Origin: a virus
Virus record (IMG/VR): IMGVR_UViG_3300014011_000001
Location: 1 to 42,718 of that record
Length of the DNA: 42,718 nucleotides
Reading direction: 5' to 3' (one strand)
Part shown: one piece after another, positions 1 to 42,718 of the stretch
Layout: each line of letters opens with the position of its first letter
Position numbering within the stretch: the first letter of the stretch is position 1
Made by a program: the position numbers and the translations under genes
Notes under the pieces: generated by a model
Database searches by the model: none
What the model was told of the DNA's origin: nothing
The model's input: only the letters and a program-made list of their open reading frames with translations

Positions 1-107
1 AAGTACAAACATCCAAGTTACAACGACCACAACTTAATTTTGGAGTGGATGATGAATGAATCAAGATATTAGCATGGAGCTCATTGAGAAAAGCATCTTG
101 GCAACAA
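1..107. repeat. Terminal duplication: nt 1-107 are identical to nt 42612-42718 (circular-contig overlap)
   Basis: Both ends compared base by base and found identical. The 107-mer lies inside coding sequence (3' end of the DnaD-like gene, 5' end of the helicase gene), so it is an assembly overlap of a circular or permuted molecule. Confidence 0.95.
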
Positions 108-1348
108 TGCTAAAAGAAAACTATTTGATTACTGATAGTTTGATTGGTGAAACCCATTTCACGACATTGGTCCACCGAAATATTTACAACTCAATGCGTC
201 AGCTGGCTAGTCAGGGGAAATCATGTGACTATATCACATTGTTAACGACAAGAGAGCCAGAAGAGTTAGGCGGAGCCAATTATCTAAAGGATTTAACTAA
301 CTATCACAATCCAACAATGTTTGATCAGTATGCAGCTACGCTACTCGAAAATTGGCGTGAAGGTGAAAAGCGCAATATTTTATTTGCTGCACAGGCTGAA
401 AATTGGTCAATTGCAGACATACAAAAGGCTTTGGCTGAAATAGAGGACATAAATACTGAATCAGAAATGCCATTTATACAATACTTAGCATCGATTGGTG
501 AACTACCTTATGAAGTGCCAAGTGAACCAAATGGAATTTATACAGGTATCAATGATTTTGACCTTATGACAGATGGTTTACAAGATGGGGAGTTAACAAT
601 CATTGCTGCTAGGCCATCAATGGGTAAAACGGATACTTTTAATCACATTGCACTCAATGTTGGATTATCTGGATACTTCCCAATCATTTTCTCGTTGGAG
701 ATGCCTAAAAAAACATTAACCAAACGATTGATTGCAGCTCTTGGAAACTTTAATCGTAATGCTATCAGAAATCCTTATAAGCACTTTAGTGAGGCACAAA
801 AAGAAAAATGGCTGCCAACTATCACTGAATTAAGCCAAACAAATATAGAGATCGATGATAGACCAGGAATTACAACAGCACAAATTAAAGCTCAGGCACG
901 TAAGTGGATAAAAGAAAAACCTAATCTAAAGCCTGTTATTTTAATTGACTATCTACAGATCATAAAAGGCGAAGAAAAAGCTGGACGAACTCAAACACAA
1001 ATTGTTGGACAAATTAGTGCTGATTTAAAAAATATGGCGAGAGAATTTAATTGTCCTGTAGTTTGTCTAAGCCAATTATCACGAGGCGTTGAGCAAAGGC
1101 AAGATAAACGTCCAATGATGAGTGATTTACGTGATTCTGGAAGTATCGAACAAGATGCAGATGTTATTGCTTTTCTATATCGAGATGAGTATTACAACGC
1201 CGAAAGTGAAAAAAAAGGCATGATGGAGATCATTATTGCTAAACAACGCAATGGGCAAACAGGGCCAATAAGTGTGATTTATAAAAAAGAAACAGGAAAG
1301 ATACTCAATATTGACTGGGACAGCCAACGTTCAGCAACTCCTGGATGA
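56..1348 (+). CDS. dnaB: DnaB-family replicative DNA helicase
   Basis: 430 aa. Walker A in GELTIIAARPSMGKTD, then LIDYLQII and LSQLSRGVEQRQDKRPMMSDLRDSGSIEQDADVI, all hallmark DnaB motifs. ATGA start/stop overlap with the DnaD-like gene across the circular junction. Confidence 0.92.
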   Translation: MNQDISMELIEKSILATMLKENYLITDSLIGETHFTTLVHRNIYNSMRQLASQGKSCDYITLLTTREPEELGGANYLKDLTNYHNPTMFDQYAATLLENWREGEKRNILFAAQAENWSIADIQKALAEIEDINTESEMPFIQYLASIGELPYEVPSEPNGIYTGINDFDLMTDGLQDGELTIIAARPSMGKTDTFNHIALNVGLSGYFPIIFSLEMPKKTLTKRLIAALGNFNRNAIRNPYKHFSEAQKEKWLPTITELSQTNIEIDDRPGITTAQIKAQARKWIKEKPNLKPVILIDYLQIIKGEEKAGRTQTQIVGQISADLKNMAREFNCPVVCLSQLSRGVEQRQDKRPMMSDLRDSGSIEQDADVIAFLYRDEYYNAESEKKGMMEIIIAKQRNGQTGPISVIYKKETGKILNIDWDSQRSATPG

Positions 1349-1772
1349 TGCTGTAACACATGATGTTCCTTACATGGCCCACCTTATTTACTTTTTGACA
1401 CTAACTAAAAAAGTCGAACTAAACAGCCCTGCAAGCATGATCACAAACATTCATTTACAGCCAGAAGAATACGCTCAATTTTTGAAGATGTATCAATCAG
1501 ACGTTTTGCAAATGCGTATGATAAAGCTTTTCGCAGTACAAATCAACATTCGTGAATTTGCATTCTATTTTGCTAAAAATCCAGCTGAAGTACAGGTCGA
1601 ACATCAGAAAATCTATGGTAATTTGCCAAAGAAAATGTCTAATGCATATAACCAAATGATTGATCGCAGTTTTTATTTTCCTGAAAGCAAGCAATATAAG
1701 AGTTTTAGAGATTTGTTAAAAGAAACCGTTGAATTTCCCAAATACGTTTGCACATTGGAGGCAGCAATATGA
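1311..1772 (+). CDS. Hypothetical early protein (153 aa; start uncertain, TTG 1311 or ATG 1374)
   Basis: Long ORF co-directional with the operon, overlapping the helicase 3' end. No motif recognised. Confidence 0.5.
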   Translation: MTGTANVQQLLDDAVTHDVPYMAHLIYFLTLTKKVELNSPASMITNIHLQPEEYAQFLKMYQSDVLQMRMIKLFAVQINIREFAFYFAKNPAEVQVEHQKIYGNLPKKMSNAYNQMIDRSFYFPESKQYKSFRDLLKETVEFPKYVCTLEAAI

Positions 1773-1969
1773 TTGTTTGGACCTTATATCGTGGCGAACT
1801 TGTAGCTTTTGGAGAGTACAACAACGAAGAATTACTGCAGATGAAAAGGGAAGGTTGGAGAATTGCTTATTCAGTGGAATTAAAACTTCAACCAATCAAA
1901 AAAAGGCGCAAGCGTCATGGACAGAAAGTAGTCGGAGTGAATAAAAATGGCATACGAGTTATGCAATAA
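1769..1969 (+). CDS. Hypothetical small early protein (66 aa)
   Basis: ATG at 1769 preceded by GGAGG (1757-1761). ATGA overlap with the previous stop. Basic C-terminus KKRRKRHGQK. Confidence 0.5.
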   Translation: MIVWTLYRGELVAFGEYNNEELLQMKREGWRIAYSVELKLQPIKKRRKRHGQKVVGVNKNGIRVMQ

Positions 1970-2126
1970 ATGTTTTAACACAAAGTGGCTCATGAATGAA
2001 TTGAAATGTGATCTAAAGATAGCAACATACAGCAAGAATAAAGAACTATCGCTATTTGCACAGCAACTATTAAAGAATATTGGAGAGTACGAGAATGCCA
2101 GCTATTTCACTAAAACAAGCCGATAA
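1947..2126 (+). CDS. Possible 59-aa Cys-containing ORF (below the ORF-track cutoff)
   Basis: ATG 1947 preceded by GGAGTG at 7-nt spacing. Translates MAYELCNKCFNTKWLMNELKCD... It overlaps both neighbouring ORFs, so it is uncertain. Confidence 0.3.
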   Translation: MAYELCNKCFNTKWLMNELKCDLKIATYSKNKELSLFAQQLLKNIGEYENASYFTKTSR

Positions 2127-2280
2127 AATTTCAGGTTTTTTAAGACACCTGGAAGGAGCTGAATTTACAGATTGGCAATTCAGTGAGGATCGGACAGTAA
2201 TTAAAGCTCGTGATATTGAGGGCGATGTATACGAAATTACATTTATACCTAATCCAAAGGGAGGACAAGCCAATGAATAA
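2095..2280 (+). CDS. Hypothetical small early protein (61 aa)
   Basis: In-frame ATG 2095 preceded by GGAGAG. Co-directional with the operon. Confidence 0.45.
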   Translation: MPAISLKQADKISGFLRHLEGAEFTDWQFSEDRTVIKARDIEGDVYEITFIPNPKGGQANE

Positions 2281-2686
2281 TCAAACAAAAATCAATTTAG
2301 AAACTTTTGCAGGTGGCGCATTAGCTGAAAAAACAAATATTGAATTACAAAAAGTGATGGATAACATATTTGATCCAAACACAGATGCTACAAAAGCTCG
2401 TAAAGTAACAATTACTTTAACGCTAAAAGCAGATGAAAAACGTGAAATTATTGCAACCAATGTTGATACAAAATGCACGCTTGTAGCAGCTAAAGGTGTT
2501 GCTACAACAATGCTACTAGGTACTGATTCATCTGGAAAGGTGGTGGGACGAGAACTAGCAAGTGGATCACCTGGTCAAACTTACTTCGGTGATGATGGCA
2601 AGATACGAAATGATGAGGGTGAATTGCTAGAAGATGAAGTGAAAGTAGTTGAGGACACAGTAGTAAAGAAAGTCAAATTCCAATAA
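2273..2686 (+). CDS. Hypothetical early protein (137 aa)
   Basis: ATG 2273 preceded by GGAGG (about 2259). Starts MNNQTKINLETFAGG... No family recognised. Confidence 0.6.
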   Translation: MNNQTKINLETFAGGALAEKTNIELQKVMDNIFDPNTDATKARKVTITLTLKADEKREIIATNVDTKCTLVAAKGVATTMLLGTDSSGKVVGRELASGSPGQTYFGDDGKIRNDEGELLEDEVKVVEDTVVKKVKFQ

Positions 2687-2704
2687 AAGAAAAGAGGAAA
2701 CTAA

Positions 2705-3418
2705 ATGCTAACAGAATTTTTAAACAGATTATTAGAATTAAAACGACCTGAAACTGTAGATATTAAAGGCCAAACATTCAGTACTGAACGTTTGCATCTT
2801 ATTCCAGACAGCCCATCTGTAGATGCAATTGAAATCCACAGTTTAACAGGAGTCGTTGATTACATTAAATCGAATTTTGACAATCGTAGCAAGTTATTAA
2901 TTCATATCGAGTCGCCAACAAGATTGGAACTAATCGATTCACTAGATAGCACAAATAATCGCAGGGTGTTCCTAAAATCCAAAGCAATTTTACCTGAAAT
3001 CACCTTTGATCGCTTTGTAGATCGTGAGCATTTCCAAATTATGATGCAAGCAAATTTTGTTGAAACACCTGACAAAATCAAGGTGCTAGACATCATTAGT
3101 CATATACATGTTGACCAAGGTTCAGCCCAAGTAAAAGACAATGGATTAACTCAAACAGTTACTGTAAACGCAGGCGCAGCATCATTAAGTAATGAAACAT
3201 TACCAGAAAAAGTTATGTTAAAGCCATTCCGTACTTTTTCAGAAGTACCACAGCCACCATCTGATTACATTTTAAGATTAAACAATCAAGGAAATGTGGC
3301 TATTTTTGAGGCAGATGGTGGTTCATGGCAACTAGAAGCAATCGAAAACATTGCGGAGTTTTTCCAAAAAGAATTAACAGAAGAAATAGAAGCAAAAAAC
3401 ATTCACGTATTGCGTTAG
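2705..3418 (+). CDS. Hypothetical early protein (237 aa)
   Basis: RBS AAGAGGAAA before ATG 2705. Long uninterrupted ORF. No family recognised. Confidence 0.65.
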   Translation: MLTEFLNRLLELKRPETVDIKGQTFSTERLHLIPDSPSVDAIEIHSLTGVVDYIKSNFDNRSKLLIHIESPTRLELIDSLDSTNNRRVFLKSKAILPEITFDRFVDREHFQIMMQANFVETPDKIKVLDIISHIHVDQGSAQVKDNGLTQTVTVNAGAASLSNETLPEKVMLKPFRTFSEVPQPPSDYILRLNNQGNVAIFEADGGSWQLEAIENIAEFFQKELTEEIEAKNIHVLR

Positions 3419-3471
3419 AAACAAAGGGGCCGTATTATACGGCTCCCAATTTTTAAACAGGAGGTATAAAT

Positions 3472-3741
3472 GTGCGTTATTTTGAAGTAGTAGAGCCGTA
3501 CTATGCATTGCTAAAAGCTAAAAATCCAAGCAATGCAAAGGAAATGTATACAGAAAAATTCAAAGAAGTTACACCAATTACAGCTGATGAATTACTAGAA
3601 ATGAAAGAGGTACCAGTGGAGTACGCATCCATTGCTTTCAGCAGATCCTTAAATGACAAAGAAATACCGTTAGAAGCAATAGTGCAAAAGCTAACTAATC
3701 GTACTGAAGCAATTCTAACGATAGATGGTTGTGTTATATGA
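3472..3741 (+). CDS. Hypothetical protein (89 aa, GTG start)
   Basis: AGGAGG at 3459-3464 upstream of GTG 3472. Confidence 0.55.
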   Translation: MRYFEVVEPYYALLKAKNPSNAKEMYTEKFKEVTPITADELLEMKEVPVEYASIAFSRSLNDKEIPLEAIVQKLTNRTEAILTIDGCVI

Positions 3742-3862
3742 GACAAAATAAAAATAGCACACTAGGGCAAGTAGTGAGCTATCAATTCAAAAGTATTGTA
3801 ACGAGATTATTATAGCATTTAATCTTTTTATCACCAAATAGAAAAATTAAAGGGTGAACGAA

Positions 3863-4078
3863 ATGAAAAAGGACACATGGATATTAAAAGAACAGTTAGA
3901 CACGCCACTTTGTGATGTGTTTCCTGGAACAATAACAAATGGAACAGTTCGACAATGGGTTGTGATCACAGAATTTGTATTAGGTATTGCACCTGCCAAT
4001 TTAGATGTCATGAGCTATGAAGAGCTTAATAAATACGTTGATTCTTTGGATGAAAAGTTGAAGAGTTTAGAAAGCTGA
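3863..4078 (+). CDS. Hypothetical protein (71 aa)
   Basis: ATG 3863 with AAAGGGTGA upstream. The ORF track starts it at GTG 3854. Confidence 0.55.
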   Translation: MKKDTWILKEQLDTPLCDVFPGTITNGTVRQWVVITEFVLGIAPANLDVMSYEELNKYVDSLDEKLKSLES

Positions 4079-4151
4079 GGAGAACGTGTACATCGTACCA
4101 TTCAGCAAAAGTTAACTGCTAAAAAAAGAATGTCAGGGAGGTGTAACGTGC

Positions 4152-4328
4152 ATGGCAAGTCGCAATAAGCATAAAGTTCTTACTCGTTCTAATAAAAAGA
4201 CAATTATTCAGCATGGTGAACTCACACGCATTTTAAACGCGACAGAAATTGCACAATGGCATCACATTACTAATAAGATTGAACGCTTTGATGAAAAAGA
4301 AGAACAACGTTTAAAAATTACTCAATAA
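4152..4328 (+). CDS. Small ORF (58 aa) missing from the ORF track
   Basis: GGAGG at about 4136-4140, ATG 4152, translates MASRNKHKVLTRSNKKTIIQHGELTRILNATEIAQWHH..., stop TAA 4326-4328. It fills a gap otherwise covered only by an antisense ORF. Confidence 0.4.
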   Translation: MASRNKHKVLTRSNKKTIIQHGELTRILNATEIAQWHHITNKIERFDEKEEQRLKITQ

Positions 4329-4367
4329 TCATTTAGAACATTGTTCAATTCGAAGGGAGCAGAGTGA

Positions 4368-4544
4368 ATGTATTTTATAGCTGATGGAGAATTAACATCA
4401 AGAGGTGAATTTGTTTCTTCATACTCTAAAGGTGATGAAGTGAAAGTTTTAAAAGAAGAAGAGAACCTACTCCAAGTTGTAATTATGACAGGAAATTCTA
4501 AAGGCAAGGCCGCATACATTGACGCTAATTTAGTAAGTAAGTAA
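4368..4544 (+). CDS. Small ORF (58 aa) missing from the ORF track
   Basis: GAAGGGAG upstream of ATG 4368. Translates MYFIADGELTSRGEFVSSYSKGDEVKVLKEEENLLQVVIMTGNSKGKAAYIDANLVSK. Same strand as the whole early operon. Confidence 0.45.
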   Translation: MYFIADGELTSRGEFVSSYSKGDEVKVLKEEENLLQVVIMTGNSKGKAAYIDANLVSK

Positions 4545-4671
4545 TAAGTTATTCGACAGGCATTGTGCAGCATTGTTGATGCAGGTGATGAAATTTGGGC
4601 GATTATCACAACAGCTAAAAGATCATACACGCTAACAACAATTAATTTTGACTGAAAGGAGCCTTTAAATA

Positions 4672-4917
4672 ATGAGAATCTTATCAGAAATCATTGACGA
4701 TATGATTGAGGGGAAAATGCCAAGTCATGAAGAATGTTACTGGGCGTTACAAGCATACAGATTCATGCTAAATATGGACCATAGACAACTTAGAGAAGAA
4801 TTGCTAAGTGAATTTAGACAGCCAGAAGTCTTTCGCAAGATGAAAGCAGAGGCATCATTCGATATGTATAAAGGTGCTCTAAATGAATCACCTAAAGAAT
4901 GGTGTGGTGAACAGTAG
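4672..4917 (+). CDS. Hypothetical protein (81 aa)
   Basis: AAAGGAG RBS before ATG 4672. Confidence 0.6.
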   Translation: MRILSEIIDDMIEGKMPSHEECYWALQAYRFMLNMDHRQLREELLSEFRQPEVFRKMKAEASFDMYKGALNESPKEWCGEQ

Positions 4918-5111
4918 TGCAAACAGTAAAAATTTTGATCCAAGTTCTAGCTATTATGTATTGGATAGTTATGGGCCTATTGGTGTTATTTAAAATTTAT
5001 ACACCACCAAGCTACGTTATAGCAGCTGCTTTTATTTTAACAGGAATATCAATGGCCTTACTGATGTTCACTAGTGTTCCAATTACAAAAGTGCATATTC
5101 ACCATCATTGA
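4917..5111 (+). CDS. Small predicted membrane protein (64 aa, two hydrophobic helices)
   Basis: GTG start overlapping the previous stop (TAGTG). Sequence ILIQVLAIMYWIVMGLLVLF ... YVIAAAFILTGISMALLMF. Confidence 0.5.
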   Translation: MQTVKILIQVLAIMYWIVMGLLVLFKIYTPPSYVIAAAFILTGISMALLMFTSVPITKVHIHHH

Positions 5112-5149
5112 GAGTTAGTTGAAAGAAAATGTACAGGAGGACAATTAGT

Positions 5150-5299
5150 TTGTTGACATTCACTGAATGGTACAAGGTTGTGTATGACGACGAATGGACT
5201 GAAAACCATACTTTGATAACATCTACTTTATTGCGATTAGTGGAGGAGTACGAAAAATACTGTGAAATCAATGGATATGATCCTGTTTGGAACGGTTGA
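5150..5299 (+). CDS. Small ORF (49 aa, TTG start) missing from the ORF track
   Basis: AGGAGG at 5135-5140 and TTG 5150. Translates LLTFTEWYKVVYDDEWTENHTLITSTLLRLVEEYEKYCEINGYDPVWNG. Confidence 0.4.
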   Translation: MLTFTEWYKVVYDDEWTENHTLITSTLLRLVEEYEKYCEINGYDPVWNG

Positions 5300-5333
5300 A
5301 AGATATTGTTCAATACGAAGGGAGAAAAAATAA

Positions 5334-5663
5334 ATGGCAAATCAAACTGTAGGATTTAATTATCATGAAAAGGTAATCACAAATTATTGCAATAGAGCCT
5401 ACGAAATTGCGAAAAGTAAAGGGTGGCATGATGAAGAAAGAGAAACAGGTACTTTGTTAGCGTTAATCCATAGTGAAGTAAGCGAAGCATTAGAAGCAGA
5501 TCGTAAAGGCGATGCAGAAAATTTTGTTGAGGAATTAGCAGATGTATGTATCCGTATTTTCGATTTATGTGGTTCTCGTAACATTGATTTAGGAAAAGCT
5601 ATAGAGTCAAAAATGCTTAAAAATGAAGGTCGTTCATATAAACATGGTGGAAAAGCCTACTGA
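5334..5663 (+). CDS. MazG-like nucleotide pyrophosphohydrolase
   Basis: 109 aa with the metal-binding acidic helices HSEVSEALEA and FVEELADVCIRIFDL, typical of the all-alpha MazG NTP-PPase fold. RBS GAAGGGAG. Confidence 0.7.
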   Translation: MANQTVGFNYHEKVITNYCNRAYEIAKSKGWHDEERETGTLLALIHSEVSEALEADRKGDAENFVEELADVCIRIFDLCGSRNIDLGKAIESKMLKNEGRSYKHGGKAY

Positions 5664-5697
5664 ACAATATGAGGAAAAAACGAAAGGGAGTTATAAA

Positions 5698-5829
5698 GTG
5701 AGTGAAAATCTAAGTAGAGAAGAAATGCTTGCATACCTTGTGGCTTTTGGAAAATGTGCATCAGAATACTACACGCAACTTAATGATGATAGATTAAAAC
5801 AAGAGTATGAGGATACAAGAAACGCATAA
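5698..5829 (+). CDS. Small hypothetical ORF (43 aa, GTG start)
   Basis: AAAGGGAG upstream of GTG 5698. The longer track ORF (5623) would overlap the MazG-like gene. Confidence 0.4.
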   Translation: MSENLSREEMLAYLVAFGKCASEYYTQLNDDRLKQEYEDTRNA

Positions 5830-5920
5830 AAAAAGAGCAGCAGTCACCTACTACTCAGCCAAATTATACACTAAAAGTATATCATATCTATTTGTATAGT
5901 AGGCTATAAAGGAGGATTTT

Positions 5921-6148
5921 ATGCAATCAAATGTAACAGAAGCAGAAAAAAACAGAGCACTTTTAAGTGGTACTAACCACTTAACTAGTGAAGAGTTAAA
6001 AGAACTTGCAAATTGCTCTATTGCACTTAGATTATATTTTTTAATTGCAAATGGAACTGATAAAGGTGAACAAGATTTTTATGAAATAGGCAAGCATCTG
6101 CATAGCTTTGCTATTCAATTGATTGGAAGGATGGAGTCAAATAAATGA
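5921..6148 (+). CDS. Hypothetical protein (75 aa)
   Basis: AAAGGAGG RBS before ATG 5921. Confidence 0.55.
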   Translation: MQSNVTEAEKNRALLSGTNHLTSEELKELANCSIALRLYFLIANGTDKGEQDFYEIGKHLHSFAIQLIGRMESNK

Positions 6149-6306
6149 ATGAAAAAATGCAGCTGGATGGAATCTATATCGTTCAAGATGGCAAGACAAC
6201 ATATTTAAAGCCGACTGAGCATGGTCAAGACGTTTTAATTTGGAAGAATGGGCAAGTGTTAGACGTTGAAAGAACAGATCGAACTCGAATAAAAACAAGT
6301 AAATAA
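6145..6306 (+). CDS. Small ORF (53 aa) missing from the ORF track
   Basis: ATGA overlap with the previous gene. Translates MNEKMQLDGIYIVQDGKTTYLKPTEHGQDVLIWKNGQVLDVERTDRTRIKTSK. A terminator-like hairpin follows. Confidence 0.45.
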   Translation: MNEKMQLDGIYIVQDGKTTYLKPTEHGQDVLIWKNGQVLDVERTDRTRIKTSK

Positions 6307-6330
6307 TAGTCCTTACGGAAGAACCGACGG

Positions 6331-6380
6331 GCAACGAACGACAGTGCATAGCAATGTATTGAGTTTGTTGCTTTTTTTAT
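6331..6380 (+). terminator. Candidate terminator closing the early operon
   Basis: GCAACGAAC (6331-6339) pairs with GTTTGTTGC (6363-6371, one G-U), followed by TTTTTTT. The loop is large, so confidence is moderate. Confidence 0.45.
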
Positions 6381-6387
6381 TTGAAAG

Positions 6388-6849
6388 GTGGCAATGATAA
6401 TGATGATAGACATTTTACAGAACATCGATGGGAAAGCGACACAAGAAGAAATCGAAGCCACACTTAGGCAATACCGCACGTTCATGCTAACTACTCCAGA
6501 TGAATTCATGCCTTCCATAACGGCTAAATACACACTTGAAATGCCTACATTCTCCAATATAAAACAGTCAAGTGTGGAGATGGCAGCCATTAAAAGCGTA
6601 GATCATATTAAAGAATGCGAACGCTTTTTCACCTGGTTTAATCGTGGCTTATGCAAATTAACAGTAATCGAACGCAGGTTAATCACATTAGCATACTTAG
6701 AAATGGAACCCATGTACAACTATGAAATATGTACAGAATTAAATGTGTCTGAACGAAAGTTTTATCGTATGCGTACCACAGCATTGTATAAATTGGCGTT
6801 AGCTTTAGGGAAAGAAGTATACCAGGAGAACGAGGGGGTTGTGCAATGA
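6388..6849 (+). CDS. ArpU-family phage (late) transcriptional regulator
   Basis: About 150 aa. The C-terminal segment IERRLITLAYLEMEPMYNYEICTELNVSERKFYRMRTTALYKLALALG looks like a sigma-70 region-4 HTH, as in ArpU-type regulators. Located just upstream of the packaging genes. Exact start among 6388/6400/6403 is unclear. Confidence 0.7.
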   Translation: MAMIMMIDILQNIDGKATQEEIEATLRQYRTFMLTTPDEFMPSITAKYTLEMPTFSNIKQSSVEMAAIKSVDHIKECERFFTWFNRGLCKLTVIERRLITLAYLEMEPMYNYEICTELNVSERKFYRMRTTALYKLALALGKEVYQENEGVVQ

Positions 6850-7427
6850 ATTTCGTTCAACCGATTCGAGATATGGATAAAGTGGTGGACGTACAAGAAT
6901 TTCTGGCCAGTAAGAATAAAAGAGATGAATTATTATTCTGCTTTGGCATTTATACAGGATTACGCATAAGCGATATTCTCCGTGTAAAGAAGAGTGATGT
7001 GTACAATAAAGATGTCTTTTACGTTACAGAGATGAAAACAAAAAAGTCCAGGAAAAAAAGCCGAACAGTGATGAGTAAAACACGTATCATCATTGTTCCT
7101 GAACTAAAAAAAATGATTAGTGCCTATGGCAAAGAGTTAAGGGATGAAGAGTATTTATTCAAGTCAAGGCAAGGGAAAAACAAACCCATCACACGTGTAA
7201 GAGCCTATAACATTTTAAGGGAGGCAGCCCTTGCATGTGGGTTAAGTGAAATTGGTACCCATACATTAAGAAAAACATTTGGGTATCATATTTACATGGA
7301 TTCAAAAGATGTAGCTTTACTACAGGATATATTTGGCCATAGCTCAGAACACATTACATTACGTTATATAGGGGTCAACCAGGAGGCAAAGGATAATGCA
7401 CGTAGAAATTTACGCTTCAAACGATGA
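6846..7427 (+). CDS. Small tyrosine site-specific recombinase (catalytic domain only, 193 aa)
   Basis: Catalytic signature GLRISD (Arg), HTLRKTFGYH (His-x-x-Arg), GHSSEHITLRYIG (His...Tyr). No room for an N-terminal arm- or core-binding domain. Translationally coupled to the ArpU-like gene (ATGA overlap). Confidence 0.85.
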   Translation: MNFVQPIRDMDKVVDVQEFLASKNKRDELLFCFGIYTGLRISDILRVKKSDVYNKDVFYVTEMKTKKSRKKSRTVMSKTRIIIVPELKKMISAYGKELRDEEYLFKSRQGKNKPITRVRAYNILREAALACGLSEIGTHTLRKTFGYHIYMDSKDVALLQDIFGHSSEHITLRYIGVNQEAKDNARRNLRFKR

Positions 7428-7462
7428 GAGCAATCTATGAAAAATGGATTGCTTTTTATTTT
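7428..7462 (+). terminator. Rho-independent terminator after the recombinase gene
   Basis: AGCAATC (7429-7435) pairs with GATTGCT (7447-7453), 11-nt loop, then TTTTTATTTT. Confidence 0.65.
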
Positions 7463-7607
7463 GCCCATTAACGGAAGGATGGAAAGATTTCTATCTATTC
7501 AATACATTAGAGGACTAAAGACATTGCTTCAATATAGCCATGTAAAGCTCAATTTAGGGAGTTGCTATGAAGCCACGCTGTGAGCGTGTTTAAAGGGGCT
7601 ACAGGAG

Positions 7608-7633
7608 CTTAACAGAATATAAGATATGTTAAG
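7608..7633. other. Candidate dif/lox-like tyrosine-recombinase core site
   Basis: CTTAACAGAA-TATAAG-ATATGTTAAG: two 10-bp arms in inverted orientation (8/10, outer 7 perfect) around a 6-bp centre, 180 bp downstream of the recombinase gene. Confidence 0.3.
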
Positions 7634-7705
7634 GTGAGGGATACAAGAAAAACGCTGTAAAAGGCTTGTATTGCCTTTAGGAAAGAATGTTGGATGTCAC
7701 AAACA

Positions 7706-7733
7706 TGGCAGGATTTTGGCAGACTATTGGCAG
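7706..7733 (+). repeat. Three direct TGGCAG repeats spaced exactly 11 nt apart
   Basis: TGGCAGgattt TGGCAGactat TGGCAGagatt, starting at 7706, 7717 and 7728, i.e. one helical turn apart. Lies in the 360-nt noncoding region upstream of the late genes. Confidence 0.7.
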
Positions 7734-7819
7734 AGATTCTAATTTTAACTGTGCTAGTATGTTAGTATGCAATACGTAAATATGAATGATGACAATACAA
7801 ATACGAAAGGGGCATATAC

Positions 7820-8038
7820 ATGATGAAGCAAAGCAAAGTAGACGCAATGAATGAGGCAGTAGCAGATTTTATTATTAAGAAGGTGGAGTCATTAAATCCA
7901 GACTTAGCAACAGATCGTGAGCTATCATCACTTGCAGAGCTAGTAAGAGTAGTGAATGTTGCACCTAAGACAGTTCCATTAACTGGAGTAGCTGTTGGTG
8001 AACCTATTAAGCCATACAAAAAGAAGCGACACAGATAA
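7820..8038 (+). CDS. Hypothetical protein (72 aa), first ORF before the terminase genes
   Basis: AAAGGGG RBS, ATG 7820, basic tail KPYKKKRHR. Confidence 0.55.
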   Translation: MMKQSKVDAMNEAVADFIIKKVESLNPDLATDRELSSLAELVRVVNVAPKTVPLTGVAVGEPIKPYKKKRHR

Positions 8039-8060
8039 TTCTGTATCGCTTTTTTATTTT
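8025..8060 (+). terminator. Rho-independent terminator-like hairpin
   Basis: AGCGACACAG (8025-8034) pairs with CTGTATCGCT (8041-8050), 9 of 10 bp, followed by TTTTTATTTT. Confidence 0.6.
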
Positions 8061-8120
8061 GTTGGGTCCTCCTAGGACATAAAGCCAGCTTGCGGGTCTC
8101 GCGATCCCCAAAATCGGGCT
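8061..8120. other. Locally GC-rich island upstream of terS; candidate cos/packaging initiation region
   Basis: GTTGGGTCCTCCTAGGACATAAAGCCAGCTTGCGGGTCTCGCGATCCCCAAAATCGGGCT stands out from the AT-rich surroundings. It contains the hairpin GTCCT-CCT-AGGAC and the partially symmetric GGnnTCGCGAnnCC. Position is equivalent to lambda cos relative to Nu1. Confidence 0.3.
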
Positions 8121-8176
8121 AGATATATGAGGGAAATAAGCGTTCCTTCCATCCTAAAAGAAAGGGGGGTGAGAAT

Positions 8177-8755
8177 GTGAGTGAAACAGCAAAAACAAAA
8201 TTGGATGAAAAAACAGTCGTTAATACTAAGACGATTGCCAAAATGTTCAATATGACAGAACGTAATGTTCGTTACTTGGTTGAGGAAGGTGTTATTTCTC
8301 GTGTTACTCATGGACGTTATGACCTCATAGATACAGTGAGCCGATATATTACTTTTCTTAAAATGTCTTTTGATGGCATGGATGAAAGCAAGGTAATGGA
8401 ATCACTAGAATATGAGAAATGGCTACATGAAAAAGCAAAACGAGAAAAGGCAGAGATTGAATTAGCCCATATCAAGAAAGAGATGCATAAAGCTGATGAG
8501 GTTGAGAAGGTTCAGAATCATATGGTAATGGCATTCCGTTCTAAAATGTTATCTCTCCCATCTAAAGTAGCATTGCAGTTGGCCAATAAAGATGATCCTA
8601 AATTGATTGAAGCAATTCTGGAAAGGGATATACATGAAGCTTTGTCAGAGATGGCAGAGTATAATCCAATGCAATATTTCATTGAGGATGATATAGAAGT
8701 AGAAATGGTAGGTGATGAAGATGGTTCGAAAACAAACGATGAACCTGTTCAATAA
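8177..8755 (+). CDS. terS: Terminase small subunit (lambda Nu1-like, N-terminal HTH)
   Basis: GTG start after AAAGGGGGG. HTH segment KTIAKMFNMTERNVRYLVEEGVISRV, followed by a coiled-coil and an acidic tail. Overlaps the large-subunit gene. Confidence 0.75.
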   Translation: MSETAKTKLDEKTVVNTKTIAKMFNMTERNVRYLVEEGVISRVTHGRYDLIDTVSRYITFLKMSFDGMDESKVMESLEYEKWLHEKAKREKAEIELAHIKKEMHKADEVEKVQNHMVMAFRSKMLSLPSKVALQLANKDDPKLIEAILERDIHEALSEMAEYNPMQYFIEDDIEVEMVGDEDGSKTNDEPVQ

Positions 8756-10550
8756 GATAGCAAGCTTGGTAGCACCACCACCGAAATTAACCGTATCACA
8801 ATGGGCAGATAAACATAGGGTGTTGTCTAAAGAAGCCTCTGCAGAACATGGTCGATGGAATACAGATCGTGCACCTTATCAACGAGAAATAATGGATGCA
8901 GTAAATGATCCAGATGTGGATCAAATTGTTGTGATGTCGTCTGCCCAGGTTGGAAAGTCGGAGATCATTAACAATATTATTGGTTATCATATTGACTATG
9001 ATCCAGCACCAATGCTCTTGATGCAGCCAACCCTTGAAATGGCAGAGGCTTATTCCAAAGATCGTATAGCTTCAATGATTCGAGATACACCAGCACTTTC
9101 AAAAAAGGTTAATAGTCCAAAAGCAAAGGATGGTAACAATACCCTCCTTCAAAAGAAATTTGCAGGTGGCCATTTAACGCTTGTGGGTGCAAATTCACCT
9201 GCAAGTTTGGCATCACGTCCAGTTCGTATCGTGTTGGCCGATGAGGTAGATCGATTCCCACCATCAGCAGGTGCAGAAGGTGATCCATTAGCACTTGCAC
9301 AGAAGCGAACAAAAACGTTCTGGAACAATAAGTGGGTATCAGTTTCAACACCTACAATTAAGGGAGCATCCAGAATTGAAACAGAATATGAAGAAAGTAC
9401 AAAAGAACAGTGGTGTGTAGCATGTCCAAGTTGCGGATTTTTCCAACCATATAGTTGGCCGCAAATTCGATTTGAAACAGTTACGATGGAATGTGTAGAG
9501 TGCAAAACGCAACATACAGAAGTTGAGTGGAAATCCCGACCAGGTCGCTGGATTGCAAGAAATCCAGGAGCTTCAAAACGTGGCTTTCATTTGAATGCAC
9601 TTGCATCACCATGGGAAAGATGGTCAAAAATCATAGCAGAATTTAAAGAAGCCAAAAGAAAAGGTATGGAAACGCTAAAAACATGGAAAAACACAACACT
9701 AGGCGAATCTTGGGAAGAACACAATAGTGAACAAGATCATGCAAGGCTAGTAGCAAGGAGAAAACCATATAATTGTGATATTCCAGAAGGCGTTCTAGTC
9801 TTAACTGCAGGTGTCGATGTTCAAGATGATCGTTTAGAGGTTGAAATTGTTGGTTGGGGAATCGATGAAATTAGTTGGGGTATATCCTATAAAATATTTT
9901 ATGGTGATCCAGGACAAAAAATTGTTTGGGAGCAATTAGACACTTTCTTGCAAAACGAATGGCTTTGCAATGATGGTACTAGATTGACCATTTCAGCGAC
10001 ATGCGTGGATAGTGGAGGACATTATACAAGCGAAGTGTATGATTTTTGTAAGGAACGCGAACATAGACGTGTATTTGCTATAAAAGGTAGAGGTGGAAGT
10101 GGTGTACCGTTTATCAATAAACCATCAAAGGTTGGTCGTCAAAATGTCCATTTATTCTCTATTGGTGTTGATGAAGGGAAAGATTTAATTACGTCACGAT
10201 TAAAAATTGAATATGAAGATAAACCAGGCTATTGTCATTTCCCTACAGAAGCTGAAAAGGGATATGATGAAGCCTTTTTTGTTGGCCTCACATCAGAGTA
10301 TAAGAAAACACTTTGGATAGGTGGAGTACCAAAGCAAAAATGGGTGAAACGAACATCTGGAATAAGAAACGAACCATTAGACTTGCGGAACTACGCAACT
10401 GCAGCATTAAGAATCTTAAATCCTGATTTGCAGTATCTAAAGGACCACAAATTGAATGGCAGTGTGTTTACTCAAACGGTAAGGCGTAAAAAAAAAGAAG
10501 AACTATTTCGAAAGGTTTGTAGCATATGGCATTTTCTGTTCAAGAAATAA
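8712..10550 (+). CDS. terL: Terminase large subunit, GpA (lambda gpA-like) family
   Basis: N-terminal VSQWADKHRVLS...GRWNTDRAPYQREIMD, Walker A-like MSSAQVGKSE, Walker B LADEVDRF, Zn-ribbon CPSCG...CVECK. Start could be 8712/8715 or ATG 8739. Confidence 0.9.
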   Translation: MMKMVRKQTMNLFNKIASLVAPPPKLTVSQWADKHRVLSKEASAEHGRWNTDRAPYQREIMDAVNDPDVDQIVVMSSAQVGKSEIINNIIGYHIDYDPAPMLLMQPTLEMAEAYSKDRIASMIRDTPALSKKVNSPKAKDGNNTLLQKKFAGGHLTLVGANSPASLASRPVRIVLADEVDRFPPSAGAEGDPLALAQKRTKTFWNNKWVSVSTPTIKGASRIETEYEESTKEQWCVACPSCGFFQPYSWPQIRFETVTMECVECKTQHTEVEWKSRPGRWIARNPGASKRGFHLNALASPWERWSKIIAEFKEAKRKGMETLKTWKNTTLGESWEEHNSEQDHARLVARRKPYNCDIPEGVLVLTAGVDVQDDRLEVEIVGWGIDEISWGISYKIFYGDPGQKIVWEQLDTFLQNEWLCNDGTRLTISATCVDSGGHYTSEVYDFCKEREHRRVFAIKGRGGSGVPFINKPSKVGRQNVHLFSIGVDEGKDLITSRLKIEYEDKPGYCHFPTEAEKGYDEAFFVGLTSEYKKTLWIGGVPKQKWVKRTSGIRNEPLDLRNYATAALRILNPDLQYLKDHKLNGSVFTQTVRRKKKEELFRKVCSIWHFLFKK

Positions 10551-10759
10551 GAAAGCGACTACAAATGTGGCTCGATGCAGAAGAAGCAATTGCAAATGGC
10601 CAAAGTTATTCAATCGATAACAGGCGATTAGAGCGTGCTAATTTGGCACAAGTCCGAGAACAAATAAAGTTTTGGAAAAAAGAATTAATACAAGCAGAGG
10701 AAAAAACAAGTGGCCGTAGTAAAAGGCGGGTCATAAGGGTAGTTCCACGTGATTTGTAG
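10526..10759 (+). CDS. Head-tail joining protein, lambda gpW-like
   Basis: 77 aa. LDAEEAIANGQSYSIDNRRLERANLAQVREQIKFWKKEL matches the gpW pattern, and the gene sits between terL and portal as in lambda. Confidence 0.75.
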   Translation: MAFSVQEIRKRLQMWLDAEEAIANGQSYSIDNRRLERANLAQVREQIKFWKKELIQAEEKTSGRSKRRVIRVVPRDL

Positions 10760-10774
10760 GGAGGGATAACATTC

Positions 10775-12352
10775 ATGAATCTTGTAGATAAGGCAATAGC
10801 AATGGTATCTCCAGAGCGAGCCCTAAAACGTGTTGGAGCACGAAAAAGATTAGACATTATGAATACTGGTTACTCAAACAGTGGTGCTAGTAGGCGTAAA
10901 AAATCTATGCTTGGTTGGTTGTTTAAAGGTGGCAGTACAAAAGAAGATATTGATGAAAATTTAGATACCCTGCGACAACGTTCCAGGGACCTATATATGA
11001 ATACACCACTAGCGACAGGCTCCTTGAAAAATATTCGCACAAATGTAGTCGGTGGAGGCTTGGTGTTAAATGCACGAATCGACCATGAATTTTTAGGTTT
11101 AACAGAGGAAGAAGCTGATGAATGGGAAACAACCGTGGAACGTGAATTTGCATTGTGGTCTGAATCTATTTTGTGTGATGCCCTCCAAATGCATGATTTT
11201 TATGAATTACAACAGTTGTCCTTTTTATCTTTTTTAATGTCAGGAGAGGTATTTGTATTATTGCCATACCGTTATCATGGTCATCATTCTTATGGTTTAA
11301 GAGTACAGCTCATTGAAGCAGATCGTATATCCTCCCCATCAGGAAATAATCCAAACATTATTAATGGTGTTGAGGTGGGTAAATATGGTGAAGTAGTTGC
11401 TTATCATATTCTAAATCACCATCCATTAGCAACCTCTACTGGCAAAAAAGAGTGGCAAAAAGTAGAAAAGTTTGGAAGGAAAACGAACAGACAAAATATT
11501 CTACATTTGATGGAATCAGAGCGTCCTGAACAGCGTAGGGGTGTACCCATTTTAGCACCTGTTATCGAGTCACTGAAACAATTGGATCGATATACTGAAG
11601 CAGAATTAACAGCAGCATTGGTATCTTCTTTATTTACAGTCTTTATTGAAACAAAAGGTGAAGAAGGTAGTAGTAGTCCAATTTTTGGTGAAGCTATCGC
11701 TGAATCCGAACAGGTAGATAGAGAAGATGAATCCAGTTATGAATTAGGAGCAGGTGCAATTATTGCATTAGAAGAAGGAGAAAAAGCTAGCACATCCAAT
11801 CCAGCTCGAAACAATGCTTCTTTCGATCCTTTTGTAGTAGCTGTTTGTCGTCAAATAGGTTCAGCGTTAGAACTGCCTTACGAGGTCCTACTTAAACACT
11901 TTACTAGTTCTTATTCTGCATCAAGAGCAGCGCTAATTGAAGCTTGGAAAATGTTTAGAATGAGGCGTAAATTTATGGCTACACGCTTTTGTCAGCCAAT
12001 ATATGAGGAATTTTTAACAGAAGCTGTTTTACTTGGCCGTATTCATGCACCTGGTTTTTTGACGGATCCACTTATTCGAAAAGCTTATTGTGGTGCTGAG
12101 TGGAATGGTCCAAGTCAAGGGCAACTAGATCCACTGAAAGAAGTTAATGCTGCTGTAATTAGGGTAGAGAACGAATTTAGTACACGAGAAAAGGAAACAG
12201 CAGAACTTACAGGTTCAAACTATTGGAACAACCATGCGCAGCGTATACGAGAGGAAAAGGCACGTAGAGAGGCAGGTTTAGATTCCAACTACACAGAGAT
12301 TATGAAAAGTGCTCTTCAACAAAAGGAGGTGAAAGAAGATGGCGAGGATTGA
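10775..12352 (+). CDS. Portal protein, lambda (gpB) family
   Basis: 525 aa, placed after terL/gpW and before the protease. The overall pattern resembles lambda-family portals. Confidence 0.88.
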   Translation: MNLVDKAIAMVSPERALKRVGARKRLDIMNTGYSNSGASRRKKSMLGWLFKGGSTKEDIDENLDTLRQRSRDLYMNTPLATGSLKNIRTNVVGGGLVLNARIDHEFLGLTEEEADEWETTVEREFALWSESILCDALQMHDFYELQQLSFLSFLMSGEVFVLLPYRYHGHHSYGLRVQLIEADRISSPSGNNPNIINGVEVGKYGEVVAYHILNHHPLATSTGKKEWQKVEKFGRKTNRQNILHLMESERPEQRRGVPILAPVIESLKQLDRYTEAELTAALVSSLFTVFIETKGEEGSSSPIFGEAIAESEQVDREDESSYELGAGAIIALEEGEKASTSNPARNNASFDPFVVAVCRQIGSALELPYEVLLKHFTSSYSASRAALIEAWKMFRMRRKFMATRFCQPIYEEFLTEAVLLGRIHAPGFLTDPLIRKAYCGAEWNGPSQGQLDPLKEVNAAVIRVENEFSTREKETAELTGSNYWNNHAQRIREEKARREAGLDSNYTEIMKSALQQKEVKEDGED

Positions 12353-13403
12353 TATTCGAGGGGCGATTGTATCAGATGGTGAACAGTGGATTTATGATTG
12401 GTTTGATGTTCCAGCTGTAAGCCCTAAACGTGTCATGCAACAAATTGATAGAGCAATTTCTAGTCAAGACAAAGAATTAATCGTTAACATCAATAGTCAT
12501 GGTGGATCTGTATATGCAGCATCAGAGATATGGTCACATATAAAAAAATTTCCTGGTGATTCAGTTGCAGAAATTACAGGTGTATGTGCTAGTGCAGCAT
12601 CTATTCCAGCATTAGCAACAAAACGTACTGTAATAGCTCCTGTTGGGGCTTTAATGATTCATAATGCATCAGTGGTAGCGCAAGGTGATTATCGAGAAAT
12701 GGAAGCAATGAAACAACTTTTAGTACAAACAAATGAAGCGATTATGCAAACATATAAGGAAAAAACCAAGAAGTCAGATGAAGAGTTGAAGCAAATGATG
12801 GATGCTGAAACTTGGATGAATGCTCAACAAGCATTGGAACATGGTTTTGTAGATGAAATCATGTTTGCTAAAGAGATGGGTATTGTGGCTTCAAATACAG
12901 ATGTAGGTGCTAACGGCTTTTTACCAAAAGAGGTAATTGAAAAGATGCACAATTTACGTGCTGCAGATCCAAATATGTTGATAAAAAACAGTGCTTCGAC
13001 AGGCGGTCCAGTACCAGAGCCAGAAGCAGAAGGAGAGGGTCAAAAAATGGACTTACAAGAATTACAAAACAAACACCCTGAATTAGTAGAGCAAATTCGT
13101 AATACAGCCAAGAATGAGGCTGTTGCTGAAGAGCGTAAACGTATTCAAGACATTGAAAATTTTGCACAACCAGGTATGGAGAATATTGTTAATAAAGCGA
13201 AATTTGAAACAGGTATTTCAGCAGCTGAAACAGCAATGGAAATTTTAAATGCACAAAAGGAACAAAACAAAGTGCAAATGAAAAACCGTATTGAAGATGC
13301 AGTTGAATTAAATAATATTGCTGCTGAAGAAGCACCAAAAAACAGTGATGACAAAGAAGTAGATGCATTAGTAAACAAAGTTTTTGGAACAGGAGTGAAT
13401 TAA
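12339..13403 (+). CDS. Head maturation protease (ClpP/S49-like) fused to a scaffold-like coiled-coil C-terminus (lambda gpC/Nu3 arrangement)
   Basis: INSHGGSVYAASEIWSHIKKF...ITGVCASAASIPALA...MIHNAS is a ClpP/S49-type serine protease core. The C-terminal half is Glu/Lys/Ala-rich helical sequence. Confidence 0.85.
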   Translation: MARIDIRGAIVSDGEQWIYDWFDVPAVSPKRVMQQIDRAISSQDKELIVNINSHGGSVYAASEIWSHIKKFPGDSVAEITGVCASAASIPALATKRTVIAPVGALMIHNASVVAQGDYREMEAMKQLLVQTNEAIMQTYKEKTKKSDEELKQMMDAETWMNAQQALEHGFVDEIMFAKEMGIVASNTDVGANGFLPKEVIEKMHNLRAADPNMLIKNSASTGGPVPEPEAEGEGQKMDLQELQNKHPELVEQIRNTAKNEAVAEERKRIQDIENFAQPGMENIVNKAKFETGISAAETAMEILNAQKEQNKVQMKNRIEDAVELNNIAAEEAPKNSDDKEVDALVNKVFGTGVN

Positions 13404-13769
13404 ATGCCAATTTTAGAACATGAAAACTTACTCGCAGGATTTCAGTCTGATGTAGTGACAGAACCAATTACAGTAGCTCCAGAACAAGAGCTTTCAGTTG
13501 GCCAAGTATTTGCTTTAAATGCAAGTGGCCAAGCTGTTTCAATGAATGCAGAAAGTGTTGCCAGTGACGTTTATGGCATTATGGCAGATGCAGTAGCTAC
13601 AGCTACAGGTGAAACAAAGGAAGCTGTAGGTTATAAACGTGGTGAATTTAATGCTCGTAAAATTATTTTACCTGAAGGAACAGATGCTGTTCTTTATAAA
13701 AAAGCATTAAGCAATATTGGAATCACATTACGCAATACAGTACCTGCAGATCCACAAGGGGAGGAATGA
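13404..13769 (+). CDS. Head decoration protein (lambda gpD-like)
   Basis: 121 aa, immediately upstream of the capsid gene. The pattern ...GIMADAV...AVGYKRGEFNARKIILPEGTD... resembles gpD. Confidence 0.65.
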   Translation: MPILEHENLLAGFQSDVVTEPITVAPEQELSVGQVFALNASGQAVSMNAESVASDVYGIMADAVATATGETKEAVGYKRGEFNARKIILPEGTDAVLYKKALSNIGITLRNTVPADPQGEE

Positions 13770-13773
13770 TCAA

Positions 13774-14799
13774 ATGCCAGTGAATTTATTTGAGACTCGA
13801 ACAATGTTAAAGTTTTCGGAACGTATGCCACGTGTAACAACATTTTTACGTGACACGTTATTTACAGAAAAAGAATTATCACCTACAAATAAGGTTGATG
13901 TAGACATTAAAAAAGGCCGTGCCAAGGTTGCTCCGTATGTTAGTGAAAAAATCGGCGGTAAGGTTGTAGAAAACAGCGGCTATCGTACAGAAACTTTTGA
14001 GCCGCCGTTAGTTGCACCAACAACTGTGACAACAGCAGCTGATTTACAAAATCGTACAATGGGAGAAAATTTGTATTCTTCACGTACACCAGATGAACGT
14101 GCTGCCGAAAAACTAGTGAAGGATTTAAAAGAGCTTGACACAATGATTACACGTCGGGAAGAAGTAATGTGCGCACAAGCAATCTTTGATGGTGAAATCA
14201 CGGTTAAAGGCGAGGGTGTAGATTATGTTATCTCGTTTAATCATACAAATCGTGAGGCATTATCTGGGGCGAATTTATGGAGTGCATCAACTTCGAAAAA
14301 ATATGCTGATTTTAAACGTTGGGTACGTCTAGTACAAGAGACTGGATTTGTAAATGTAGACATGGTGGTTATTGCTCCTGATGTAACAGACGAATTACTA
14401 AAGGATGAAGAAATATTAAAACTTTTAGATGTTCGTAATGTGAATATTGGCGAATTTAAACCTGAAAACTTACCAAATGGCGCAACATATATTGGGACGA
14501 TTGCAGGTGTAGGTCGTATTTATGAATATGCAAGCAGTTATTATGATGATGTAGATGATAAGGTGAAACCAATTGTACCAAGTGGAACAATTGCATTGTT
14601 ATCTACAGAGGCAGAATATTCAATGGCATATGCAGCAATTACAATCGCTAAGGATGAGGATTTAGTTACTTATGAGGCAGATCGAGTGCCAGATTCATGG
14701 ACAGAAAAACGTCCTGCACGTAAGATTTTACAATTAAGCTCTAAACCACTACCGATTCCAAAAGAAGTTAACAGTTGGTTTGTTGCGAAAGTGCTTTAA
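13774..14799 (+). CDS. Major capsid protein, lambda gpE family
   Basis: ATG 13774 after GGGGAGG. 341 aa; FLRDTLF, APYVSEKIGG, TRREEVMCAQAIFDG and RVPDSWTEKRPAR parallel conserved gpE blocks. Confidence 0.85.
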   Translation: MPVNLFETRTMLKFSERMPRVTTFLRDTLFTEKELSPTNKVDVDIKKGRAKVAPYVSEKIGGKVVENSGYRTETFEPPLVAPTTVTTAADLQNRTMGENLYSSRTPDERAAEKLVKDLKELDTMITRREEVMCAQAIFDGEITVKGEGVDYVISFNHTNREALSGANLWSASTSKKYADFKRWVRLVQETGFVNVDMVVIAPDVTDELLKDEEILKLLDVRNVNIGEFKPENLPNGATYIGTIAGVGRIYEYASSYYDDVDDKVKPIVPSGTIALLSTEAEYSMAYAAITIAKDEDLVTYEADRVPDSWTEKRPARKILQLSSKPLPIPKEVNSWFVAKVL

Positions 14800-14813
14800 G
14801 GAGGGGCTAGTCA

Positions 14814-15179
14814 ATGATTAGAGCAAAGCATGTTATCCGACACAATGATGTTGTATACAATAAAGGTGCCATTATTGAAGGTTTAACGGAATCTGAAGAA
14901 GAGCGTTTAGTGCGATTAAAGTCAGCCGAATATGTCATTTCACCTGAAGAAGAATTAAAAAAGCAGCAAGTGGCCAATGATGTTAAAGTAATTCCACCAG
15001 AGCTATTCGAAGAATTAGAAAAAGCACTTGATGAAGAATACAATGCTGAAGAACTAAAACGTGCTGCTAAAGAAGTCGGCGTAGATTTAACAGGATTAAC
15101 ACGAAAAGAGCATATTATTGAGGCAATCATCAATCAAGGAAAAGCCGATGAGCTTTTAGAAGATGATCATGATGAATAA
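14814..15179 (+). CDS. Hypothetical acidic head-associated protein with a Rho_N/SAP-like C-terminal motif
   Basis: 121 aa. ELKRAAKEVGVDLTGLTRKEHIIEAII resembles the Rho N-terminal-like helix-extended-helix motif common in phage head-module proteins. Confidence 0.55.
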   Translation: MIRAKHVIRHNDVVYNKGAIIEGLTESEEERLVRLKSAEYVISPEEELKKQQVANDVKVIPPELFEELEKALDEEYNAEELKRAAKEVGVDLTGLTRKEHIIEAIINQGKADELLEDDHDE

Positions 15180-15507
15180 AACGTTTAAAGACTTCATTTT
15201 GGAGGATTTGGACGTTTTTTTTAATGATGATGAAATGGCTGATGAACATGAGTTACAGGGAGAAACATTGTTGATAGTGGTGGTAGATAGTCAATCAAAC
15301 AACGACATCACAGGTTTTCCCAACACACAAATGTACGCATCACAAGAGGTATACAAACAATATAAAACAGTTTATGTTAAAGCATCTGAATTTCATATAC
15401 CACGTATCGATAGCATTATCACCCTAGATGGTGAAGAGTATTATGTTGAAGATGCTAAGGATGAAAAAGGGATTATCAGAATAGTTCTGAGCCTTAATGA
15501 AAGTTAG
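15163..15507 (+). CDS. Probable head-tail connector protein (in the position of lambda FII)
   Basis: 114 aa ORF between the capsid and gpZ-like genes. Assigned by synteny only. Confidence 0.45.
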   Translation: MIMMNKTFKDFILEDLDVFFNDDEMADEHELQGETLLIVVVDSQSNNDITGFPNTQMYASQEVYKQYKTVYVKASEFHIPRIDSIITLDGEEYYVEDAKDEKGIIRIVLSLNES

Positions 15508-15515
15508 GTGTTCTT

Positions 15516-16064
15516 ATGATTGAAATCAATGTTCTTCAGATTGAGCGATTAAATCAAATATTTAGAGACACACCAGAACAAATACCCATTGTTTTATCAA
15601 GGGCTATAAACAGAGCTGCACAAGCTGGAAGAACGCAAGCAGCTAGAGAAGCAAGGTCAAAATATACAGTTCGGCATGGTGATGTTCTTAAAACGTTAAA
15701 AATCAATCGTGCGCATAGAGGTAATTTATACGCTTCTATTAGCTCTAAAGGCGAATTGATTCCTTTAATTGCTTTTAAACCGAGGCAAACAAACAAAGGT
15801 GTAAGTGTTGCAGTAAAAAAGGGAGAACGCAAGCAGTTAAAATCGCTATTTCTAACAACAATATCAAATCCAAGGTATTCAGAAATCGCTACAAACGTCT
15901 TTGGACGAGTTTCTGCTGAACGGTATCCCTTGAGAGGTCACTATGGCCCATCGATTCCACAAATGATTGAAAATGAGGAATCAATGGCATCTGTTGGTGG
16001 CCGAATCGCTGAAGTATTAGATGATCGTGTTAGACATGAAATAGATTTTTTATTAAGGGGTTGA
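15516..16064 (+). CDS. Lambda gpZ-like tail/head-tail completion protein
   Basis: 182 aa. AINRAAQAGRTQAAREARSKYTVRHGDVLKTLKINRA and GELIPLIAFKP parallel lambda Z (AINRVASSAISQSASQVARETKV...RLKRA, GDLPVIKLG), compared from memory. Confidence 0.55.
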   Translation: MIEINVLQIERLNQIFRDTPEQIPIVLSRAINRAAQAGRTQAAREARSKYTVRHGDVLKTLKINRAHRGNLYASISSKGELIPLIAFKPRQTNKGVSVAVKKGERKQLKSLFLTTISNPRYSEIATNVFGRVSAERYPLRGHYGPSIPQMIENEESMASVGGRIAEVLDDRVRHEIDFLLRG

Positions 16065-16553
16065 TTGTGGGTGCATGGAATAGATTTAGTCGATTCTTTA
16101 ACCAATTTTTTAGAAGAAAAGTTAAAAGACTTAGAGTTGCCTACAAAATCACCAGAAGTCTATAAATCTCCTAACATTTATGGAGGATATGCACCACCAA
16201 AACCAAGCCAAAGAACTGAAGAAGTTGATTCGGAAGGTTATCCATTTGTCATCATTAGATATTTAGGACAAACAGACGTAATTTTTGATAAAAAAACAAT
16301 GTCTGTACGCTTTGTAGTAGGCACATACAGCAAGGATGAGCAAAATGGTTGGCGAGATAATTTAAACGTCTGGAATCGAATAGAATTGGCGTTAAAAGAG
16401 ACACAAACAATAGGGCCATTTTCTATAACTGGCAAAATTGAATTGGATCTCTTTGAGGAACAAATGCGCCCTACATGGCATTCTACCGCAATAGTAGAAT
16501 TTGAAGCACCACAAATTCAAGTAGATAGGAGTGTATTAGAAGATGACTTCTAA
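16065..16553 (+). CDS. Hypothetical tail-completion/terminator-position protein (162 aa)
   Basis: Non-ATG start. Tightly packed in the morphogenesis operon. Confidence 0.5.
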   Translation: MWVHGIDLVDSLTNFLEEKLKDLELPTKSPEVYKSPNIYGGYAPPKPSQRTEEVDSEGYPFVIIRYLGQTDVIFDKKTMSVRFVVGTYSKDEQNGWRDNLNVWNRIELALKETQTIGPFSITGKIELDLFEEQMRPTWHSTAIVEFEAPQIQVDRSVLEDDF

Positions 16554-16860
16554 AATTGAAAATGAAAAAGCAACACCAAAACAGGTTGGTGATGCAATCA
16601 AAAAGGCATCTGCTGAAACAAACGCAGATGTCTTAATTTATGTTGGTCCAACAACCAAGCAACTAACACAATATGCGACTTTTATTGGTGGTAAACCTGG
16701 TCACATGAAAGAGCATTTTGAAAAATGCAAAGTACTAGAAAAGCTATTCATTACAACAAACGAGTTTGAAAGCTTTGAAAAACAACTTTCGGATACTAAT
16801 TCGGTTGAAAGCACGCTGTTCAAAAAAGTAAAAGAATATTTCCAGAATGAGGTGAAATAA
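16543..16860 (+). CDS. Hypothetical structural-module protein (105 aa)
   Basis: Overlaps the previous gene and lies directly upstream of the sheath gene. Confidence 0.5.
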   Translation: MTSKIENEKATPKQVGDAIKKASAETNADVLIYVGPTTKQLTQYATFIGGKPGHMKEHFEKCKVLEKLFITTNEFESFEKQLSDTNSVESTLFKKVKEYFQNEVK

Positions 16861-16862
16861 TT

Positions 16863-18293
16863 ATGGCATTTCGACATGGCTCCCGAGTAACTGAAGCGCC
16901 AACATCCTTAATGACACCTGTGGTTGCAACAGCTACTTTACCTGTAGTTTTTGGTACAGCACCAGTTAACCTTGCTAAAACACCTCACATCAATCAAATT
17001 GTTGTAGCTTATTCGTTTGGTGAGGCGCAAGAGGCATTGGGTTATTCGGACGATTGGAAGAACTATACCTTATGTGAAGCAATAGATGCAGCATTCCGTC
17101 TATTTAACGTAGCGCCAGTTATTTTTGTAAATGTACTAGATCCAGAAAAACATAATGAAGCAGTTAAATTAGAAGTGCCAGTTGAAAATAAAAAGGCAGT
17201 GATCACTACAAAAGGTATTTTATTAGATACCTTAAAAGTGAAGTTAAGTGAAGCAGATCAAACAGCCTTAAACTTAGATGTAGATTATGTTGCTTCTTTT
17301 GATGAAGATGGCCAAGTAGTCATTGTGCCTTTAATTGAAGCGACTAACTTGTTTGTTGAAGGTACACGAATTGCGCCTGAAAAGGTAACAGCTAATGATA
17401 TTATCGGAGGTTCAGATGTAAATACAGGTAAGGTAAAAGGCTTGGAATTGCTTAATAGTGTTTTCCCTAAAACGGGGATGGTACCTGGCTTAGTGTTTGC
17501 TCCTAAATACGCAAAAAATCCAATGGTTGCAGCTGTGATGAAGGCAAAGGCATCTGTAGTAAACACATATTTTAGAGCTGCATCATTATCAGATATTGAT
17601 ACAGCCGAAGCAGACGTTTATACAAAGGCTAATGAATGGAAAAACAAAAATAATTACACAGGCACTAATGAATTTACTGGATGGCCATTATTAGGGCTAG
17701 GTGATAAGGTATATCACTACTCTACACAACTTGCATTTCGTATTGCCAAAACTGCAGCTGAAAATGGCGATTTCCCACATGTCAGTCCATCTAATCAGTC
17801 TTTGCAAATGACAAAAATGTTAAATGAGGCAGGCGATGAAATTGATTTGGGGCCAGATCAAGCAGAACTATTAAACTCTCAAGGTATTACAACAGCTCTT
17901 AATTTTATGGGTGGTTGGAAATGTTGGGGGAACCGCACAGGGGCATTCCCAGCTAATACAGATGTAAAGGATATTTTTATTCCTGTCCGTCTTACTCATA
18001 ACTGGATCGCTAATACAATCATTTTAACTACGTGGAGTAAGGTTGATGCACCAATTACACGCCGTTTAATTGATAGTATTTGTGACACTATGAATATGTG
18101 GTTCAATGGCTTACAATCGCGTGGTGTTATTTTAGGTGGACGTGTGGTATTCAAAAAAGAAAACAATCCAACACCTGACTTAATCAATGGAAAAATTCGT
18201 TTTAACTACTATGTTGCAGAACCTACACCTGCTGAGGACATCGAAAATATACTAGAATTTGATCCAATGTACTATAACAATTTATTTGAATAA
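16863..18293 (+). CDS. Contractile tail sheath protein
   Basis: 476 aa. The N-terminus FRHGSRVTEAPTSLMTPVVATATLPVVFGTAP is typical of P2 FI/XkdK-type sheaths. The tube gene follows. Confidence 0.9.
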   Translation: MAFRHGSRVTEAPTSLMTPVVATATLPVVFGTAPVNLAKTPHINQIVVAYSFGEAQEALGYSDDWKNYTLCEAIDAAFRLFNVAPVIFVNVLDPEKHNEAVKLEVPVENKKAVITTKGILLDTLKVKLSEADQTALNLDVDYVASFDEDGQVVIVPLIEATNLFVEGTRIAPEKVTANDIIGGSDVNTGKVKGLELLNSVFPKTGMVPGLVFAPKYAKNPMVAAVMKAKASVVNTYFRAASLSDIDTAEADVYTKANEWKNKNNYTGTNEFTGWPLLGLGDKVYHYSTQLAFRIAKTAAENGDFPHVSPSNQSLQMTKMLNEAGDEIDLGPDQAELLNSQGITTALNFMGGWKCWGNRTGAFPANTDVKDIFIPVRLTHNWIANTIILTTWSKVDAPITRRLIDSICDTMNMWFNGLQSRGVILGGRVVFKKENNPTPDLINGKIRFNYYVAEPTPAEDIENILEFDPMYYNNLFE

Positions 18294-18308
18294 CAGGGGG
18301 AGTTTTGA

Positions 18309-18833
18309 ATGAGTATCATTCCAGAAAAACTGAATGACTTTCGGGTGTTCCTAAGTGGTAAACCTGATTTGAAGGGAGTTGCAGACTTGCAGCTCCCTTC
18401 TTTAGAGTTTCTGACAGAAACAGTAAATGGTGCTGGAATTTCTGGCGAATATGAGTCGCCAGCCTATGGCCATTTCCAAAGCATGAAATTTACGATCAAT
18501 TGGCGTGTAACAAGTGATGAATTACTAGATTTTTATAAACCTGAAGCTATTACTGTTGATTGTCGATTAGCCAACCAGGAATATGATGCCGTGAAAGGGC
18601 GTCATCATTTCAAGCCTAATAGAGTACTAGTTCATGGCTTAGTGACAAAAAATGATTTAGGGAAAGTCCAAAAAGGTTCTCCGTACGAGAGTTCAACAGA
18701 AATAGAAGTACTTTATTTAAAACTGGAACGTGAAGGAAAAGTTTTACTTGAAATCGACAAGATCAACTATATCTACATTGTTGATGATGTGGATTACACA
18801 GCTCGACTACGTGAAGCATTAGGTATGGTCTAA
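18309..18833 (+). CDS. Tail tube protein (P2 FII-like)
   Basis: 174 aa. IPEKLNDFRVFLSG...LQLPSLEFLTETVNGAG...MKFTINW... parallels the P2 FII layout. Confidence 0.85.
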   Translation: MSIIPEKLNDFRVFLSGKPDLKGVADLQLPSLEFLTETVNGAGISGEYESPAYGHFQSMKFTINWRVTSDELLDFYKPEAITVDCRLANQEYDAVKGRHHFKPNRVLVHGLVTKNDLGKVQKGSPYESSTEIEVLYLKLEREGKVLLEIDKINYIYIVDDVDYTARLREALGMV

Positions 18834-18849
18834 ATATAAGGGGGAACAG

Positions 18850-19251
18850 ATGATGAAAACTCAACAACAAAACGAACAAGTTTTAGGAGAAAACCAAGAG
18901 GTAGGAACAATTCAAGAGGTAGGAACAATTCAAGAGGAAATCAAACCAAAAGTAGATAATCCGAATATAATCCACCTGAAAATTAAAAAACCTATTGAGA
19001 TCAAAGGTGAAAAAGTAGATGAATTAGTTTTGGATTTCACAGATCTCACAGGGAAACACATTTTAGATATTGATACAGAGTTGCGTATGGAAGGGCGACC
19101 TGCAGGTTTTGACAGTATTTATAACCAAGAGGCCATGCTGAAGTTGGCTGCTCGTGGAATTGGTTGTGTTCCACCTGAATTAGAAAAATTGCATGGTGCA
19201 GATTTCTTTGAATTGCTGTTACAAGTACGAAATTTTTTCATCCAGTGGTAG
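18850..19251 (+). CDS. Tail assembly chaperone (P2 gpE-like), zero-frame product
   Basis: 133 aa ORF between the tube and tape-measure genes, ending next to a slippery run. Confidence 0.75.
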   Translation: MMKTQQQNEQVLGENQEVGTIQEVGTIQEEIKPKVDNPNIIHLKIKKPIEIKGEKVDELVLDFTDLTGKHILDIDTELRMEGRPAGFDSIYNQEAMLKLAARGIGCVPPELEKLHGADFFELLLQVRNFFIQW

Positions 19252-19403
19252 GCGACCAAGGGGGAGCTAAGGAATTTAGAAGATCCTTTTTAGTCTTGTC
19301 TGGGAACCACCATACAAGTATTGAATTTTGGCAGTCTTTAAGTTTGATTGAATTAAGGGCTTGGAGTGAAGCTGCTGCTGAGGAGGTAGACGACAATGGC
19401 TAG
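18850..19403 (+). CDS. Frameshifted chaperone fusion (gpE+E'-like), -1 shift near 19236
   Basis: The -1 frame extension reads ...GDQGGAKEFRRSFLVLSGNHHTSIEFWQSLSLIELRAWSEAAAEEVDDNG and resembles the P2 GpE' tail (...W.PS....MSL.EL..W...A). It ends at TAG 19401-19403, overlapping the tape-measure start. Confidence 0.6.
18895..18937 (+). repeat. 18-nt in-frame tandem repeat (2.4 copies) in the chaperone gene
   Basis: CAAGAGGTAGGAACAATT at 18895-18912 and 18913-18930, plus CAAGAGG. Encodes QEVGTI QEVGTI QE. Confidence 0.9.
19230..19239 (+). promoter_or_regulatory. -1 programmed ribosomal frameshift slippery sequence
   Basis: Zero-frame CGA AAT TTT TTC gives overlapping heptamers A-AAT-TTT (19230-19236) and T-TTT-TTC (19233-19239). 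The -1 frame is open from 19212 to 19403. Confidence 0.6.
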
Positions 19404-22212
19404 AAAAGCGTTGGAAATGACTATCGAAATTGGTGGCCGTGTAGCTGGAACGTTAGGAAATGCATTCCGAAGAGCAACAGGTGACATTGATGATTTGCGT
19501 AATCGATCACGACAAGCACAACGTGAACTTAATCGTTTAGGTAATGAATTTAGGCAAGGTCGTATTACGCAAGAGCAATATGCGCTAGCGACAGCTCGTA
19601 TTACTAGAGAAATGCGACAACTAGAAGGTGCTCAACGTCGTATAAAAGCTATTAGCGGTACTCTCCAAAGTGGTTTCAATACAGGCAAGGCTGTAGCTGG
19701 AATTGCTGCCATTGGAACAGCTACTGCAGTTGCAGCCACAGCAATGTCATCGCTAAATACAGCATCTGATTTCCAAGCGCAGATGGCCAAAGTTGGGGCT
19801 AAAACAGAAGCAACTAAAGAAGAAATGAAAGCCTTAAATCAAGAGGCTTTACGTTTAGGTGCGAGTTCGAGTTTATCTGCATCACAAGTAGCACTTGCAA
19901 TGGACGAGCTTGGGGCAAAAGGTTTTGACGCAACAAAAATTATTTCTGCAATGCCTGGTTTAATTGCAGCTACAGAAGCGTCAGGTGAAGATTTAGCATT
20001 AGTTTCGAACGTTGTAACATCAGCTATCAATGCCTATGGTATGGAAGCAACAGAAGCTACTCGTGTTGCTGACGTTATGGCCATGAGTGCTAATAAGACA
20101 GCTGCAGGTGTTGGGGATTTAGGATATGCATTTAAGTATGCAGCTCCAGTTGCTAATACATTGGGTATTAAGCTTGAAGAATTAGCAGCTGCAACAGGTT
20201 TGTTGGTTGATAAAGGACTCGCAGGTGAACAAGCAGGGACAGCATTGCGTATGTCTTTAATTCGACTTTCAAAGCCTCCAGCCGAGGCTGAAGCAGCATT
20301 AAAAGAATTAAACATTACAGCTACCGATTCAAAGGGTAAATTTAAAAACCTAGCTACGCTTGCAAAAGATTGGGAAAAGGCCACAGCCAAGCTTACTGAA
20401 ACGCAAAAAGTACAGTATGCAGCTACGATTTTCGGTGTTGAAGCATCTACTGCCATGTTAAGTCTATTTGGTTCAGGTCCAGAAAAAATAGATGAAATGA
20501 CGAAGGCTTTAGAGAATAGTGGTGGTGCAGCCGCAAAAACAGCCGCAATTATGAAAGATAATTACGCAGGTGCGAAAGAGCAAATGTTTGGAGCTCTCGA
20601 ATCTGCTCAAATCGCTTTAGCTACACCTTCATTAGATGTTCTAAAAGATACTATGCAAGGCTTAACTGGAATGATTGAGGACGGCATGCCAGCAATTGAG
20701 GCTGCAGGTCAAAAAATAGCAAATGGTTTACGTGATATTTTGGAGCCATTTGCTACAGTAAAGCCAGAGTTAACACCTGAAGTTCGCCATGATCCAGAAG
20801 CTTTCAAAGCGTATGAAAAAGAACTAGCGAAATTCAACCATTTTAATGGGATGGATTTTGGCGATAAAGTCATCTATATGTTGGATACTGCAACTGGAAA
20901 AATGGAGACATGGTTAGGTGGTAGTGGTGGCGAGGCAATGACACGTATTTTCTCCAAATTAGGAGAAATTGCATTTCAAGCTTGGCTAGGTGCATTTACA
21001 GGTTCGCTGAAAGCTGCAGGCAGTAACTTGATGGATGGAAATGTAGGTGGAGCAGTTGGCATGGGTGCAGCTGCTTGGATGTTAGGTGGAGGCGCTATGG
21101 TAAAAGGCGCTGTTGGTGCAGGTCGTTGGGCAGTAGGGAAAATTGGTGGACGATCCACTGCATCTGCAATGCCAGCACCTACAGTTGGCGGTTCTGCTGG
21201 AACTACACCAATGATTGGTCCATCAAGTACAGGCACAATCACAGCACATGGGCCAACAGCAACGGCATCAAGTGGTCCTACACCAATGATCGGTCCGTCA
21301 CAAACAGGTACAATCACACCGCGAGTTCCAACAGCGACAGCGACTACAGCACCGATGATTGGACCATCACAAACTGGAACGATTACACCACGTGTACCAA
21401 CAGCAACGGCATCTGCTGCTCCAGCAGCCAGAACGCTAGGAAGTATGGGTAAAGCAGCATTTTCAACGCTAGGTAAAGTAGCAAGTAAAGCTATGTTGCC
21501 TCTAACTGTAGCATCCGAAGCTATATCTATTTACAAATCAAATGACAAAGTAAAAGCAACTAGTGAATCAGCTGGCGGTCTTGCAGGTGGTCTTGGGGGC
21601 GCTAAACTTGGTGCTGCTATTGGTACAGCCATCGCACCAGGAGTCGGGACAGCGATTGGCGGCCTATTAGGTGGGGCTGTTGGTTACTTTGGTGGTAAAT
21701 GGTTAGGTGGTAAAGCAGTAGATACTGTACGTGGAGATAGTAATGCAAAAGCTTCGAGTGCGCCAGCACCTACGCCAAAAACATCAGATAAAGCAACTTC
21801 GCAGACGTTAGATACAGCTAAATTAAACACTTCCATGGCACAGCTTTCAACAACATTAGATACTGCTAATACATCATTTGCAACCATAAGTACATCATTC
21901 ACCAAGTTGCAAACAAGTGCTACTACCACTGCTGTAAACATGGATAATTTAACGATGTATTCTGGTCAAGTAAGTACAAACTTTGTCACATCGTTTTTCT
22001 CATTAAAAACATCAACAGATCTTTCAGCCTCAAACATGGCTACATTAGCATCAACGATTGGGCAAGCTAGTGGTTGGATTAGCTCTCTTTCTGGCATTCA
22101 AACGGCTGCTAATGCTGTTATATCATCATTAAATAGTTTCAAAGCTCGTATTGACAATGCACAAGTCCCAACAAGTGGTGGTGCAACATCAAGGAGGACG
22201 GCGTATGAATAG
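19396..22212 (+). CDS. Tail tape measure protein
   Basis: 938 aa, Ala/Gly-rich. The core MAKVGAKTEATKEEMKALNQEALRLGASSSLSASQVALAMDELGAKGFDA is typical of TP901-type TMP cores. There are predicted membrane-like Gly-rich segments. Confidence 0.9.
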   Translation: MARKALEMTIEIGGRVAGTLGNAFRRATGDIDDLRNRSRQAQRELNRLGNEFRQGRITQEQYALATARITREMRQLEGAQRRIKAISGTLQSGFNTGKAVAGIAAIGTATAVAATAMSSLNTASDFQAQMAKVGAKTEATKEEMKALNQEALRLGASSSLSASQVALAMDELGAKGFDATKIISAMPGLIAATEASGEDLALVSNVVTSAINAYGMEATEATRVADVMAMSANKTAAGVGDLGYAFKYAAPVANTLGIKLEELAAATGLLVDKGLAGEQAGTALRMSLIRLSKPPAEAEAALKELNITATDSKGKFKNLATLAKDWEKATAKLTETQKVQYAATIFGVEASTAMLSLFGSGPEKIDEMTKALENSGGAAAKTAAIMKDNYAGAKEQMFGALESAQIALATPSLDVLKDTMQGLTGMIEDGMPAIEAAGQKIANGLRDILEPFATVKPELTPEVRHDPEAFKAYEKELAKFNHFNGMDFGDKVIYMLDTATGKMETWLGGSGGEAMTRIFSKLGEIAFQAWLGAFTGSLKAAGSNLMDGNVGGAVGMGAAAWMLGGGAMVKGAVGAGRWAVGKIGGRSTASAMPAPTVGGSAGTTPMIGPSSTGTITAHGPTATASSGPTPMIGPSQTGTITPRVPTATATTAPMIGPSQTGTITPRVPTATASAAPAARTLGSMGKAAFSTLGKVASKAMLPLTVASEAISIYKSNDKVKATSESAGGLAGGLGGAKLGAAIGTAIAPGVGTAIGGLLGGAVGYFGGKWLGGKAVDTVRGDSNAKASSAPAPTPKTSDKATSQTLDTAKLNTSMAQLSTTLDTANTSFATISTSFTKLQTSATTTAVNMDNLTMYSGQVSTNFVTSFFSLKTSTDLSASNMATLASTIGQASGWISSLSGIQTAANAVISSLNSFKARIDNAQVPTSGGATSRRTAYE
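21208..21420 (+). repeat. Three imperfect tandem repeats (75 and 69 nt) inside the tape measure gene
   Basis: Units start at 21208, 21283 and 21352. They encode PMIGPS(S/Q)TGTIT...PTATA... three times. Confidence 0.85.
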
Positions 22213-22420
22213 TTATACAACCAGTCAAGGTGATACATGGGATTTAATTGCATATAAACTTTGGGGGAGCGAGTATTTGCTCCCTCTTTTATTAGAAGCG
22301 AATCCGGAACATCGGCATACATTGTTTTTTTCAGGAGATGTAGTGTTAAATGTGCCTGATATTGATACAGCTATTTATACACCTCGCCCTGCATGGCTAG
22401 CAGAGGATGATGATCTATGA
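22205..22420 (+). CDS. Tail protein X (P2 gpX-like, LysM-type fold)
   Basis: ATG 22205 after GGAGGA. YTTSQGDTWDLIAYKLWGSEYLLPLLLEANP...VLNVPDID matches the gpX/LysM pattern. Confidence 0.75.
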   Translation: MNSYTTSQGDTWDLIAYKLWGSEYLLPLLLEANPEHRHTLFFSGDVVLNVPDIDTAIYTPRPAWLAEDDDL

Positions 22421-23439
22421 GTAATGCTTTGTTTGCCAAACGAACAGTTTTGGATCTCGATTACAACCATACAAACATAACAGCACAGCTGGAGCAGCAT
22501 TTATTGGATTGGACGTTTACAGACAATTTATCTGGTGAGATTGATGATCTCAATATCAGATTAGAAGATACTGATGCACTTTGGTTAGGAACATGGTTTC
22601 CTTCTAAGGGATCCTTGCTTGAACCTACAATAATTAGGACGTATTGGGCAGATAATCCGATAAAAACGAAGTTAGGAAAATTTGAAATCGATGATATATC
22701 AGGTGCTGATTCGGTTATAACTATTAGCGCTCTAGCTACGTCAGAATCAAATAGCCTACGTGGAGAAGAAAAATGCAAAGCGTGGGAAAAAGCAACGTTA
22801 AAAAAGGTCATTGGAGATGTAGCCAGAGCAAACAAATTAAAACTTGTTTGGCAAACATCAGATAATCCAAAAAAGGACCGTTATGAACAGGAGAACGAAA
22901 CCGATCTAAAGTTTATTTTCCGACTTTGTAAAGATGAAGGTCTTTGTTTGAAACTCTCAAGTAATACACTTGTTGTGTTAGATGAAAGCGATTATGAAAA
23001 ACAACCAGTTGCAGAAACGATTCGTAGAAAGAGCAAGGAAACGGATGTCATAAAGGTAATAAAGCGTTCTTTTAGGAACACACTCACAGATACCTATAGA
23101 GCATGTCGTGTTACAAGTCATAATGCAAAGAAAAAGAAAACTATTTCAGCTACTTTTTCAGCACCAAAAGCGCCAAAAGTAGGCAGAACATTGGTCATAA
23201 AAGAAGATGTCAAAAGTGTAGCTGAAGCACAAAGATTAGCAAAAAAGAAATTACGTGAAAAAAACAAAAATGCTACAACCATGACATTAGATGTCATTTC
23301 CAACATGCATATCGATGCTGGAATGACTTTTAATCTTGTGGATTTTGGCAAGCTAAATGGCAAATACATTGTTACAAAAGTGGTCTATACTCAATCTTCT
23401 GTAACACTTGATTTAAGACGTTGCTTGGAGGGATATTAA
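22417..23439 (+). CDS. Tail protein, P2 gpD (late control D) family
   Basis: 340 aa. NITAQLEQHLLDWTFTDNLSGEIDDLNIRLEDTD, GKFEIDDISG, DLKFIFRLCKDEGL and the C-terminal GKYIVTKVVYTQSSVTLDL parallel P2 gpD blocks. Confidence 0.8.
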   Translation: MSNALFAKRTVLDLDYNHTNITAQLEQHLLDWTFTDNLSGEIDDLNIRLEDTDALWLGTWFPSKGSLLEPTIIRTYWADNPIKTKLGKFEIDDISGADSVITISALATSESNSLRGEEKCKAWEKATLKKVIGDVARANKLKLVWQTSDNPKKDRYEQENETDLKFIFRLCKDEGLCLKLSSNTLVVLDESDYEKQPVAETIRRKSKETDVIKVIKRSFRNTLTDTYRACRVTSHNAKKKKTISATFSAPKAPKVGRTLVIKEDVKSVAEAQRLAKKKLREKNKNATTMTLDVISNMHIDAGMTFNLVDFGKLNGKYIVTKVVYTQSSVTLDLRRCLEGY

Positions 23440-23849
23440 TGAAAATGGAAGAATGTACTGTAACTGCAGTTTTCCCAGAGCGTGGCACTGTACGAGTGAA
23501 ACGAGAACAATCGGATGGAATAATTTCTGCAGAGTTACCAATCGTGTTTCAATGGACATTAAAAAATCAAGAGTATACTATGCCAGCAATAGATGAGCCT
23601 GTCATTTGTATTTTTAATGGGTCGGTAGGATATGTATTAGGTGCCATCTATAGTGATGTTTCAACGCCACCAGTTAAAGATGTAAACAAGCATTATATAC
23701 GTTTTGAAGATGGTAGTTTTATTGAATATGATGCAAAGGCACATCAATTGTTTGTAAAGATTGAAGGTGAGTTGAACATAGAAACAAAGGGGGTAGTGAC
23801 AGTGAATGGGCAGACACTAACTCTTAATGGGAGTTCATCCACGGATTAA
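23439..23849 (+). CDS. Baseplate spike/assembly protein V (P2 gpV-like)
   Basis: ATG 23439 after GGAGGG. GTVRVK...AELPIV...MPAIDEPVICIF...GYVLGAIYS is the OB-fold gpV pattern. Confidence 0.75.
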   Translation: MKMEECTVTAVFPERGTVRVKREQSDGIISAELPIVFQWTLKNQEYTMPAIDEPVICIFNGSVGYVLGAIYSDVSTPPVKDVNKHYIRFEDGSFIEYDAKAHQLFVKIEGELNIETKGVVTVNGQTLTLNGSSSTD

Positions 23850-23864
23850 AGGAAGGTAATCTGA

Positions 23865-24530
23865 ATGGCGAAAATAGGTAGCTTTGCAGATGTTGTATTT
23901 GAAGTATCAACCAAAAGTGTATTAACATTTGATGATTTTGAAAGAACCAATAGTCCACGATGGCAAGAACATGCTGTACTTGGTCAAAAACCAATATTAG
24001 AATATGAAGGTCCTTCTGCTGATACAATTTCTTTCACCATATTGCTTAGAGCTGAACTAGGTGTGAATCCTGGGAAACAGTTATCAAGGTTACGCAATTT
24101 TAGCCTTAGTGGTAGAAAGGGCTTGTTCATTCGTGGTAATATTCCTATTTCTACAAACTACTTTGTCATTACAAATATTCGTGAAAGACATCGAAATATT
24201 GACCAACGAGGAAATGTATTGTTGATTGAGGTGGATTTAGATTTAAAGGAGTACCCAAAAAAGCCTGCCAGTGTATCCACTAAAAAAACGGTTACTTCTA
24301 ATCAAAAAAACGATAAGGGGGCAACATCTAAAAAAGCAACTGGAACCATGACAATAAATGTGAAGTCGGTTCATATAAGAGGTGGCCCAGGTGTTAATAA
24401 CAAGGTTATAGGCTATGCAATGAAAGGCGATAAACTAACGGTCTATGGCGAAAAAGATGGATGGTATTCATTGGGTGGTGGCAAATATATTAGCGCTAAC
24501 GATGCCTATTCGTCTTTTAAGAAAGGATGA
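23865..24530 (+). CDS. P2 gpU-like tail protein fused to a C-terminal SH3b-like domain
   Basis: The N-terminal about 130 aa (FADVVFEV...RWQEHAVLGQKPILEYEGPSADTISFTILL...FVITNIRERH...IEVDLDLKEY) follows the gpU pattern. A Lys/Thr-rich linker follows. The C-terminus MTINVKSVHIRGGPGVNNKVIGYAMKGDKLTVYGEKDGWYSLGGGKYISANDAY looks like bacterial SH3. Confidence 0.7.
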   Translation: MAKIGSFADVVFEVSTKSVLTFDDFERTNSPRWQEHAVLGQKPILEYEGPSADTISFTILLRAELGVNPGKQLSRLRNFSLSGRKGLFIRGNIPISTNYFVITNIRERHRNIDQRGNVLLIEVDLDLKEYPKKPASVSTKKTVTSNQKNDKGATSKKATGTMTINVKSVHIRGGPGVNNKVIGYAMKGDKLTVYGEKDGWYSLGGGKYISANDAYSSFKKG

Positions 24531-24536
24531 TATGCG

Positions 24537-24845
24537 TTGTATGAAGTAGAACCAATGAAAAATATAAAATTCGGTGCGACAGGTGTAGAAGAAATTCTAC
24601 AGAATGTCGCTTTTATTTTAGCCACACCTATTATGAGTTGCCCTTTAGATCGGGAATTTGGTTGGGATACAGGGATTGATGAACCAATTCAAATTCGCAA
24701 AGCGAAAATTGTACACGATGTTACAGAGGCTATTGGTAATTTTGAACCTAGAGCAATTGTTGAATCGGTTGTGGTGGATGGTGATGGCCTTGCTGGAAAA
24801 CTGACACCAAGAGTGAAGGTGAGAATAAATGACGAATCGATTTAA
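24537..24845 (+). CDS. Baseplate wedge protein W (GPW/gp25 family)
   Basis: 102 aa, TTG start. EEILQNVAFILATPIMSCPLDREFGWDTGIDEP...VTEAIGNFEPRA is the gp25/GPW signature. Confidence 0.8.
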   Translation: MYEVEPMKNIKFGATGVEEILQNVAFILATPIMSCPLDREFGWDTGIDEPIQIRKAKIVHDVTEAIGNFEPRAIVESVVVDGDGLAGKLTPRVKVRINDESI

Positions 24846-25944
24846 TTTACCAGACTTAAATTTTTTTGAAAAGGATCCTGAACTAATTGAACGAGAGATG
24901 CTGTTACATGTGGAAGAACAAACAGGTTTTTCTTTACAACGAGCAGATCCAAGAAGAAAATTCTTGCAAGCTTTAGTTCCTTTTGTATCAATGGAACGAA
25001 ATCGTTTAGATCATAAATTGAAGCAAAATCGTCTGGCATATGCAGAGGATGATACGTTGTTGCATATGGGCTTTGAAATGTCTACTGAAAGGCTAAGCGC
25101 AAAAGCAGCTGTAACAACAATGGCCATTATGTTAGAAGAAGATAGACCAGGAACTGTTATTATTCCTGCAGGCTCGTTGGTAGGTGAAGAACCATTTTTT
25201 GCATTAGATGAAGATGTAGTAATCCCCTTGGGTGAAACAGTAGCAATAGTTGGAGCAACATGTATTGAGTTGGGCGAGGTCGGAAATGACTTTTTACCAG
25301 GTGAAATTGCTACATTTGTTGAACCAATTGCATATGTGAAATCTGTTCAAAACACCACTATTTCAAGTGATGGAGTAGAAGAAGAATCGGACGATGCATA
25401 TGCAGAACGTATTCATTTAGCACCTGAACAGTTTTCTACTGCAGGTTCAGAGCTTGCCTATATTTATTGGGCAAAATCTGCTAGTCAGGAAATTGTAGAT
25501 GCATCAGCAGACACACCTCTTGAGGGTGAAATCGATATTAGAATTCTAATGAGAGATGGCCGACTACCAACAGAAGAAGAAATAAAGTTGGTCGAAGAGA
25601 CAGTTTCATATAAAAAAGTGCGTCCTCTTACTGATAAGGTATCGGTAGGAGCTCCGACTGTAGTTAGTTACGAGGCTGTTGTAGAATATTGGATTTCTCG
25701 TAAGAACGCCACAATAGCAACAATAATCGAAGGACAGGTAAATTCAGCATTTCATGAATACCAGGTATGGCAGCGTGAGAAAATGGGACGTGATGTAGAC
25801 TTATCAGAATTGATAGCACGTTTAAAACGAGCAGGAGCTTCACGTGTGGCAGTTAATTCTGAAATGTTTATAGAGATTGGGAAAACAGAAATTGCACATC
25901 CAACACTCACGTCATTAACTTTACGAGGTTTAGCTGATGATTGA
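24829..25944 (+). CDS. Baseplate protein J (P2 gpJ-like)
   Basis: 371 aa, following gpW. Contains ...SDDAYAERIHLAPEQFSTAGSELAYIYWAKSAS..., typical of Baseplate_J. Confidence 0.8.
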   Translation: MTNRFNLPDLNFFEKDPELIEREMLLHVEEQTGFSLQRADPRRKFLQALVPFVSMERNRLDHKLKQNRLAYAEDDTLLHMGFEMSTERLSAKAAVTTMAIMLEEDRPGTVIIPAGSLVGEEPFFALDEDVVIPLGETVAIVGATCIELGEVGNDFLPGEIATFVEPIAYVKSVQNTTISSDGVEEESDDAYAERIHLAPEQFSTAGSELAYIYWAKSASQEIVDASADTPLEGEIDIRILMRDGRLPTEEEIKLVEETVSYKKVRPLTDKVSVGAPTVVSYEAVVEYWISRKNATIATIIEGQVNSAFHEYQVWQREKMGRDVDLSELIARLKRAGASRVAVNSEMFIEIGKTEIAHPTLTSLTLRGLADD

Positions 25945-26623
25945 TATGAATATTTATAAAAAGTTGCTGCCATATAGCTTGTCACAGGATCCTGTGTTAG
26001 TAGCCATGTTTGAAGCACTCGTAATTCAACTTAAAGAGGCTTATGATGAGGCTGATTTGCTTTATGATTTGGTCAACATCGATAAATTACCAGAGCCGTT
26101 ACTTGATGTAATCGCATATGAAAAGCATGTTGATTTTTATGATAACCAATTAACTATTGAGCAGAAACGTGAGCTCATCAAATCATCAATAAGTTGGCAT
26201 CGGAAAAAGGGAACACGCTGGGCAGTAGAGCGTGTTGTGTCTATTGTTTATCCAAATGCTAATGTATATGAATGGTTCGAATATGATGGCCATAAATATC
26301 GTTTCAAAATTGAAGTGGACGAACCTTTTATCGCAAACAAAGACATGAAACGATTACGTGAATTAGTGGAAGCTACGAAAAATAAACGTTCTTGGCTCGA
26401 ATACATCGCTATAAAAATGCCACAAACGCAATATATCGAACTTGAATCTGATCATTTTCACTACCCTATATACTTGCCGATATGTGGGACGTTTCATTGC
26501 GAAGGTGTACCTGGTGCAGCTACTGATAAAGCACTTGAAATGAAGTCAGAGAATTACACATATCCAGTCTATCTGCCGATATGTGGGGAAATTCATACAA
26601 ATGAGGTGATAGATTTATGGTAA
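25937..26623 (+). CDS. Tail protein I (P2 gpI-like)
   Basis: LLPYSLSQDPVLVAMFEAL...LLDVIAYEKHVDFYD...IKSSISWHRKKGTRWAVERV matches the gpI pattern. Two CG..H repeats occur at the C-terminus. Confidence 0.75.
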   Translation: MIDMNIYKKLLPYSLSQDPVLVAMFEALVIQLKEAYDEADLLYDLVNIDKLPEPLLDVIAYEKHVDFYDNQLTIEQKRELIKSSISWHRKKGTRWAVERVVSIVYPNANVYEWFEYDGHKYRFKIEVDEPFIANKDMKRLRELVEATKNKRSWLEYIAIKMPQTQYIELESDHFHYPIYLPICGTFHCEGVPGAATDKALEMKSENYTYPVYLPICGEIHTNEVIDLW

Positions 26624-26919
26624 CGAAGATTGTCATTGATCGTACATTACAATTTTTAAAAGAAATGGCCAAACAAGCTGTAGTTACAATAGATGGACAA
26701 GATAGCATTGTGTCTTTCCATTCACAAGAAATTATAAAGGATACAGTAAAAACTTATGTTTATATAGAAAATGGTCATGGCCAAGTAACTGCAGCAAAGC
26801 TAGTTGATGCACAAGGTATTGAATTAGATCGATATACTACCTCAATTGAACCAAGTGAGGATGGTTTAATGATAGTCTTTACACTGTCAATCACATTGAA
26901 AGGAGAGCTACAAGCATGA
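26617..26919 (+). CDS. Hypothetical tail-fibre-module protein (100 aa)
   Basis: ORF overlapping both neighbours in the tail operon. Confidence 0.55.
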   Translation: MVTKIVIDRTLQFLKEMAKQAVVTIDGQDSIVSFHSQEIIKDTVKTYVYIENGHGQVTAAKLVDAQGIELDRYTTSIEPSEDGLMIVFTLSITLKGELQA

Positions 26920-27560
26920 GTTTGATAGTCTCAAATAAATATGAATTAATATATTGGCGTGACCGTATCTGGAAAATAGGTCCTGATGGCAAATTAATAC
27001 CGCAACGGGATGAAAATAATCAGATCATCAACAATCCACTTACTGGTCAACCCGAATATGAATATATTGAAGATGGAACACGTGTAAATGCTAAACGACT
27101 AAACCATATGGATGAAGGGATCTATTCAGCCCATGATTACATTGTTGAGTTAAAAGCAACAATCAGACGAATGCAAATCCAAATGGAGCTGGATGGTCGA
27201 GTGCCAGGCAATTCTGGAACATTTGCTGATACGCTCGATGGCAGCTCTAACAAAATTAAATTAGACAAAGCCTTAACGGACATTATCGAGGCTGTCGCAA
27301 TAGGTACAACTACTTTAAAGGTGGCTAGTGTTGATGGTTTTATACCATTTACGCAAGTCACTATTTTTGATGATGAACACATTGAGAACGTTGTGATCAC
27401 TGAGGTAGGAACAAACACTATAAAGGTGCAAGCATTAAAAAATGCGTACAAAAAAGGTGCAAAAGTGGCTCGTAGTAATGTGGCAATCGATACCACAAAT
27501 GCTGAAATGGGCATAGGAGATTGGCAAACATATAGCGTTGAGTTAATGGAGGTGGTATAA
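26916..27560 (+). CDS. Hypothetical tail-fibre-module protein (214 aa)
   Basis: ORF between the gpI-like gene and the large fibre gene. No motif recognised. Confidence 0.55.
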   Translation: MSLIVSNKYELIYWRDRIWKIGPDGKLIPQRDENNQIINNPLTGQPEYEYIEDGTRVNAKRLNHMDEGIYSAHDYIVELKATIRRMQIQMELDGRVPGNSGTFADTLDGSSNKIKLDKALTDIIEAVAIGTTTLKVASVDGFIPFTQVTIFDDEHIENVVITEVGTNTIKVQALKNAYKKGAKVARSNVAIDTTNAEMGIGDWQTYSVELMEVV

Positions 27561-27562
27561 GG

Positions 27563-30238
27563 ATGGTGCAATATTATTATGACAAGTTTACATCAATACA
27601 GAATAACAATTACACTTATGACTTAACGTCAATAACACAAAACCAATACGCAGCAGCACAAGAGGGCGTGGGTAAGGGCTGTTTAGAGGCGGTTTTTAAT
27701 GGTTCTTATGCACAAAACACAATATTAAGCGATACTGTTTATAAAAGTTTCAGTATATCAAATGCGGGGGCATTTGTGGGAAGTGGTGCTGTAGCAATAG
27801 GATATAGTTCGCTTAAAACACTTAAAGCTATCTACGAAGAAGTAGCAGGAGCGCAAGCTACAGGGGCAACCCAAATAATGGTAGAGGTGACGTCTAGTTC
27901 ATCGGGTACAGGTTTTTTTACAGTTGAACTACACCGTGGGGGTATGTCCGACGCAAACTACCGAGTCGCTATATCTAAAATAACAACTAGACTTGTTAGT
28001 ACAACTTACTCAAAAGGCTCATTAGTACAATCCAACATTGCTGCAGAGGACGGCACATATCCAGCAAACGGACGTCATACGGACGGTTTTTGGTACGTTA
28101 AAGGTGCAGCAGTTGGGCCGTTACCGCCGGGTACGATAATCAATTCACAATACAATATACGAGGTGCGGAAGCGCGTAGGGTGGTTCAATTGGCGAATGG
28201 AACGTTAATCGCAACGACTCAAACGTCCGACACAGGAAACACTCATATTTTCGCATACAAAAGCACAAACAATGGTCTCGCATGGACACCTTTAAATAAT
28301 ATCTATTCTAGAGCCAATAATAGTGGTAATACAGGGGATTTGTATTGGAGTATTGTCGCCTTGGGTAATGAATTTGGTATCGTTGCACAAGCGGAGTATC
28401 AGAAAACAGTAGAATTTACTCGATTTACCGAAAATGGTATCAAAATAAATTCTAAGTATATTTACGTTGGTTCTCCAAGTGCGACAGTTTTGTGTAAAGG
28501 TGTTTCAATAGCCATCGATCCACAAAACCAAAACATCATGCATGTGGCATGGTCTATTAAGGATAACAATTCTCACAATCTGTTTTATTCCAAAACCGTC
28601 GACGGAGGTATTATGTGGTCGTCGCCGGAGAAATTGACGCAATATAATACAGCGGGTCAAGGGTTCTTAAATCCTTCAATTGTTTGTGTCAACGGAAAAC
28701 CGGTAATTATTTCGTATATAGACAGCACGGTCAATAATCAATACTTGATACATTCTCTTTATTGGGATGGTTCGAAGTGGGTGAGCAAAAATGCGTCATT
28801 TACAGATTCAACCAATGTAGCACTTAAAAAGAGTGCGCCATCAGCCGTAGTAGATAAATACGGCGTGATTCATGTCACATGGGATGGGCCAACGGCATCA
28901 AGTGTTAAAAACAACATACATTATATATCTAGTCCGGATGGAGGCGTTACATGGACGTCGTTCAAAGCATTAACCAATGTAAGTGGTCTTTTATTGATGG
29001 TAGAGCCATCAATCACAGTAGACAAAAACAATACGCTATACATCATGTATGCTGGTACAGATTCGCAAGAAACAACATATAGAGACATTAGATTACTCAA
29101 AAAGCAGAGTGGCGGAAATTGGATAGATACTAAAATTGCGGACGAAGGGGTTACGTTGACTAATCCTAGCACATTATACGATCCGTCATTCAAACTATCT
29201 TTTGGCGATGCACCGCCGACGATGTATCGATCATCAAATGGTATGAAATTTATCGGAACGTTTTCGACAAATACAGCGCCGACAGTTACATTAATATCAC
29301 CAGAAAATAACCAAACGTTGTACGAAAACGACACAATCAATATTTCGGGCGATGCCTATGATGCAGACAAAGATCAATCAGTAACAGTTTTCTACCAAAT
29401 TAATGGGGAGCAAAGAAAGGTTTTAGCAACGAACGTCAGTCAGACACAAATTACATTATCTAAGCAACTCACATTTAAAGGTGGCAAATTGTATGATGGC
29501 GAAACTCTACTTACTGGAACACTAGCTGAAGGGGTAGCCCACACGTTGAAAGTTTGGGCAGTAGACAGTGAAAACAGCCAGTCAGCTACTATTGAGCGAA
29601 CATTCTATGTCGTGCCTAACCGAGCTCCTTTACTATCTGTTGATGCGGTGGTACCTGCAGGTGTAGTTGATACAGACAAATTTAAAATCAGTGGTACATC
29701 ATCTGATCCAGATGCAAACGCGAATGTTAAAATAACAAAAAAAGTAAACGCTAATAACCCTGTTGAAATCTATAACGGACCAGGCGGTGCATGGGAGTTT
29801 GATGTATCACTTGCTGAACTTGTAGTAGGTGAAAATACCATCGTTATTGAAGTAATAGACAACTATGGTGCTAAGACAAGTAAAACAATAAAACTTAAAA
29901 AGAATGAAATTAAAACGCCTATTTTGCATGCTGTAGCGAGGTACAAAATTACACCTCCTGCTGGTTCTGCAAAGGGCGTTTTATTATTCATTGAGCGAGA
30001 CGAGGACATGGATCTAACAGTTGAGTTATCTATGACGTTAATAGGCGAGCAAGAGCAGTATGAAACGCTAACAGCCAATAACACAGCTCCTATGCCTAAC
30101 ACTAATGGCATTGTTGAGGATACTTTTTATTACGAGGCCACTGAGCCAAAAGATAACATCATTTTGAAAATCTCTACAACACGGCCAGATGCAACAGTTA
30201 ATCATAAAATCCACTTACTATCGGGGGCGGTTGAGTAA
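27563..30238 (+). CDS. Tail fibre / receptor-binding protein with BNR (Asp-box) sialidase-like propeller and Ig-like repeats
   Basis: 891 aa. Asp-boxes STNNGLAWT (about 28262), SKTVDGGIMWSS (about 28590) and SSPDGGVTWTS (about 28930). The C-terminal part has Ig-like segments (TVTLISPENNQTLYENDTINISGDAYDADKD..., APLLSVDAVVPAGVVDTDKFKISGTSSDPD...). Confidence 0.75.
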   Translation: MVQYYYDKFTSIQNNNYTYDLTSITQNQYAAAQEGVGKGCLEAVFNGSYAQNTILSDTVYKSFSISNAGAFVGSGAVAIGYSSLKTLKAIYEEVAGAQATGATQIMVEVTSSSSGTGFFTVELHRGGMSDANYRVAISKITTRLVSTTYSKGSLVQSNIAAEDGTYPANGRHTDGFWYVKGAAVGPLPPGTIINSQYNIRGAEARRVVQLANGTLIATTQTSDTGNTHIFAYKSTNNGLAWTPLNNIYSRANNSGNTGDLYWSIVALGNEFGIVAQAEYQKTVEFTRFTENGIKINSKYIYVGSPSATVLCKGVSIAIDPQNQNIMHVAWSIKDNNSHNLFYSKTVDGGIMWSSPEKLTQYNTAGQGFLNPSIVCVNGKPVIISYIDSTVNNQYLIHSLYWDGSKWVSKNASFTDSTNVALKKSAPSAVVDKYGVIHVTWDGPTASSVKNNIHYISSPDGGVTWTSFKALTNVSGLLLMVEPSITVDKNNTLYIMYAGTDSQETTYRDIRLLKKQSGGNWIDTKIADEGVTLTNPSTLYDPSFKLSFGDAPPTMYRSSNGMKFIGTFSTNTAPTVTLISPENNQTLYENDTINISGDAYDADKDQSVTVFYQINGEQRKVLATNVSQTQITLSKQLTFKGGKLYDGETLLTGTLAEGVAHTLKVWAVDSENSQSATIERTFYVVPNRAPLLSVDAVVPAGVVDTDKFKISGTSSDPDANANVKITKKVNANNPVEIYNGPGGAWEFDVSLAELVVGENTIVIEVIDNYGAKTSKTIKLKKNEIKTPILHAVARYKITPPAGSAKGVLLFIERDEDMDLTVELSMTLIGEQEQYETLTANNTAPMPNTNGIVEDTFYYEATEPKDNIILKISTTRPDATVNHKIHLLSGAVE

Positions 30239-30453
30239 TGCAAGTTAAACATCGTGACGAAAACGGCCAAATAAAAGAACCAGTACAAGTTGGATCAACA
30301 CCAAACATTGATGCACAAGTTGCAGCACTTGGAATGCAGTTAACACAACAAATACTAGTTGGAATACAAAAGGATGCAATTATTAATGGACTTGGCGCAC
30401 AAGTTGCACAAATGAAGCTTGAATTGATTGCACTGAAAGGAGGTGAAGTATGA
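30238..30453 (+). CDS. Hypothetical small protein (71 aa) upstream of the XkdX-like gene
   Basis: ATGA-type overlap with the fibre gene. Predicted helical. Confidence 0.5.
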   Translation: MQVKHRDENGQIKEPVQVGSTPNIDAQVAALGMQLTQQILVGIQKDAIINGLGAQVAQMKLELIALKGGEV

Positions 30454-30590
30454 TGAACTTTTGGAAAATGGCGTACAACATGAAGTGGGTTACAGCCGAG
30501 CAATTACGTCTAGCTGTAATTACTGAAACTAATCCGTATGGAGAAATTACTACAGAGGAATACAAGGATATTACCAATAAAGAATTTTAA
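30450..30590 (+). CDS. XkdX-family small phage protein (46 aa; below the ORF-track cutoff)
   Basis: Translates MMNFWKMAYNMKWVTAEQLRLAVITETNPYGEITTEEYKDITNKEF. The ...W...V....GEIT.EEYK.IT... signature matches XkdX. GGAGG RBS at 30439-30443. Confidence 0.65.
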   Translation: MMNFWKMAYNMKWVTAEQLRLAVITETNPYGEITTEEYKDITNKEF

Positions 30591-30610
30591 TACGCTGTGA
30601 GAGCAATCGA

Positions 30611-30673
30611 GATGGGTAGTTGTACATGCTACTCATTTTCGATTCGTCTAAGAGGCTTGTAATACAAGCCTCT
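30611..30673 (+). terminator. Two tandem hairpins ending the late operon
   Basis: GATGGGTAG pairs with CTACTCATT (two G-U) followed by TTTTC. A perfect 9-bp stem AGAGGCTTG/CAAGCCTCT lies at 30651-30673. No long U-tract. Confidence 0.4.
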
Positions 30674-30738
30674 CAACTATGAATAAGAACTAGTGTTCCT
30701 ATCCGATTCTATTATTACATATCGGAGGGAAAAAAGAT

Positions 30739-31509
30739 ATGAAAATTTGCAACAACACGATTTATAATATGGATTGCTTGGAGGGTATGAAGTTTATACC
30801 TGACAAATCGGTTGATATGATCCTTTGTGATTTGCCATATGGCACCACAGCATGCAAGTGGGATTCTATTATTCCATTTGACCTTTTATGGCAGCAGTAT
30901 GAGCGCATAATCAAAGACAACGGAGCAATTGTTTTAACAGCAAGCCAGCCATTTACAAGTAAATTAATTATGTCCAATCTAAAATTTTTTAGATACGAGT
31001 GGATCTGGAAGAAAGGTAGCCATGTAACTGGCTTTCAAAATGCTAATCGCATGCCAATGAAAAACCATGAAAATGTATGTGTTTTTTATAAAAAGCTACC
31101 AACCTATAATCCACAGGGTGTGCAACACATTAAGCCTGTGTTAGTGAAAAATTCGCCTACAATGAAAGTTTTAGGTGATCGTAATGCTACATTGACAAAA
31201 CCTCATGTTGTCAAAAAGAAAAACTTTCCTAAATCGGTTGTTGATATTCCACGTGATAGTGGTACATGGCATCCAACACAAAAGCCGATAGCATTATTCG
31301 AATACCTAATACGCACTTATACAAATGAAGGTGCTGTTGTCTTAGATAATTGTATGGGTGGATTTACTACTGCAGTTGCATGTGATAATACAGGCCGTAA
31401 TTGGATTGGCTTTGAATTAGAGGCTGAATACTGTGAAAAGGGCAAGGATCGTATTAACGAAAATAGACAAAGTTTAGGATTACAGTACGTAAGTATTATA
31501 AAAAGTTAG
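30739..31509 (+). CDS. Orphan DNA methyltransferase, N6-adenine/N4-cytosine (beta class)
   Basis: Catalytic motif IV DLPYG (ILCDLPYGTT) precedes the AdoMet motif VLDNCMGGFTTAVAC. HPTQKPIALFEYLI is conserved. No adjacent restriction endonuclease gene. Confidence 0.9.
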   Translation: MKICNNTIYNMDCLEGMKFIPDKSVDMILCDLPYGTTACKWDSIIPFDLLWQQYERIIKDNGAIVLTASQPFTSKLIMSNLKFFRYEWIWKKGSHVTGFQNANRMPMKNHENVCVFYKKLPTYNPQGVQHIKPVLVKNSPTMKVLGDRNATLTKPHVVKKKNFPKSVVDIPRDSGTWHPTQKPIALFEYLIRTYTNEGAVVLDNCMGGFTTAVACDNTGRNWIGFELEAEYCEKGKDRINENRQSLGLQYVSIIKS

Positions 31510-31566
31510 GAGTCACACCAATGTTAAAGGTGTGGCTTTTAAAATGTAAAAAAAGGAGTGCGTAAA

Positions 31567-32031
31567 ATGGGAGGCATGAATTTGGAGTATTTAGAAGTGG
31601 CACATTTATATTTATTTGGTGGAGTAAAATTTCTACATTTATTGCTATTGCTAATGGGTTTAGACATTATAACTGGTGTCTTTAAAGCTTTAAAAATGGG
31701 TAACTTGTGGAGTCGTAAGAGTCTATTTGGTTATGCACGAAAATTGTTGATTTTAATTGTAATTGTTACTGCTAATATTGTCGACCAGGTACTGTCGTTA
31801 GCTGGAACGCTAACATTTGCGACAGTGCTTTTTTATATTGCTAATGAAGCTCTAAGTATTACAGAAAACATGGCTCAACTAGGAGTATTAGTGCCACAAC
31901 AATTAGCTGAAAAGTTAAAAGTAATTGAAAATCAACCAGATGAACGCTTTTCGAATGAAGTACTAAACGAATTAGCAGGAAAGAGTGTTGATAAAGAATT
32001 GGAATCAGGAAAGGATGTGAAAAAACCATGA
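31567..32031 (+). CDS. Holin (phi LC3 / holin 4_1-like)
   Basis: ATG 31567 lies 9 nt after AAGGAG. LLLLMGLDIITGVFKA...SRKSLFGYARKLLILIVIV... and three hydrophobic segments. Directly upstream of and overlapping the endolysin gene. Confidence 0.8.
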   Translation: MGGMNLEYLEVAHLYLFGGVKFLHLLLLLMGLDIITGVFKALKMGNLWSRKSLFGYARKLLILIVIVTANIVDQVLSLAGTLTFATVLFYIANEALSITENMAQLGVLVPQQLAEKLKVIENQPDERFSNEVLNELAGKSVDKELESGKDVKKP

Positions 32032-32729
32032 GTTACAATATTGAGAAACGCTTAATGTCTGGATTACCAAACGCAAGATTAGAAGCTATTAAGTATATAA
32101 TTGCTCACGAATCAGGAAACCCAAACAATTGTGGTCCAAATGCTTTAGAAAACGAAATTGCATATATGAACCGAAATAAAGCAAATGCATTTACCTCTCA
32201 TTGGGTAGGCGATGGAGGGCGTATCGTGCAAATTGCGCCTGTTAATCGTGTACAGTATGGTTGTGGTCCAAAAGGTAATCCATTTAGCTATGCACAGGTA
32301 GAATTAGCAAGAACAAATGACAAAGAGCAATTCAAAAAGGATTATGCTGCTTATATTTGGTTGTTGAGAGAACTAGCAAAAGAGGCTGGAATACCTGTTG
32401 TATTAGATGGGGCAGGTAACGGTATTAAGTCACACCGTTGGATTACAGATAATCTTAAAGGCACAACACACAGAGATCCGTATTCGTATTTAGCGAGCAT
32501 GGGAATCTCCGAGTCACAATTCAAGCTAGACATTTTAAATGGCTTGGAGAAAGTAAAGGGGGCGCAAATTACAGAAGCGAAAGTTATGCTTAATGATACA
32601 AAAACTATTCCAGCAGTAATTATTGATGGTAGGACACACGTTCAAGTCCGTGAGTTAGCCGATCTTTTAGGATTAAAACTTGTGTATAACGATGAAAGTA
32701 AAACAACAAAATTGTATGAAGTAAAATGA
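32028..32729 (+). CDS. Endolysin: N-acetylmuramoyl-L-alanine amidase with a Cu-amine-oxidase-N-like C-terminal domain
   Basis: The N-terminal IIAHESGNP...SHWVGDGGRIVQIAP...AQVELA...SHRWI...THRDP resembles Amidase_2/PGRP-type lysins. The C-terminal VMLNDTKTIPAVIIDGRTHVQVRELADLLGLKLVYNDESKTTKLYE resembles the copper amine oxidase N-terminal (stalk) repeat. Confidence 0.8.
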   Translation: MSYNIEKRLMSGLPNARLEAIKYIIAHESGNPNNCGPNALENEIAYMNRNKANAFTSHWVGDGGRIVQIAPVNRVQYGCGPKGNPFSYAQVELARTNDKEQFKKDYAAYIWLLRELAKEAGIPVVLDGAGNGIKSHRWITDNLKGTTHRDPYSYLASMGISESQFKLDILNGLEKVKGAQITEAKVMLNDTKTIPAVIIDGRTHVQVRELADLLGLKLVYNDESKTTKLYEVK

Positions 32730-32734
32730 TAAAT

Positions 32735-32771
32735 GCCCAGGTACTCATTAATTTGAGCCTGGGCTTTTTTT
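32735..32771 (+). terminator. Rho-independent terminator after the lysis cassette
   Basis: GCCCAGG (32735-32741) pairs with CCTGGGC (32758-32764), plus an inner CTCA/TGAG pairing, followed by TTTTTTT. Confidence 0.75.
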
Positions 32772-32773
32772 GT

Positions 32774-33187
32774 TTATTGTTTATTTATAATTCCTAAGCG
32801 TTCCTTAATGGCGAACTGAAGTAATTGAGAAAAATTAATGTTTTCTTTTTCAGCAGCATCATTTAACCATTTAGGAATAGTTAAAGTTTTTTTAACTGCC
32901 TTATTTTCAATTTCATCTCTAATGTAATCCGTTCTTACCTCTATAATCGAGATAAAAGCTCCCTCAGGAAGTTCAATGCTGCTTGGATTTGATGCATCAG
33001 GAATTTCTTCTCCATCTTCCTCCATTCCATATAAGAAACCTACTAACACATCTTTGGCCATATATACGGCCTCATCCATATTAGAACCTTCTGTAATGCA
33101 TCCAGGTAAGTCAGGGAATGTTATTGTGAAACCTTGTTCATTGTCAGTACCTGGATCAAAAATTGCTGGAAAATAATATTTACCCAT
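32774..33187 (-). CDS. hicB: HicB-family antitoxin
   Basis: YYFPAIFDPGTDNEQGFTITFPDLPGCITEGSNMDEAVYMAKDVL is the HicB/UPF0150 fold. The C-terminal TLTIPKWLNDAAEKENINFSQLLQFAI is RHH-like. Confidence 0.9.
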   Translation of the reverse strand: MGKYYFPAIFDPGTDNEQGFTITFPDLPGCITEGSNMDEAVYMAKDVLVGFLYGMEEDGEEIPDASNPSSIELPEGAFISIIEVRTDYIRDEIENKAVKKTLTIPKWLNDAAEKENINFSQLLQFAIKERLGIINKQ

Positions 33188-33213
33188 CTATATAAAACCT
33201 CCTTGCAGGAGGA

Positions 33214-33405
33214 CTATTTAAGTCCTGCCTGCTTTAGTATTGAGTTTGTAGTGCCTAGTTTAAGGTCTTTCTTTGGATGTGGAACTGTTACAGTTCCTTT
33301 TTTAGTAGGATGTTTAAAGTGATGATGACTTCCAACTGTCCTATGTAAATACCATCCATCTTTGTTAAGTATCTTGATTATTTCTCTTGACGATATATTT
33401 TTCAT
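33214..33405 (-). CDS. hicA: HicA-family mRNA interferase toxin
   Basis: 63 aa. SSREIIKILNKDGWYLHRTVGSHHHFKHPTKKGTVTVPHPKKDLKLGTTNSILKQAGL is a canonical HicA. Confidence 0.9.
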   Translation of the reverse strand: MKNISSREIIKILNKDGWYLHRTVGSHHHFKHPTKKGTVTVPHPKKDLKLGTTNSILKQAGLK

Positions 33406-33430
33406 CTCCTTTCTATATATTTATTATAAC

Positions 33431-33447
33431 ACGTATAATTTATACGT
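33431..33447. promoter_or_regulatory. Perfect 8-1-8 palindrome in the hicA promoter region (probable HicB operator)
   Basis: ACGTATAA-T-TTATACGT, 26 nt upstream of the hicA start, overlapping TATAAT-like hexamers. Confidence 0.5.
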
Positions 33448-33556
33448 ACAATAGTTATCATTAAAATTTTCCATCTTTTTTTATCAAAAGAAACTATTGG
33501 TATATTTATAAATCACAAGTATACTTTGAATAAATATAGAATAGGAGCGATGGTGC

Positions 33557-34048
33557 ATGGTGAAAGCTTTGAATTGTCCCAACTGTGCTGCAGTATTTAA
33601 TCCAAGCAATAAATCATGTGAGTACTGTGGGAGTTATATTATTACTTCTGAAGCAAAGCAATTAACATATGATTTGAATGAGTTTAAGCCTACCTATAAA
33701 AAAATCTTTTTCCATGAAATAGAAATGGGTGCCAATGAGCTGCCGATCCGATCAGGTATGGCGAATATCTATTATAGTGCAACAAAATCTGATGGTGGCC
33801 GTTTGCTACTAACAAATCAACGTCTTATTTTTTGCGCTCATGCTCTAAACATCAATCCTAACCATTATTGGGAAATACAGATTAATGATATAGATCAGGC
33901 AGAACTAGGATTAAATCTTTTCATTTCTCAAAGAGTCAATATTTTTGATAGAACAAATATTAAAACCGTATTCGTAGTATACGGTGGCAAGCAATGGATA
34001 CATGAAATAAATAATGTCTTGAATAAAAGACCTGGAGCACTTATATAG
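33557..34048 (+). CDS. Zn-ribbon plus bacterial PH/GRAM-like (YokE-like) domain protein
   Basis: N-terminal CPNC...CEYCG zinc ribbon. The central GGRLLLTNQRLIFCAH resembles the bPH/YokE-like motif. AGGAG RBS lies 9 nt before ATG 33557. Confidence 0.6.
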   Translation: MVKALNCPNCAAVFNPSNKSCEYCGSYIITSEAKQLTYDLNEFKPTYKKIFFHEIEMGANELPIRSGMANIYYSATKSDGGRLLLTNQRLIFCAHALNINPNHYWEIQINDIDQAELGLNLFISQRVNIFDRTNIKTVFVVYGGKQWIHEINNVLNKRPGALI

Positions 34049-34066
34049 ACTGCTCCTGGTCTTTTG

Positions 34067-34687
34067 TTATTCTCTCCAATTCAAATCTATAAAGCTACTA
34101 ATAGCTTCTTTAATTCGATTCACTGGTGAACCTACTTCATCCACTACGTAGGCAAGCAAGGAAGCCCAAGAGTGATGAGATTCACCATTCTTATTTATAT
34201 ATCTCAAAATCTCTTTAAATTCTCTCATTTCCGATTCTGATAATTCATGTCGTAAGAATTCTTTTATATATGCATTTACAAATCGAGCCTCACTCATGCT
34301 AATTTCTAATAGAATTGCAGTTGCTCTTGATACTGTGCAATCTAGTGCAAAGGCCAATAAAGCAATCGCTGAATACTCACTTTGAGTAAAACGAATTGTA
34401 ACTCTTTCACCTGGTGCGTGTATACGTTTTTCAATTGTTTGATTAGTAACATGACCACGAAAAATGGTAGTGTCAAACAGCAAATCTCTTTTAAAAAATT
34501 GGGACAAGTATTCAATACTTTTTCTATCTTTAATGACCAGCATACAAAGCGATGGACAAACATCTTTAACGTGGGTGTATGTAATGTGCGATAAACGGTA
34601 AATTGCATCTTTTAAATCTAATTTTAGGGTAGGCTTTACATCACGTTTTTTATCTGAGCGTGGACCTCTTGCGCCCTTTTTTTCCAC
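34067..34687 (-). CDS. Hypothetical 206-aa protein with an HTH-like segment (GTG start)
   Basis: Long ORF with a basic N-terminus (KKGARGPRSDKKRDVKPT). LAFALDCTVSRATAILLEI looks like a helix-turn-helix. No family recognised. Confidence 0.55.
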   Translation of the reverse strand: MEKKGARGPRSDKKRDVKPTLKLDLKDAIYRLSHITYTHVKDVCPSLCMLVIKDRKSIEYLSQFFKRDLLFDTTIFRGHVTNQTIEKRIHAPGERVTIRFTQSEYSAIALLAFALDCTVSRATAILLEISMSEARFVNAYIKEFLRHELSESEMREFKEILRYINKNGESHHSWASLLAYVVDEVGSPVNRIKEAISSFIDLNWRE

Positions 34688-34719
34688 TTCCCTCGACCCC
34701 CAATAGCGATTTATTTTAA

Positions 34720-34738
34720 GGACACTGTCTTAGTGTCC
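34720..34738. promoter_or_regulatory. Perfect 7-5-7 palindrome in the leader of the 206-aa gene
   Basis: GGACACT-gtctt-AGTGTCC, 33 nt upstream (minus strand) of the GTG start. Could be an operator or a 5'-UTR hairpin. Confidence 0.4.
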
Positions 34739-34842
34739 CTAGTCCTCTTTTAATTTATGGAAAGCCACCCTTGTCCTAGAACGTATAGGAAAGTTTTTTC
34801 TTGGCCAGACTTGAAACAAATTTAGACGGGGTGATTCGATTA

Positions 34843-34971
34843 ATGAGCACTGGAGAAGAAAAAAAACTTAAGGTTATCGAAGGGGTAAAAAAACAGTCTG
34901 AACGTTATGGCTTCCCTACTTATCCAAACAAGAAAAAGAAAACAGATAAAAAAAAGAACCGAGAAAAATAA
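34843..34971 (+). CDS. Doubtful 42-aa Lys-rich ORF
   Basis: ATG 34843 after GGGGTGA. Translates MSTGEEKKLKVIEGVKKQSERYGFPTYPNKKKKTDKKKNREK. Its 3' end coincides with a minus-strand terminator, so it may be non-coding. Confidence 0.2.
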   Translation: MSTGEEKKLKVIEGVKKQSERYGFPTYPNKKKKTDKKKNREK

Positions 34972-34983
34972 TTTTTTCGGTTC
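34948..34983 (-). terminator. Minus-strand rho-independent terminator
   Basis: 12-bp stem (34956-34967 with 34972-34983, one G-U), loop AUAA, followed on the minus strand by eight U (plus-strand A-run 34948-34955). Confidence 0.55.
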
Positions 34984-35052
34984 TAAAAATTAAAATGTTT
35001 TTAGTACAAATTAAACTTAAAAATTTGAATATGTTTAGAGAAAAAATAGTAC

Positions 35053-35117
35053 CTTTTTGTATTATAGAATTTATAAATATATAGAACTTTTTGTATTAGA
35101 GAATTTATAAATATATA
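35053..35117 (+). repeat. 31-nt direct repeat, two copies, 34-nt period
   Basis: CTTTTTGTATTATAGAATTTATAAATATATA (35053-35083) and CTTTTTGTATTAGAGAATTTATAAATATATA (35087-35117), with one mismatch. Confidence 0.9.
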
Positions 35118-35264
35118 AATCTATTTTTAAAAAGGATTTTATAGCAAAAATATAGAAAATAACTAGGCAAAAGATATATGTTTTTTTATAATTTAAAAAT
35201 AAATTTTAAAAAGAGTTATAATTAAGTTCTAAAGTGGATATAATACTTTCTTTTAATCTTAGAA

Positions 35265-35294
35265 TTGACAGATTGGTCATTTAAATGATAAACT
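35265..35294 (+). promoter_or_regulatory. Sigma-A-like promoter (TTGACA, 18-nt spacer, TGaTAAACT)
   Basis: TTGACA at 35265-35270 and extended -10 TGATAAACT at 35286-35294. Confidence 0.45.
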
Positions 35295-35312
35295 AACCAT
35301 AGTTCAAAAACT

Positions 35313-35344
35313 GTGTTGACAACACTTATTTTTTCTGTTATATT
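35313..35344 (+). promoter_or_regulatory. Strong sigma-A-like promoter with palindromic -35 region
   Basis: TTGACA 35316-35321, 17-nt spacer, extended -10 TGtTATATT (35336-35344). The -35 is embedded in the perfect 13-bp palindrome GTGTTGACAACAC (35313-35325). Confidence 0.6.
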
Positions 35345-35405
35345 AACAAACTCACTTTAGAGTTTTTTCTTAAATAAGTGTGTTAGAACATAAATTTGAA
35401 ACTTA

Positions 35406-35448
35406 TTTAGAATATATTTTAGAACTATATTTAGAATATATTTTAGAA
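35406..35448 (+). repeat. Four TTTAGAA direct repeats with an exact 12-nt period (two copies of a 23-24-nt unit)
   Basis: TTTAGAA at 35406, 35418, 35430 and 35442. The unit TATTTAGAATATATTTTAGAACT is repeated at 35404-35426 and 35428-35450. More TTAGAA(C/T) copies lie at 35259, 35383 and 36201, with an inverted copy at 35225. Confidence 0.9.
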
Positions 35449-35503
35449 CTTAATAATAGACTATATACTTTTTCTTTAACAATATAATTTATTATTAAGT
35501 TGT

Positions 35504-35540
35504 AAAAAAAGCCGATTAGTTACCTCCCAATAACTAATCG
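35504..35540 (-). terminator. Rho-independent terminator of the small membrane-protein gene
   Basis: Perfect 10-bp stem CGATTAGTTA/TAACTAATCG (35513-35522 with 35531-35540), followed on the minus strand by seven U (plus-strand A-run 35504-35510). Confidence 0.75.
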
Positions 35541-35550
35541 ACCTAAGGCA

Positions 35551-35769
35551 TTACATCTTAAATTTTAAAAACACATACATGATTGTTAGCAAAATGGACA
35601 TTACTAGTGTCCAATGCATCAAGTACGAAAAAAAGTCTTTAACGCTGTGGTTTATTGAAATAAGGTTGTTGTTTATACCTGTTTGTATGTGACTGAAATA
35701 AGCGAAAAGGCAACAACCTATTACACCAAGTAGAAGCGCAATAATATCTGGAATCAACTGTTGCAGCAT
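35551..35769 (-). CDS. Small two-TM membrane protein (72 aa)
   Basis: Strong RBS GGGAGG (complement of 35778-35783) 8 nt before the ATG. Hydrophobic helices IPDIIALLLGVIGCCLFAYF and WTLVMSILLTIMYVFL. Has its own terminator. Confidence 0.65.
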   Translation of the reverse strand: MLQQLIPDIIALLLGVIGCCLFAYFSHIQTGINNNLISINHSVKDFFSYLMHWTLVMSILLTIMYVFLKFKM

Positions 35770-35953
35770 TTCTTGGACCTCCCATCTTTTTGTATAGGGA
35801 AGCTGTTATTAAATTATTGATTGTATAAATGTTTAACGTTTGACATCATTCCTATACCTTTATTTTTGGCATATACCTGTTTCCCGCCAGTTGCTTTAAT
35901 TTCACTATAAAAAGACAAATAAAATGATATAAAGCTACTATACCTAATTCACT

Positions 35954-35982
35954 ATTTTAATATGGAAAAACTAAGTTGTCAA
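35954..35982 (-). promoter_or_regulatory. Sigma-A-like promoter for the small membrane-protein gene (about 175-nt leader)
   Basis: On the minus strand: TTGACA (35982-35977), 17-nt spacer, TAAAAT (35959-35954). Confidence 0.5.
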
Positions 35983-36280
35983 ATACTGTGATAGTTTGAC
36001 ATTTTTTTAGTTGAATCAAAAGTGCATTTTTATAATGAAACTACACTTCTCCTGCTCAACTATCCACTACTATTATACGTAAATTTCTCCGCATAGCAAA
36101 AAAATAATGAGATATTTCATTCTTACTGAACTGATAGTTTTGTTTTTTTTAAGATAACCTTTTAATAAATATATTTCAACCTCTTGCGAAATTCAACAAA
36201 GTTAGAACTACTTGTCCCATATAGTTTTTCGTGGTTAAAAAATTTCTATTATCATTTAATTTTCAAGTAACTCAAAAAAA

Positions 36281-36309
36281 ACAGTAGGGTTTTATCCTGC
36301 TGTTTTTTT
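36281..36309. terminator. Bidirectional terminator-like hairpin
   Basis: ACAGTAGG pairs with CCTGCTGT (8 bp, one G-U), flanked by an upstream A-run (36274-36281) and a downstream T-run (36303-36309). Confidence 0.5.
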
Positions 36310-36432
36310 GTAGTGTATTTTGAAATAAATTGAATGTAAACGGATTACTGTATTCTATAAATCCATCGTTTTATGTACACGAAATGATAGACTATGAAAA
36401 TCTTACTCTGTGTCATATAAAAATAGCCAAAT

Positions 36433-36461
36433 TTGTCTTTTTACTCGTCCACACTTATAAT
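36433..36461 (+). promoter_or_regulatory. Promoter of the resolvase gene
   Basis: TTGTCT (36433-36438), 17-nt spacer, TATAAT (36456-36461), 40 nt upstream of the ATG. Confidence 0.5.
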
Positions 36462-36501
36462 TATATAAAACGTCTGAACGTAGACAGAAAAGAGGTATTT
36501 T

Positions 36502-37068
36502 ATGAGAATTATTGGATATGCCCGTGTCAGTACAGATGACCAAAATTTAGACATGCAACAAATGGCCATTGAAAAATACGCTACAGACAAAAAATTAGAC
36601 TTAGTTATGTATGTGGAGAAGGTATCCAGTAGGAATGACGAAAGAACAGAATTACATAATGCAATGAAAGCAGCAACTACAGGTGATCTTTTTGTTGTCT
36701 TTAAATTGGATCGGTTAGCACGTAGCACAAAGGAGTTGTATCAGCTAACTGACGAGTTAAAAAATAAAAAAGTGGACTTTGTTAGTATTAATGATGCATT
36801 TGACACATCAACGCCAACTGGACGTGCTATGTTCGGCATGCTAGCTGTATTCGCCGAGTTTGAAAGGGATATTATTCAACAACGTACAAAGGCAGGATTA
36901 GAGGCAGCAAGGAAGCGTGGACGTATTGGTGGTCGCCCTTCAGTAGATGAGAAAACAAAACGGCACATCATCACCCTTTTTAATGCTGGAGAAAGTGCAG
37001 TTGATATTGCGAAGGAATTTGGAATTGCTCGCAGTACTGTGTATAAAATCTTAAAAAATAGCAATTAA
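36502..37068 (+). CDS. Small serine recombinase (resolvase/invertase family)
   Basis: MRIIGYARVSTDDQNLDMQ with the catalytic Ser. VFKLDRLARS, FAEFERDIIQQRTKAGL, and the C-terminal HTH SAVDIAKEFGIARSTVYKIL. 188 aa. Confidence 0.95.
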   Translation: MRIIGYARVSTDDQNLDMQQMAIEKYATDKKLDLVMYVEKVSSRNDERTELHNAMKAATTGDLFVVFKLDRLARSTKELYQLTDELKNKKVDFVSINDAFDTSTPTGRAMFGMLAVFAEFERDIIQQRTKAGLEAARKRGRIGGRPSVDEKTKRHIITLFNAGESAVDIAKEFGIARSTVYKILKNSN

Positions 37069-37071
37069 GGT

Positions 37072-37080
37072 TGTGGATAA
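37072..37080 (-). promoter_or_regulatory. Consensus DnaA box (TTATCCACA on the minus strand)
   Basis: The plus strand reads TGTGGATAA, a perfect 9-mer. Confidence 0.6.
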
Positions 37081-37101
37081 CTATTTTTTTACTATTTTTC
37101 C

Positions 37102-37130
37102 TTGCAAAACTTATCCACAAAGTTTATCAT
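37102..37130 (+). promoter_or_regulatory. Putative rep promoter
   Basis: TTGCAA (37102-37107), 17-nt spacer, TATCAT (37125-37130). Would give a leader of about 290 nt. Confidence 0.4.
37111..37119 (+). promoter_or_regulatory. Consensus DnaA box (TTATCCACA)
   Basis: Perfect 9-mer, 30 nt from the inverted partner, inside the spacer of the putative rep promoter. An A-rich tract follows. Confidence 0.6.
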
Positions 37131-37162
37131 TCTATTTAACAAATAAATGAACGGAAAAAAGC

Positions 37163-37268
37163 AAAAAAAAAGAAATCGAGCTTCACAGCTAATTTGAAGG
37201 GACGGCAATCCCTAAAAACGCTCGACTCGATTTCCCAACCATGTGTTTACGCCACATCGGTTTGATAC
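37163..37268 (-). ncRNA. Candidate countertranscript (antisense RNA) to the rep leader
   Basis: Minus-strand terminator: closing stem GAAATCGAG/CTCGATTTC (37172-37180 with 37226-37234) encloses sub-hairpins CTTCA/TGAAG and AGGGA/TCCCT and is followed by nine U (plus-strand A-run 37163-37171). No minus-strand gene nearby could use it. The 5' end is uncertain: best -10 is TATAAT at 37280-37275 with a poor -35. Confidence 0.35.
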
Positions 37269-37311
37269 GCTTATATTATATGTTATTGAGCATAAATGCA
37301 ACCATTTTGGC

Positions 37312-37333
37312 ACAAATAATTTATATTATTTGT
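37312..37333. promoter_or_regulatory. Perfect 9-4-9 inverted repeat in the rep leader
   Basis: ACAAATAAT-ttat-ATTATTTGT. Could be an operator or an RNA hairpin. Confidence 0.5.
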
Positions 37334-37356
37334 CAAAAGCATTTTCATGGCATTAA

Positions 37357-37405
37357 AGCATCTATCAACCTTTGACAACACATTGGTCTGATAGATGCTT
37401 TTTTC
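37357..37405 (+). terminator. Intrinsic terminator immediately upstream of the rep RBS (attenuator candidate)
   Basis: Perfect 11-bp stem AGCATCTATCA/TGATAGATGCT (37357-37367 with 37389-37399), followed by TTTTTTC. The RBS AAAAGGAG and ATG 37429 follow within 25 nt. Confidence 0.7.
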
Positions 37406-37428
37406 GTTTCCAAAAGGAGCGAATACAT

Positions 37429-38208
37429 ATGACATTGCCAGCAACTCATTATACATATCAATATCTACAACCCTTCAAATCTAAAGAGCAATTAAACGCA
37501 AATACAATTGCCATCCGTAAACAATTCAACGATATTTTTAAACCTGCCACAAAGAAAGTTTTAGATTTCTTACATACTCATGCATGTAAATTTTTTGGGG
37601 TATGTTACATGTCAAAAAGCAAAATTGCCAAACAACTAGAATTACATCGATCCACAGTGATACGTGCTTGTGAACAATTAGAGGCATTAGGCATTATTGT
37701 TCAGTACGATACAAAACGTGTGAATGGTGATAAAAGACAGTCTACGAATGCGATTGTTTTTGTGCATCAATTAGCAGCTAAAGAAGCTTTTATAGAAAAT
37801 GCGACACCAGAATGCGACACCGTAGATACTCTTTTAGATACTCCTATTCTTTTAAATAATACAGATGACACAGAAGAACCTGCTAAAAAAGAAGTTGAAA
37901 AATCGCTTTTAAAAGAAGGACTAAAAGCGAAACTACCTGAAACATTGGGTCAAGTATTATCACCATTTTTTGATGCTAATGAAATGTATGAAGTGGTTGG
38001 TACGATTTATAAAGCCAAAGCATCTGTAGATAAAGGAATTAGAATTGAGGATCATGCAAGTGTCTATTATACAAACATTCTTTCAGTCATAAATGCCTGG
38101 GGACGTGGGAAAGCAAAATCACTTCATGGAGTTATGTATAAAGCTATCCAAAATGTTACTCGTACCATTTGGTTAAAAGAGCGAACTAATTCTTATTTCG
38201 GTTTTTAA
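37429..38208 (+). CDS. Plasmid-type replication initiator candidate (winged-HTH protein, 259 aa)
   Basis: ATG 37429 after AAAAGGAG. wHTH-like MSKSKIAKQLELHRSTVIRACEQLEALGIIVQYDTKR. Context: DnaA boxes upstream, partition genes downstream. Family not identified by eye. Confidence 0.6.
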   Translation: MTLPATHYTYQYLQPFKSKEQLNANTIAIRKQFNDIFKPATKKVLDFLHTHACKFFGVCYMSKSKIAKQLELHRSTVIRACEQLEALGIIVQYDTKRVNGDKRQSTNAIVFVHQLAAKEAFIENATPECDTVDTLLDTPILLNNTDDTEEPAKKEVEKSLLKEGLKAKLPETLGQVLSPFFDANEMYEVVGTIYKAKASVDKGIRIEDHASVYYTNILSVINAWGRGKAKSLHGVMYKAIQNVTRTIWLKERTNSYFGF

Positions 38209-38212
38209 TTCA

Positions 38213-38362
38213 AAATGAAGGCATAATAACTTCATTTCAAGAATATATATTAAAAATGATATACATATACTTTCAAAATGAAAGCAAAATGATTTCATTT
38301 TAGCTGTACATTTTAATTTTGTTGGTATATAATTTCATTATGAAAGCAAAATGATTTCATTT
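38213..38362. repeat. Three AATGAA-N-TTCATT palindromic repeats upstream of parM (centromere/operator candidate)
   Basis: AAATGAAGGCATAATAACTTCATTT (38213-38237). The exact 23-mer ATGAAAGCAAAATGATTTCATTT occurs at 38278-38300 and 38340-38362. A TATAAT (38328-38333) lies between copies. Confidence 0.7.
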
Positions 38363-38375
38363 AGGAGGAATAAGA

Positions 38376-39566
38376 ATGAAGTACAGATTAGCTGCAGATG
38401 TAGGAAACTCATCAACAAAAGCTATTATTAGACCACTGGATGACAATGCTAAACCAAAAGCATTAAAGCAAAAAACGTTAATATCTCCAAGTATTACAGT
38501 ACCACCAATGGTTGAAGAAGATTTAGAAACATCAATCAATAATCTTACAAACAACATGATCGTTCATATCAACAGCAAGGCTTTAAAAAGAGCTAGTACA
38601 TTTGCTGTTGGTGAAAAAGCAACATCCGTAGGACGAGTAAAACGCAATATGAACATTGCTATTGGCGATAAACATACAAATGATATACCTGTTGTTATGG
38701 TACTGTCTCTAATAGCATCTAAAGCAGTTCAAGATCACTACAGCATAAATAAGACACTTCCAAAAGATATTGATGTATCTGTGGAGTATTCTACAGCTTT
38801 GCCAGCTCGTGAGTATGATCCTTCAGTTGCACGAGTGTATGAACAACGTTTACTGGAAGAAGTACACATTGTTGATATTTATGTAAATGGAACACCTGTG
38901 ACTGTGCGTGTGAATTTTGAAAAAGTAAAAGTTGCACAAGAGGGTGTGCCTGCTGTATATGCGATAATCGAAGGCGGAGAAAAGTTGTTGTCTGAATACC
39001 ACAATAAATATGGTAGTAAGTCCGCCAACAAGGACTTTGAAAAGAAGAAACTATTACTTGTTGATATTGGTGATGGCACAACTGAATTTATTTATGTAGC
39101 TAGTGGTAAACCGATAAACGATTTATGTGATGGAAAACGTTTTGGAGTAGGTCATGCAGCTGATGTAGCTAAAAATCTGTTTGATGAAGATGTAAAAGTG
39201 CAAATTACAATGACTCGTCAACAATTTATGCAAGTTGTACTTGATAAAGAGCACCATTTCCACGATGCAGCCGTAGATGCTATGAATCAAGCTAACGTAG
39301 AGCAAGCTGAGTTAATCTTAGAACAAATTCAAGACATGGTTTTAAATACGCTATCTGGTAATGTGGATGACATTGTTGTATTTGGTGGTGGATCGGCTGC
39401 GTTTAAAGAAGATATGTATCAAACGCTAATCGAGTTCACAGAGTCAGTGGGAGCACGTACATTATGGATTCCAGAAGATAAAGCACCATCATTAAACGCA
39501 ATTGGATTGGATATTCTAAATGAAAAAGTGTTTTTCAAGGGAGTTGTAGTAGGTAATGGAGAATAG
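38376..39566 (+). CDS. parM: Actin-like plasmid segregation ATPase (ParM/Alp family)
   Basis: Actin-fold motifs: phosphate-1 LAADVGNSSTK, phosphate-2 LLLVDIGDGTTEF, adenosine IVVFGGGSA. 396 aa. GGAGG RBS. Confidence 0.85.
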   Translation: MKYRLAADVGNSSTKAIIRPLDDNAKPKALKQKTLISPSITVPPMVEEDLETSINNLTNNMIVHINSKALKRASTFAVGEKATSVGRVKRNMNIAIGDKHTNDIPVVMVLSLIASKAVQDHYSINKTLPKDIDVSVEYSTALPAREYDPSVARVYEQRLLEEVHIVDIYVNGTPVTVRVNFEKVKVAQEGVPAVYAIIEGGEKLLSEYHNKYGSKSANKDFEKKKLLLVDIGDGTTEFIYVASGKPINDLCDGKRFGVGHAADVAKNLFDEDVKVQITMTRQQFMQVVLDKEHHFHDAAVDAMNQANVEQAELILEQIQDMVLNTLSGNVDDIVVFGGGSAAFKEDMYQTLIEFTESVGARTLWIPEDKAPSLNAIGLDILNEKVFFKGVVVGNGE

Positions 39567-39903
39567 AAAATTAGTTTCTTGGCGATTAGAAAAACTAGAT
39601 AAGAAACAACAAGATACTATTAATGCTTGGCTAAACGCCCAACAAAACATTCAATTATCACTTACTAATGTAGTACAACATATGATTGATCGGCACGGTA
39701 TTACAGACATTATGAACTATGATGTTCAAAAGTCGCTATACACAAATCCAGACGCAATTGCTGTTGAAAAAACAGTCAAATCAGAAGTTCAAATATCTGA
39801 AGAGAAAGAAACTATTTCTCCTAAATCTGAACAAAACGTTCAGGTAGCATCTAAAGATAACAATGATGATGATTTATATGATGAATTGAATAATGTACTG
39901 TAA
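39556..39903 (+). CDS. Probable partition adaptor (ParR/AlpR position)
   Basis: 115-aa ORF overlapping the parM 3' end, with an acidic C-terminal tail (NNDDDLYDELNNVL). Assigned by synteny only. Confidence 0.5.
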   Translation: MENRKLVSWRLEKLDKKQQDTINAWLNAQQNIQLSLTNVVQHMIDRHGITDIMNYDVQKSLYTNPDAIAVEKTVKSEVQISEEKETISPKSEQNVQVASKDNNDDDLYDELNNVL

Positions 39904-39929
39904 ACAATAAAAAAATAAGCCACTCAAAC

Positions 39930-39985
39930 GAGCAGCTTATACTAGGTCTTTTCCAGAGCCAACCCTAGTATAAGTTGCTCTTTTT
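39930..39985 (+). terminator. Rho-independent terminator after the partition operon
   Basis: 17-bp stem GAGCAGCTTATACTAGG/CCTAGTATAAGTTGCTC (one G-U), followed by TTTTT. Confidence 0.75.
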
Positions 39986-40014
39986 CAAAATTATATGGAT
40001 GATGAAGGAGTATT

Positions 40015-40413
40015 TTAAGATCTGTCCTTTATCCAATTACGTAGAATTTCTGAAACATCGACATTCAAACTTTGTGATAATTGTTCAACCTGAGTATGTG
40101 TGATTTTTTCCACTTCCCACAATTCTAACCTAGAAACAAAGCTTGTACTTTTGTAGCCAAGAGACTCAGCCAATTGTTTTTGAGTTAGTCCTTTTCTTTT
40201 TCGAATTGTTTCAACATTTCCTCCGATGATATGTACTTCATTATCTGTGTATACTTCTTTGATTGACAGAGGTTTTAATTGTCTTTGTACATGTTCAGTT
40301 TCCTGTAAAGGTGAGTGAGTTACGTGTTCTAAATTATTTACATGTGTGACTGTAGTAGCCCTTGAATTTGATAGTTTAAACTTGTTTAAAAGTTTATTGA
40401 TAATACCTTTCAA
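40015..40413 (-). CDS. XRE-family HTH transcriptional regulator (132 aa, HTH in the C-terminal half)
   Basis: IRKRKGLTQKQLAESLGYKSTSFVSRLE is a Cro/C1-type HTH. GGAGGTG RBS (complement of 40421-40427). Confidence 0.8.
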   Translation of the reverse strand: MKGIINKLLNKFKLSNSRATTVTHVNNLEHVTHSPLQETEHVQRQLKPLSIKEVYTDNEVHIIGGNVETIRKRKGLTQKQLAESLGYKSTSFVSRLELWEVEKITHTQVEQLSQSLNVDVSEILRNWIKDRS

Positions 40414-40488
40414 AAAAACACCTCCAACCTTATTATTCCAAATAGCAAACAGGATTTCTATCTTAAATTACTAATTTTATAAAGTGCC

Positions 40489-40523
40489 AAAAAAAGAAGG
40501 ACTAGCATATGAGCTAGTCCTTC
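40489..40523 (-). terminator. Rho-independent terminator of the CI-like repressor gene
   Basis: Perfect 11-bp stem GAAGGACTAGC/GCTAGTCCTTC (40496-40506 with 40513-40523), followed on the minus strand by seven U. Confidence 0.75.
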
Positions 40524-40549
40524 AATTGTTTTCATGTACATTAAAACAA

Positions 40550-41191
40550 TTAATCTAAATTCACTATATAGGTTACTACTTTTCCATGGATCTGTAAATG
40601 ACTTACTTCTTCTAAGCTAACAACATAGTCTGAAAATATCGGGTCCGTTGAATCTGGCCTAAATATAATTTTATCTTCATAACGGTACATTCGTTTGACT
40701 GAATACTCTTGATCGTTACTAAATACAACTATATCGCCATTTTTAATGTCATTAAGTTCAATCTTTTTAACAGCAATTAACGTTTGATTAGGTAAAACTT
40801 TATTCATTGACTCTCCATTTACTTTCATGAAGAAAATCTTTTTACATCCAGCCCATTTTCCTAACAATACATCTGGTATTTCAATACTTTCAATATTTTC
40901 AACACCATCAATTGTAAAAGGATTACCTGCTGCTACAGGAACAGGGATAAATCCATATGATGTTGAAGGCTGTTTAACAGTTTCTTCTTCATCCCAACCT
41001 AAAAGGTATGAAGGTGATACATTCAATGCTTTAGAAATAGGTAATATGATGTCATAAGGCATATTTTCAATTTCATCACTTTCATACCTATAAACAGTGG
41101 CTCTATTCTTACCTATCATTTCACCTAGTTTATCTGCAGACATCTTAATTTGTTTTCTTCTTTTCTTAATTCTGCTACCTACAGTTTCCAT
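40550..41191 (-). CDS. CI-like prophage repressor (XRE HTH plus S24 LexA-like autopeptidase)
   Basis: N-terminal HTH MSADKLGEMIGKNRATVYRYE. Ala-Gly cleavage site in PVAAGNPF. Catalytic Ser in VNGESM and Lys in YSVKRMY. Confidence 0.9.
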   Translation of the reverse strand: METVGSRIKKRRKQIKMSADKLGEMIGKNRATVYRYESDEIENMPYDIILPISKALNVSPSYLLGWDEEETVKQPSTSYGFIPVPVAAGNPFTIDGVENIESIEIPDVLLGKWAGCKKIFFMKVNGESMNKVLPNQTLIAVKKIELNDIKNGDIVVFSNDQEYSVKRMYRYEDKIIFRPDSTDPIFSDYVVSLEEVSHLQIHGKVVTYIVNLD

Positions 41192-41217
41192 TCTCTATTC
41201 ACCTCCTGACAAAAATA

Positions 41218-41246
41218 ATTATATCGCAAATGTCGCATATATGCAA
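41218..41246 (-). promoter_or_regulatory. Repressor-maintenance promoter (PRM-like)
   Basis: On the minus strand: TTGCAT (41246-41241), 17-nt spacer, TATAAT (41223-41218). Overlaps operator copy 1. Confidence 0.5.
41233..41246. promoter_or_regulatory. Operator copy 1 (TCGCATATATGCAA)
   Basis: 14-bp palindromic motif with consensus TCGCAyATATGCGA; one arm mismatch. Confidence 0.6.
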
Positions 41247-41274
41247 CGTGTAAAAAGATGAAGTAAATTAAAAA

Positions 41275-41288
41275 TCTCATATATGCGA
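41275..41288. promoter_or_regulatory. Operator copy 2 (TCTCATATATGCGA)
   Basis: Same 14-bp motif, just upstream of the -35 of the rightward promoter. Confidence 0.6.
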
Positions 41289-41297
41289 AAAAAGTCG

Positions 41298-41326
41298 TTG
41301 ACATTGCCTGATAGTTATCATATTAT
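41298..41326 (+). promoter_or_regulatory. Early rightward promoter (PR-like)
   Basis: TTGACA (41298-41303), 17-nt spacer, TATTAT (41321-41326). Confidence 0.7.
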
Positions 41327-41334
41327 GGAGTAAA

Positions 41335-41348
41335 TCGCACATATGCGA
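41335..41348. promoter_or_regulatory. Operator copy 3 (TCGCACATATGCGA)
   Basis: Perfect arms, located between the -10 and the cro RBS. Confidence 0.65.
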
Positions 41349-41367
41349 CAAAAAGGAGGGAGAGAAA

Positions 41368-41586
41368 ATGCCAGATATTAACCTACTTAAAGAAAAAATA
41401 GCAGATTGTGGGCTAGATATGGGTAAACTCGCTAAAAAGATGGGTATGGACCGAAGCACACTATACAGAAAACTTAATAATCAAGGGGAAAAGCTCACTG
41501 TTGGCGACTTGAAAAACATAAAACGCATATTAAATCTATCAAAGGATGAATCTATGCGTATTTTTTTTGACAACTTTGTCGCATAG
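41368..41586 (+). CDS. Cro-like HTH regulator (72 aa)
   Basis: AAAGGAGGG RBS. HTH GKLAKKMGMDRSTLYRKLN. Divergent from the CI-like gene. Confidence 0.75.
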   Translation: MPDINLLKEKIADCGLDMGKLAKKMGMDRSTLYRKLNNQGEKLTVGDLKNIKRILNLSKDESMRIFFDNFVA

Positions 41587-41592
41587 ATGCGA
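41579..41592. promoter_or_regulatory. Operator copy 4 (TCGCATAGATGCGA) within the 22-bp palindrome TTTGTCGCATAGATGCGACAAA
   Basis: Same 14-bp motif overlapping the cro stop codon (TAG 41584-41586). The extended palindrome spans 41575-41596. Confidence 0.55.
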
Positions 41593-41626
41593 CAAATATG
41601 ATTGTTAATAGAAAGTAGGTGTTAAT

Positions 41627-41836
41627 TTGAGCGTACTACAGCCAGGACAATGCTGCCGATTGCGTAAAGCAGTCGGTGAGCGTGTCAATCAGATAACAAA
41701 CGTTAGAGAAGCTCAATCAGCATTGTACAGGGCTTTATATTCGGCCCTTACTGAAAGATTTAACGTTACATCCTACAACCAAATAAATCAAAAGGATTTT
41801 CTAAGTGCATTGCAATTTATTTACACATGGAAATAA
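41627..41836 (+). CDS. Hypothetical protein (69 aa, TTG start)
   Basis: AAGTAGGTG RBS-like sequence. Lies between cro and the replication genes. Confidence 0.5.
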   Translation: MSVLQPGQCCRLRKAVGERVNQITNVREAQSALYRALYSALTERFNVTSYNQINQKDFLSALQFIYTWK

Positions 41837-41860
41837 TTTAGCACTGCTGGAGGTACGATC

Positions 41861-42670
41861 ATGAATTTACTAATCAACGAGCCTCCACTTCAAGTCCTAC
41901 CTAGCCTAGCAGTTAAGGTTGGGCTGAATGAGGCAATCATCTTACAGCAACTGCACTACAGGCTGTTGATCTCAACAAATATTTATGATGGCCATAAATG
42001 GGTGTTTAATACATACCAAAAATGGCATAAGGAGTTCCCTTTTTTATCTGAACGAACAATACAAAGAGTCTTTTTGGATCTTGAAGCAGATGGCTATATT
42101 GTCTCAACAGATAAATACAACAAATTTCGTGCAGATAAAACAAAATGGTACCGAATTGACTATTCAAAACTTGGTTATGAAGCCACACGACAAGTTGGCA
42201 CTAGCGACACGACAAATTGGCATGAGGGAAATGCCAAAAAGGCCTGCCCTGATGACGCAAATTTGGCAGAGCTAGATCACGACAAATCGGCACTAGCAAT
42301 AACCAAAGATATTAAGAGTAATAAGAATAATAATGTTGAGTTGTCACTCAACGTTGAAATTATTAACTACTTAAATCAAAAAGCGAATAAACATTTCAAG
42401 CCAAATTCAACTGCTACAAAAAAACTTATCAACGCAAGATTGCGTGATGGCTATACCATGGAGCAATTTAAACAAGTCATTGATCTAAAAGTAAAGCAGT
42501 GGTCAAACAATCCAGATATGCAGAACTATTTACGACCAAGCACTTTGTTCAATGCCACTAATTTTGAAAATTACTGTAATGAGGTGCCAATAAAGCAATC
42601 AAGTAATACCCAAGTACAAACATCCAAGTTACAACGACCACAACTTAATTTTGGAGTGGATGATGAATGA
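41861..42670 (+). CDS. Phage replication organizer / DnaD-domain protein
   Basis: N-terminal LPSLAVKVGLNEAIILQQLHYRL plus wHTH. The C-terminal INYLNQKANKHFKPNSTATKKLINARLRDGYTMEQFKQVIDLKVKQWSNNPDMQNYLRPSTLFNATNFENY is the conserved DnaD-like phage C-terminal domain. The stop overlaps the helicase start. Confidence 0.8.
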   Translation: MNLLINEPPLQVLPSLAVKVGLNEAIILQQLHYRLLISTNIYDGHKWVFNTYQKWHKEFPFLSERTIQRVFLDLEADGYIVSTDKYNKFRADKTKWYRIDYSKLGYEATRQVGTSDTTNWHEGNAKKACPDDANLAELDHDKSALAITKDIKSNKNNNVELSLNVEIINYLNQKANKHFKPNSTATKKLINARLRDGYTMEQFKQVIDLKVKQWSNNPDMQNYLRPSTLFNATNFENYCNEVPIKQSSNTQVQTSKLQRPQLNFGVDDE

Positions 42671-42718
42671 ATCAAGATATTAGCATGGAGCTCATTGAGA
42701 AAAGCATCTTGGCAACAA
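42612..42718. repeat. Second copy of the 107-bp terminal duplication (identical to 1-107); 42667-42718 repeats the 5' end of the helicase gene
   Basis: Base-by-base identity with the window start. Confidence 0.95.

Follow-up and report, generated by a model that had tools for sequence, protein, structure and literature searches.

A mini tyrosine recombinase and its paired dyad sites at the early/late junction of Firmicutes phages: a candidate lox-like module

Cre, the 343-aa tyrosine recombinase of phage P1, acts at loxP, one simple site close to the cre gene in which inverted arms surround an asymmetric 6-8 bp centre. TnpI, encoded by Tn4430 and Tn5401 of Bacillus thuringiensis, acts at a compound site (IRS): two inverted motifs form the crossover core, and two further binding motifs serve as accessory elements. 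The FimB and FimE invertases of enterobacterial fimbrial switches are catalytic-domain-only enzymes of ~190-200 aa that act at two inverted sites near their own genes. A further set of proteins, the uncharacterised "second integrases" of family phrog_216, comprises p22 of phIS3501, ORF49 of BtCS33, ORF46 of phi3626, gp57 of phiCD6356 and homologues in phi105 and the Javan phages. That the function of this family is a blank has been acknowledged since 2012 or earlier, and a search of the literature yielded no functional study of phrog_216 mini-recombinases and no paper containing the site motif described below.

We analysed a member of this family in a 42,718-nucleotide stretch of viral DNA, referred to throughout as the window. 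The gene, rec (6846-7427, + strand), encodes a 193-aa protein that matches phrog_216 and contains PF00589 as its sole domain (residues 21-179, E 4.6e-25, 88.8 bits against a cut-off of 27.1). The catalytic residues R40, K64, H139-x-x-R142, H165 and Y174 are all present in the conserved order; they are invariant across Rec alignment A1 and retained in 143-145 of 145 homologues from the fetched loci. The beta-hairpin carries a Lys/Arg-rich insertion at about residues 65-77. The AlphaFold2 model is confident (pLDDT 87.6, pTM 0.82) and displays the recombinase catalytic fold, and its best Foldseek matches, with probability 1.00, are XerA, XerH and the catalytic domains of the HP1 and P2 integrases, Cre also reaching 1.00. 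Since PDB profile and Foldseek matches to these proteins span their C-terminal catalytic domains only, Rec has neither a core-binding nor an arm-binding domain. Solved Xer chains align to it only from their residues 109-193 onward, Rec itself beginning at the catalytic domain, and more than 7700 of its relatives are near it in length against 5 that are longer. The initial annotation, which had described a 193-aa recombinase with the R...HxxR...H...Y residues and no DNA-binding N-domain, was correct on both counts, as the residues are present and only the catalytic domain is matched. Our main reading, in which Rec would work as an active tyrosine recombinase although it consists of the catalytic domain alone, is to our mind evenly balanced.

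The gene closes the early lytic operon and lies outside the lysogeny and plasmid-maintenance region. The penultimate gene of the operon, arpU (6388-6849, + strand; TIGR01637, E 9e-25; phrog_248), encodes an ArpU-family late transcriptional activator, and its stop codon overlaps the rec start codon in an ATGA sequence (6846-6849, + strand) read directly from the sequence, which upholds the translational coupling proposed previously. This arrangement is widespread: of 78 ORFs that precede a homologous recombinase gene, 66 encode ArpU homologues, and arpU and rec overlap in 65 of 81 related loci (35 by ATGA, 30 by TAATG). An intrinsic terminator with a 13-pair stem followed by a T-run (7426-7463, + strand) closes the arpU-rec operon, and its hairpin and TTTTTATTTTG tail are kept in relatives. 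Farther downstream, three TGGCAG boxes spaced 11 nt apart can be read directly from the sequence (7706-7733, + strand), and repeats of the same type lie 3' of the recombinase-associated site, site B, in loci L003, L005, L045, L071 and L077. ArpU-type activators require three direct repeats upstream of terS (PMC3753634). This definition of an ArpU/Ltr site fits the TGGCAG array and not the dyad of site B; the array is probably the ArpU binding array of the late promoter, separate from the recombinase site. Site B was also considered as an ArpU operator and rejected, given that ArpU-type sites are triple direct repeats and that the four ArpU-only phages scanned do not contain it. A scan and inspection by eye revealed no sigma-70 promoter in or around site B. 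The context of the module is the phage early/late junction, with arpU upstream and terminase downstream.

Site B, the candidate crossover site, is a palindromic 26-mer located at exactly 7608-7633 (+ strand), starting 180 nt past the rec stop, as had been reported from the first inspection of this DNA. Its core is composed of a left arm TTAACAGAAT (7609-7618), the centre ATAAGA (7619-7624) and a right arm TATGTTAA (7625-7632); the 10-nt arms are complementary at 8 of 10 positions, 7 of these pairs being contiguous. The palindrome is not significant within the window alone, where the degenerate pattern has 1 match against 0.19 expected and at least one match occurs in 17 of 100 shuffles, and it is judged real because it is conserved in other phages. 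The conserved core, TTAACAGAAT-N6-TATGTTAA, begins 181 nt after the rec stop. Conservation of the site downstream of rec extends to ~47 of 56 representative loci, in most of which the best position-weight-matrix match is found on the same strand 76-218 nt past the rec stop. Where cargo genes have been inserted, the site is displaced 0.6-1.8 kb farther along with the spacing between its two dyads, A and B, intact; cargo between rec and the dyads is not flanked by extra site copies, and integron-like cassette capture was rejected on this ground. A search by the site alone, with an exact 18-base pattern, retrieved at least 68 IMG/VR contigs, and among the 68 listed, 64 carry rec just upstream on the same strand: 61 have a same-strand rec ending 79-218 nt upstream (mostly exactly 100) and 3 are cut within rec. 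Conservation of the site next to homologous mini-recombinases, which the initial annotation had put forward as a check, is thus strongly positive both ways, from gene to site and from site to gene.

The arm sequences are clade-specific (TTAACA, AGTTACAC, CTTGACA, GAACACAAC, CAGACA and GAGTGCA), and the left and right arms covary, with 7 of 10 pairs changing on both sides. Two-sided arm changes number 59 cells compared to 20.8 +/- 3.9 in shuffles, and none of 500 shuffles reaches 59; because sites were selected for this test by how well their arms pair, the percentage paired is inflated, whereas the count of two-sided changes is unaffected. When close relatives have the same arms, their sites differ at the six central bases only (ATAAGA, ATATGT, AGTAGA, ATGTAT, GTTAGA); AAT and TATG on either side are fixed, a pattern also known from the cores of lox, FRT and dif-type sites. 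The layout, two dyad arms enclosing a centre of 6-8 bp that is asymmetric and variable, bears out the Cre/lox-like architecture suggested earlier for this site. Comparison of pairwise identity left and right of B, as a test for a mosaic breakpoint or hotspot, gave only 2 clear one-sided pairs. In our estimation, it is somewhat more probable that site B is a true crossover site than that it is not.

A second dyad, site A, was found by alignment of Lysinibacillus-type loci and is degenerate in the window phage (7524-7547, no strand assigned): the right arm TGTAAAG is retained and the left arm is eroded, while close relatives have TTTACA-N11-TGTAAA. Because it is eroded there, site A is not essential in the window phage. 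The distance between the centres of A and B is ~85 bp in the window, and in other clades a site A with the arms of B usually lies 84-88 bp upstream. Within a phage, A and B share the arm sequence; the complete genome of phi3626, for example, contains the 9-mer GAACACAAC exactly four times, corresponding to the four A/B arms. The centres of the two sites are in most cases unlike in sequence and unequal in length by one base. In the phiCD6356 type the A-B spacing is 109 bp, and in Javan310 the search window for A contains a single dyad, 108 bp away, with the arm sequence of B in the opposite, everted order. Binding of Rec to both A and B is, in our estimation, very probable. The second dyad, the ArpU boxes as a separate element and the very wide distribution of the module had all been overlooked by the earlier reader.

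Thousands of temperate phages of Bacillus, Clostridium and Streptococcus carry rec, and its metagenomic relatives also number in the thousands. Well-known carriers are phi105, phages infecting B. cereus, B. thuringiensis or B. anthracis, phi3626 of C. perfringens, phiCD6356 of C. difficile and numerous prophages of streptococci. The "second integrases" of phrog_216 named above are 44-50% identical to Rec, occupy the same gene position and have A/B sites downstream. The sites accompany rec and not ArpU, because in four scanned ArpU phages without rec both the core motif and the dyad pair are absent; a fifth ArpU phage, A118, has no rec after arpU. Each genome has one module, and the window contains a single copy of the site. 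In host genomes the site is present only within prophage, and a chromosomal partner or att site was rejected on this evidence. Since site B is intact inside chromosomal relatives it is not attP, and an integrase role for rec was rejected because phi3626 has its own full-length integrase and an attP mapped 12 kb away. An RTP-like "replication terminator" protein (2210-2686, phrog_997) was considered as the site binder and set aside, as it is absent from five other complete rec-bearing phages. A possible link to C. difficile RecV was considered as well: lysogeny by phiCD38-2 is reported to shift the RecV-dependent cwpV switch (reviewed in PMC6127314).

These observations have led us to propose that enzyme, crossover core and accessory dyad form a self-contained lox-like module at the early/late junction, a proposal that we regard as having roughly even prospects of being right. 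The pairing of rec with its sites, the architecture of the locus and the conservation of the catalytic residues are observed directly; binding, cleavage and strand exchange by Rec, and its biological role, we infer from them. In this model, rec, the terminator, A and B form one conserved module inserted between arpU and an ArpU-dependent late promoter, and Rec would be produced along with ArpU once the lytic programme enters the late stage. Each of the two inverted arms of site B presumably takes one Rec monomer around the asymmetric 6-8 bp centre. Site A, an inverted paralogue of B with the same arms and a different centre, would provide a second, accessory binding dyad, and the four arms could seat one Rec tetramer across about eight helical turns of DNA. 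With a single module and no host partner, any recombination has to pair the B sites of two phage genome copies (B x B), as for loxP. The module probably acts in this way on replicating phage DNA in the lytic cycle; it does not depend on Xer or dif, and it is not the integrase of the phage.

All inspected rec-bearing phages have cos-type packaging, with either HNH and terminase genes or lambda-like Nu1/gpA. Interconversion of monomers and multimers by the module might supply or tidy the multi-cos DNA needed by the cos terminase, and this would serve phages that have no genes for general recombination and junction resolution. Six-frame searches for RusA, RecU and RuvC found none in the rec-bearing genomes of the window phage, BtCS33, phi3626 and phiCD6356, while positive controls matched; phIS3501 and PfEFR-4, which also carry rec, have no junction resolvase annotated. 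A junction resolvase is present in 6 of 6 rec-minus ArpU phages examined. This complementarity covers about five independent lineages per side and derives from annotation or three Pfam families. In addition, phmmer with RecU, RuvC-like, RusA and Erf seeds gave no matches in all rec-bearing loci, a search insensitive enough that two RusA seeds miss each other. Multimer interconversion for packaging is the likeliest role and still, in our estimation, less probable than not; accessory sites usually bias a recombinase towards resolution, a poor fit with multimer making. The broadest form of the model is more speculative still and, in our estimation, unlikely: a large class of Firmicutes cos phages would use the module as a dedicated device for DNA maturation, in which late fixed-site recombination makes or disentangles multi-cos substrates and replaces the missing recombination and Holliday-junction-resolving genes, while satellite-like orphan A-B elements borrow the enzyme of a helper.

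A different use of the same candidate binding sites would be architectural or regulatory. Rec bound to A and B could loop the DNA upstream of the ArpU-dependent late promoter and so tune or insulate late transcription, or could act as a site-specific swivel by nicking-closing in the manner of a type-IB topoisomerase, without strand exchange between the sites. The position of the module between the early-operon terminator and the ArpU boxes is in keeping with this, as is the translational coupling of rec to the late activator gene; indeed, sites just upstream of a late promoter are equally apt for regulation. Dyads in inverted orientation, 84-88 bp apart on the same molecule and with dissimilar centres, resemble the feet of a loop more than partner sites, and no inverted or recombinant alleles were seen. 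Moreover, recombinase-fold repressors exist in Bacillus phages, the SPbeta repressor being one. However, the catalytic residues are invariant family-wide, whereas a protein that only bound DNA should have lost them in some lineages. A swivel would need one arm, not four. Many B. cereus-type phages have 1-3 kb of cargo genes between B and the packaging genes, and cargo can also split rec from A-B. Finally, ArpU alone is sufficient for terS expression in an enterococcal phage (PMC3753634). We consider this explanation possible although distinctly less probable than recombination at site B.

Compensatory changes in the arms would also fit a nucleic-acid hairpin, and the dyads might function as RNA, single-stranded DNA or cruciform structures, for example as a processing, stability or replication signal, with a merely positional link to rec. 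Complementarity is preserved through two-sided changes even at outer positions that vary among close relatives, and an isolated 42-nt stretch folds better than its shuffles (-6.1 kcal/mol, z -3.0). In its 146-nt context, however, the stretch is no more structured than shuffles (z -0.06) and the optimal fold does not contain the hairpin, no Rfam family was matched, and the loop would be 12-14 nt long with a variable middle. A hairpin needs only self-complementarity, yet A and B share one arm sequence per phage and keep a strict orientation and distance relative to rec; the sites also lie between an intrinsic terminator and the late promoter. Taken together, this makes the hairpin explanation improbable.

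Less probable again, to the point of being a slim prospect, is a FimB/FimE-like switch, in which Rec would invert the ~60 bp segment between the inverted A and B and thereby flip a regulatory element before the late genes. Rec has the size of FimB and FimE and weakly matches their NCBIfam models PRK09870 and PRK09871 (E 1e-11 and 5e-10), although its scores fall far under the cut-offs (44.5 vs 221 and 39.2 vs 222 bits). The two sites are inverted paralogues whose centres agree at 5 of 6 bases in some phages (phi3626, L022), and a separation of about 84-88 bp is close to the minimum at which Cre recombines two lox sites. Nevertheless, A and B mostly have centres of unlike sequence whose lengths are one base apart, erosion has affected site A in the window, and a conserved box between A and B was seen in one orientation only (13-16 loci vs 0). 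Inversion between A and B was rejected because no inverted alleles were found.

The likeness of site B to dif was the starting point of an earlier version of this analysis. The count of 18/28 against the B. subtilis dif sequence given there was reproduced, although it carries no meaning, as 7 other window positions reach at least 18/28. The true host dif, recovered from two Lysinibacillus genomes, is matched by site B at 16/28, which 129 window positions equal or beat; these counts across the window are at the level of chance, and dif mimicry was rejected. With its ParM-like gene and rep genes, and lacking a large integrase, the window phage does resemble a phage-plasmid, and the serine recombinase with which the module was once thought redundant is indeed present (36502-37068), but a redundant role in plasmid multimer resolution is doubtful because integrating phages, among them phi105, phi3626, BtCS33 and the Javan phages, carry the module just as often and the gene lies outside the lysogeny and plasmid-maintenance region. 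That host XerCD, with or without the phage enzyme, uses site B as a dif-like site for multimer resolution of a plasmid prophage or for dif integration is close to refuted, for although XerA, XerD and XerC are the best family-level matches of Rec and TATGTTAA in the right arm resembles XerD arms, there is no specific tie to dif or XerCD, other clades have very dissimilar arms (AGTTACAC, GAACACAAC) where similar dif sites would be expected in their hosts, and the site remains intact in chromosomal relatives of a module common among integrating phages.

Genes of this family are routinely annotated as "integrase" or "XerC", and predictors of prophages and lifestyle are misled as a result. With a probable target now named, consisting of two dyads with clade-specific arms and a variable centre, the functional blank is open to direct experiment. 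If the enzymes are active, they would constitute a natural panel of very small recombinases (~180-195 aa) with differing short targets, of possible interest to tool builders. If the resolvase complementarity holds, the module would represent a second, site-specific route by which phage DNA is prepared for packaging.

Among the known systems, Cre/loxP offers a close parallel in layout: in both, a phage-borne tyrosine recombinase is encoded near a single simple site with inverted arms and an asymmetric 6-8 bp centre, and one site per genome implies a reaction between genome copies. Unlike Rec, Cre clamps the DNA by means of an N-terminal core-binding domain, and an accessory dyad is absent from loxP. 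The phage that Cre serves packages by the headful mechanism and has a plasmid prophage; the Rec module belongs mostly to cos phages, of which many integrate, and is co-expressed with the late activator; the two proteins are related at the superfamily level only (Foldseek E ~6e-5, 13-15% identity). The Xer proteins (XerA, XerH/difH, XerS/difSL, XerCD/dif) are the nearest relatives of the Rec catalytic domain in sequence and structure, and the inner arm bases beside the 6-bp centre are the best-conserved part of site B, as in dif. Rec differs from them in the lack of a core-binding domain, in scores well under the Xer cut-offs (XerA 69 vs 220 bits, XerD 59 vs 330, XerC 53 vs 335, XerS 41 vs 267), and in being part of a phage-borne module beside its own site, which is not dif-like beyond chance. 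FimB and FimE resemble Rec in size, in consisting of the catalytic domain only, and in having two inverted sites near their genes, but there is no evidence of inversion by Rec, the centres of A and B are dissimilar, and the hosts are Firmicutes phages rather than enterobacterial fimbrial switches. The module resembles TnpI/IRS in having a tyrosine recombinase and, beside its gene, a putative compound site, here four candidate binding arms of the same sequence arranged in two dyads. TnpI is longer and resides in a Tn3-family transposon, unlike a module placed at a phage early/late junction, and the accessory motifs of the IRS are direct repeats adjoining the core, in contrast to the inverted dyad ~85 bp away that is the candidate accessory element of Rec.

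The record is complete, with a terminal repeat, and represents a temperate phage of the Lysinibacillus type; the closest relatives of its proteins are found in Lysinibacillus, in one case on a plasmid of 45 kb. It encodes a small serine recombinase (36502-37068), a ParM-like partition gene, rep genes and a CI-like repressor but no large integrase, and the phage resembles a plasmid prophage. A version of its recombinase region with 91% identity is embedded far within a chromosomal contig (610 kb) of Lysinibacillus pinottii; lifestyle may vary among close relatives, this copy being chromosomal and the window phage plasmid-like. On the plus strand, an ArpU homologue (arpU, 6388-6849) directly precedes the gene for a 193-aa mini-recombinase (rec, 6846-7427), which is followed by an intrinsic terminator (7426-7463), approximately 360 nt without ORFs, a 72-aa ORF, a GC-rich candidate cos region, and the small (phrog_57) and large terminase genes. 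The two genes overlap by ATGA, overlaps of this type are present in 65 of 81 related loci, and the ORF upstream of homologous recombinases is an ArpU homologue in 66 of 78, bearing out the translational coupling to an ArpU-like gene proposed in the initial annotation.

The only matches of Rec are to the catalytic domain of Phage_integrase (PF00589, residues 21-179) and to phrog_216. Residues R40, K64, H139, R142, H165 and Y174 are invariant in an alignment of 14 homologues, and of 145 homologues translated from related loci, 143-145 retain each of these six catalytic residues. The AlphaFold2 model, which is of good confidence (pLDDT 87.6), resembles XerA and XerH as well as the HP1 and P2 integrase catalytic domains taken alone, and the Rec profile matches solved structures only over their C-terminal domains. 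This size is typical of the family, with more than 7700 near-length relatives versus five longer ones. By these comparisons the core-binding domain is indeed absent, in agreement with the original description of a catalytic-domain-only tyrosine recombinase. A Lys/Arg-rich insertion (KKSRKKSRTVMSK) at residues ~65-77, in the beta-hairpin bearing the catalytic lysine, is modeled with low confidence; it is found in the Lysinibacillus clade, while other clades have a shorter version or none, and might supply extra DNA contacts replacing the absent N-terminal domain.

The palindromic 26-mer reported at 7608-7633 (site B, core 7609-7632) is present, with arm complementarity at 8 of 10 positions. In a 91%-identical relative its arms are unchanged and differences are confined to the centre; likewise, close relatives with identical arms vary only in six central bases (ATAAGA, ATATGT, AGTAGA, ATGTAT, GTTAGA, GTAAGA). 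Within 56 non-redundant regions downstream of homologous recombinases (50-65% identical as proteins), enrichment over controls is strongest for k-mers from the centre of site B (for example TATAAGATAT, in 17 regions versus 0 controls), and in most loci the top weight-matrix match lies on the same strand, 76-218 nt past the rec stop. The exact pattern TTAACAGAAT-N6-TATGTTAA, searched independently of the protein, matches at least 68 viral contigs; among the matches listed, 61 have a same-strand mini-recombinase gene that stops 79-218 nt before the site, in most cases at a distance of exactly 100 nt, and three further contigs are truncated inside the mini-recombinase gene. The expectation that the site would be conserved beside homologous mini-recombinases is thus upheld.

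The general form of the site is an outer arm, A-N-A-A-T, six variable bases, T-A-T-G and an outer arm. Outer arms are clade-specific and always altered on both sides: TTAACA/TGTTAA in the window phage and phiCD6356, AGTTACAC/GGGTAACT in the B. cereus group and BtCS33, GAACACAAC/GTTGTGTTC in phi3626, CAGACA/TGTCTA in Javan310, and CTTGACA/TGTCAAG as a further type. Among 38 distinct sites, two-sided changes occur at seven of ten arm pairs, in 59 cells versus 20.8 ± 3.9 after shuffling, a value reached in 0 of 500 shuffles; preselection of the sites for at least 7 of 9 arm pairs biases the percentage paired, not the two-sided changes. Slid controls gave far lower values than real sites. Judged from this covariation and co-occurrence, the palindrome is real and conserved with rec.

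A second dyad, site A, lies upstream of site B at a centre-to-centre distance of 84-88 bp (phiCD6356 type: 109 bp). Site A is B's inverted paralogue, with the same arms around a different centre that is often shorter by one base; it reads TTTACA-N11-TGTAAA in Lysinibacillus relatives, and in the window (about 7524-7547) its left arm is lost. The four A/B arms account for all four occurrences of GAACACAAC in the complete phi3626 genome. The sharing of arms within a phage, together with their divergence between phages, favours a single clade-specific protein that recognises the four arms over two independent hairpins; RNA folding of the dyad region is weak in context, and no Rfam family matched it. 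Rec is, by genome comparison, the sole protein consistently linked to these sites. Another candidate binder, a 158-aa early protein (2210-2686) matching phrog_997 'replication terminator' (E 7e-42) and no Pfam family, was rejected since none of five other complete rec-carrying phages has it.

Activators of the ArpU type depend on a triple direct repeat located upstream of terS (PMC3753634), and a fitting TGGCAG array of three boxes 11 nt apart is present at 7706-7733; triple arrays of this type recur downstream of site B in five other loci from distant relatives. In BMBtp14 and Fern, which lack rec, arpU is directly followed by comparable candidate ArpU repeats of the GCAGAAAA and TACAGAAAA types. 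Scans of four ArpU phages that lack rec (GBSV1, Fern, NIIg3.2 and BMBtp14) showed neither the core motif nor the dyad pair; Listeria phage A118 likewise has no rec after arpU. From these phages, rec, terminator and sites A and B together resemble an inserted module that separates arpU from its promoter. Parageobacillus phage NIIg3.2, with no mini-recombinase after arpU, has a single perfect dyad (GTTACAC-N16-GTGTAAC) 55-90 nt past arpU, its arm sequence identical to that of B. cereus-type sites.

Further variation surrounds the module. Nine B. cereus-type loci and BtCS33 (38.7-41.7 kb) have two cargo slots, one holding unrelated 0.5-1.7 kb genes between the rec terminator and site A, the other marked by the end of inter-phage homology right past site B's right arm; BtCS33 has 3 kb of small unknown genes beyond site B, ahead of its HNH and terminase genes. 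Two loci (L018, L064) carry, by eye, a tRNA-like gene 30-125 nt past the rec stop in place of the sites. Orphan A-B modules without a nearby rec occur in three contigs: L100 (near 9355), L125 (near 2540) and L143 (IMGVR_UViG_2703718624_000002). The last has two tandem modules at 9300-9610, one with arms of the GTAACA type and one of the TTAACA type, after which comes a pair of neighbouring arpU-like genes; this element carries an integrase and a replication module and may be a satellite or defective prophage. It is a speculation that such elements borrow a helper phage's Rec.

The simplest reading is that Rec, which would be made at the end of the early operon given its coupling to arpU there, recombines copies of the phage genome B x B in the course of lytic growth, site A serving as an accessory dyad; the single module per genome, absence of a host partner, intact catalytic residues and lox-like core suggest as much. 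All six phages compared that carry rec (the window phage, BtCS33, phIS3501, PfEFR-4, phi3626 and phiCD6356) show neither a RusA/RecU/RuvC-type resolvase nor an SSAP by search or annotation: six-frame searches of the window, BtCS33, phi3626 and phiCD6356 found no RusA, RecU or RuvC, with every positive control matched, and none is annotated, nor any SSAP, in the 13 kb early region viewed of phIS3501 and PfEFR-4. Complementarily, all six ArpU phages examined without rec encode a junction resolvase, whose gene often immediately precedes arpU (RecU in GBSV1, RuvC-like in Fern, RusA in A118, RusA plus Erf in Harrison, RecU-like in BMBtp14 and B83), in a small, annotation-dependent sample of about five independent lineages per side. 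Packaging is of the cos type in all rec-carrying phages inspected. Since a cos terminase, as established for lambda, needs multimeric DNA, site-specific making or tidying of multimers would make sense where general recombination functions are lacking, and we tentatively raise, as a possible but rather doubtful role for Rec, the supply or tidying of multimers for packaging in such phages.

Plasmid resolution is probably not the module's function. Inversion of the A-B segment finds no support in the conserved inter-dyad box, seen in one orientation only, and cassette capture was rejected as cargo, whether between rec and the sites or after B, has no flanking extra sites. A comparison of pairwise identity to the left and right of B, aimed at mosaic breakpoints there, gave only two clear one-sided pairs. 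The initial annotation rightly joined enzyme and site, as the pattern matches indicate; the Xer/dif dependence it raised does not hold up. The 18/28 identity to the B. subtilis dif sequence used there was counted correctly, but seven other window positions score equally or better. The true host dif (28-mer ACTTCCTATAATTTATATTATGTAAACT, one match per genome), recovered from two Lysinibacillus genomes carrying phage relatives, agrees with site B at 16/28, equaled or bettered at 129 window positions, which rules out a dif mimic. The suggested host att site was not borne out, both genomes holding the site only within the prophage, intact; site B is therefore neither dif mimic nor attP, and by alignment its dif resemblance is chance. 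Nor is Rec the integrase, as phi3626 and BtCS33 encode full-length integrases elsewhere and the mapped attP of phi3626 is 12 kb away.

phiCD6356, which carries the mini-recombinase, is presumably a relative of phiCD38-2. In C. difficile, lysogeny by phiCD38-2 is reported to raise the ON fraction of the RecV-dependent cwpV switch from 5% to 95%, through an unexplained mechanism (PMC6127314, PMC5386303). The phage enzyme might conceivably interfere with invertible switches of the host.

Members of the family are invariably labelled integrase, XerC or site-specific recombinase, and their role is acknowledged to be unknown (PMC3335513); our literature search found no functional study of it and no description of the A/B sites. 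The module is widespread and its target site, from the comparisons presented here, is now well defined; it represents a known kind of system in a new form. By sequence, the single-recombinase Xer enzymes are nearest, but Rec has no core-binding domain, sub-threshold scores and no dif. FimB and FimE are similar in size, but Rec shows no inversion and again scores below threshold. In its mode of working, the module would be most similar to Cre/loxP or, alternatively, to the compound site of Tn4430 TnpI.

Follow-up and report, generated by a model that had tools for sequence, protein, structure and literature searches.

A composite AT-rich region in a Lysinibacillus phage-plasmid: a strain-specific cargo cassette between conserved operator and resolvase-upstream sequences

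The window analysed here is a stretch of 42,718 nucleotides from a Lysinibacillus phage-plasmid, and its positions 34688-36501 raise the question of what an AT-rich region with so many repeats, palindromes, promoters and terminators could be. A sequence-only reading had described it as one repeat-packed element that none of the annotated genes explained, and had proposed an iteron origin, a second centromere, a protein-binding regulatory array or an sRNA locus. All the features that it listed are present, including the AT-richness (the GC content drops to 17% in 35001-35500). However, the comparison with related sequences shows a composite of three separate parts and not a single element:

34688-34971: conserved backbone, with a divergent promoter/operator region and a 42-aa Lys-rich gene
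34973-36350: cargo cassette, 24.8% GC against about 37% genome-wide, confined to the window and one near-identical assembly (L003)
36351-36501, plus strand: conserved sequence preceding the serine resolvase gene, with a promoter and a probable res site

The cargo slot and its boundaries

According to these alignments, the middle part (about 1.38 kb) is a strain-specific cargo cassette adjoining the resolvase gene; the slot that it occupies, with the 42-aa gene on one side and the res/resolvase region on the other, is hypervariable. In related sequences, homology to the window ends at 34952-34972 in L001, L009, L010, L011 and L012 (the L002 contig runs out just past 34942), and it picks up again at 36351/36352 in L009 and L012 and at 37053 in L001 and L010. 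The slot holds about 165 bp in pFN9C and about 224 bp in L010. In L009 it is filled by a different insert (about 0.8-0.9 kb) that includes another 42-aa ORF, and in L012 by about 1.2-1.4 kb in which a Cys-rich ORF accompanies a small two-TM ORF. The cassette gave no blastn or tblastn matches among 72,556 plasmids and 50,697 phages. The homology check in relatives suggested earlier for the whole region separated a cassette that is not conserved from two flanks that are. Over 34160-36202, L003 differs from the window by only a 1-nt deletion and precisely one missing 12-nt unit, a near identity that leaves no covariation information in the sole cassette relative.

The following elements are found towards the edges of the cassette:

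34957-34987, minus strand: left-edge hairpin terminator, with a U8 tail on the minus strand only
36144-36215, minus strand: promoter-like module TTGAAA-17-TATCTT, 72 nt, 86% shared with L009
36279-36310, plus strand: strong right-edge terminator, with A/U runs on both sides and more stable on the plus strand

The two minus-strand terminators and the bidirectional one noticed previously correspond to real hairpins at 34957-34987, 35509-35544 (minus) and 36279-36310 (both sides). The left-edge hairpin has -12.1 kcal/mol on the minus strand, where it is followed by UUUUUUUU, and -15.7 kcal/mol on the plus strand, where the U tail is lacking; with the tail confined to the minus strand, it would keep minus-strand transcription of the cassette from reading into the 42-aa gene. 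Relatives have a different hairpin at this position. The right-edge hairpin reaches -20.6 kcal/mol on the plus strand versus -13.5 on the minus strand. The L009 copy of the 72-nt module has the opposite orientation and is again located upstream of a (different) small ORF.

Conserved flanks, replication and partition

The conserved blocks at both sides of the slot, together with the partition array located further to the right, include these features:

34688-34842: divergent promoter/operator region between the 206-aa gene (minus strand) and the 42-aa gene (plus strand), from an eight-locus alignment
34720-34738: palindrome GGACACTGTCTTAGTGTCC, with TGTCCYTAG-type subsites, nearly invariant across the eight loci
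34771-34784: block TTGTCCTAGAACGT, with TGTCCYTAG-type subsites, nearly invariant across the eight loci
34843-34971, plus strand: 42-aa Lys-rich gene MSTGEEKKLKVIEGVKKQSERYGFPTYPNKKKKTDKKKNREK, with SD GGTGA 8 nt ahead of the ATG
36433-36461, plus strand: resolvase promoter TTGTCT-17-TATAAT
38202-38362: parC-like array directly upstream of parM, made of three palindromic repeats (about 25-36 nt, with a spacing of 62-63 bp)

The core TTGTCCTAG-AC of the TTGTCCTAGAACGT block is invariant in 8/8 sequences, including that of the distant plasmid L005, a Rep and ParM plasmid with the same pair of genes (208 aa and 40 aa). These operator blocks are most likely bound by the neighbouring 206-aa protein, which had been called HTH-like and is predicted instead to be a tandem ribbon-helix-helix (RHH) protein. 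A protein-binding regulatory array is possible and might include the TAGAAY sites of the cassette, the conserved block 34718-34784 being the one place where it is well supported. The 42-aa gene had been overlooked when a single ORF was considered convincing, but an SD scan gives exactly two SD-led ORFs and this is the second. Its orthologues (L001, L002, L005, L009-L012) are always paired with the 206-aa gene, and its first 31 codons differ from those of relatives by 9-12 synonymous and 5-7 non-synonymous codon differences, an excess of synonymous changes that indicates a real gene.

At the right side, four aligned sequences all become alignable from ATTCTATAAATCC at 36353, and recombination junctions with relatives are located at 36351-36380. 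The resolvase has 188 aa with Resolvase and HTH_7 domains and, judging from position, a res site is probably contained in 36351-36501. The right boundary of the cassette coincides with this region, which fits an exchange of cassettes by recombination at or near res.

The low GC content of 17%, the direct repeats and a distance of less than 2 kb from rep and parMR would suit iterons of the plasmid origin or a second partition centromere. Both roles, however, retain hardly any probability and have been rejected because a relative lacks the repeats and because the DnaA boxes and the parC-like array are elsewhere. L009 matches the window at 98.6% identity from 36352 to 38300, a span with res, resolvase, Rep and the beginning of parC, and has none of the cassette's repeats, which are entirely missing from relatives 90-98.6% identical in the res-resolvase-Rep region; in L010 and pFN9C the slot measures only some 165-225 bp. 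The window's only two perfect DnaA boxes (37072-37080 and 37111-37119) occupy the interval that separates the resolvase gene from the Rep gene, a stretch ahead of rep that is 91% conserved with pFN9C, and the iterons of the lytic initiator are inside the initiator's own gene (42181-42297). The parC-like repeats are unrelated in sequence to those of the cassette, in which the number of 12-nt units varies between otherwise identical copies.

The 72-aa gene, the convergent promoters and the repeats

Most of the cassette is covered by a 72-aa gene and its control elements, contrary to the earlier view that no annotated gene accounted for the region. The gene and the promoters that face it are the following:

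35982-35954, minus strand: promoter P72, TTGACA-17-TAAAAT
35770-35982, minus strand: P72 and a leader of about 176 nt
35777-35803: predicted leader-end hairpin, with CUUCCCU paired with SD GGGAGG
35551-35769, minus strand: gene for a 72-aa orphan small membrane protein, with SD GGGAGG 8 nt ahead of the ATG
35509-35544, minus strand: intrinsic terminator of the 72-aa gene, with 16 pairs and a U7 tail on the minus strand
35265-35294, plus strand: P1, TTGACA-18-TGaTAAACT, 10/12, with TG, predicted start near 35301
35316-35344, plus strand: P2, TTGACA-17-TGtTATATT, 11/12, predicted start near 35351
35351-36310, plus strand: predicted non-coding antisense transcript from P2, ending at the 36279-36310 terminator

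The 72-aa protein shows hydrophobic stretches at residues 2-28 and 49-70 by hydropathy, and a conserved polar loop (H..G..NN.LS..HSVK.FF.YL.HW). Just three other cluster representatives were found as homologues among 1.84 billion proteins (63%, 38% and 39% identity), with no credible match in Pfam, PHROG, NCBIfam or PADLOC. In the comparison with L004, 16 codons are identical, 23 differ synonymously and 23 non-synonymously, and the ORF is established as a real gene. Its terminator (-18.5 kcal/mol on the minus strand versus -10.7 on the plus strand, which has no U tail) has a stem, GTCGATTAGTTA...TAACTAATCGRC, that is kept in L004 and L005, and two leader motifs are common to the window and L004. 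Hairpins sequestering the SD are also predicted in L005 and L006 with z-scores that are not significant; such hairpins are not statistically distinguishable from shuffles and are absent from the L004 local fold.

Two tandem strong plus-strand promoters had been described, and both P1 and P2 are present, the -35 box of P2 being inside a perfect 13-bp palindrome (GTGTTGACAACAC, 35313-35325). All promoters and transcripts considered here are predictions from sequence. Only three sites score at least 11/12 in the whole window, two of them P2 and P72, with the caveat that AT-rich DNA is rich in promoter-like hexamers (23 found versus 16 expected in 3.2 kb). Inside the cassette, the two best sigma-A-like promoters of the window face each other (P72 against P1/P2). 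The same arrangement was found in 4/4 family loci (the window, L004, L005 and L006), each with a sense promoter of 10-12/12 and, behind it, a leader of 145-176 nt, a small ORF and a terminator; a convergent promoter of at least 10/12 follows 75-160 nt past the terminator. In all four, the score of the antisense strand was above that of the sense strand (combined shuffle p = 0.008).

The SD scan revealed no SD-led ORF downstream of P1/P2. The predicted P2 RNA, which would extend in antisense over the full 72-aa gene and P72, has four hairpins in its first 200 nt, and the fold of 35351-35548 gave z = -6.0 on the plus strand versus -4.5 on the minus strand. The sole solid plus-strand terminator after P2 is that at 36279-36310, which is plus-favoured though no plus-strand gene lies ahead of it, with a weak candidate at 35976-36008. 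No plus-strand terminator exists inside or just past the 72-aa ORF, so that a discrete antitoxin-sized RNA cannot be defined. Complementarity of the non-overlapping part of the antisense RNA to the 72-aa leader was not significant, Rfam gave no match at E <= 1, and the predicted antisense RNAs of L004-L006 were not significantly structured apart from the terminator hairpin. Of the functions proposed before, that of an sRNA locus is plausible in view of the missing SD-led ORF, the fold and the terminator; it is the transcript itself that we infer. A structured non-coding antisense RNA made from P1/P2 is accordingly a plausible product.

The repeats described previously have been located as follows:

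35053-35120: 34-nt tandem pair, with the near-palindrome AATTTATAAATA in each copy, in the AT-rich stretch upstream of P1/P2
35406-35453: 12-nt tandem array TTTAGAATATAT / TTTAGAACTATA, four copies, of polymorphic copy number (one fewer in L003)
35217-35233 / 35442-35458: 17-nt inverted repeat (16/17), bracketing P1/P2
35322-35331 / 35372-35381: 10-bp inverted repeat
35441-35466 / 35482-35507: 26-nt inverted repeat (23/26), a long AU hairpin adjoining the terminator

The first corresponds to the 31-nt repeat of 34-nt period, with copies 91-97% identical, and the second to TTTAGAA repeated four times at an exact 12-nt period (35406, 35418, 35430 and 35442). The further TTAGAA(C/T) copies were also found: in 34972-35510, TAGAAY occurs eight times on the plus strand, where about 1 is expected and 0/2000 shuffles reached 8, and twice on the minus strand. 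The 23/26 match of the 26-nt inverted repeat was above all shuffles (n=40); its left arm doubles as the right arm of the 17-nt inverted repeat, which is borderline (2/40 shuffles reached 16/17). In 34990-35260, no signal of RNA structure was detected on either strand (z = +0.4 and +1.1) and the AA/TT periodicity near 10.5-11.5 bp was marginal only. The repeat arrays are absent from L004-L006 and consequently do not count among the conserved elements of the module.

Proposed antisense control and its alternatives

The reading to which we give somewhat better than even chances is that the cassette is an antisense-controlled moron resembling type I toxin-antitoxin systems. It would be a horizontally exchanged moron in a slot just upstream of res, insulated by a terminator at each end. 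P72 would produce an mRNA with the 176-nt leader and the small membrane protein, stopped at the strong terminator, and P1/P2, located 160-250 nt beyond that terminator, would fire the opposite way to give a structured non-coding RNA, antisense across the whole 72-aa gene and extending to 36279-36310. This antisense transcription would hold the membrane protein off by transcriptional interference, by duplex-dependent mRNA decay, or by both. The slippage-prone AT-rich repeats (34-nt pair, 12-nt array, TAGAAY copies) would be part of the P1/P2 control region and of the 5' part of the antisense RNA, and dispensable for replication or partition.

A rather unlikely alternative is that the 72-aa gene is simply an accessory gene, expressed from its own promoter to its own terminator (in superinfection exclusion or immunity, or as a holin-like or antiholin protein, for example) with no antisense regulation, the surrounding repeats, palindromes and 'promoters' being non-functional mosaic DNA left by cassette exchange and replication slippage. 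The mosaic contents of the slot, the 72-nt piece that recurs inverted in L009, the arrays missing from the other three family loci and the featureless 34990-35260 stretch agree with this, as do the abundance of promoter-like matches in AT-rich DNA and a 12-nt copy number that differs between otherwise identical cassettes, as in unconstrained slippage. The conserved polar loop also points to a specific partner and away from a generic pore-forming peptide. Non-functional DNA does not explain, however, that P2 (11/12, extended -10) equals any promoter in the genome, that a convergent promoter recurs in all four loci, that a strong plus-favoured terminator ends a stretch without a plus-strand gene, or that the 26-nt inverted repeat and the P2 RNA fold beat all shuffles.

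The excess of TAGAAY could reflect operators for a backbone protein, such as the 206-aa tandem-RHH protein, or for a host protein, which would switch P1/P2 and thereby the membrane protein; this is compatible with antisense control and, as an explanation of its own, is judged unlikely. Arrays of short repeats are typical binding targets of RHH proteins (omega, ParG, CopG and TraY families). Besides the ten sites in 34972-35510, some abutting the P1 -35 box and others spanning +33 to +100 of P2, TAGAAC is found at 36203 and at 34777, inside the conserved TTGTCCTAGAACGT block near the RHH gene; 8/21 of the window's TAGAAC copies are within 34777-36208, and the promoters are bracketed by the 17-nt inverted repeats. 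Against such operators, four of the copies stem from one tandem duplication, the 12-nt period is out of step with the helical repeat, the shared word has just 6 nt and the TGTCCYTAG-type motif does not recur in the array. Moreover, TAGAAC is not enriched in relatives with 85-90%-identical RHH proteins, and no regulator is encoded in the cassette.

The 16/17 inverted repeat enclosing both promoters could also delimit a 208-bp segment flipped by the small serine recombinase, which matches phrog_125 'DNA invertase' at 2e-64. One orientation would silence the 72-aa gene by antisense and the other would fire leftwards, to be stopped at 34957-34987, a minus-strand terminator that serves no obvious gene; the 72-nt module inverted in L009 would agree with inversion. 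Such a switch is very improbable, since the repeat is borderline, its arms have no hix/gix-like internal dyad as read from the sequence, and the window and L003, which are independent assemblies, have the same orientation. In addition, the recombinase gene is 1 kb off with its own conserved upstream region, and L009 and L012 carry the same recombinase allele but no such switch.

Comparison with known systems

Small serine resolvases with res sites include those of Tn3/gamma-delta, Sin and the beta recombinase. Only 36351-36501 resembles a res site, as a conserved 150-bp region directly upstream of the 188-aa resolvase gene, overlapping its promoter and with recombination junctions clustered at the distal end, although no clear three-subsite architecture or shared 12-bp half-site is readable in it. 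The AT-rich arrays, in contrast, are 0.9-1.5 kb from the resolvase gene and are not conserved alongside it.

Phage morons, known from lambdoid phages, are promoter-gene-terminator cassettes set between conserved phage genes. The cassette is similar in forming a self-contained transcription unit from promoter to terminator, in its fixed site, in its patchy presence among relatives (some have it, others lack it or have a replacement) and in a base composition that departs from the rest of the genome. Unlike morons, it has a strong convergent promoter pair and terminators on both sides, and its slot abuts the resolvase res region instead of lying between late genes.

The CI/Cro-type switch of the phage-plasmid is located at 40.5-41.6 kb. 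Convergent-promoter switches are found in coliphage 186 (pR/pL) and pCF10 (prgQ/prgX), and the cassette shares with them strong face-to-face promoters about 600 nt apart with completely overlapping transcripts, an overlap that makes both transcriptional interference and antisense pairing possible. It differs in that one arm is non-coding, no regulator gene is included and there is no link to the lysis-lysogeny decision.

Type I toxin-antitoxin systems of B. subtilis are often carried by prophages; pairing between antitoxin RNA and toxin mRNA takes place at the 3' end, the SD of the toxin mRNA is sequestered, and the classical toxins have fewer than 60 aa and one TM helix (PMC6562991). The 72-aa protein exceeds these toxins in size and complexity, having two hydrophobic segments as well as a conserved polar loop. 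Neither by sequence nor through Rfam or Pfam was a relation to known toxins or antitoxins found, and the predicted antisense RNA would cover the whole gene and its promoter in about 0.66-0.96 kb instead of being a discrete RNA of 100-220 nt. As in txpA/RatA, bsrG/SR4, bsrE/SR5 and yonT/SR6 (PMC6562991), nevertheless, a small hydrophobic membrane protein is encoded by a mobile element of a Bacillales host, and by this analogy the protein may be toxic. The convergent sense and antisense promoters, which would make the RNAs overlap from the 3' end, the long structured leader with a paired SD and the strong antisense promoter (both predicted here) are further similarities, and a part in the maintenance of the mobile element is plausible. 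If the proposal is true, the cassette would work in the manner of a type I toxin-antitoxin or addiction module such as those borne by Bacillus prophages.

Conserved flanks and a variable cargo slot

The window is a complete 42.7-kb contig of a Lysinibacillus phage-plasmid, in which the genes of the DnaB-like helicase and the lytic initiator meet across the contig ends, and its nearest public relative is the L. capsici plasmid pFN9C. Structural genes, a lysis cassette, HicAB and repressors of the XRE and LexA/CI-like types are also present, and no tRNA or tmRNA gene was found in the window with ARAGORN. The HicB-like antitoxin (137 aa, phrog_497) has a 63-aa ORF upstream, probably HicA, with which it forms a type II toxin-antitoxin pair (32774-33405, minus strand); the lysis genes lie on one side of this pair and the region studied here (34688-36501) on the other. 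A GC spike of 51.6%, compared to about 37-40% nearby, was observed at 21001-21500, inside a 938-aa ORF (19396-22212). The plasmid module includes the following genes.

Genes of the plasmid module
36502-37068, serine resolvase
37372-38208, wHTH Rep-like protein
38376-39566, actin-like ParM, with a small gene downstream

Four related elements (L009-L012) were retrieved through the family of the 206-aa protein encoded at 34067-34687 on the minus strand, and they were added to pFN9C and PB300. Scans of genome contigs and viral contigs with the same protein revealed the PB300 contig only. In pFN9C and L009-L012, similarity to the window spans the 206-aa gene, the intergenic region and a 42-aa gene (34843-34971), and ends at 34952-34972, either at the stop codon of the latter gene or shortly ahead of it; the PB300 contig stops shortly past 34942, having entered the slot by 88 nt. 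Similarity restarts at 36351/36352 in L009 (98.6% identity) and L012 (90%), and at 37053 in L010 and pFN9C, both of which have another resolvase allele. The contents of this slot (34973-36350 in the window) differ among the relatives.

Contents of the slot in related elements
pFN9C: about 165 bp
L010: about 224 bp
L009: about 0.8-0.9 kb, containing another 42-aa ORF
L012: about 1.2-1.4 kb, containing a Cys-rich ORF and a small two-TM ORF that is also found in L011

The 1.38-kb insert of the window is shared by a single Logan contig (L003), which over 34160-36202 differs only by a 1-nt deletion and by exactly one missing 12-nt unit, with flanks that diverge by about 10%. GC content of the insert is 24.8%, compared to about 37% in the genome, and neither blastn nor tblastn gave a DNA or protein match to it among 72,556 plasmids and 50,697 phages. 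When the region and the cassette were searched by megablast and blastn against phages and plasmids, pFN9C was the only match, restricted to the conserved flanks. Since the slot contents differ and L003 alone shares the insert, the segment 34973-36350 is, as judged from these alignments, a cargo cassette that is strain-specific and occupies a hypervariable slot, and both flanks belong to the conserved backbone. The features listed in the sequence-only reading are present, but the breaks in homology with the relatives divide into three separate things what had been described as a single element. A P72-ORF-terminator unit, a fixed site, variable presence (with slot contents that vary in six relatives) and deviant GC content were all found, as in a moron or accessory cassette. 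The comparison delimits a precise cargo hotspot in a family of Lysinibacillus/Sporosarcina phage-plasmids, with the stop codon of the conserved 42-aa gene as one limit and the edge of the region upstream of the resolvase gene as the other, and this bears on how phage-plasmids acquire accessory genes.

Small hydrophobic ORFs also occupy the slot in L009, L012 and L011, and genes of small membrane proteins seem to accumulate there.

Small ORFs in the slot of related elements
L009 2205-2333, minus strand, 42-aa ORF with a strong terminator after it
L012 5531-5692 and L011 97-273, two-TM ORF of about 54-58 aa

A promoter-like module of 72 nt (TTGAAA-17-TATCTT) at 36144-36215 of the window matches L009 2396-2467 (86%) in the opposite orientation; it lies upstream of a small ORF in both elements and looks like a portable promoter piece of the cargo slot.

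Only one convincing ORF had been recognized in the whole region, which in fact holds two ORFs led by a Shine-Dalgarno (SD) sequence. The second, in the left flank, is the Lys-rich 42-aa gene, with an excess of synonymous changes among relatives. A gene of this type (40-42 aa) always accompanies the 206-aa gene, whose family comprises 335 homologues, all annotated as hypothetical, on plasmids and phage-plasmids of Lysinibacillus and Sporosarcina; the 206-aa protein is named in no family library. This protein had been described as HTH-like, but an AlphaFold model (pLDDT 79.8) in which two beta-alpha-alpha units precede a helical domain, together with a structure search, indicates a tandem ribbon-helix-helix (RHH) fold instead. 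The best structural matches were chains E, F and G from cryo-EM structures of the F-plasmid relaxosome (9f0x, 9f0y and related entries), with a probability of about 1 and target TM-scores of 0.6-0.74, and with weak E-values of 0.01-0.2. The search output gives no chain names, and we take these chains to be TraY. The model thus points to a probable TraY-like tandem RHH DNA binder with a helical C-terminal domain.

An alignment of eight loci over 34688-34971 revealed the near-invariant blocks TAGGACAsTGTCTTAGTGTCCCTAGTCCTCT and CCTTGTCCTAGAACGT, with a core, TTGTCCTAG-AC, that does not vary even in L005, a distant plasmid. The TGTCCYTAG-type subsites are likely operators of divergent promoters, and the 206-aa protein, as a tandem RHH protein, would be the obvious candidate to bind them. 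L005 is a Rep+ParM plasmid that carries a member of the family of the 72-aa protein encoded in the cassette, plus a 208-aa/40-aa gene pair. In several relatives a YhjD-family gene, missing from the window, adjoins the 206-aa gene; upstream of it a conserved sequence, TTTAGAAC(A/G)NA(T/C)GTTT, is found (L005 4527-4545, L011 about 2480-2500, L012 about 7620-7640). It resembles the Bacillus LexA (Cheo) box GAAC-N4-GTTY, and this sequence likeness suggests SOS control of the YhjD-family gene.

In the right flank (36351-36501), all relatives with the same resolvase allele as the window become alignable from ATTCTATAAATCC at 36353, and 36353-36501 is conserved together with this allele. A promoter, TTGTCT-17-TATAAT, is conserved in this flank, and independent recombination junctions of L003, L009 and L012 fall within 36351-36380. 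By analogy with the Tn3 and Sin families, crossover site I of a res site would lie there, some 150 bp upstream of the gene. No convincing architecture of res subsites was readable in these 150 bp, and therefore the right flank, unlike the repeat arrays, is a candidate res site, by position only. The 10-mer GTCTGAACGT, common to 34896 and 36472, was considered and rejected, as it is at chance level and its left copy is coding.

Probable locations of the origins and the centromere

An iteron origin and a second centromere had been proposed for the region. L009 (98.6%) and L012 (90%) keep 36351-38300, including Rep, without the 34-nt and 12-nt repeats, which argues against the iteron origin; the centromere proposal fails because a parC-like array is located elsewhere (38202-38362) and the repeats of the region are missing in relatives. 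Both functions are also opposed by the 12-nt unit, whose copy number is not the same in two cassettes that are identical in other respects. Perfect DnaA boxes (TTATCCACA) occur just twice in the 42.7 kb, outside the region and directly upstream of rep, at 37072-37080 (minus) and 37111-37119 (plus), facing each other. The resolvase-rep intergenic stretch that contains them (37069-37371) is 91% conserved with pFN9C and is the likely origin for the plasmid mode.

Directly upstream of parM, 38202-38362 contains three palindromic repeats (AAATGAAAGCAAAATGATTTCATTT, 25-36 nt) spaced 62-63 bp apart, and a fourth, degenerate copy lies at 38109, inside the end of rep. This array is unrelated in sequence to the TAGAAY or 34-nt repeats, and from its typical layout it looks like a candidate parC-type centromere. 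In the lytic initiator gene (41861-42670, phrog_428, DnaD-like), three direct repeats of 20-22 nt (CACGACAARTTGGCAC...) at 42181-42297 look like the iterons of a lambda-O-style origin within the gene. The likely plasmid origin, with its DnaA boxes, and the centromere are thus placed outside the studied region, and we are highly confident that the latter includes a variable cargo cassette rather than an origin or a centromere.

Transcription units and repeats of the cassette

The main result is an insulated accessory cassette, in which a predicted antisense promoter pair faces an orphan membrane-protein gene. The three terminator hairpins and the tandem plus-strand promoters that had been reported are all present in it.

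Transcription signals of the cassette
34957-34987, left-end hairpin, U8 tail on the minus strand
35265-35294, plus strand, predicted promoter P1
35316-35344, plus strand, predicted promoter P2
35509-35544, terminator of the 72-aa gene, 16 pairs, -18.5 (minus) versus -10.7 (plus) kcal/mol
35982..35954, minus strand, predicted promoter P72 of the 72-aa gene, TTGACA-17-TAAAAT
Leader of the 72-aa gene, minus strand, about 176 nt
36279-36310, strong right-end terminator, A/U runs on both sides, -20.6 (plus) versus -13.5 (minus) kcal/mol

The 72-aa protein has hydrophobic stretches at residues 2-28 and 49-70 and a conserved polar loop, and its homologues have 60-75 aa. The family amounts to four cluster representatives, including that of the window, among 1.84 billion proteins; word-indexed searches found 2 proteins for this query, and an exhaustive profile search 3 representatives. 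Pfam, PHROG, NCBIfam and PADLOC gave no credible match for the protein or its homologues, tblastn against plasmids and phages gave nothing, and scans of viral and metagenome contigs revealed no relatives of the family. Codon by codon, the ORF is identical to that of family locus L004 in 16 cases and differs synonymously in 23 and non-synonymously in another 23, and by this comparison the protein is under purifying selection. The terminator stem GTCGATTAGTTA...TAACTAATCGRC is kept in L004 and L005, whose proteins are only 63% and 38% identical, and this hints at a constraint on the 3' overlap region. In the predicted fold, the SD sequence of the gene (GGGAGG) is paired with a CUUCCCU that lies upstream. 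Another hairpin flagged as a terminator, at 35595-35613, falls inside the 72-aa ORF and has not been counted as such, because the conserved HWTL codons force half of it; its minus-strand sequence GGACACTAGTAATGTCC resembles the operator palindrome GGACACTGTCTTAGTGTCC (34720-34738), with a 3-nt instead of a 5-nt spacer, a likeness that for the same reason is probably a coincidence.

P1 and P2 face the 3' end of the 72-aa gene. Across the whole window, the sigma-A consensus is matched in at least 11 of 12 positions by three sites only: P2, the convergent P72 and an early promoter by the CI-like repressor gene. This third promoter (41298-41326) adjoins the repressor gene, and two copies of the palindrome TCGCAnAnATGCGACAAA, at 41335 and 41579 (within 41298-41357 and 41579-41601), are probably operators of the CI/LexA-like repressor. 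The -35 box of P2 lies, as previously claimed, in a perfect 13-bp palindrome, GTGTTGACAACAC at 35313-35325. A one-mismatch LexA-box-like sequence, TAACCATAGTTC at 35294-35305, covers the predicted start of P1 just upstream of the P2 -35 box; it is the single such match in the region and, since these matches occur at chance frequency in the window (13 versus 12.6 expected), LexA control was rejected and the site is only a lead.

The repeats described in the sequence-only reading were also recovered: the tandem pair with a 34-nt period (35053-35120), four TTTAGAA at a 12-nt period (35406, 35418, 35430 and 35442), further TTAGAA(C/T) copies, the 10-bp inverted repeat (35322-35331 and 35372-35381) and the AT-richness, with a GC trough of 17%. 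TAGAAY is present in 34972-35510 in eight plus-strand and two minus-strand copies, when about one was expected, and none of 2000 shuffles reached eight. The elements ACTTATTT and TTATWATTAAGTTSTAAA (18 nt) occur in three copies each, as direct-inverted-direct. Together with the 12-nt array and a 26-nt inverted repeat, they are all found within the P1/P2 region or within the 5' portion of the predicted P1/P2 transcript; all of them are missing from the other three family loci, and they are therefore not a conserved part of the module. Exact-pattern scans with a 20-mer of the 12-nt array and a 19-mer of the P2 palindrome gave chance matches only, in coding DNA or unrelated sequence. No RNA structure signal was found in the 34-nt pair and the rest of 34990-35260, and intrinsic curvature of this DNA was rejected, with only a marginal periodicity of 10.5-11.5 bp. 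Terminal inverted repeats (34990-35023 and 36146-36179, 74% complementary) were likewise discarded, being at the estimated chance level for such AT-rich DNA, as was a 35-aa ORF across the 12-nt array (35380-35487), which has no SD sequence.

A protein-bound TAGAAC/TAGAAY array is possible, as 8 of the 21 TAGAAC copies in the window cluster in 34777-36208 and one of them is within the conserved operator block; nevertheless, TAGAAC is not enriched in relatives and a single duplication is the source of half of the array copies.

Inverted repeats of 17 nt (35217-35233 and 35442-35458, 16 of 17 positions) bracket P1/P2, and the neighbouring serine recombinase is invertase-like. It might be imagined that this enzyme flips the 208-bp segment, giving a phase-variable promoter: flipping would switch on and off the antisense silencing of a membrane protein that is toxic or acts in exclusion, the terminator at 34957-34987 would catch transcription in the flipped state, and the whole would be a recombinase-switched module like a toxin-antitoxin (TA) system of type I. 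Nevertheless, 2 of 40 shuffles reach the score of these inverted repeats (a shuffle probability of about 0.05) and the segment has the same orientation in both assemblies, the window and L003; we regard such switching as very improbable.

Predicted antisense RNA and likeness to type I systems

No ORF led by an SD sequence was found downstream of P1/P2 in the SD scan, and the only solid plus-strand terminator after P2 is that at 36279-36310, with a weak candidate at 35976-36008. The product is therefore predicted to be a non-coding RNA of 0.66-0.96 kb, which would be antisense to the entire 72-aa transcription unit. The earlier suggestion of an sRNA locus survives in the form of this predicted long antisense RNA, but no terminator delimits a short RNA. 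The first 200 nt of the predicted P2 RNA fold into four hairpins (z = -6.0 on the plus strand versus -4.5 on the minus strand). No match at E <= 1 was obtained with the Rfam 15 covariance models over 33000-38000.

The same arrangement was found in all four family loci (the window, L004, L005 and L006): a sense promoter (10-12 of 12 consensus positions), a leader of 145-176 nt, a small ORF, a terminator and a convergent promoter. The latter matches in at least 10 of 12 positions in every locus, 75-160 nt past the terminator; against dinucleotide shuffles of the 220-nt downstream stretch of each locus, its scores gave a combined p of 0.008, and the antisense strand outscored the sense strand in the four loci. 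The non-overlapping part of the antisense RNA showed no significant complementarity to the leader. Dispersed complementarity of the Fst/par type between the antisense 5' part and the mRNA leader was rejected, as it was no better than in shuffles for the window, L004 and L005. The SD hairpins and the antisense RNAs predicted in the relatives were statistically indistinguishable from shuffles.

Type I TA systems of B. subtilis prophages combine small hydrophobic membrane toxins, antitoxin RNAs that pair with the 3' end and a sequestered SD sequence (PMC6562991). The layout of the cassette is alike, and antisense silencing is therefore proposed: strong transcription from P1/P2 would keep the 72-aa membrane protein silent, through transcriptional interference, duplex-dependent decay or both, and the module might serve maintenance or exclusion for the phage-plasmid. 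By this analogy, and with transcripts that are predicted, an antisense-controlled, type-I-TA-like cassette appears slightly favoured.

Differences from the known systems are also apparent. No short antitoxin RNA can be delimited in the cassette, and searches of Rfam, Pfam, PHROG, NCBIfam and PADLOC gave no link to a known toxin or antitoxin family. Type I toxins usually have fewer than 60 aa and one TM helix (PMC6562991); the 72-aa protein is likewise small and hydrophobic, but it is larger, with two hydrophobic stretches and a conserved polar loop. If the antisense-controlled reading is true, this orphan family would join the antisense-controlled small membrane proteins of Bacillales mobile elements, as an unusual member with two hydrophobic segments and an antisense RNA that spans the whole gene.

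Follow-up and report, generated by a model that had tools for sequence, protein, structure and literature searches.

The window, the 42,718-nucleotide stretch of viral DNA analysed here, carries a plasmid-type maintenance island of about 7 kb (32.8-40.0 kb) between its lysis genes and its immunity region. A first-pass annotation had described a plasmid-maintenance block at 36.4-39.9 kb inside a complete temperate myovirus. Every item that it listed lies at or near the place it gave, including the resolvase-type serine recombinase, but the extent had to be revised, as a HicAB pair moves the left end to 32774. The features of the island and its border are as follows, with activities that we infer for all of its proteins.

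32774-33187, minus: HicB-like antitoxin, left end of the island (PHROG 497, 'toxin-antitoxin system HicB-like', 1.6e-41)
33214-33405, minus: putative HicA toxin (PHROG 353, 'toxin', 2.9e-26; Pfam HicA_toxin on the identical L003 gene)
34067-34687, minus: conserved 206-aa gene, kept in relatives, with no match in Pfam, NCBIfam or PHROGs
34972-35510, no strand: repeat region very rich in A+T (GC 15-25%), with tandem repeats of 34 bp and 24 bp
36351-36501, plus: region inherited with the recombinase gene, candidate res site (alignment blocks, promoter scan)
36502-37068, plus: small serine recombinase, resolvase/invertase family, 188 aa (Pfam Resolvase 5.9e-46, HTH_7 1.1e-10; PHROG 125, 2e-64)
37053-37435, plus: conserved structured non-coding element of about 380 bp between the recombinase and winged-helix genes (conservation in seven elements, fold, compensatory changes)
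37429-38208, plus: winged-helix protein, 259 aa, candidate plasmid-mode replication initiator (Pfam HTH_36 2.1e-8; PHROG 1835, 5e-40)
38202-38362, no strand: centromere-like (parC-like) repeats, three 36-bp units at 62-63 bp spacing, each with an imperfect palindrome
38376-39566, plus: predicted actin-like partition ATPase, ParM/Alp superfamily, 396 aa (Pfam MreB-like_C 4e-9, above cut-off; PHROG 'partition protein' 1.6e-22)
39556-39903, plus: ParR-like adaptor, 115 aa, overlapping the parM stop codon (homologues downstream of parM)
40550-41191, minus: LexA/CI-type cleavable repressor (phage immunity), right border of the island (Pfam HTH_3 2.3e-8, Peptidase_S24 4.2e-14)

HicAB may kill or arrest cells that lose the element. 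The 206-aa gene is 85-90% identical in L008, L010, L011, L012 and pFN9C and always adjoins the recombinase gene; the sequence of the A+T-rich region is not kept among relatives.

The closest relative is pFN9E of Lysinibacillus capsici FN9 (NZ_CP106867.1), deposited within a complete genome as a closed circular plasmid of 43.6 kb, which has the same gene order, almost the same size and the same island position. Its phage proteins are about 50-100% identical to those of the window, most of them above 80%: tail, baseplate and replication proteins mostly reach 85-100%, with tail and baseplate near-identical, and head and packaging proteins 50-83%, while some small early ORFs have no counterpart. 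The 380-bp control region is shared as well (90% identical), whereas identity falls to 33% for the recombinase and about 21-25% for the winged-helix protein, no similarity is detectable for ParM and its adaptor, and HicAB and the 206-aa gene are missing.

A predicted ParM-type partition module

Annotated ParM/StbA proteins of Geobacillus/Parageobacillus plasmids match the predicted partition ATPase at 42% identity across 96% of its length. The ATPase has the actin-fold motifs DVGNSSTK, VDIGDGTTE and FGGGSA; its match to Pfam ALP_N (1.4e-5, 25.8 bits) falls just below the 26.3 cut-off. The Alp family to which it belongs occurs on plasmids of Geobacillus, B. thuringiensis, B. pumilus and B. subtilis. 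The Alp7A/Alp7R system of B. subtilis pLS20 is organised like the module, in that the gene for an actin-like partition protein is followed by one for a small adaptor beside a plasmid origin, but pairwise comparison found no significant similarity for either protein, and the ATPase is not of the Alp7A family.

The adaptor matches nothing in any family library searched, and its fold prediction (pLDDT 54) is too poor to confirm a ribbon-helix-helix. Small genes that follow parM on plasmids of Parageobacillus and B. subtilis nevertheless match it at 44% and 37% identity, and it has a conserved N-terminal 65 aa, a variable linker and a conserved acidic C-terminal DLYxxL motif. Profile searches of 38376-39903 identify ParM/Alp, and the ParR-like assignment comes from pairwise homologues. 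The three repeats flank a promoter-like site at 38305-38333; L008 keeps the three-repeat layout, and homologous parM genes are preceded by other repeat arrays. Non-phage plasmids conserve ParM and the adaptor as a pair, each time with repeat arrays in front. These results bear out the earlier description of a ParM with adaptor and palindromic repeats, which together would make up an actin-like (type II) partition system, one that may also repress its own promoter.

A conserved non-coding element and the winged-helix protein

The 380-bp element is the new result of this analysis. Its mean column identity is about 91% across seven elements, while around it the recombinase, winged-helix and ParMR genes have been swapped for versions that are 20-34% identical or unrelated. 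It folds with a z-score of -6.4, shows compensatory changes at four base pairs and has no match in Rfam. Its internal features, and the two genes of the phage replication module, are these.

37072-37080, minus: perfect DnaA box TTATCCACA, invariant in the seven elements
37111-37119, plus: perfect DnaA box, invariant in the seven elements, in the spacer of a promoter-like TTGCAA-17-TATCAT (37102-37130)
37171-37235, minus: long terminator-like hairpin (-25.6 kcal/mol, z -2.5), with a T-run (37155-37170) on the minus strand only
37355-37410, plus: strong terminator-like hairpin with T-run, candidate attenuator (-22.2 kcal/mol, z -7.5)
41861-42670, plus: phage replication initiator/organiser, Phg_2220_C with DnaD-like N-terminus (Pfam 1.1e-31; PHROG 428, 'replication initiation protein', 2.5e-55)
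56-1348, plus: DnaB-type replicative helicase (Pfam DnaB_C 9.5e-85)

The two consensus DnaA boxes seen in the first pass, 30 bp apart, are the only perfect TTATCCACA sites in the window. Their count alone is weak evidence, because shuffled sequences hold a mean of 0.45 boxes per window and 11 of 100 shuffles reach two or more; they are credible because they cluster in one intergenic region and are invariant in seven related elements. The stem of the first hairpin is also invariant in the seven elements, and an antisense transcript may end there; a promoter scan gave no convincing promoter for such an RNA. About 20 nt separate the second hairpin from the start of the winged-helix gene, and this hairpin has one compensatory pair, in L010. 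A promoter overlapping one DnaA box would drive a highly structured leader, which an intrinsic terminator would end shortly ahead of the winged-helix gene, probably keeping expression of that gene low and regulated, possibly by DnaA and an antisense transcript.

The winged-helix protein had been called initiator-like. Its HTH_36 domain stands, but a search of 37429-38208 for Rep families returned no curated family in Pfam or NCBIfam. In Paracoccus plasmids, HTH_36 proteins have been described as replication initiators of REP modules (PMC3832669). Of the weaker PHROG matches, the seven that carry a name are all families of replication initiators or helicase loaders. The AF2 model (pLDDT 80) has a winged helix-turn-helix, a disordered linker and a helical C-terminal domain; among its matches to viral folds are lambda O-like and replisome-organiser proteins. 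On two small plasmids (8.5-10 kb) of Sporosarcina and Priestia a homologue is the only candidate for a Rep, and close homologues sit mostly on stand-alone contigs of 33-67 kb. We regard the protein as a candidate initiator of plasmid-mode replication; it resembles initiators by domain type only.

It is possible, though we think it unlikely, that the element is a phage-plasmid with a single replication system, in which the winged-helix protein regulates transcription (for example of the par operon or lysogeny) and plasmid-mode replication relies on low-level activity of the DnaD-like/DnaB module or on host DnaA at the conserved element. PDB fold and profile matches are solely to generic MarR/SlyA-type winged-helix regulators, which, with the lack of a curated Rep match, favours such a role, while the initiator-type PHROG families, the O-like and replisome-organiser folds and the small plasmids argue against it. 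Homologues also occur at the edge of integrated prophages and, annotated as regulators, in B. anthracis Gamma/Wbeta-type phages, which are integrating phages. Further, pFN9C and pFN9E share one strain with winged-helix proteins 92% identical and control regions about 93% identical, a co-residence that is unexpected if these set replication incompatibility. The control region itself can be read either way: it is unchanged ahead of winged-helix genes whose identity is no more than about 20%, but a tightly attenuated leader with DnaA boxes is typical upstream of rep genes, as in the pT181, pIP501 and P1 replicons.

The proposal of two replication modules is not established and is the weak point of the earlier reading. 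The phage-type module is clear: the Phg_2220_C gene, which contains a 22-bp x1.9 repeat (42181-42222), precedes dnaB across the circular junction. The plasmid-mode module is the doubtful one, given the missing curated Rep match, the generic PDB folds, the homologues in integrated prophages and the near-identical co-resident copies. Lytic replication would run on the separate DnaD-like initiator and DnaB helicase.

Circular closure and probable lysogeny as a plasmid

Two further features bear on how the phage persists.

1-107, no strand: terminal duplication, exact match to 42612-42718, marking circular closure
6846-7427, plus: short tyrosine recombinase, 193 aa, catalytic domain only (Pfam Phage_integrase 4.6e-25)

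The window opens and closes with the same 107 bases, which puts its true length at 42,611 bp. An independent assembly of run SRR1750019 is permuted, reading through the window's ends without interruption and breaking elsewhere, and the order of the Phg_2220_C gene and dnaB over the junction is exactly that of pFN9E and a Logan contig; the circular closure noted earlier is confirmed. An ORF and Pfam survey of the window likewise agrees that the 193-aa protein is the only tyrosine recombinase: no ORF resembles a full-size integrase, and no recombinase exceeds 193 aa. Its gene lies between those for an ArpU-like regulator and the terminase, and the protein shares 42% identity with a 189-aa protein of the conjugative plasmid pLS20 and 83% with its pFN9E counterpart.

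We conclude, with a probability of roughly 72%, that the window is the complete circular genome of a temperate contractile-tail Lysinibacillus phage that most likely lysogenises as an autonomous plasmid, not by integration, with the island serving its maintenance as outlined. Persistence as a plasmid is the most likely course because plasmid upkeep genes stand in place of a normal integrase. The phage-plasmid reading, as put forward in the first-pass annotation, is well supported by the plasmid-type island, the lack of a full-size integrase and the closed circular plasmid of the same layout; this particular element is probably itself episomal.

An ordinary integrating or pseudolysogenic phage, whose circular contig is virion or replicative DNA and whose actin-like protein positions phage DNA or manipulates the host, strikes us as improbable. 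Terminally redundant or induced phage DNA would also be expected to assemble as a circle, and the genome does encode a tyrosine recombinase, but the window has neither a full-size integrase nor a tRNA or att-like feature, and a finished genome lists both pFN9E and pFN9C as plasmids. The lineage does have integrated members, because contigs of more than 1 Mb carry relatives with identical tail-tube proteins and related phages lie at the ends of 620-kb and 991-kb contigs; the integrated relative L034, however, lacks ParM and the recombinase at the island position. Pfeifer et al. warn that partition homologues in some Bacillus phages may do other things (PMC7969092), but here toxin-antitoxin, resolvase and ParM with adaptor and repeats are grouped together, and the ParM-adaptor pair is homologous to pairs of conjugative and mobilisable plasmids.

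Plasmid prophages with ParM-type partition are documented in Bacillus. IEBH, Bp8p-C and B83/BMBtp14 of the Bacillus cereus group are temperate tailed phages kept as circular plasmids, and like the window they have a ParM-like protein, a small downstream adaptor, a separate Rep-like gene and small site-specific recombinases, one of which, in B83, adjoins the terminase genes (PMC6669507, PMC11526630). They differ in being siphoviruses of another genus and in using Xer-type tyrosine recombinases where the window has a serine resolvase; B83 has a RepA-like initiator, the BMBtp14 ParM is only 21% identical to that of the window, and we found no DNA similarity between the window and prophages of this type. 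As phage-plasmids are already known in Bacillus relatives, the Lysinibacillus element adds a further, well-supported case to a known kind.

The model for such elements is phage P1, a temperate contractile-tail phage kept as a low-copy plasmid. P1 replicates by different functions in its plasmid and lytic states, has DnaA boxes at the plasmid origin and an addiction module, is actively partitioned, and resolves dimers with a site-specific recombinase. The window resembles it in contractile tail, plasmid upkeep functions and DnaA boxes, although the replication split is only proposed here. The P1 genome is twice the size, and its Walker-type ParABS, Cre/lox and iteron-binding RepA have no homologues in the window.

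The serine recombinase and its upstream region

Staphylococcal plasmids of the pSK41/pSK1 type carry a RepA_N initiator under antisense RNA control, ParMR or par, and a Res/Sin serine resolvase. Their maintenance regions share with the island a clustered serine resolvase, a rep gene (here a candidate) with attenuated leader, type II partition with adaptor, and upstream repeats; the differences are that RepA_N is not matched by the winged-helix protein (Pfam), that antisense control is only inferred in the window, that the host genus is another and that the island lies inside a phage. It is very unlikely that the recombinase is instead a DNA invertase flipping a switch, like Cin of P1 or Gin of Mu: its top PHROG family is labelled 'DNA invertase' (2e-64) and NCBIfam gives a weak match to Mpi-family invertases, but that score (76 bits) is far under the 272-bit cut-off, no segment near the gene is flanked by well-complementary inverted repeats of at least 22 nt, there is no opposite-strand alternative tail-fibre end, the relatives are collinear through the island with no inverted segments, and the gene adjoins rep and par, as do the resolvase genes of staphylococcal and Inc18 plasmids.

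As a resolvase, the protein would resolve multimers, and its target site probably lies within the 150 bp that precede the recombinase gene. This region, a putative res site, holds a promoter-like TTGTCT-17-TATAAT and GTCTAC/GTAGAC inverted motifs. Alignment of relatives reveals conserved blocks within it, and in all those with a window-type recombinase homology starts at 36351-36358.

Genome form and the question of integration

The first 107 bases of the window are exactly identical to its last 107, so it closes to a 42,611-bp circle on which a Phg_2220_C/DnaD-like gene leads directly into dnaB across the end junction. An independent assembly of SRR1750019 contains a 42,300-bp contig that bears the exact ParM protein and spans the window ends. 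Both the circular closure and the phage-type replication module proposed in the first-pass annotation are borne out. The SRR1750019 contig itself breaks between the amidase gene and hicB, at window 32544-32855 (the 3' ends of both genes), with ~311 bp missing, which could be due to low coverage, to a sequence variant or to a repeat that another prophage also carries. Inside the Phg_2220_C/DnaD-like initiator gene, a 22-bp direct repeat (42181-42222; 1.9 copies, 90% match) is a candidate lytic origin, and the origin of lambda likewise lies within an initiator gene.

The genome has a G+C content of ~36%, carries almost all of its long ORFs on one strand, and has close protein relatives exclusively in Lysinibacillus. 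Named by homology to the annotated plasmid pFN9E and by Pfam marks, its phage genes comprise terminase, portal, protease, capsid, sheath, tube, tape measure, fibre, holin and amidase, together with baseplate V/W/J/I. This morphogenesis, packaging and lysis set is complete, which is one of the properties by which phage-plasmids are recognized (Pfeifer et al. 2021). The closest relative, pFN9E (NZ_CP106867.1), is a 43,589-bp circle in the finished genome of Lysinibacillus capsici FN9 and has the same gene order. Its NCBI annotation lists the same structural and lysis genes apart from the fibre, as well as an XRE-type repressor, a DnaD-like protein, DnaB helicase, an ArpU-like regulator and a short tyrosine recombinase. 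Between the window and pFN9E, identity is mostly 85-100% for proteins of the tail, the baseplate and replication and 50-83% for those of the head and packaging; a few small early ORFs of the window have no counterpart in pFN9E. To judge from this gene order and these identities, the window is a complete temperate contractile-tail phage genome. Neither its structural genes nor the island of maintenance genes had a DNA-level match to phage collection records by megablast.

Apart from known structural and replication genes, no ORF in the window exceeds 260 aa, and the original observation that a short protein is the sole tyrosine recombinase, with no full-size integrase, stands:

6846-7427: tyrosine recombinase, 193 aa, between the ArpU-like regulator and terminase genes

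The protein is a catalytic domain alone, whose conserved Arg, His and Tyr motifs are readable in alignments. With a 189-aa 'site-specific integrase' of the conjugative plasmid pLS20 it shares 42% identity (E 4e-48), so this family of short recombinases is not tied to chromosomal integration; the plasmid prophage B83 also has an Xer-type gene beside its terminase genes. No tRNA genes were found in the window. Circular closure, the permuted second assembly and the deposition of relatives as closed plasmids are indirect evidence of extrachromosomal maintenance in the lysogen, which also defines phage-plasmids, and we infer its episomal state, as we do its copy number and all of its biochemical activities. 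Because the lineage includes integrated relatives, the element may also integrate under some conditions. In two integrated relatives, phages on 620-kb and 991-kb contigs (L034 and L035, positions 1901-5725 of each), a GIY-YIG endonuclease ORF of 351-356 aa appears to interrupt the tape-measure gene, with ORFs of 212 aa before it and 602-605 aa after it, which suggests a homing-endonuclease or intron insertion.

The maintenance island and its partition system

The island is larger than first described, starting with a hicAB pair just past the amidase gene and reaching on the right as far as a LexA-type repressor. Its main features are as follows:

32774-33187: HicB antitoxin (PHROG 497, 1.6e-41)
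33214-33405: HicA toxin (PHROG 353, 2.9e-26; Pfam HicA_toxin)
34067-34687, minus strand: conserved 206-aa protein (no Pfam, NCBIfam or PHROG match)
34972-35510: A+T-rich repeat region (15-25% GC; 34-bp tandem repeat in 2-3 copies, 24-bp repeat in 2.3 copies)
36502-37068: serine recombinase (Resolvase 5.9e-46, HTH_7 1.1e-10; YARVSTDDQ motif)
37429-38208: winged-helix protein, 259 aa, HTH_36 domain
38376-39566: ParM (MreB-like_C 37.6 bits, cut-off 27.8; ALP_N 25.8 bits, narrowly missing its cut-off of 26.3)
upstream of parM: centromere-like repeats, three 36-bp units, each with an imperfect palindrome, spaced 62-63 bp

Plasmid-type partition and/or replication genes are another property of phage-plasmids as defined by Pfeifer et al. 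(2021); in the window the partition gene is clear, and the replication gene is initiator-like only. Profile searches of 38376-39903 upheld the proposed ParM through an above-cut-off MreB-like_C match and left the adaptor without a family. The ParM translation contains the nucleotide-binding motifs of an actin fold (DVGNSSTK, VDIGDGTTE and FGGGSA), that is, the phosphate-1, phosphate-2 and adenosine motifs of type II ParMRC ATPases. Identity to annotated ParM/StbA proteins is 42% across 96% of the protein for plasmids of Geobacillus and Parageobacillus, and 38-41% for Bacillus plasmids; a PDB sequence search returned a marginal actin-like match alone (CorM, E 0.032). Membership of the Alp7A/Alp7R group was rejected because pairwise similarity is absent.

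The predicted adaptor gene encodes 115 aa and overlaps the parM stop codon. Its product has no match in Pfam, NCBIfam or PHROG profile searches. Small proteins encoded next after parM, on Parageobacillus pNCI002 and a B. subtilis plasmid, resemble it at 44% and 37% identity, respectively. Across 15 homologues the N-terminal 65 residues and a C-terminal DLYxxL are kept and the linker between them varies, a layout that would be expected of a ParR-type protein. The AlphaFold model (pLDDT 54) was too poor for structure search, and a ribbon-helix-helix fold was not confirmed. The three palindromic units, which together with ParM and the putative adaptor would complete the partition locus originally proposed, surround a promoter-like site as in type II centromeres and form a predicted centromere. 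A relative (L008) has the same layout, and on plasmids the homologous parM genes have other repeat arrays in front of them.

Known plasmid prophages of the B. cereus group, namely IEBH, Bp8p-C and B83 (PMC11526630, PMC6669507), combine a ParM-like protein with a small adaptor, small recombinases and a Rep-like gene; the IEBH community numbers 83 elements (PMC7969092). The window element is thus of a kind already documented, the ParM-type plasmid prophages, and is parallel in logic to P1. Our literature searches found no paper describing phage-plasmids of Lysinibacillus; the window element, pFN9E and pFN9C (NZ_CP106865.1), the latter two filed as plasmids, show that this genus hosts them. Phage-plasmids shift genes between phages and plasmids, and their mislabelling in databases is common.

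Elsewhere in the island, hicA and hicB are adjacent, as in HicAB type II toxin-antitoxin systems. A 163-aa protein (33557-34048) with an N-terminal zinc-ribbon-like CPNC...CEYC motif has no family match and is ~91-94% identical in pFN9E (over 126 aa) and in two further relatives (L010 and L011). The 206-aa gene accompanies the recombinase in five relatives at 85-90% identity; a protein 50% identical to its product occurs in a different Lysinibacillus phage-plasmid, and the gene is always near maintenance genes. Between it and the recombinase, the A+T-rich region contains two strong promoter-like sites and may be an origin or have a regulatory role; its sequence is not conserved, and relatives carry different, partly equally A+T-rich DNA there. 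The recombinase combines an N-terminal catalytic domain with a C-terminal HTH, the architecture of small serine recombinases (resolvase/invertase), compatible with the resolvase type first assigned to it, and a 150-bp block upstream that contains conserved inverted motifs is co-inherited and is a candidate res site. A search for flanking inverted repeats that would permit inversion found none, and no invertible segment turned up near this gene.

The winged-helix protein as a candidate initiator

Whether the 259-aa winged-helix protein initiates replication is close to an even bet, perhaps slightly better. Its best PHROG family matches over the full length (5e-40) and has no named function; among weaker matches that are named, all seven are 'replication initiation' or 'helicase loader'. 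In the confident predicted structure (pLDDT 80), a disordered linker joins the winged helix to a helical C-terminal domain, and in a library of viral structures the model matched replication protein O, replication protein C, a replisome organiser and Phg_2220_C, all with low TM-scores. A 10-kb Sporosarcina plasmid and 8.5-kb Priestia plasmids have no plausible Rep other than a homologue (40% and 28% identical, respectively), and HTH_36 proteins have been described as replication initiation proteins of REP modules in several Paracoccus plasmids (PMC3832669). The close members among 91 homologues are mostly on stand-alone contigs of 33-67 kb. The paper on plasmid pA38H2 does not name a Rep gene.

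Other results tell against an initiator. The initiator-like character earlier ascribed to the protein fits the HTH_36 domain and the weaker initiator-type PHROG matches; as part of a second replication module it is a candidate only. Profile searches of 37429-38208 against Pfam and NCBIfam gave no above-threshold match to curated plasmid Rep families (RepA_N, Rep_3 and others), Pfam returned HTH_36 and generic HTH families alone, and NCBIfam nothing relevant. Against the PDB, sequence search found nothing significant, the family profile matched MarR/SlyA/CodY-type regulators alone, and the Foldseek matches of the model were generic winged-helix folds alone, at low TM-scores. Homologues also follow the lysis genes of the related phages on the 620-kb and 991-kb contigs and occur in B. 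anthracis Gamma/Wbeta-type phages, and one is found at the edge of an integrated prophage on a 4.5-Mb Viridibacillus contig, a hint that integrated or transfer-related elements use the family too. This Viridibacillus homologue (in the region L005 6427-10816) is 42% identical to the protein of the window, and its gene is beside FtsK/SpoIIIE and Replic_Relax genes on the chromosome. In strain FN9, pFN9E and pFN9C occur together with winged-helix proteins that are 92% identical. BLASTP revealed no paralogy between the two initiator-like proteins of the window. Iterons were sought inside the winged-helix gene, where an 11-mer and a 14-mer, each present twice, are too weak for an origin call.

A conserved element between exchanged modules

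The types of recombinase, winged-helix protein and ParMR assort independently among relatives, across different phage types, which indicates that the island moves between unrelated virion types. One relative (L012) combines a window-type recombinase (97%) with pFN9C-type winged-helix and ParMR genes (98-100%); pFN9E and pFN9C have a winged-helix type in common and unrelated ParM proteins; and on a 55.8-kb L. xylanilyticus contig, which carries another kind of contractile-tail phage, a window-like winged-helix gene (55%) occurs together with a pFN9C-like ParM (46%). pFN9C itself is a TP901-1-type long-tailed phage (siphovirus) with the same island type. A published pattern in phage-plasmids is that of conserved phage genes and variable plasmid genes (PMC7969092), and this comparison is a clear natural case of it: partition, initiator-like and recombinase cassettes are independent, and elements resident in the same strain have different ParM systems.

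Amid this variation, the only match of the island to plasmids by megablast was ~370 bp long and lay in the spacer between the recombinase and winged-helix genes. This non-coding element (37053-37435) has 91% mean column identity over seven elements, namely the window, pFN9E, pFN9C and four contigs from metagenome, virome and read-archive assemblies, and the limits of its homology coincide exactly with the gene borders. When the window is compared with pFN9E or pFN9C, identity is 30-34% for the recombinases on its flank and ~20% for the winged-helix proteins, and the ParM proteins have no detectable similarity. A distant blastn search found the element in pFN9C and pFN9E only, an Rfam scan of 34.6-40.6 kb (E <= 1) gave no match, and the single 22-nt Vagococcus match in a core scan of one genome per species was dismissed as chance.

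The two consensus DnaA boxes that had been noted are both perfect, are the only ones in the window, and lie 30 bp apart in inverted orientation in this intergenic region. Two boxes were reached in 11 of 100 shuffles, so the count alone is not rare; their clustering and their invariance in seven relatives are the real evidence. One box falls within the spacer of a promoter-like TTGCAA-17-TATCAT. The fold of the leader is far more stable than that of shuffled sequences (z -6.4), and compensatory changes preserve four of its base pairs. The leader ends in a strong terminator-like hairpin (37355-37401; -22.2 kcal/mol, z -7.5) followed by a T-run, with the winged-helix start codon ~20 nt downstream; its form and place are those of the intrinsic terminator close to the ribosome-binding site in rep leaders under attenuation control. 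A long hairpin with a T-run on the minus strand only resembles the terminator of a possible antisense transcript, and a countertranscript promoter scan gave only weak promoter-like sites (9/12 matches).

We read the element as what would be a regulated, attenuated leader of the winged-helix gene, similar in logic to the rep control of pT181, pIP501 and pSK41; it may also function as an origin. A broader proposal is that it is a portable replication-control unit in which a DnaA-box-gated promoter, an attenuated leader and a linker role act jointly, to which we give a probability of about one in four. Such a unit, possibly including an antisense RNA, may be of an undescribed type, may itself be a host-DnaA-dependent origin and may work with unrelated winged-helix genes. 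It may also provide the homologous 'linker' at which recombinase, initiator and partition cassettes are swapped, including between the myovirus and siphovirus backbones of Lysinibacillus phage-plasmids. In a bacterial group whose plasmid replication is poorly described, a conserved non-coding region between swapped cassettes is a testable candidate for an origin or a copy-control RNA.

The 93.8-kb record of pFN9C is a head-to-tail dimer of a ~46.9-kb unit, in which identical protein accessions recur ~46.45 kb apart; the dimeric form may be genuine or may have arisen in assembly. The unit also encodes a 328-aa tyrosine recombinase.

Follow-up and report, generated by a model that had tools for sequence, protein, structure and literature searches.

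A candidate antisense-RNA and attenuator cassette for copy control in the rep leader of a Lysinibacillus phage-plasmid

To our knowledge, copy-number control in phage-plasmids, and the cohabitation of several of them in one cell, have been little studied beyond P1 and N15. A countertranscript-driven attenuator was reportedly described for pT181 by Novick in 1989. The rep region of pIP501 has a leader of 329 bp, an antisense RNA (RNAIII) of 136 nt, and a Cop operator at the rep promoter (PMC4981023). The pre-emptor logic of pT181 and the two-stem-loop RNAI of pSK41 provide two further points of comparison (PMC5703833).

The window analyzed here, a whole stretch of 42,718 nt, is a complete tailed-phage genome in which terminase, portal, capsid, sheath, and tape measure genes are all present, and the same genome carries a rep-parM-parR plasmid module; the host element is therefore a phage-plasmid. 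Positions 37069 to 37428, bounded on the left by a gene for a 188-amino-acid serine recombinase and on the right by the start of rep, probably constitute a self-contained cassette for control of rep copy number, made up of a DnaA-gated promoter, an antisense RNA, and an attenuator (Table 1). Judged from its sequence, the cassette most likely works by countertranscript-driven attenuation in the manner of pIP501 or pT181 while lying outside those families. The original prediction, that the layout parallels such attenuation with DnaA boxes overlaid, is supported, and every in silico test that could have spoken against it came out in its favor.

Like the Inc18 plasmids (pIP501, pAMβ1, and pSM19035), which have leaders of ~300 nt, this locus has a predicted 286 nt between the -10 element and the SD. 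It also shares with them a convergent antisense promoter in the leader, whose predicted RNA falls within 100 to 140 nt and has an intrinsic terminator of its own; a further intrinsic terminator immediately before the rep SD; and a site for a DNA-binding regulator, placed at the rep promoter or farther upstream. Unlike in Inc18, the window initiator is a winged-helix protein (HTH_36 only) and not of the PriCT type (RepR/RepE/RepS), which follows a single copy of the cassette, that of L008. No cop gene lies upstream, where a serine recombinase gene is found instead and DnaA boxes occupy the promoter. Homology between the RNAs is not detectable, and the element that carries the cassette is a tailed phage-plasmid.

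Similarity to pT181 lies in a terminator directly before the rep start, overlapping the translation signals, and in an upstream segment predicted by folding to pre-empt the 5′ arm of that terminator unless antisense RNA binds. pT181-type plasmids, however, replicate by the rolling-circle mode and encode a Rep_trans initiator, whereas no Rep_trans domain and no match to an Rfam ctRNA family were found here, and the pre-emptor at this locus rests on conserved complementarity and folding, without covariation. As with the RNAI of pSK41 and other RepA_N plasmids, which acts at a distance on the rep ribosome binding site, the predicted antisense RNA combines a short 5′ tail with two stem-loops and has its target at least 100 nt upstream of the start codon, and the SD is masked by a hairpin. 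Possible iteron-like repeats inside the rep coding region and a two-domain winged-helix architecture are further likenesses to this group; the lack of a RepA_N Pfam match and the strong terminator that accompanies the SD hairpin are differences.

TABLE 1 Positions of the cassette features and flanking genes in the window
Feature	Position	Strand	Sequence or structure	Basis or conservation
Serine recombinase (resolvase/invertase) gene	36502-37068	+		Pfam Resolvase + HTH_7; PHROG 125
Perfect DnaA box 1	37072-37080	-	TGTGGATAA (= TTATCCACA on minus strand)	Kept in 15/16 copies
Predicted rep promoter	37102-37130	+	-35 TTGCAA (37102-37107), 17-nt spacer, -10 TATCAT (37125-37130)	Promoter scan, 9/12
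Perfect DnaA box 2	37111-37119	+	TTATCCACA, in rep promoter spacer	Invariant in 16/16 copies
Predicted untranslated rep leader	37137-37428	+	~290 nt	Fold and covariation
Leader 5′ segment	37149-37163	+	GAACGGAAAAAAGCA	Complementary to terminator tail and anti-SD, 37396-37410 (inverted repeat I6)
Predicted antisense (counter-transcript) RNA	37266→37163	-	~104 nt	Fold z = -3.4; compensatory pairs
SL1 (antisense terminator hairpin on minus strand)	37173-37233	Both	Outer stem AAATCGAG/CTCGATTT; inner hairpin GGGA-CGGCAA-TCCC (37199-37212)	
SL2	37238-37261	Both	9-bp stem, variable 6- to 9-nt loop (37246-37252)	Stem invariant in 16/16 copies
Candidate pre-emptor (anti-terminator)	37263-37272	+	TGATACGCTT	Nascent-transcript folds
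Predicted antisense promoter	37273-37301	-	-35 TTGCAT (37301→37296), 17-nt spacer, -10 TAATAT (37278→37273)	Conserved in 16/16 copies
SL3, perfect 9-4-9 palindrome	37312-37333	+	ACAAATAAT-TTAT-ATTATTTGT	Changes on both sides in 6/8 pairs
SL4, intrinsic terminator/attenuator	37355-37404	+	Hairpin plus T6 (37399-37404); inverted repeat I7	-22.2 kcal/mol
SL5, SD-masking hairpin	37405-37421	+	CGTTTCC/GGAGCG	-7.2 kcal/mol
Putative plasmid replication initiator gene (rep)	37429-38208	+		Pfam HTH_36; PHROG 1835; weaker replication-initiator PHROGs

Conservation of the cassette between mosaic flanks

In 15 other phage-plasmids and plasmids of Lysinibacillus, the recombinase-to-rep intergenic region has 70 to 94% identity to that of the window, and all comparative counts refer to these relatives and the window together (16 cassette copies). 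Identity to the window cassette is 91 to 94% in pFN9C and pFN9E and 70 to 93% in the 13 further copies. DNA matching other elements is confined to the intergenic region and begins directly past the recombinase stop codon. On the left, the flanking recombinases fall into at least four types with ~30% amino acid identity, and L029 lacks a recombinase altogether. On the right are three unrelated initiator types, of which the RepA type and RepB type have no significant similarity to each other (E = 0.23); a Pfam search with the RepB-type proteins gave no match, and the cassette of L008 precedes a PriCT-type (Inc18/pXO2-type) initiator that is 43% identical to pXO2 RepS. Three ParM types with ~20% identity are encoded near cassette copies. 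The phage types differ as well, with a sheathed tail here and a TP901-1-type tail in pFN9C.

In the window, the role of rep as replication initiator was assigned from context. Its product is predicted to consist of a winged helix-turn-helix, a disordered linker, and a helical C-terminal domain (model pLDDT, 79), and a PDB fold search with this model returned generic winged helix-turn-helix matches only, the RepA_N structure 4pql being one of them. Iteron-like repeats occur inside rep at 37798-37843 and also at 38109-38362, and tandem DNA repeats fall in the linker-coding portion of the gene.

Every copy of the cassette runs into the SD and start codon of an initiator-type gene; we found neither a stand-alone copy nor one outside rep leaders. 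Genome-wide scans of species-representative genomes yielded no cassette copy, the one hit being a chance 20-mer in Chryseobacterium, and a search of a phage collection gave no match. Rfam 15 covariance models matched the region at chance level only (E > 3), with no ctRNA match at E ≤ 10, and an Rfam search of the related and Inc18 leaders returned nothing. A covariance model of the cassette (R1) likewise found no match in Inc18, pXO2, or type-2 leaders. With the distant type-2 leaders, the cassette shares only the short terminal motifs TAACAAAT..GAACGGAAAAA and GCTTTTTTCGTTT. A hairpin with a GCTACCAAC loop, common to the rep leaders of pXO2, Enterococcus Inc18-type plasmids, and Lysinibacillus type-2 elements, is present in those of L046, L047, L045, L041, L031, and L044 and is absent from the window leader.

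Conservation of this kind could in principle serve recombination, the region being either a homologous linker for module swaps between co-resident phage-plasmids or a recombinase site. Its homology boundaries are sharp and its flanks mosaic, a serine recombinase gene adjoins it in most copies, and pFN9C and pFN9E are two carriers co-resident in one strain. We nevertheless give this explanation very little credence: the compensatory substitutions and strand-specific wobbles described below indicate selection on RNA structure, and recombinases that are only ~30% identical, and missing from L029, cannot all use one site. On the latter grounds a res site within the cassette was also rejected. Module swapping is probably real, but it follows from the conserved cassette rather than being an alternative function. 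Rep-binding iterons, or autorepression by Rep acting within the cassette, were rejected too, since the initiators that share it have no detectable similarity and no iterons were reported inside it. No part of the cassette needs the initiator protein, which makes it portable, and it has moved among at least three unrelated initiator families and different phage types.

DnaA boxes, promoters, and the predicted antisense RNA

The pair of inverted perfect DnaA boxes, one of them within the promoter spacer, that had been claimed for this region was located (Table 1). No other perfect box occurs in the whole 42.7 kb, where the expectation is 0.45 per window, and two of them 31 bp apart would be far beyond chance. 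Box 1 sits 21 bp upstream of the -35 element of the predicted rep promoter. Across the 16 copies, 31 of the 32 boxes are conserved, and box 2 is unchanged even in L029, the cassette of which is only 70% identical. The promoter itself has an invariant -35 hexamer and a -10 hexamer that reads TATCAT, TATTAT, or TAGTAT. Nearer to rep, no further plus-strand promoter was found by the scan, and none is conserved.

On the minus strand, a complex hairpin followed by U9 had been noted where no gene exists. The tract is indeed present as A9 at 37163-37171, which becomes U9 after a branched hairpin when read on that strand, and no minus-strand open reading frame in 37069-37428 is conserved. A run of U8 to U10 follows the minus-strand SL1 hairpin in all 16 copies, and the plus side is without a U-run. 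Upstream on the same strand, two hexamers (TTGCAT or TTGCAA at -35; TAATAT at -10) and their 17-nt spacing are kept in 16/16 copies while the sequence of the spacer drifts. This predicted promoter matches consensus at only 7 to 8 of 12 positions and was missed by the promoter scan; in the type-2 leader of L031, an 11/12 promoter occupies the same place. Taken from the promoter and the U-run, the ends of the predicted antisense RNA delimit a transcript with a short 5′ tail, SL2, branched SL1, and then U9. The minus-strand fold of 37160-37268 has an energy of -35.2 kcal/mol (z = -3.4), and a covariance model that includes the window copy scores the window's own antisense region at 126.9 bits. 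Compensatory changes in SL1 are seen in L028, L039, and L035, and SL1 is symmetric on both strands.

A stable fold with its own promoter-like and terminator-like signals would also suit a trans-acting small RNA with host or phage targets, for example in immunity or lysogeny, that lies in a rep leader by chance. This is highly improbable in our estimation. The loops, which would be the likely seeds, vary like unpaired linkers while the stems stay fixed, a pattern expected of a cis-antisense RNA, for which complementarity is automatic, and not of a trans-acting seed; moreover, no copy was found beyond rep leaders. YUNR U-turn motifs in the loops were not consistent on either strand and were uninformative.

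The SL2 loop has nine different sequences among the 16 copies. In pFN9C and pFN9E, just 3 core positions distinguish the predicted antisense RNAs, SL2 differs at 2 positions, and the RepB proteins are 92% identical. Read at face value, the cohabitation of these plasmids would count against the RNA as a strict incompatibility determinant, unless the two SL2-loop changes suffice. Two bases apart in one loop, they offer a natural pair for asking whether, and by what route, compatibility could arise from minor changes in the RNA.

Strand-specific structures of the rep leader

For the plus-strand leader (37137-37431), the fold energy is -75 kcal/mol (z = -5.5), and 96.8% of its predicted base-pair cells pair across the 16 copies. 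Double-sided compensatory changes affect 12 pairs, compared with 4.9 ± 1.3 in shuffled alignments (0/500) and 2 to 4 in slid controls. In SL4 and SL5 together, 28 G·U cells occur in the plus sense versus 5 in the minus sense, which places the action of the terminator and the SD-masking hairpin in the plus-strand RNA. In SL1 and SL2, where sense and antisense overlap, the corresponding counts are 4 and 4 among 416 cells; the near absence of G·U in either sense fits stems that are required to pair on both strands.

SL3, the perfect 9-4-9 inverted repeat of the original prediction, is read directly from the sequence and can be extended by AAATGC/GCATTT (37294-37299/37340-37345). It lies outside the antisense transcript; we favor an RNA hairpin over the alternative, a protein operator. 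Pairing of the leader 5′ end with the 3′ arm of SL3 (inverted repeat I9) was judged to be chance and rejected, the complementarity being lost in L003-type copies. A leader peptide or type I toxin encoded by the 44-codon plus-strand open reading frame at 37241-37375 was rejected as well; the frame has no SD and is stopped at codon 3 in pFN9C.

Before rep, a perfect terminator with a U-tract is present as claimed, although not 25 nt before the ribosome binding site: the T-run of SL4 ends 11 nt before the SD (GGAG, 37416-37419), and its distance to the ATG (37429) is 24 nt. The arms, 37355-37367 and 37389-37401, are 13 nt each, 100% complementary, and separated by a 21-nt loop. A simple terminator scan reports neither terminator hairpin because both loops exceed 8 nt. 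SL4 includes a pair that appears in the series U-A, U·G, and C-G, and its G·U count is 10 on the plus strand versus 1 on the minus strand. For SL5 the counts are 18 and 4, and in L008 the sequence of SL5 differs, yet the SD is masked again.

The candidate pre-emptor, which overlaps the 5′ end of the antisense target, can pair with the 5′ arm of SL4 (AAGC..TATCA, 37356-37367). In folds of the nascent leader, that arm is paired with the pre-emptor in the minimum free energy structure of 13/16 copies, and its probability of upstream pairing drops from 0.5-0.8 to 0.06-0.36 once the antisense target is masked. The pairing is complementary in 94% of cells, without covariation, and uncompensated mismatches (GCTT→GATT) occur in L001, L026, and L035. 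At equilibrium, the full-length leader adopts the terminator form with or without antisense RNA, so that read-through would have to be kinetic.

The leader might instead act only in cis on the plus strand, with the terminator and SD hairpin keeping rep expression low and the minus-strand "gene" being an unexpressed or functionless mirror; tuning would then perhaps come from DnaA, another protein, or RNA stability. The G·U asymmetry proves plus-strand function just for SL3 to SL5, the antisense promoter is a weak match to consensus, and the terminator forms at equilibrium without a partner, all of which agree with such a leader. Still, we think it unlikely, given what it leaves unexplained: the U8-to-U10 run after SL1 in every copy on the minus strand, the invariant antisense hexamers that keep their spacing across a drifting spacer, and the avoidance of G·U in both senses in SL1 and SL2. 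The near-consensus antisense promoter at the equivalent place in type-2 relatives also argues against it.

Proposed control circuit and the question of an origin

In the circuit that we propose, countertranscript-driven attenuation under DnaA control, the sigma-A-type rep promoter would launch the ~290-nt leader at a rate set by host DnaA on the two boxes that bracket and invade it. The effect of DnaA would most likely be repression, in the role of the Inc18 Cop repressor. The convergent promoter within the leader would yield the ~104-nt antisense RNA, with its two stem-loops and own terminator. When antisense RNA is absent, the nascent leader would pair TGATACGCTT with the 5′ arm of SL4, and polymerase would read into rep. 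When antisense RNA occupies its SL1/SL2 target, the pre-emptor pairing would be blocked, SL4 would form, and transcription would stop 24 nt before the rep ATG; transcripts that escape would be further restrained by the SD-masking hairpin. With an antisense level that tracks gene dosage, the copy number of the prophage-plasmid would stay low and steady.

Such a circuit would give Gram-positive phage-plasmids a concrete and testable model, an antisense/attenuator unit independent of the initiator. DnaA boxes in place of the plasmid-encoded Cop of Inc18 suggest a direct link between the replication-initiation state of the host and replication of the prophage-plasmid. Being compact and portable, the cassette could find further use in Bacillales vectors as a part for copy control.

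That the cassette stays constant whichever initiator gene follows could alternatively mean that it is, or contains, the plasmid-prophage origin, either of a DnaA-box/AT-rich kind or RNA based as in ColE1 or RedRock, with the winged-helix genes as accessories. The genome's only perfect DnaA boxes flank a 21-bp AT-rich stretch. As in ColE1 RNAI/RNAII, a structured sense RNA has the complement of the predicted antisense RNA in its 5′ part. Mycobacteriophages have RNA-based prophage origins (PMC7157519), and those of cluster A resemble this locus in having a noncoding module whose conservation is independent of Rep and an extrachromosomal prophage as host. We consider an origin of either kind improbable. 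Unlike in ColE1 and the mycobacteriophage origins, the sense RNA of every copy leads into a rep-type gene, with no cassette found alone, and the site at which this RNA ends is an intrinsic terminator instead of an RNA-DNA hybrid site; this terminator and the SD-masking hairpin are features of expression control. The cassette is without iterons, the iteron-like repeats lying elsewhere, at the positions given above, and in the Inc18 relatives the origin is downstream of rep (PMC4981023). About as improbable is the specific version in which the terminated plus-strand RNA is a pre-primer, the ~104-nt antisense RNA a copy inhibitor, and the DnaA boxes an entry point for helicase loading. If true, it would explain a constant cassette with freely exchanged winged-helix and PriCT genes and would have no precedent among the phage-plasmids of Firmicutes.

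The leader holds one further complementarity. The duplex between the leader 5′ segment and the terminator tail with the anti-SD has an energy of -14.5 kcal/mol (shuffle P of ~0.009). It may reflect RNA pairing by which the SD would become accessible, or else a T-run and CGTT tail common to both convergent terminators. The GAACGGAAAAAAGCA motif of this segment is retained in the distant type-2 leaders.

Gene context and conservation of the rep leader

A 360-bp gap separates a serine recombinase gene from a winged-helix gene. The designation rep rests on context, PHROG matches, and equivalence to the initiator gene of the related locus L008, and the structure model of the protein is that of a generic winged helix only. 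On its 3′ side lie parM-like and parR-like genes, a CI/LexA-type repressor gene, and a phage DnaD-type replication gene; the remaining genes encode terminase, portal, capsid, tail sheath, tape measure, baseplate, and endolysin. Since phage structural genes accompany a plasmid-maintenance module, we conclude that the element is a tailed phage-plasmid.

Features of the window and type-2 leaders of related loci
Feature	Position	Remark
206-aa protein gene	34067-34687	minus strand
Mostly noncoding DNA	34700-36500	~1.8 kb, upstream of recombinase gene
Most notable part	35000-35500
34-nt tandem repeat	35053-35120
Serine recombinase gene	36502-37068	left of 360-bp gap
DnaA boxes	37072-80, 37111-19	perfect, inverted
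Leader/terminator-tail complementarity	37149-63 with 37396-410	15 nt
A9 run	37163-71	U-tail on minus strand
Predicted antisense RNA	37266→37163	minus strand
Antisense target masked in folding	37163-37266
UGAUACGCUU	37263-72	candidate pre-emptor
Antisense −10, TAATAT	37278→37273	minus strand
Antisense −35, TTGCAT or TTGCAA	37301→37296	minus strand
9-4-9 palindrome (SL3)	37312-33	perfect
Terminator (SL4)	37355-37404	hairpin and T6
rep	ATG at 37429	right of 360-bp gap
Repeats within rep	37798-37843	codons 124-139
36-nt units	38109-38362	immediately upstream of parM
Inverted repeat	39926-39984	between parR-like and convergent HTH genes
Type-2 leader, L031	2700-3003
Type-2 leader, L041	2700-3003
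Type-2 leader, L044	2700-2990
Type-2 leader, L045	2230-2500

When a 2-kb stretch was used as the query, it matched two Lysinibacillus capsici plasmids in the intergenic part alone (91 to 94%). Pattern scans, protein searches, and contig look-ups brought the total to 16 distinct copies of this cassette with 70 to 94% identity. Homology extends from just beyond the stop codon of the recombinase gene to the start codon of rep. The flanks are mosaic: recombinases are ~30% identical to each other in amino acid sequence (locus L029 lacks one), ParM types share ~20%, and carriers vary, with a tail sheath in the window and a TP901-1-type tail in the L. capsici FN9 plasmid pFN9C. Three initiator types follow the cassette, namely, the RepA type of the window, a RepB type that lacks significant similarity to the RepA type (E = 0.23), and the PriCT type of L008, which is 43% identical to pXO2 RepS. 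Because the cassette stays constant while the initiator changes, it does not depend on initiator-specific sites, and its control must work through host factors or RNA.

The 93.8-kb pFN9C "plasmid" record (NZ_CP106865.1) is a head-to-tail dimer of a ~46.9-kb phage-plasmid, in which all genes appear twice under identical protein accessions; it is either an assembly artifact or a true dimer.

Predicted antisense RNA and leader structures

The sequence elements originally described in the gap were confirmed, including the palindrome, the A9 run that forms the minus-strand U-tail of a branched hairpin, and two inverted DnaA boxes, the second within the 17-nt spacer of TTGCAA/TATCAT. These are the only perfect DnaA boxes in 42.7 kb (0.45 expected). 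The terminator was also found, as a hairpin with 13-bp perfect arms followed by T6, but its T-run ends 11 nt before the Shine-Dalgarno (SD) sequence and 24 nt before the ATG, not where it had first been placed.

Comparison of the 16 copies predicts an antisense RNA of ~104 nt in which a short 5′ tail precedes two stem-loops (SL1 and SL2). The minus-strand −35 hexamer is kept in 16/16 copies and the −10 hexamer in all but one (TAAGAT in L035), at a constant 17-nt spacing across which the spacer sequence drifts. In every copy SL1 is followed by U8 to U10 on the minus strand, and there is no U-run on its plus side. Support for the putative promoter is comparative; it matches the consensus at 7 to 8 of 12 positions and was not flagged by a promoter scan.

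RNAalifold and pair counts, with shuffled (n = 500) and slid alignments as controls, supported five helices in which 96.8% of cells are paired. Double-sided changes affect 12 pairs, versus 4.9 ± 1.3 in shuffles (0/500) and 2 to 4 in slid controls. Compensatory changes occur in the SL1 outer stem and inner hairpin (L028, L035, and L039), the terminator shows the pair series U-A, U·G, C-G, and 6 of 8 palindrome pairs covary, although SL3 could be an operator instead of an RNA hairpin. The SL2 stem is invariant and thus uninformative either way, and its loop has nine variants. In SL4 and the SD-masking hairpin SL5, 28 G·U cells arise in the plus sense versus 5 in the minus sense, so these two act in plus-strand RNA. 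In SL1 and SL2 the count is 4 versus 4 among 416, as expected if folding is needed on both strands.

The antisense loops are about as variable as the linkers. This fits a cis-antisense pair, where complementarity is automatic, and argues against a trans-acting seed. In other antisense systems, single loop changes suffice for specificity. One strain harbors both pFN9C and pFN9E, whose RepB proteins share 92% identity and whose predicted antisense RNAs show three core differences, two of which fall in the SL2 loop. Either two loop changes confer enough specificity for coexistence or the antisense RNA is not a strong incompatibility determinant.

Proposed attenuation mechanism and related leaders

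We folded the nascent leader as it would be before synthesis of the terminator 3′ arm. The 5′ arm pairs with UGAUACGCUU in the minimum free energy structure of 13/16 copies, and masking the antisense target lowers the probability that it is paired upstream from 0.5-0.8 to 0.06-0.36. The pairing is conserved, 94% of its cells being complementary, yet the cassette copies show no covariation and three carry uncompensated mismatches. For these reasons we regard as no more than plausible a pre-emptor step in which UGAUACGCUU would hold the 5′ arm while the antisense target is free and would release it when the target is blocked. Such logic is known in pT181 and pIP501 (PMC5703833; PMC4981023). SL5, rebuilt with a different sequence in L008, may be an extra translational brake. 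The DnaA boxes are nearly invariant and lie where pIP501 has its CopR operator; we infer that host DnaA represses the rep promoter.

The 5′ leader is complementary to the terminator tail plus anti-SD (duplex, −14.5 kcal/mol), a match that persists even in the type-2 leaders of more distant relatives. The tail TGC..TTTTTTCGTT follows both outward-facing terminators, each on its own strand, in most copies. In transcripts that read through, the pairing could make the SD accessible; alternatively, it could reflect a mere likeness of T-run-plus-CGTT tails on the two terminators.

Rep homologs in L031, L041, and L044 (55 to 65% identity) have a type-2 leader of the same layout. It comprises a TTGCAT promoter, the motif GAACGGAAAAA, a branched hairpin followed by a U-run on the minus strand, the terminator tail GCTTTTTTCGTTT, and a DnaA box, which L041 keeps intact and which has degenerated to TGTGGTAAC in L031 and L044. 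The antisense promoter matches at 11/12 positions in L031 and L044. This leader, which occurs in Lysinibacillus plasmids and phage-plasmids, is common to RepA-, RepB-, and PriCT-type initiators. One of its hairpins has the loop GCTACCAAC, which recurs in rep leaders of pXO2 (repS), an Enterococcus Inc18-type plasmid, and a Lysinibacillus fusiformis plasmid and is missing from the window's cassette. A covariance model of the window antisense RNA matched none of these leaders, nor did Rfam match the cassette region or related leaders. The cassette therefore lies outside the Inc18 and pT181 RNA and Rep families, although its mode of working would be alike.

Comparative evidence from helices, strandedness, the putative antisense promoter, and DnaA boxes supports the original proposal of countertranscript-driven attenuation. 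Such systems are well known in Gram-positive plasmids; new here are the distinct RNA family, host DnaA boxes apparently replacing a Cop repressor, the home in tailed phage-plasmids, and clear evidence that the cassette is portable as a unit, having been joined to three initiators unrelated to each other.

Repeats and noncoding DNA around the module

The disordered-linker-coding part of rep contains tandem repeats at the DNA level, namely, two copies of AATGCGACACC (the period of 13 is not divisible by 3) and two of TAGATACTC (period 12). RepA-type homologs keep the AATGCGACACC pair, and L031 has a different repeat at the corresponding site. As in RepA_N plasmids, the repeats may be internal iterons or an origin. 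Downstream, three 36-nt units spaced 62 to 63 bp apart, with a fourth, partial unit inside the rep 3′ end, each contain the palindrome ATGAAAGC-AAAAT-GATTTCAT; they are probably a parC-type centromere for the ParR-like protein, or possibly Rep iterons.

The 206-aa protein, which has no match in Pfam, PHROG, or NCBIfam, is conserved beside the recombinase and rep genes in nearly all of the related elements. The mostly noncoding region beside it, which in its most notable part has one stretch of only 14 to 22% G+C with the 34-nt tandem repeat and several inverted repeats, could contain a recombination site or origin. Beyond the parR-like gene, an inverted repeat of 21 nt (90% complementarity around a 17-nt loop) is probably a bidirectional terminator.
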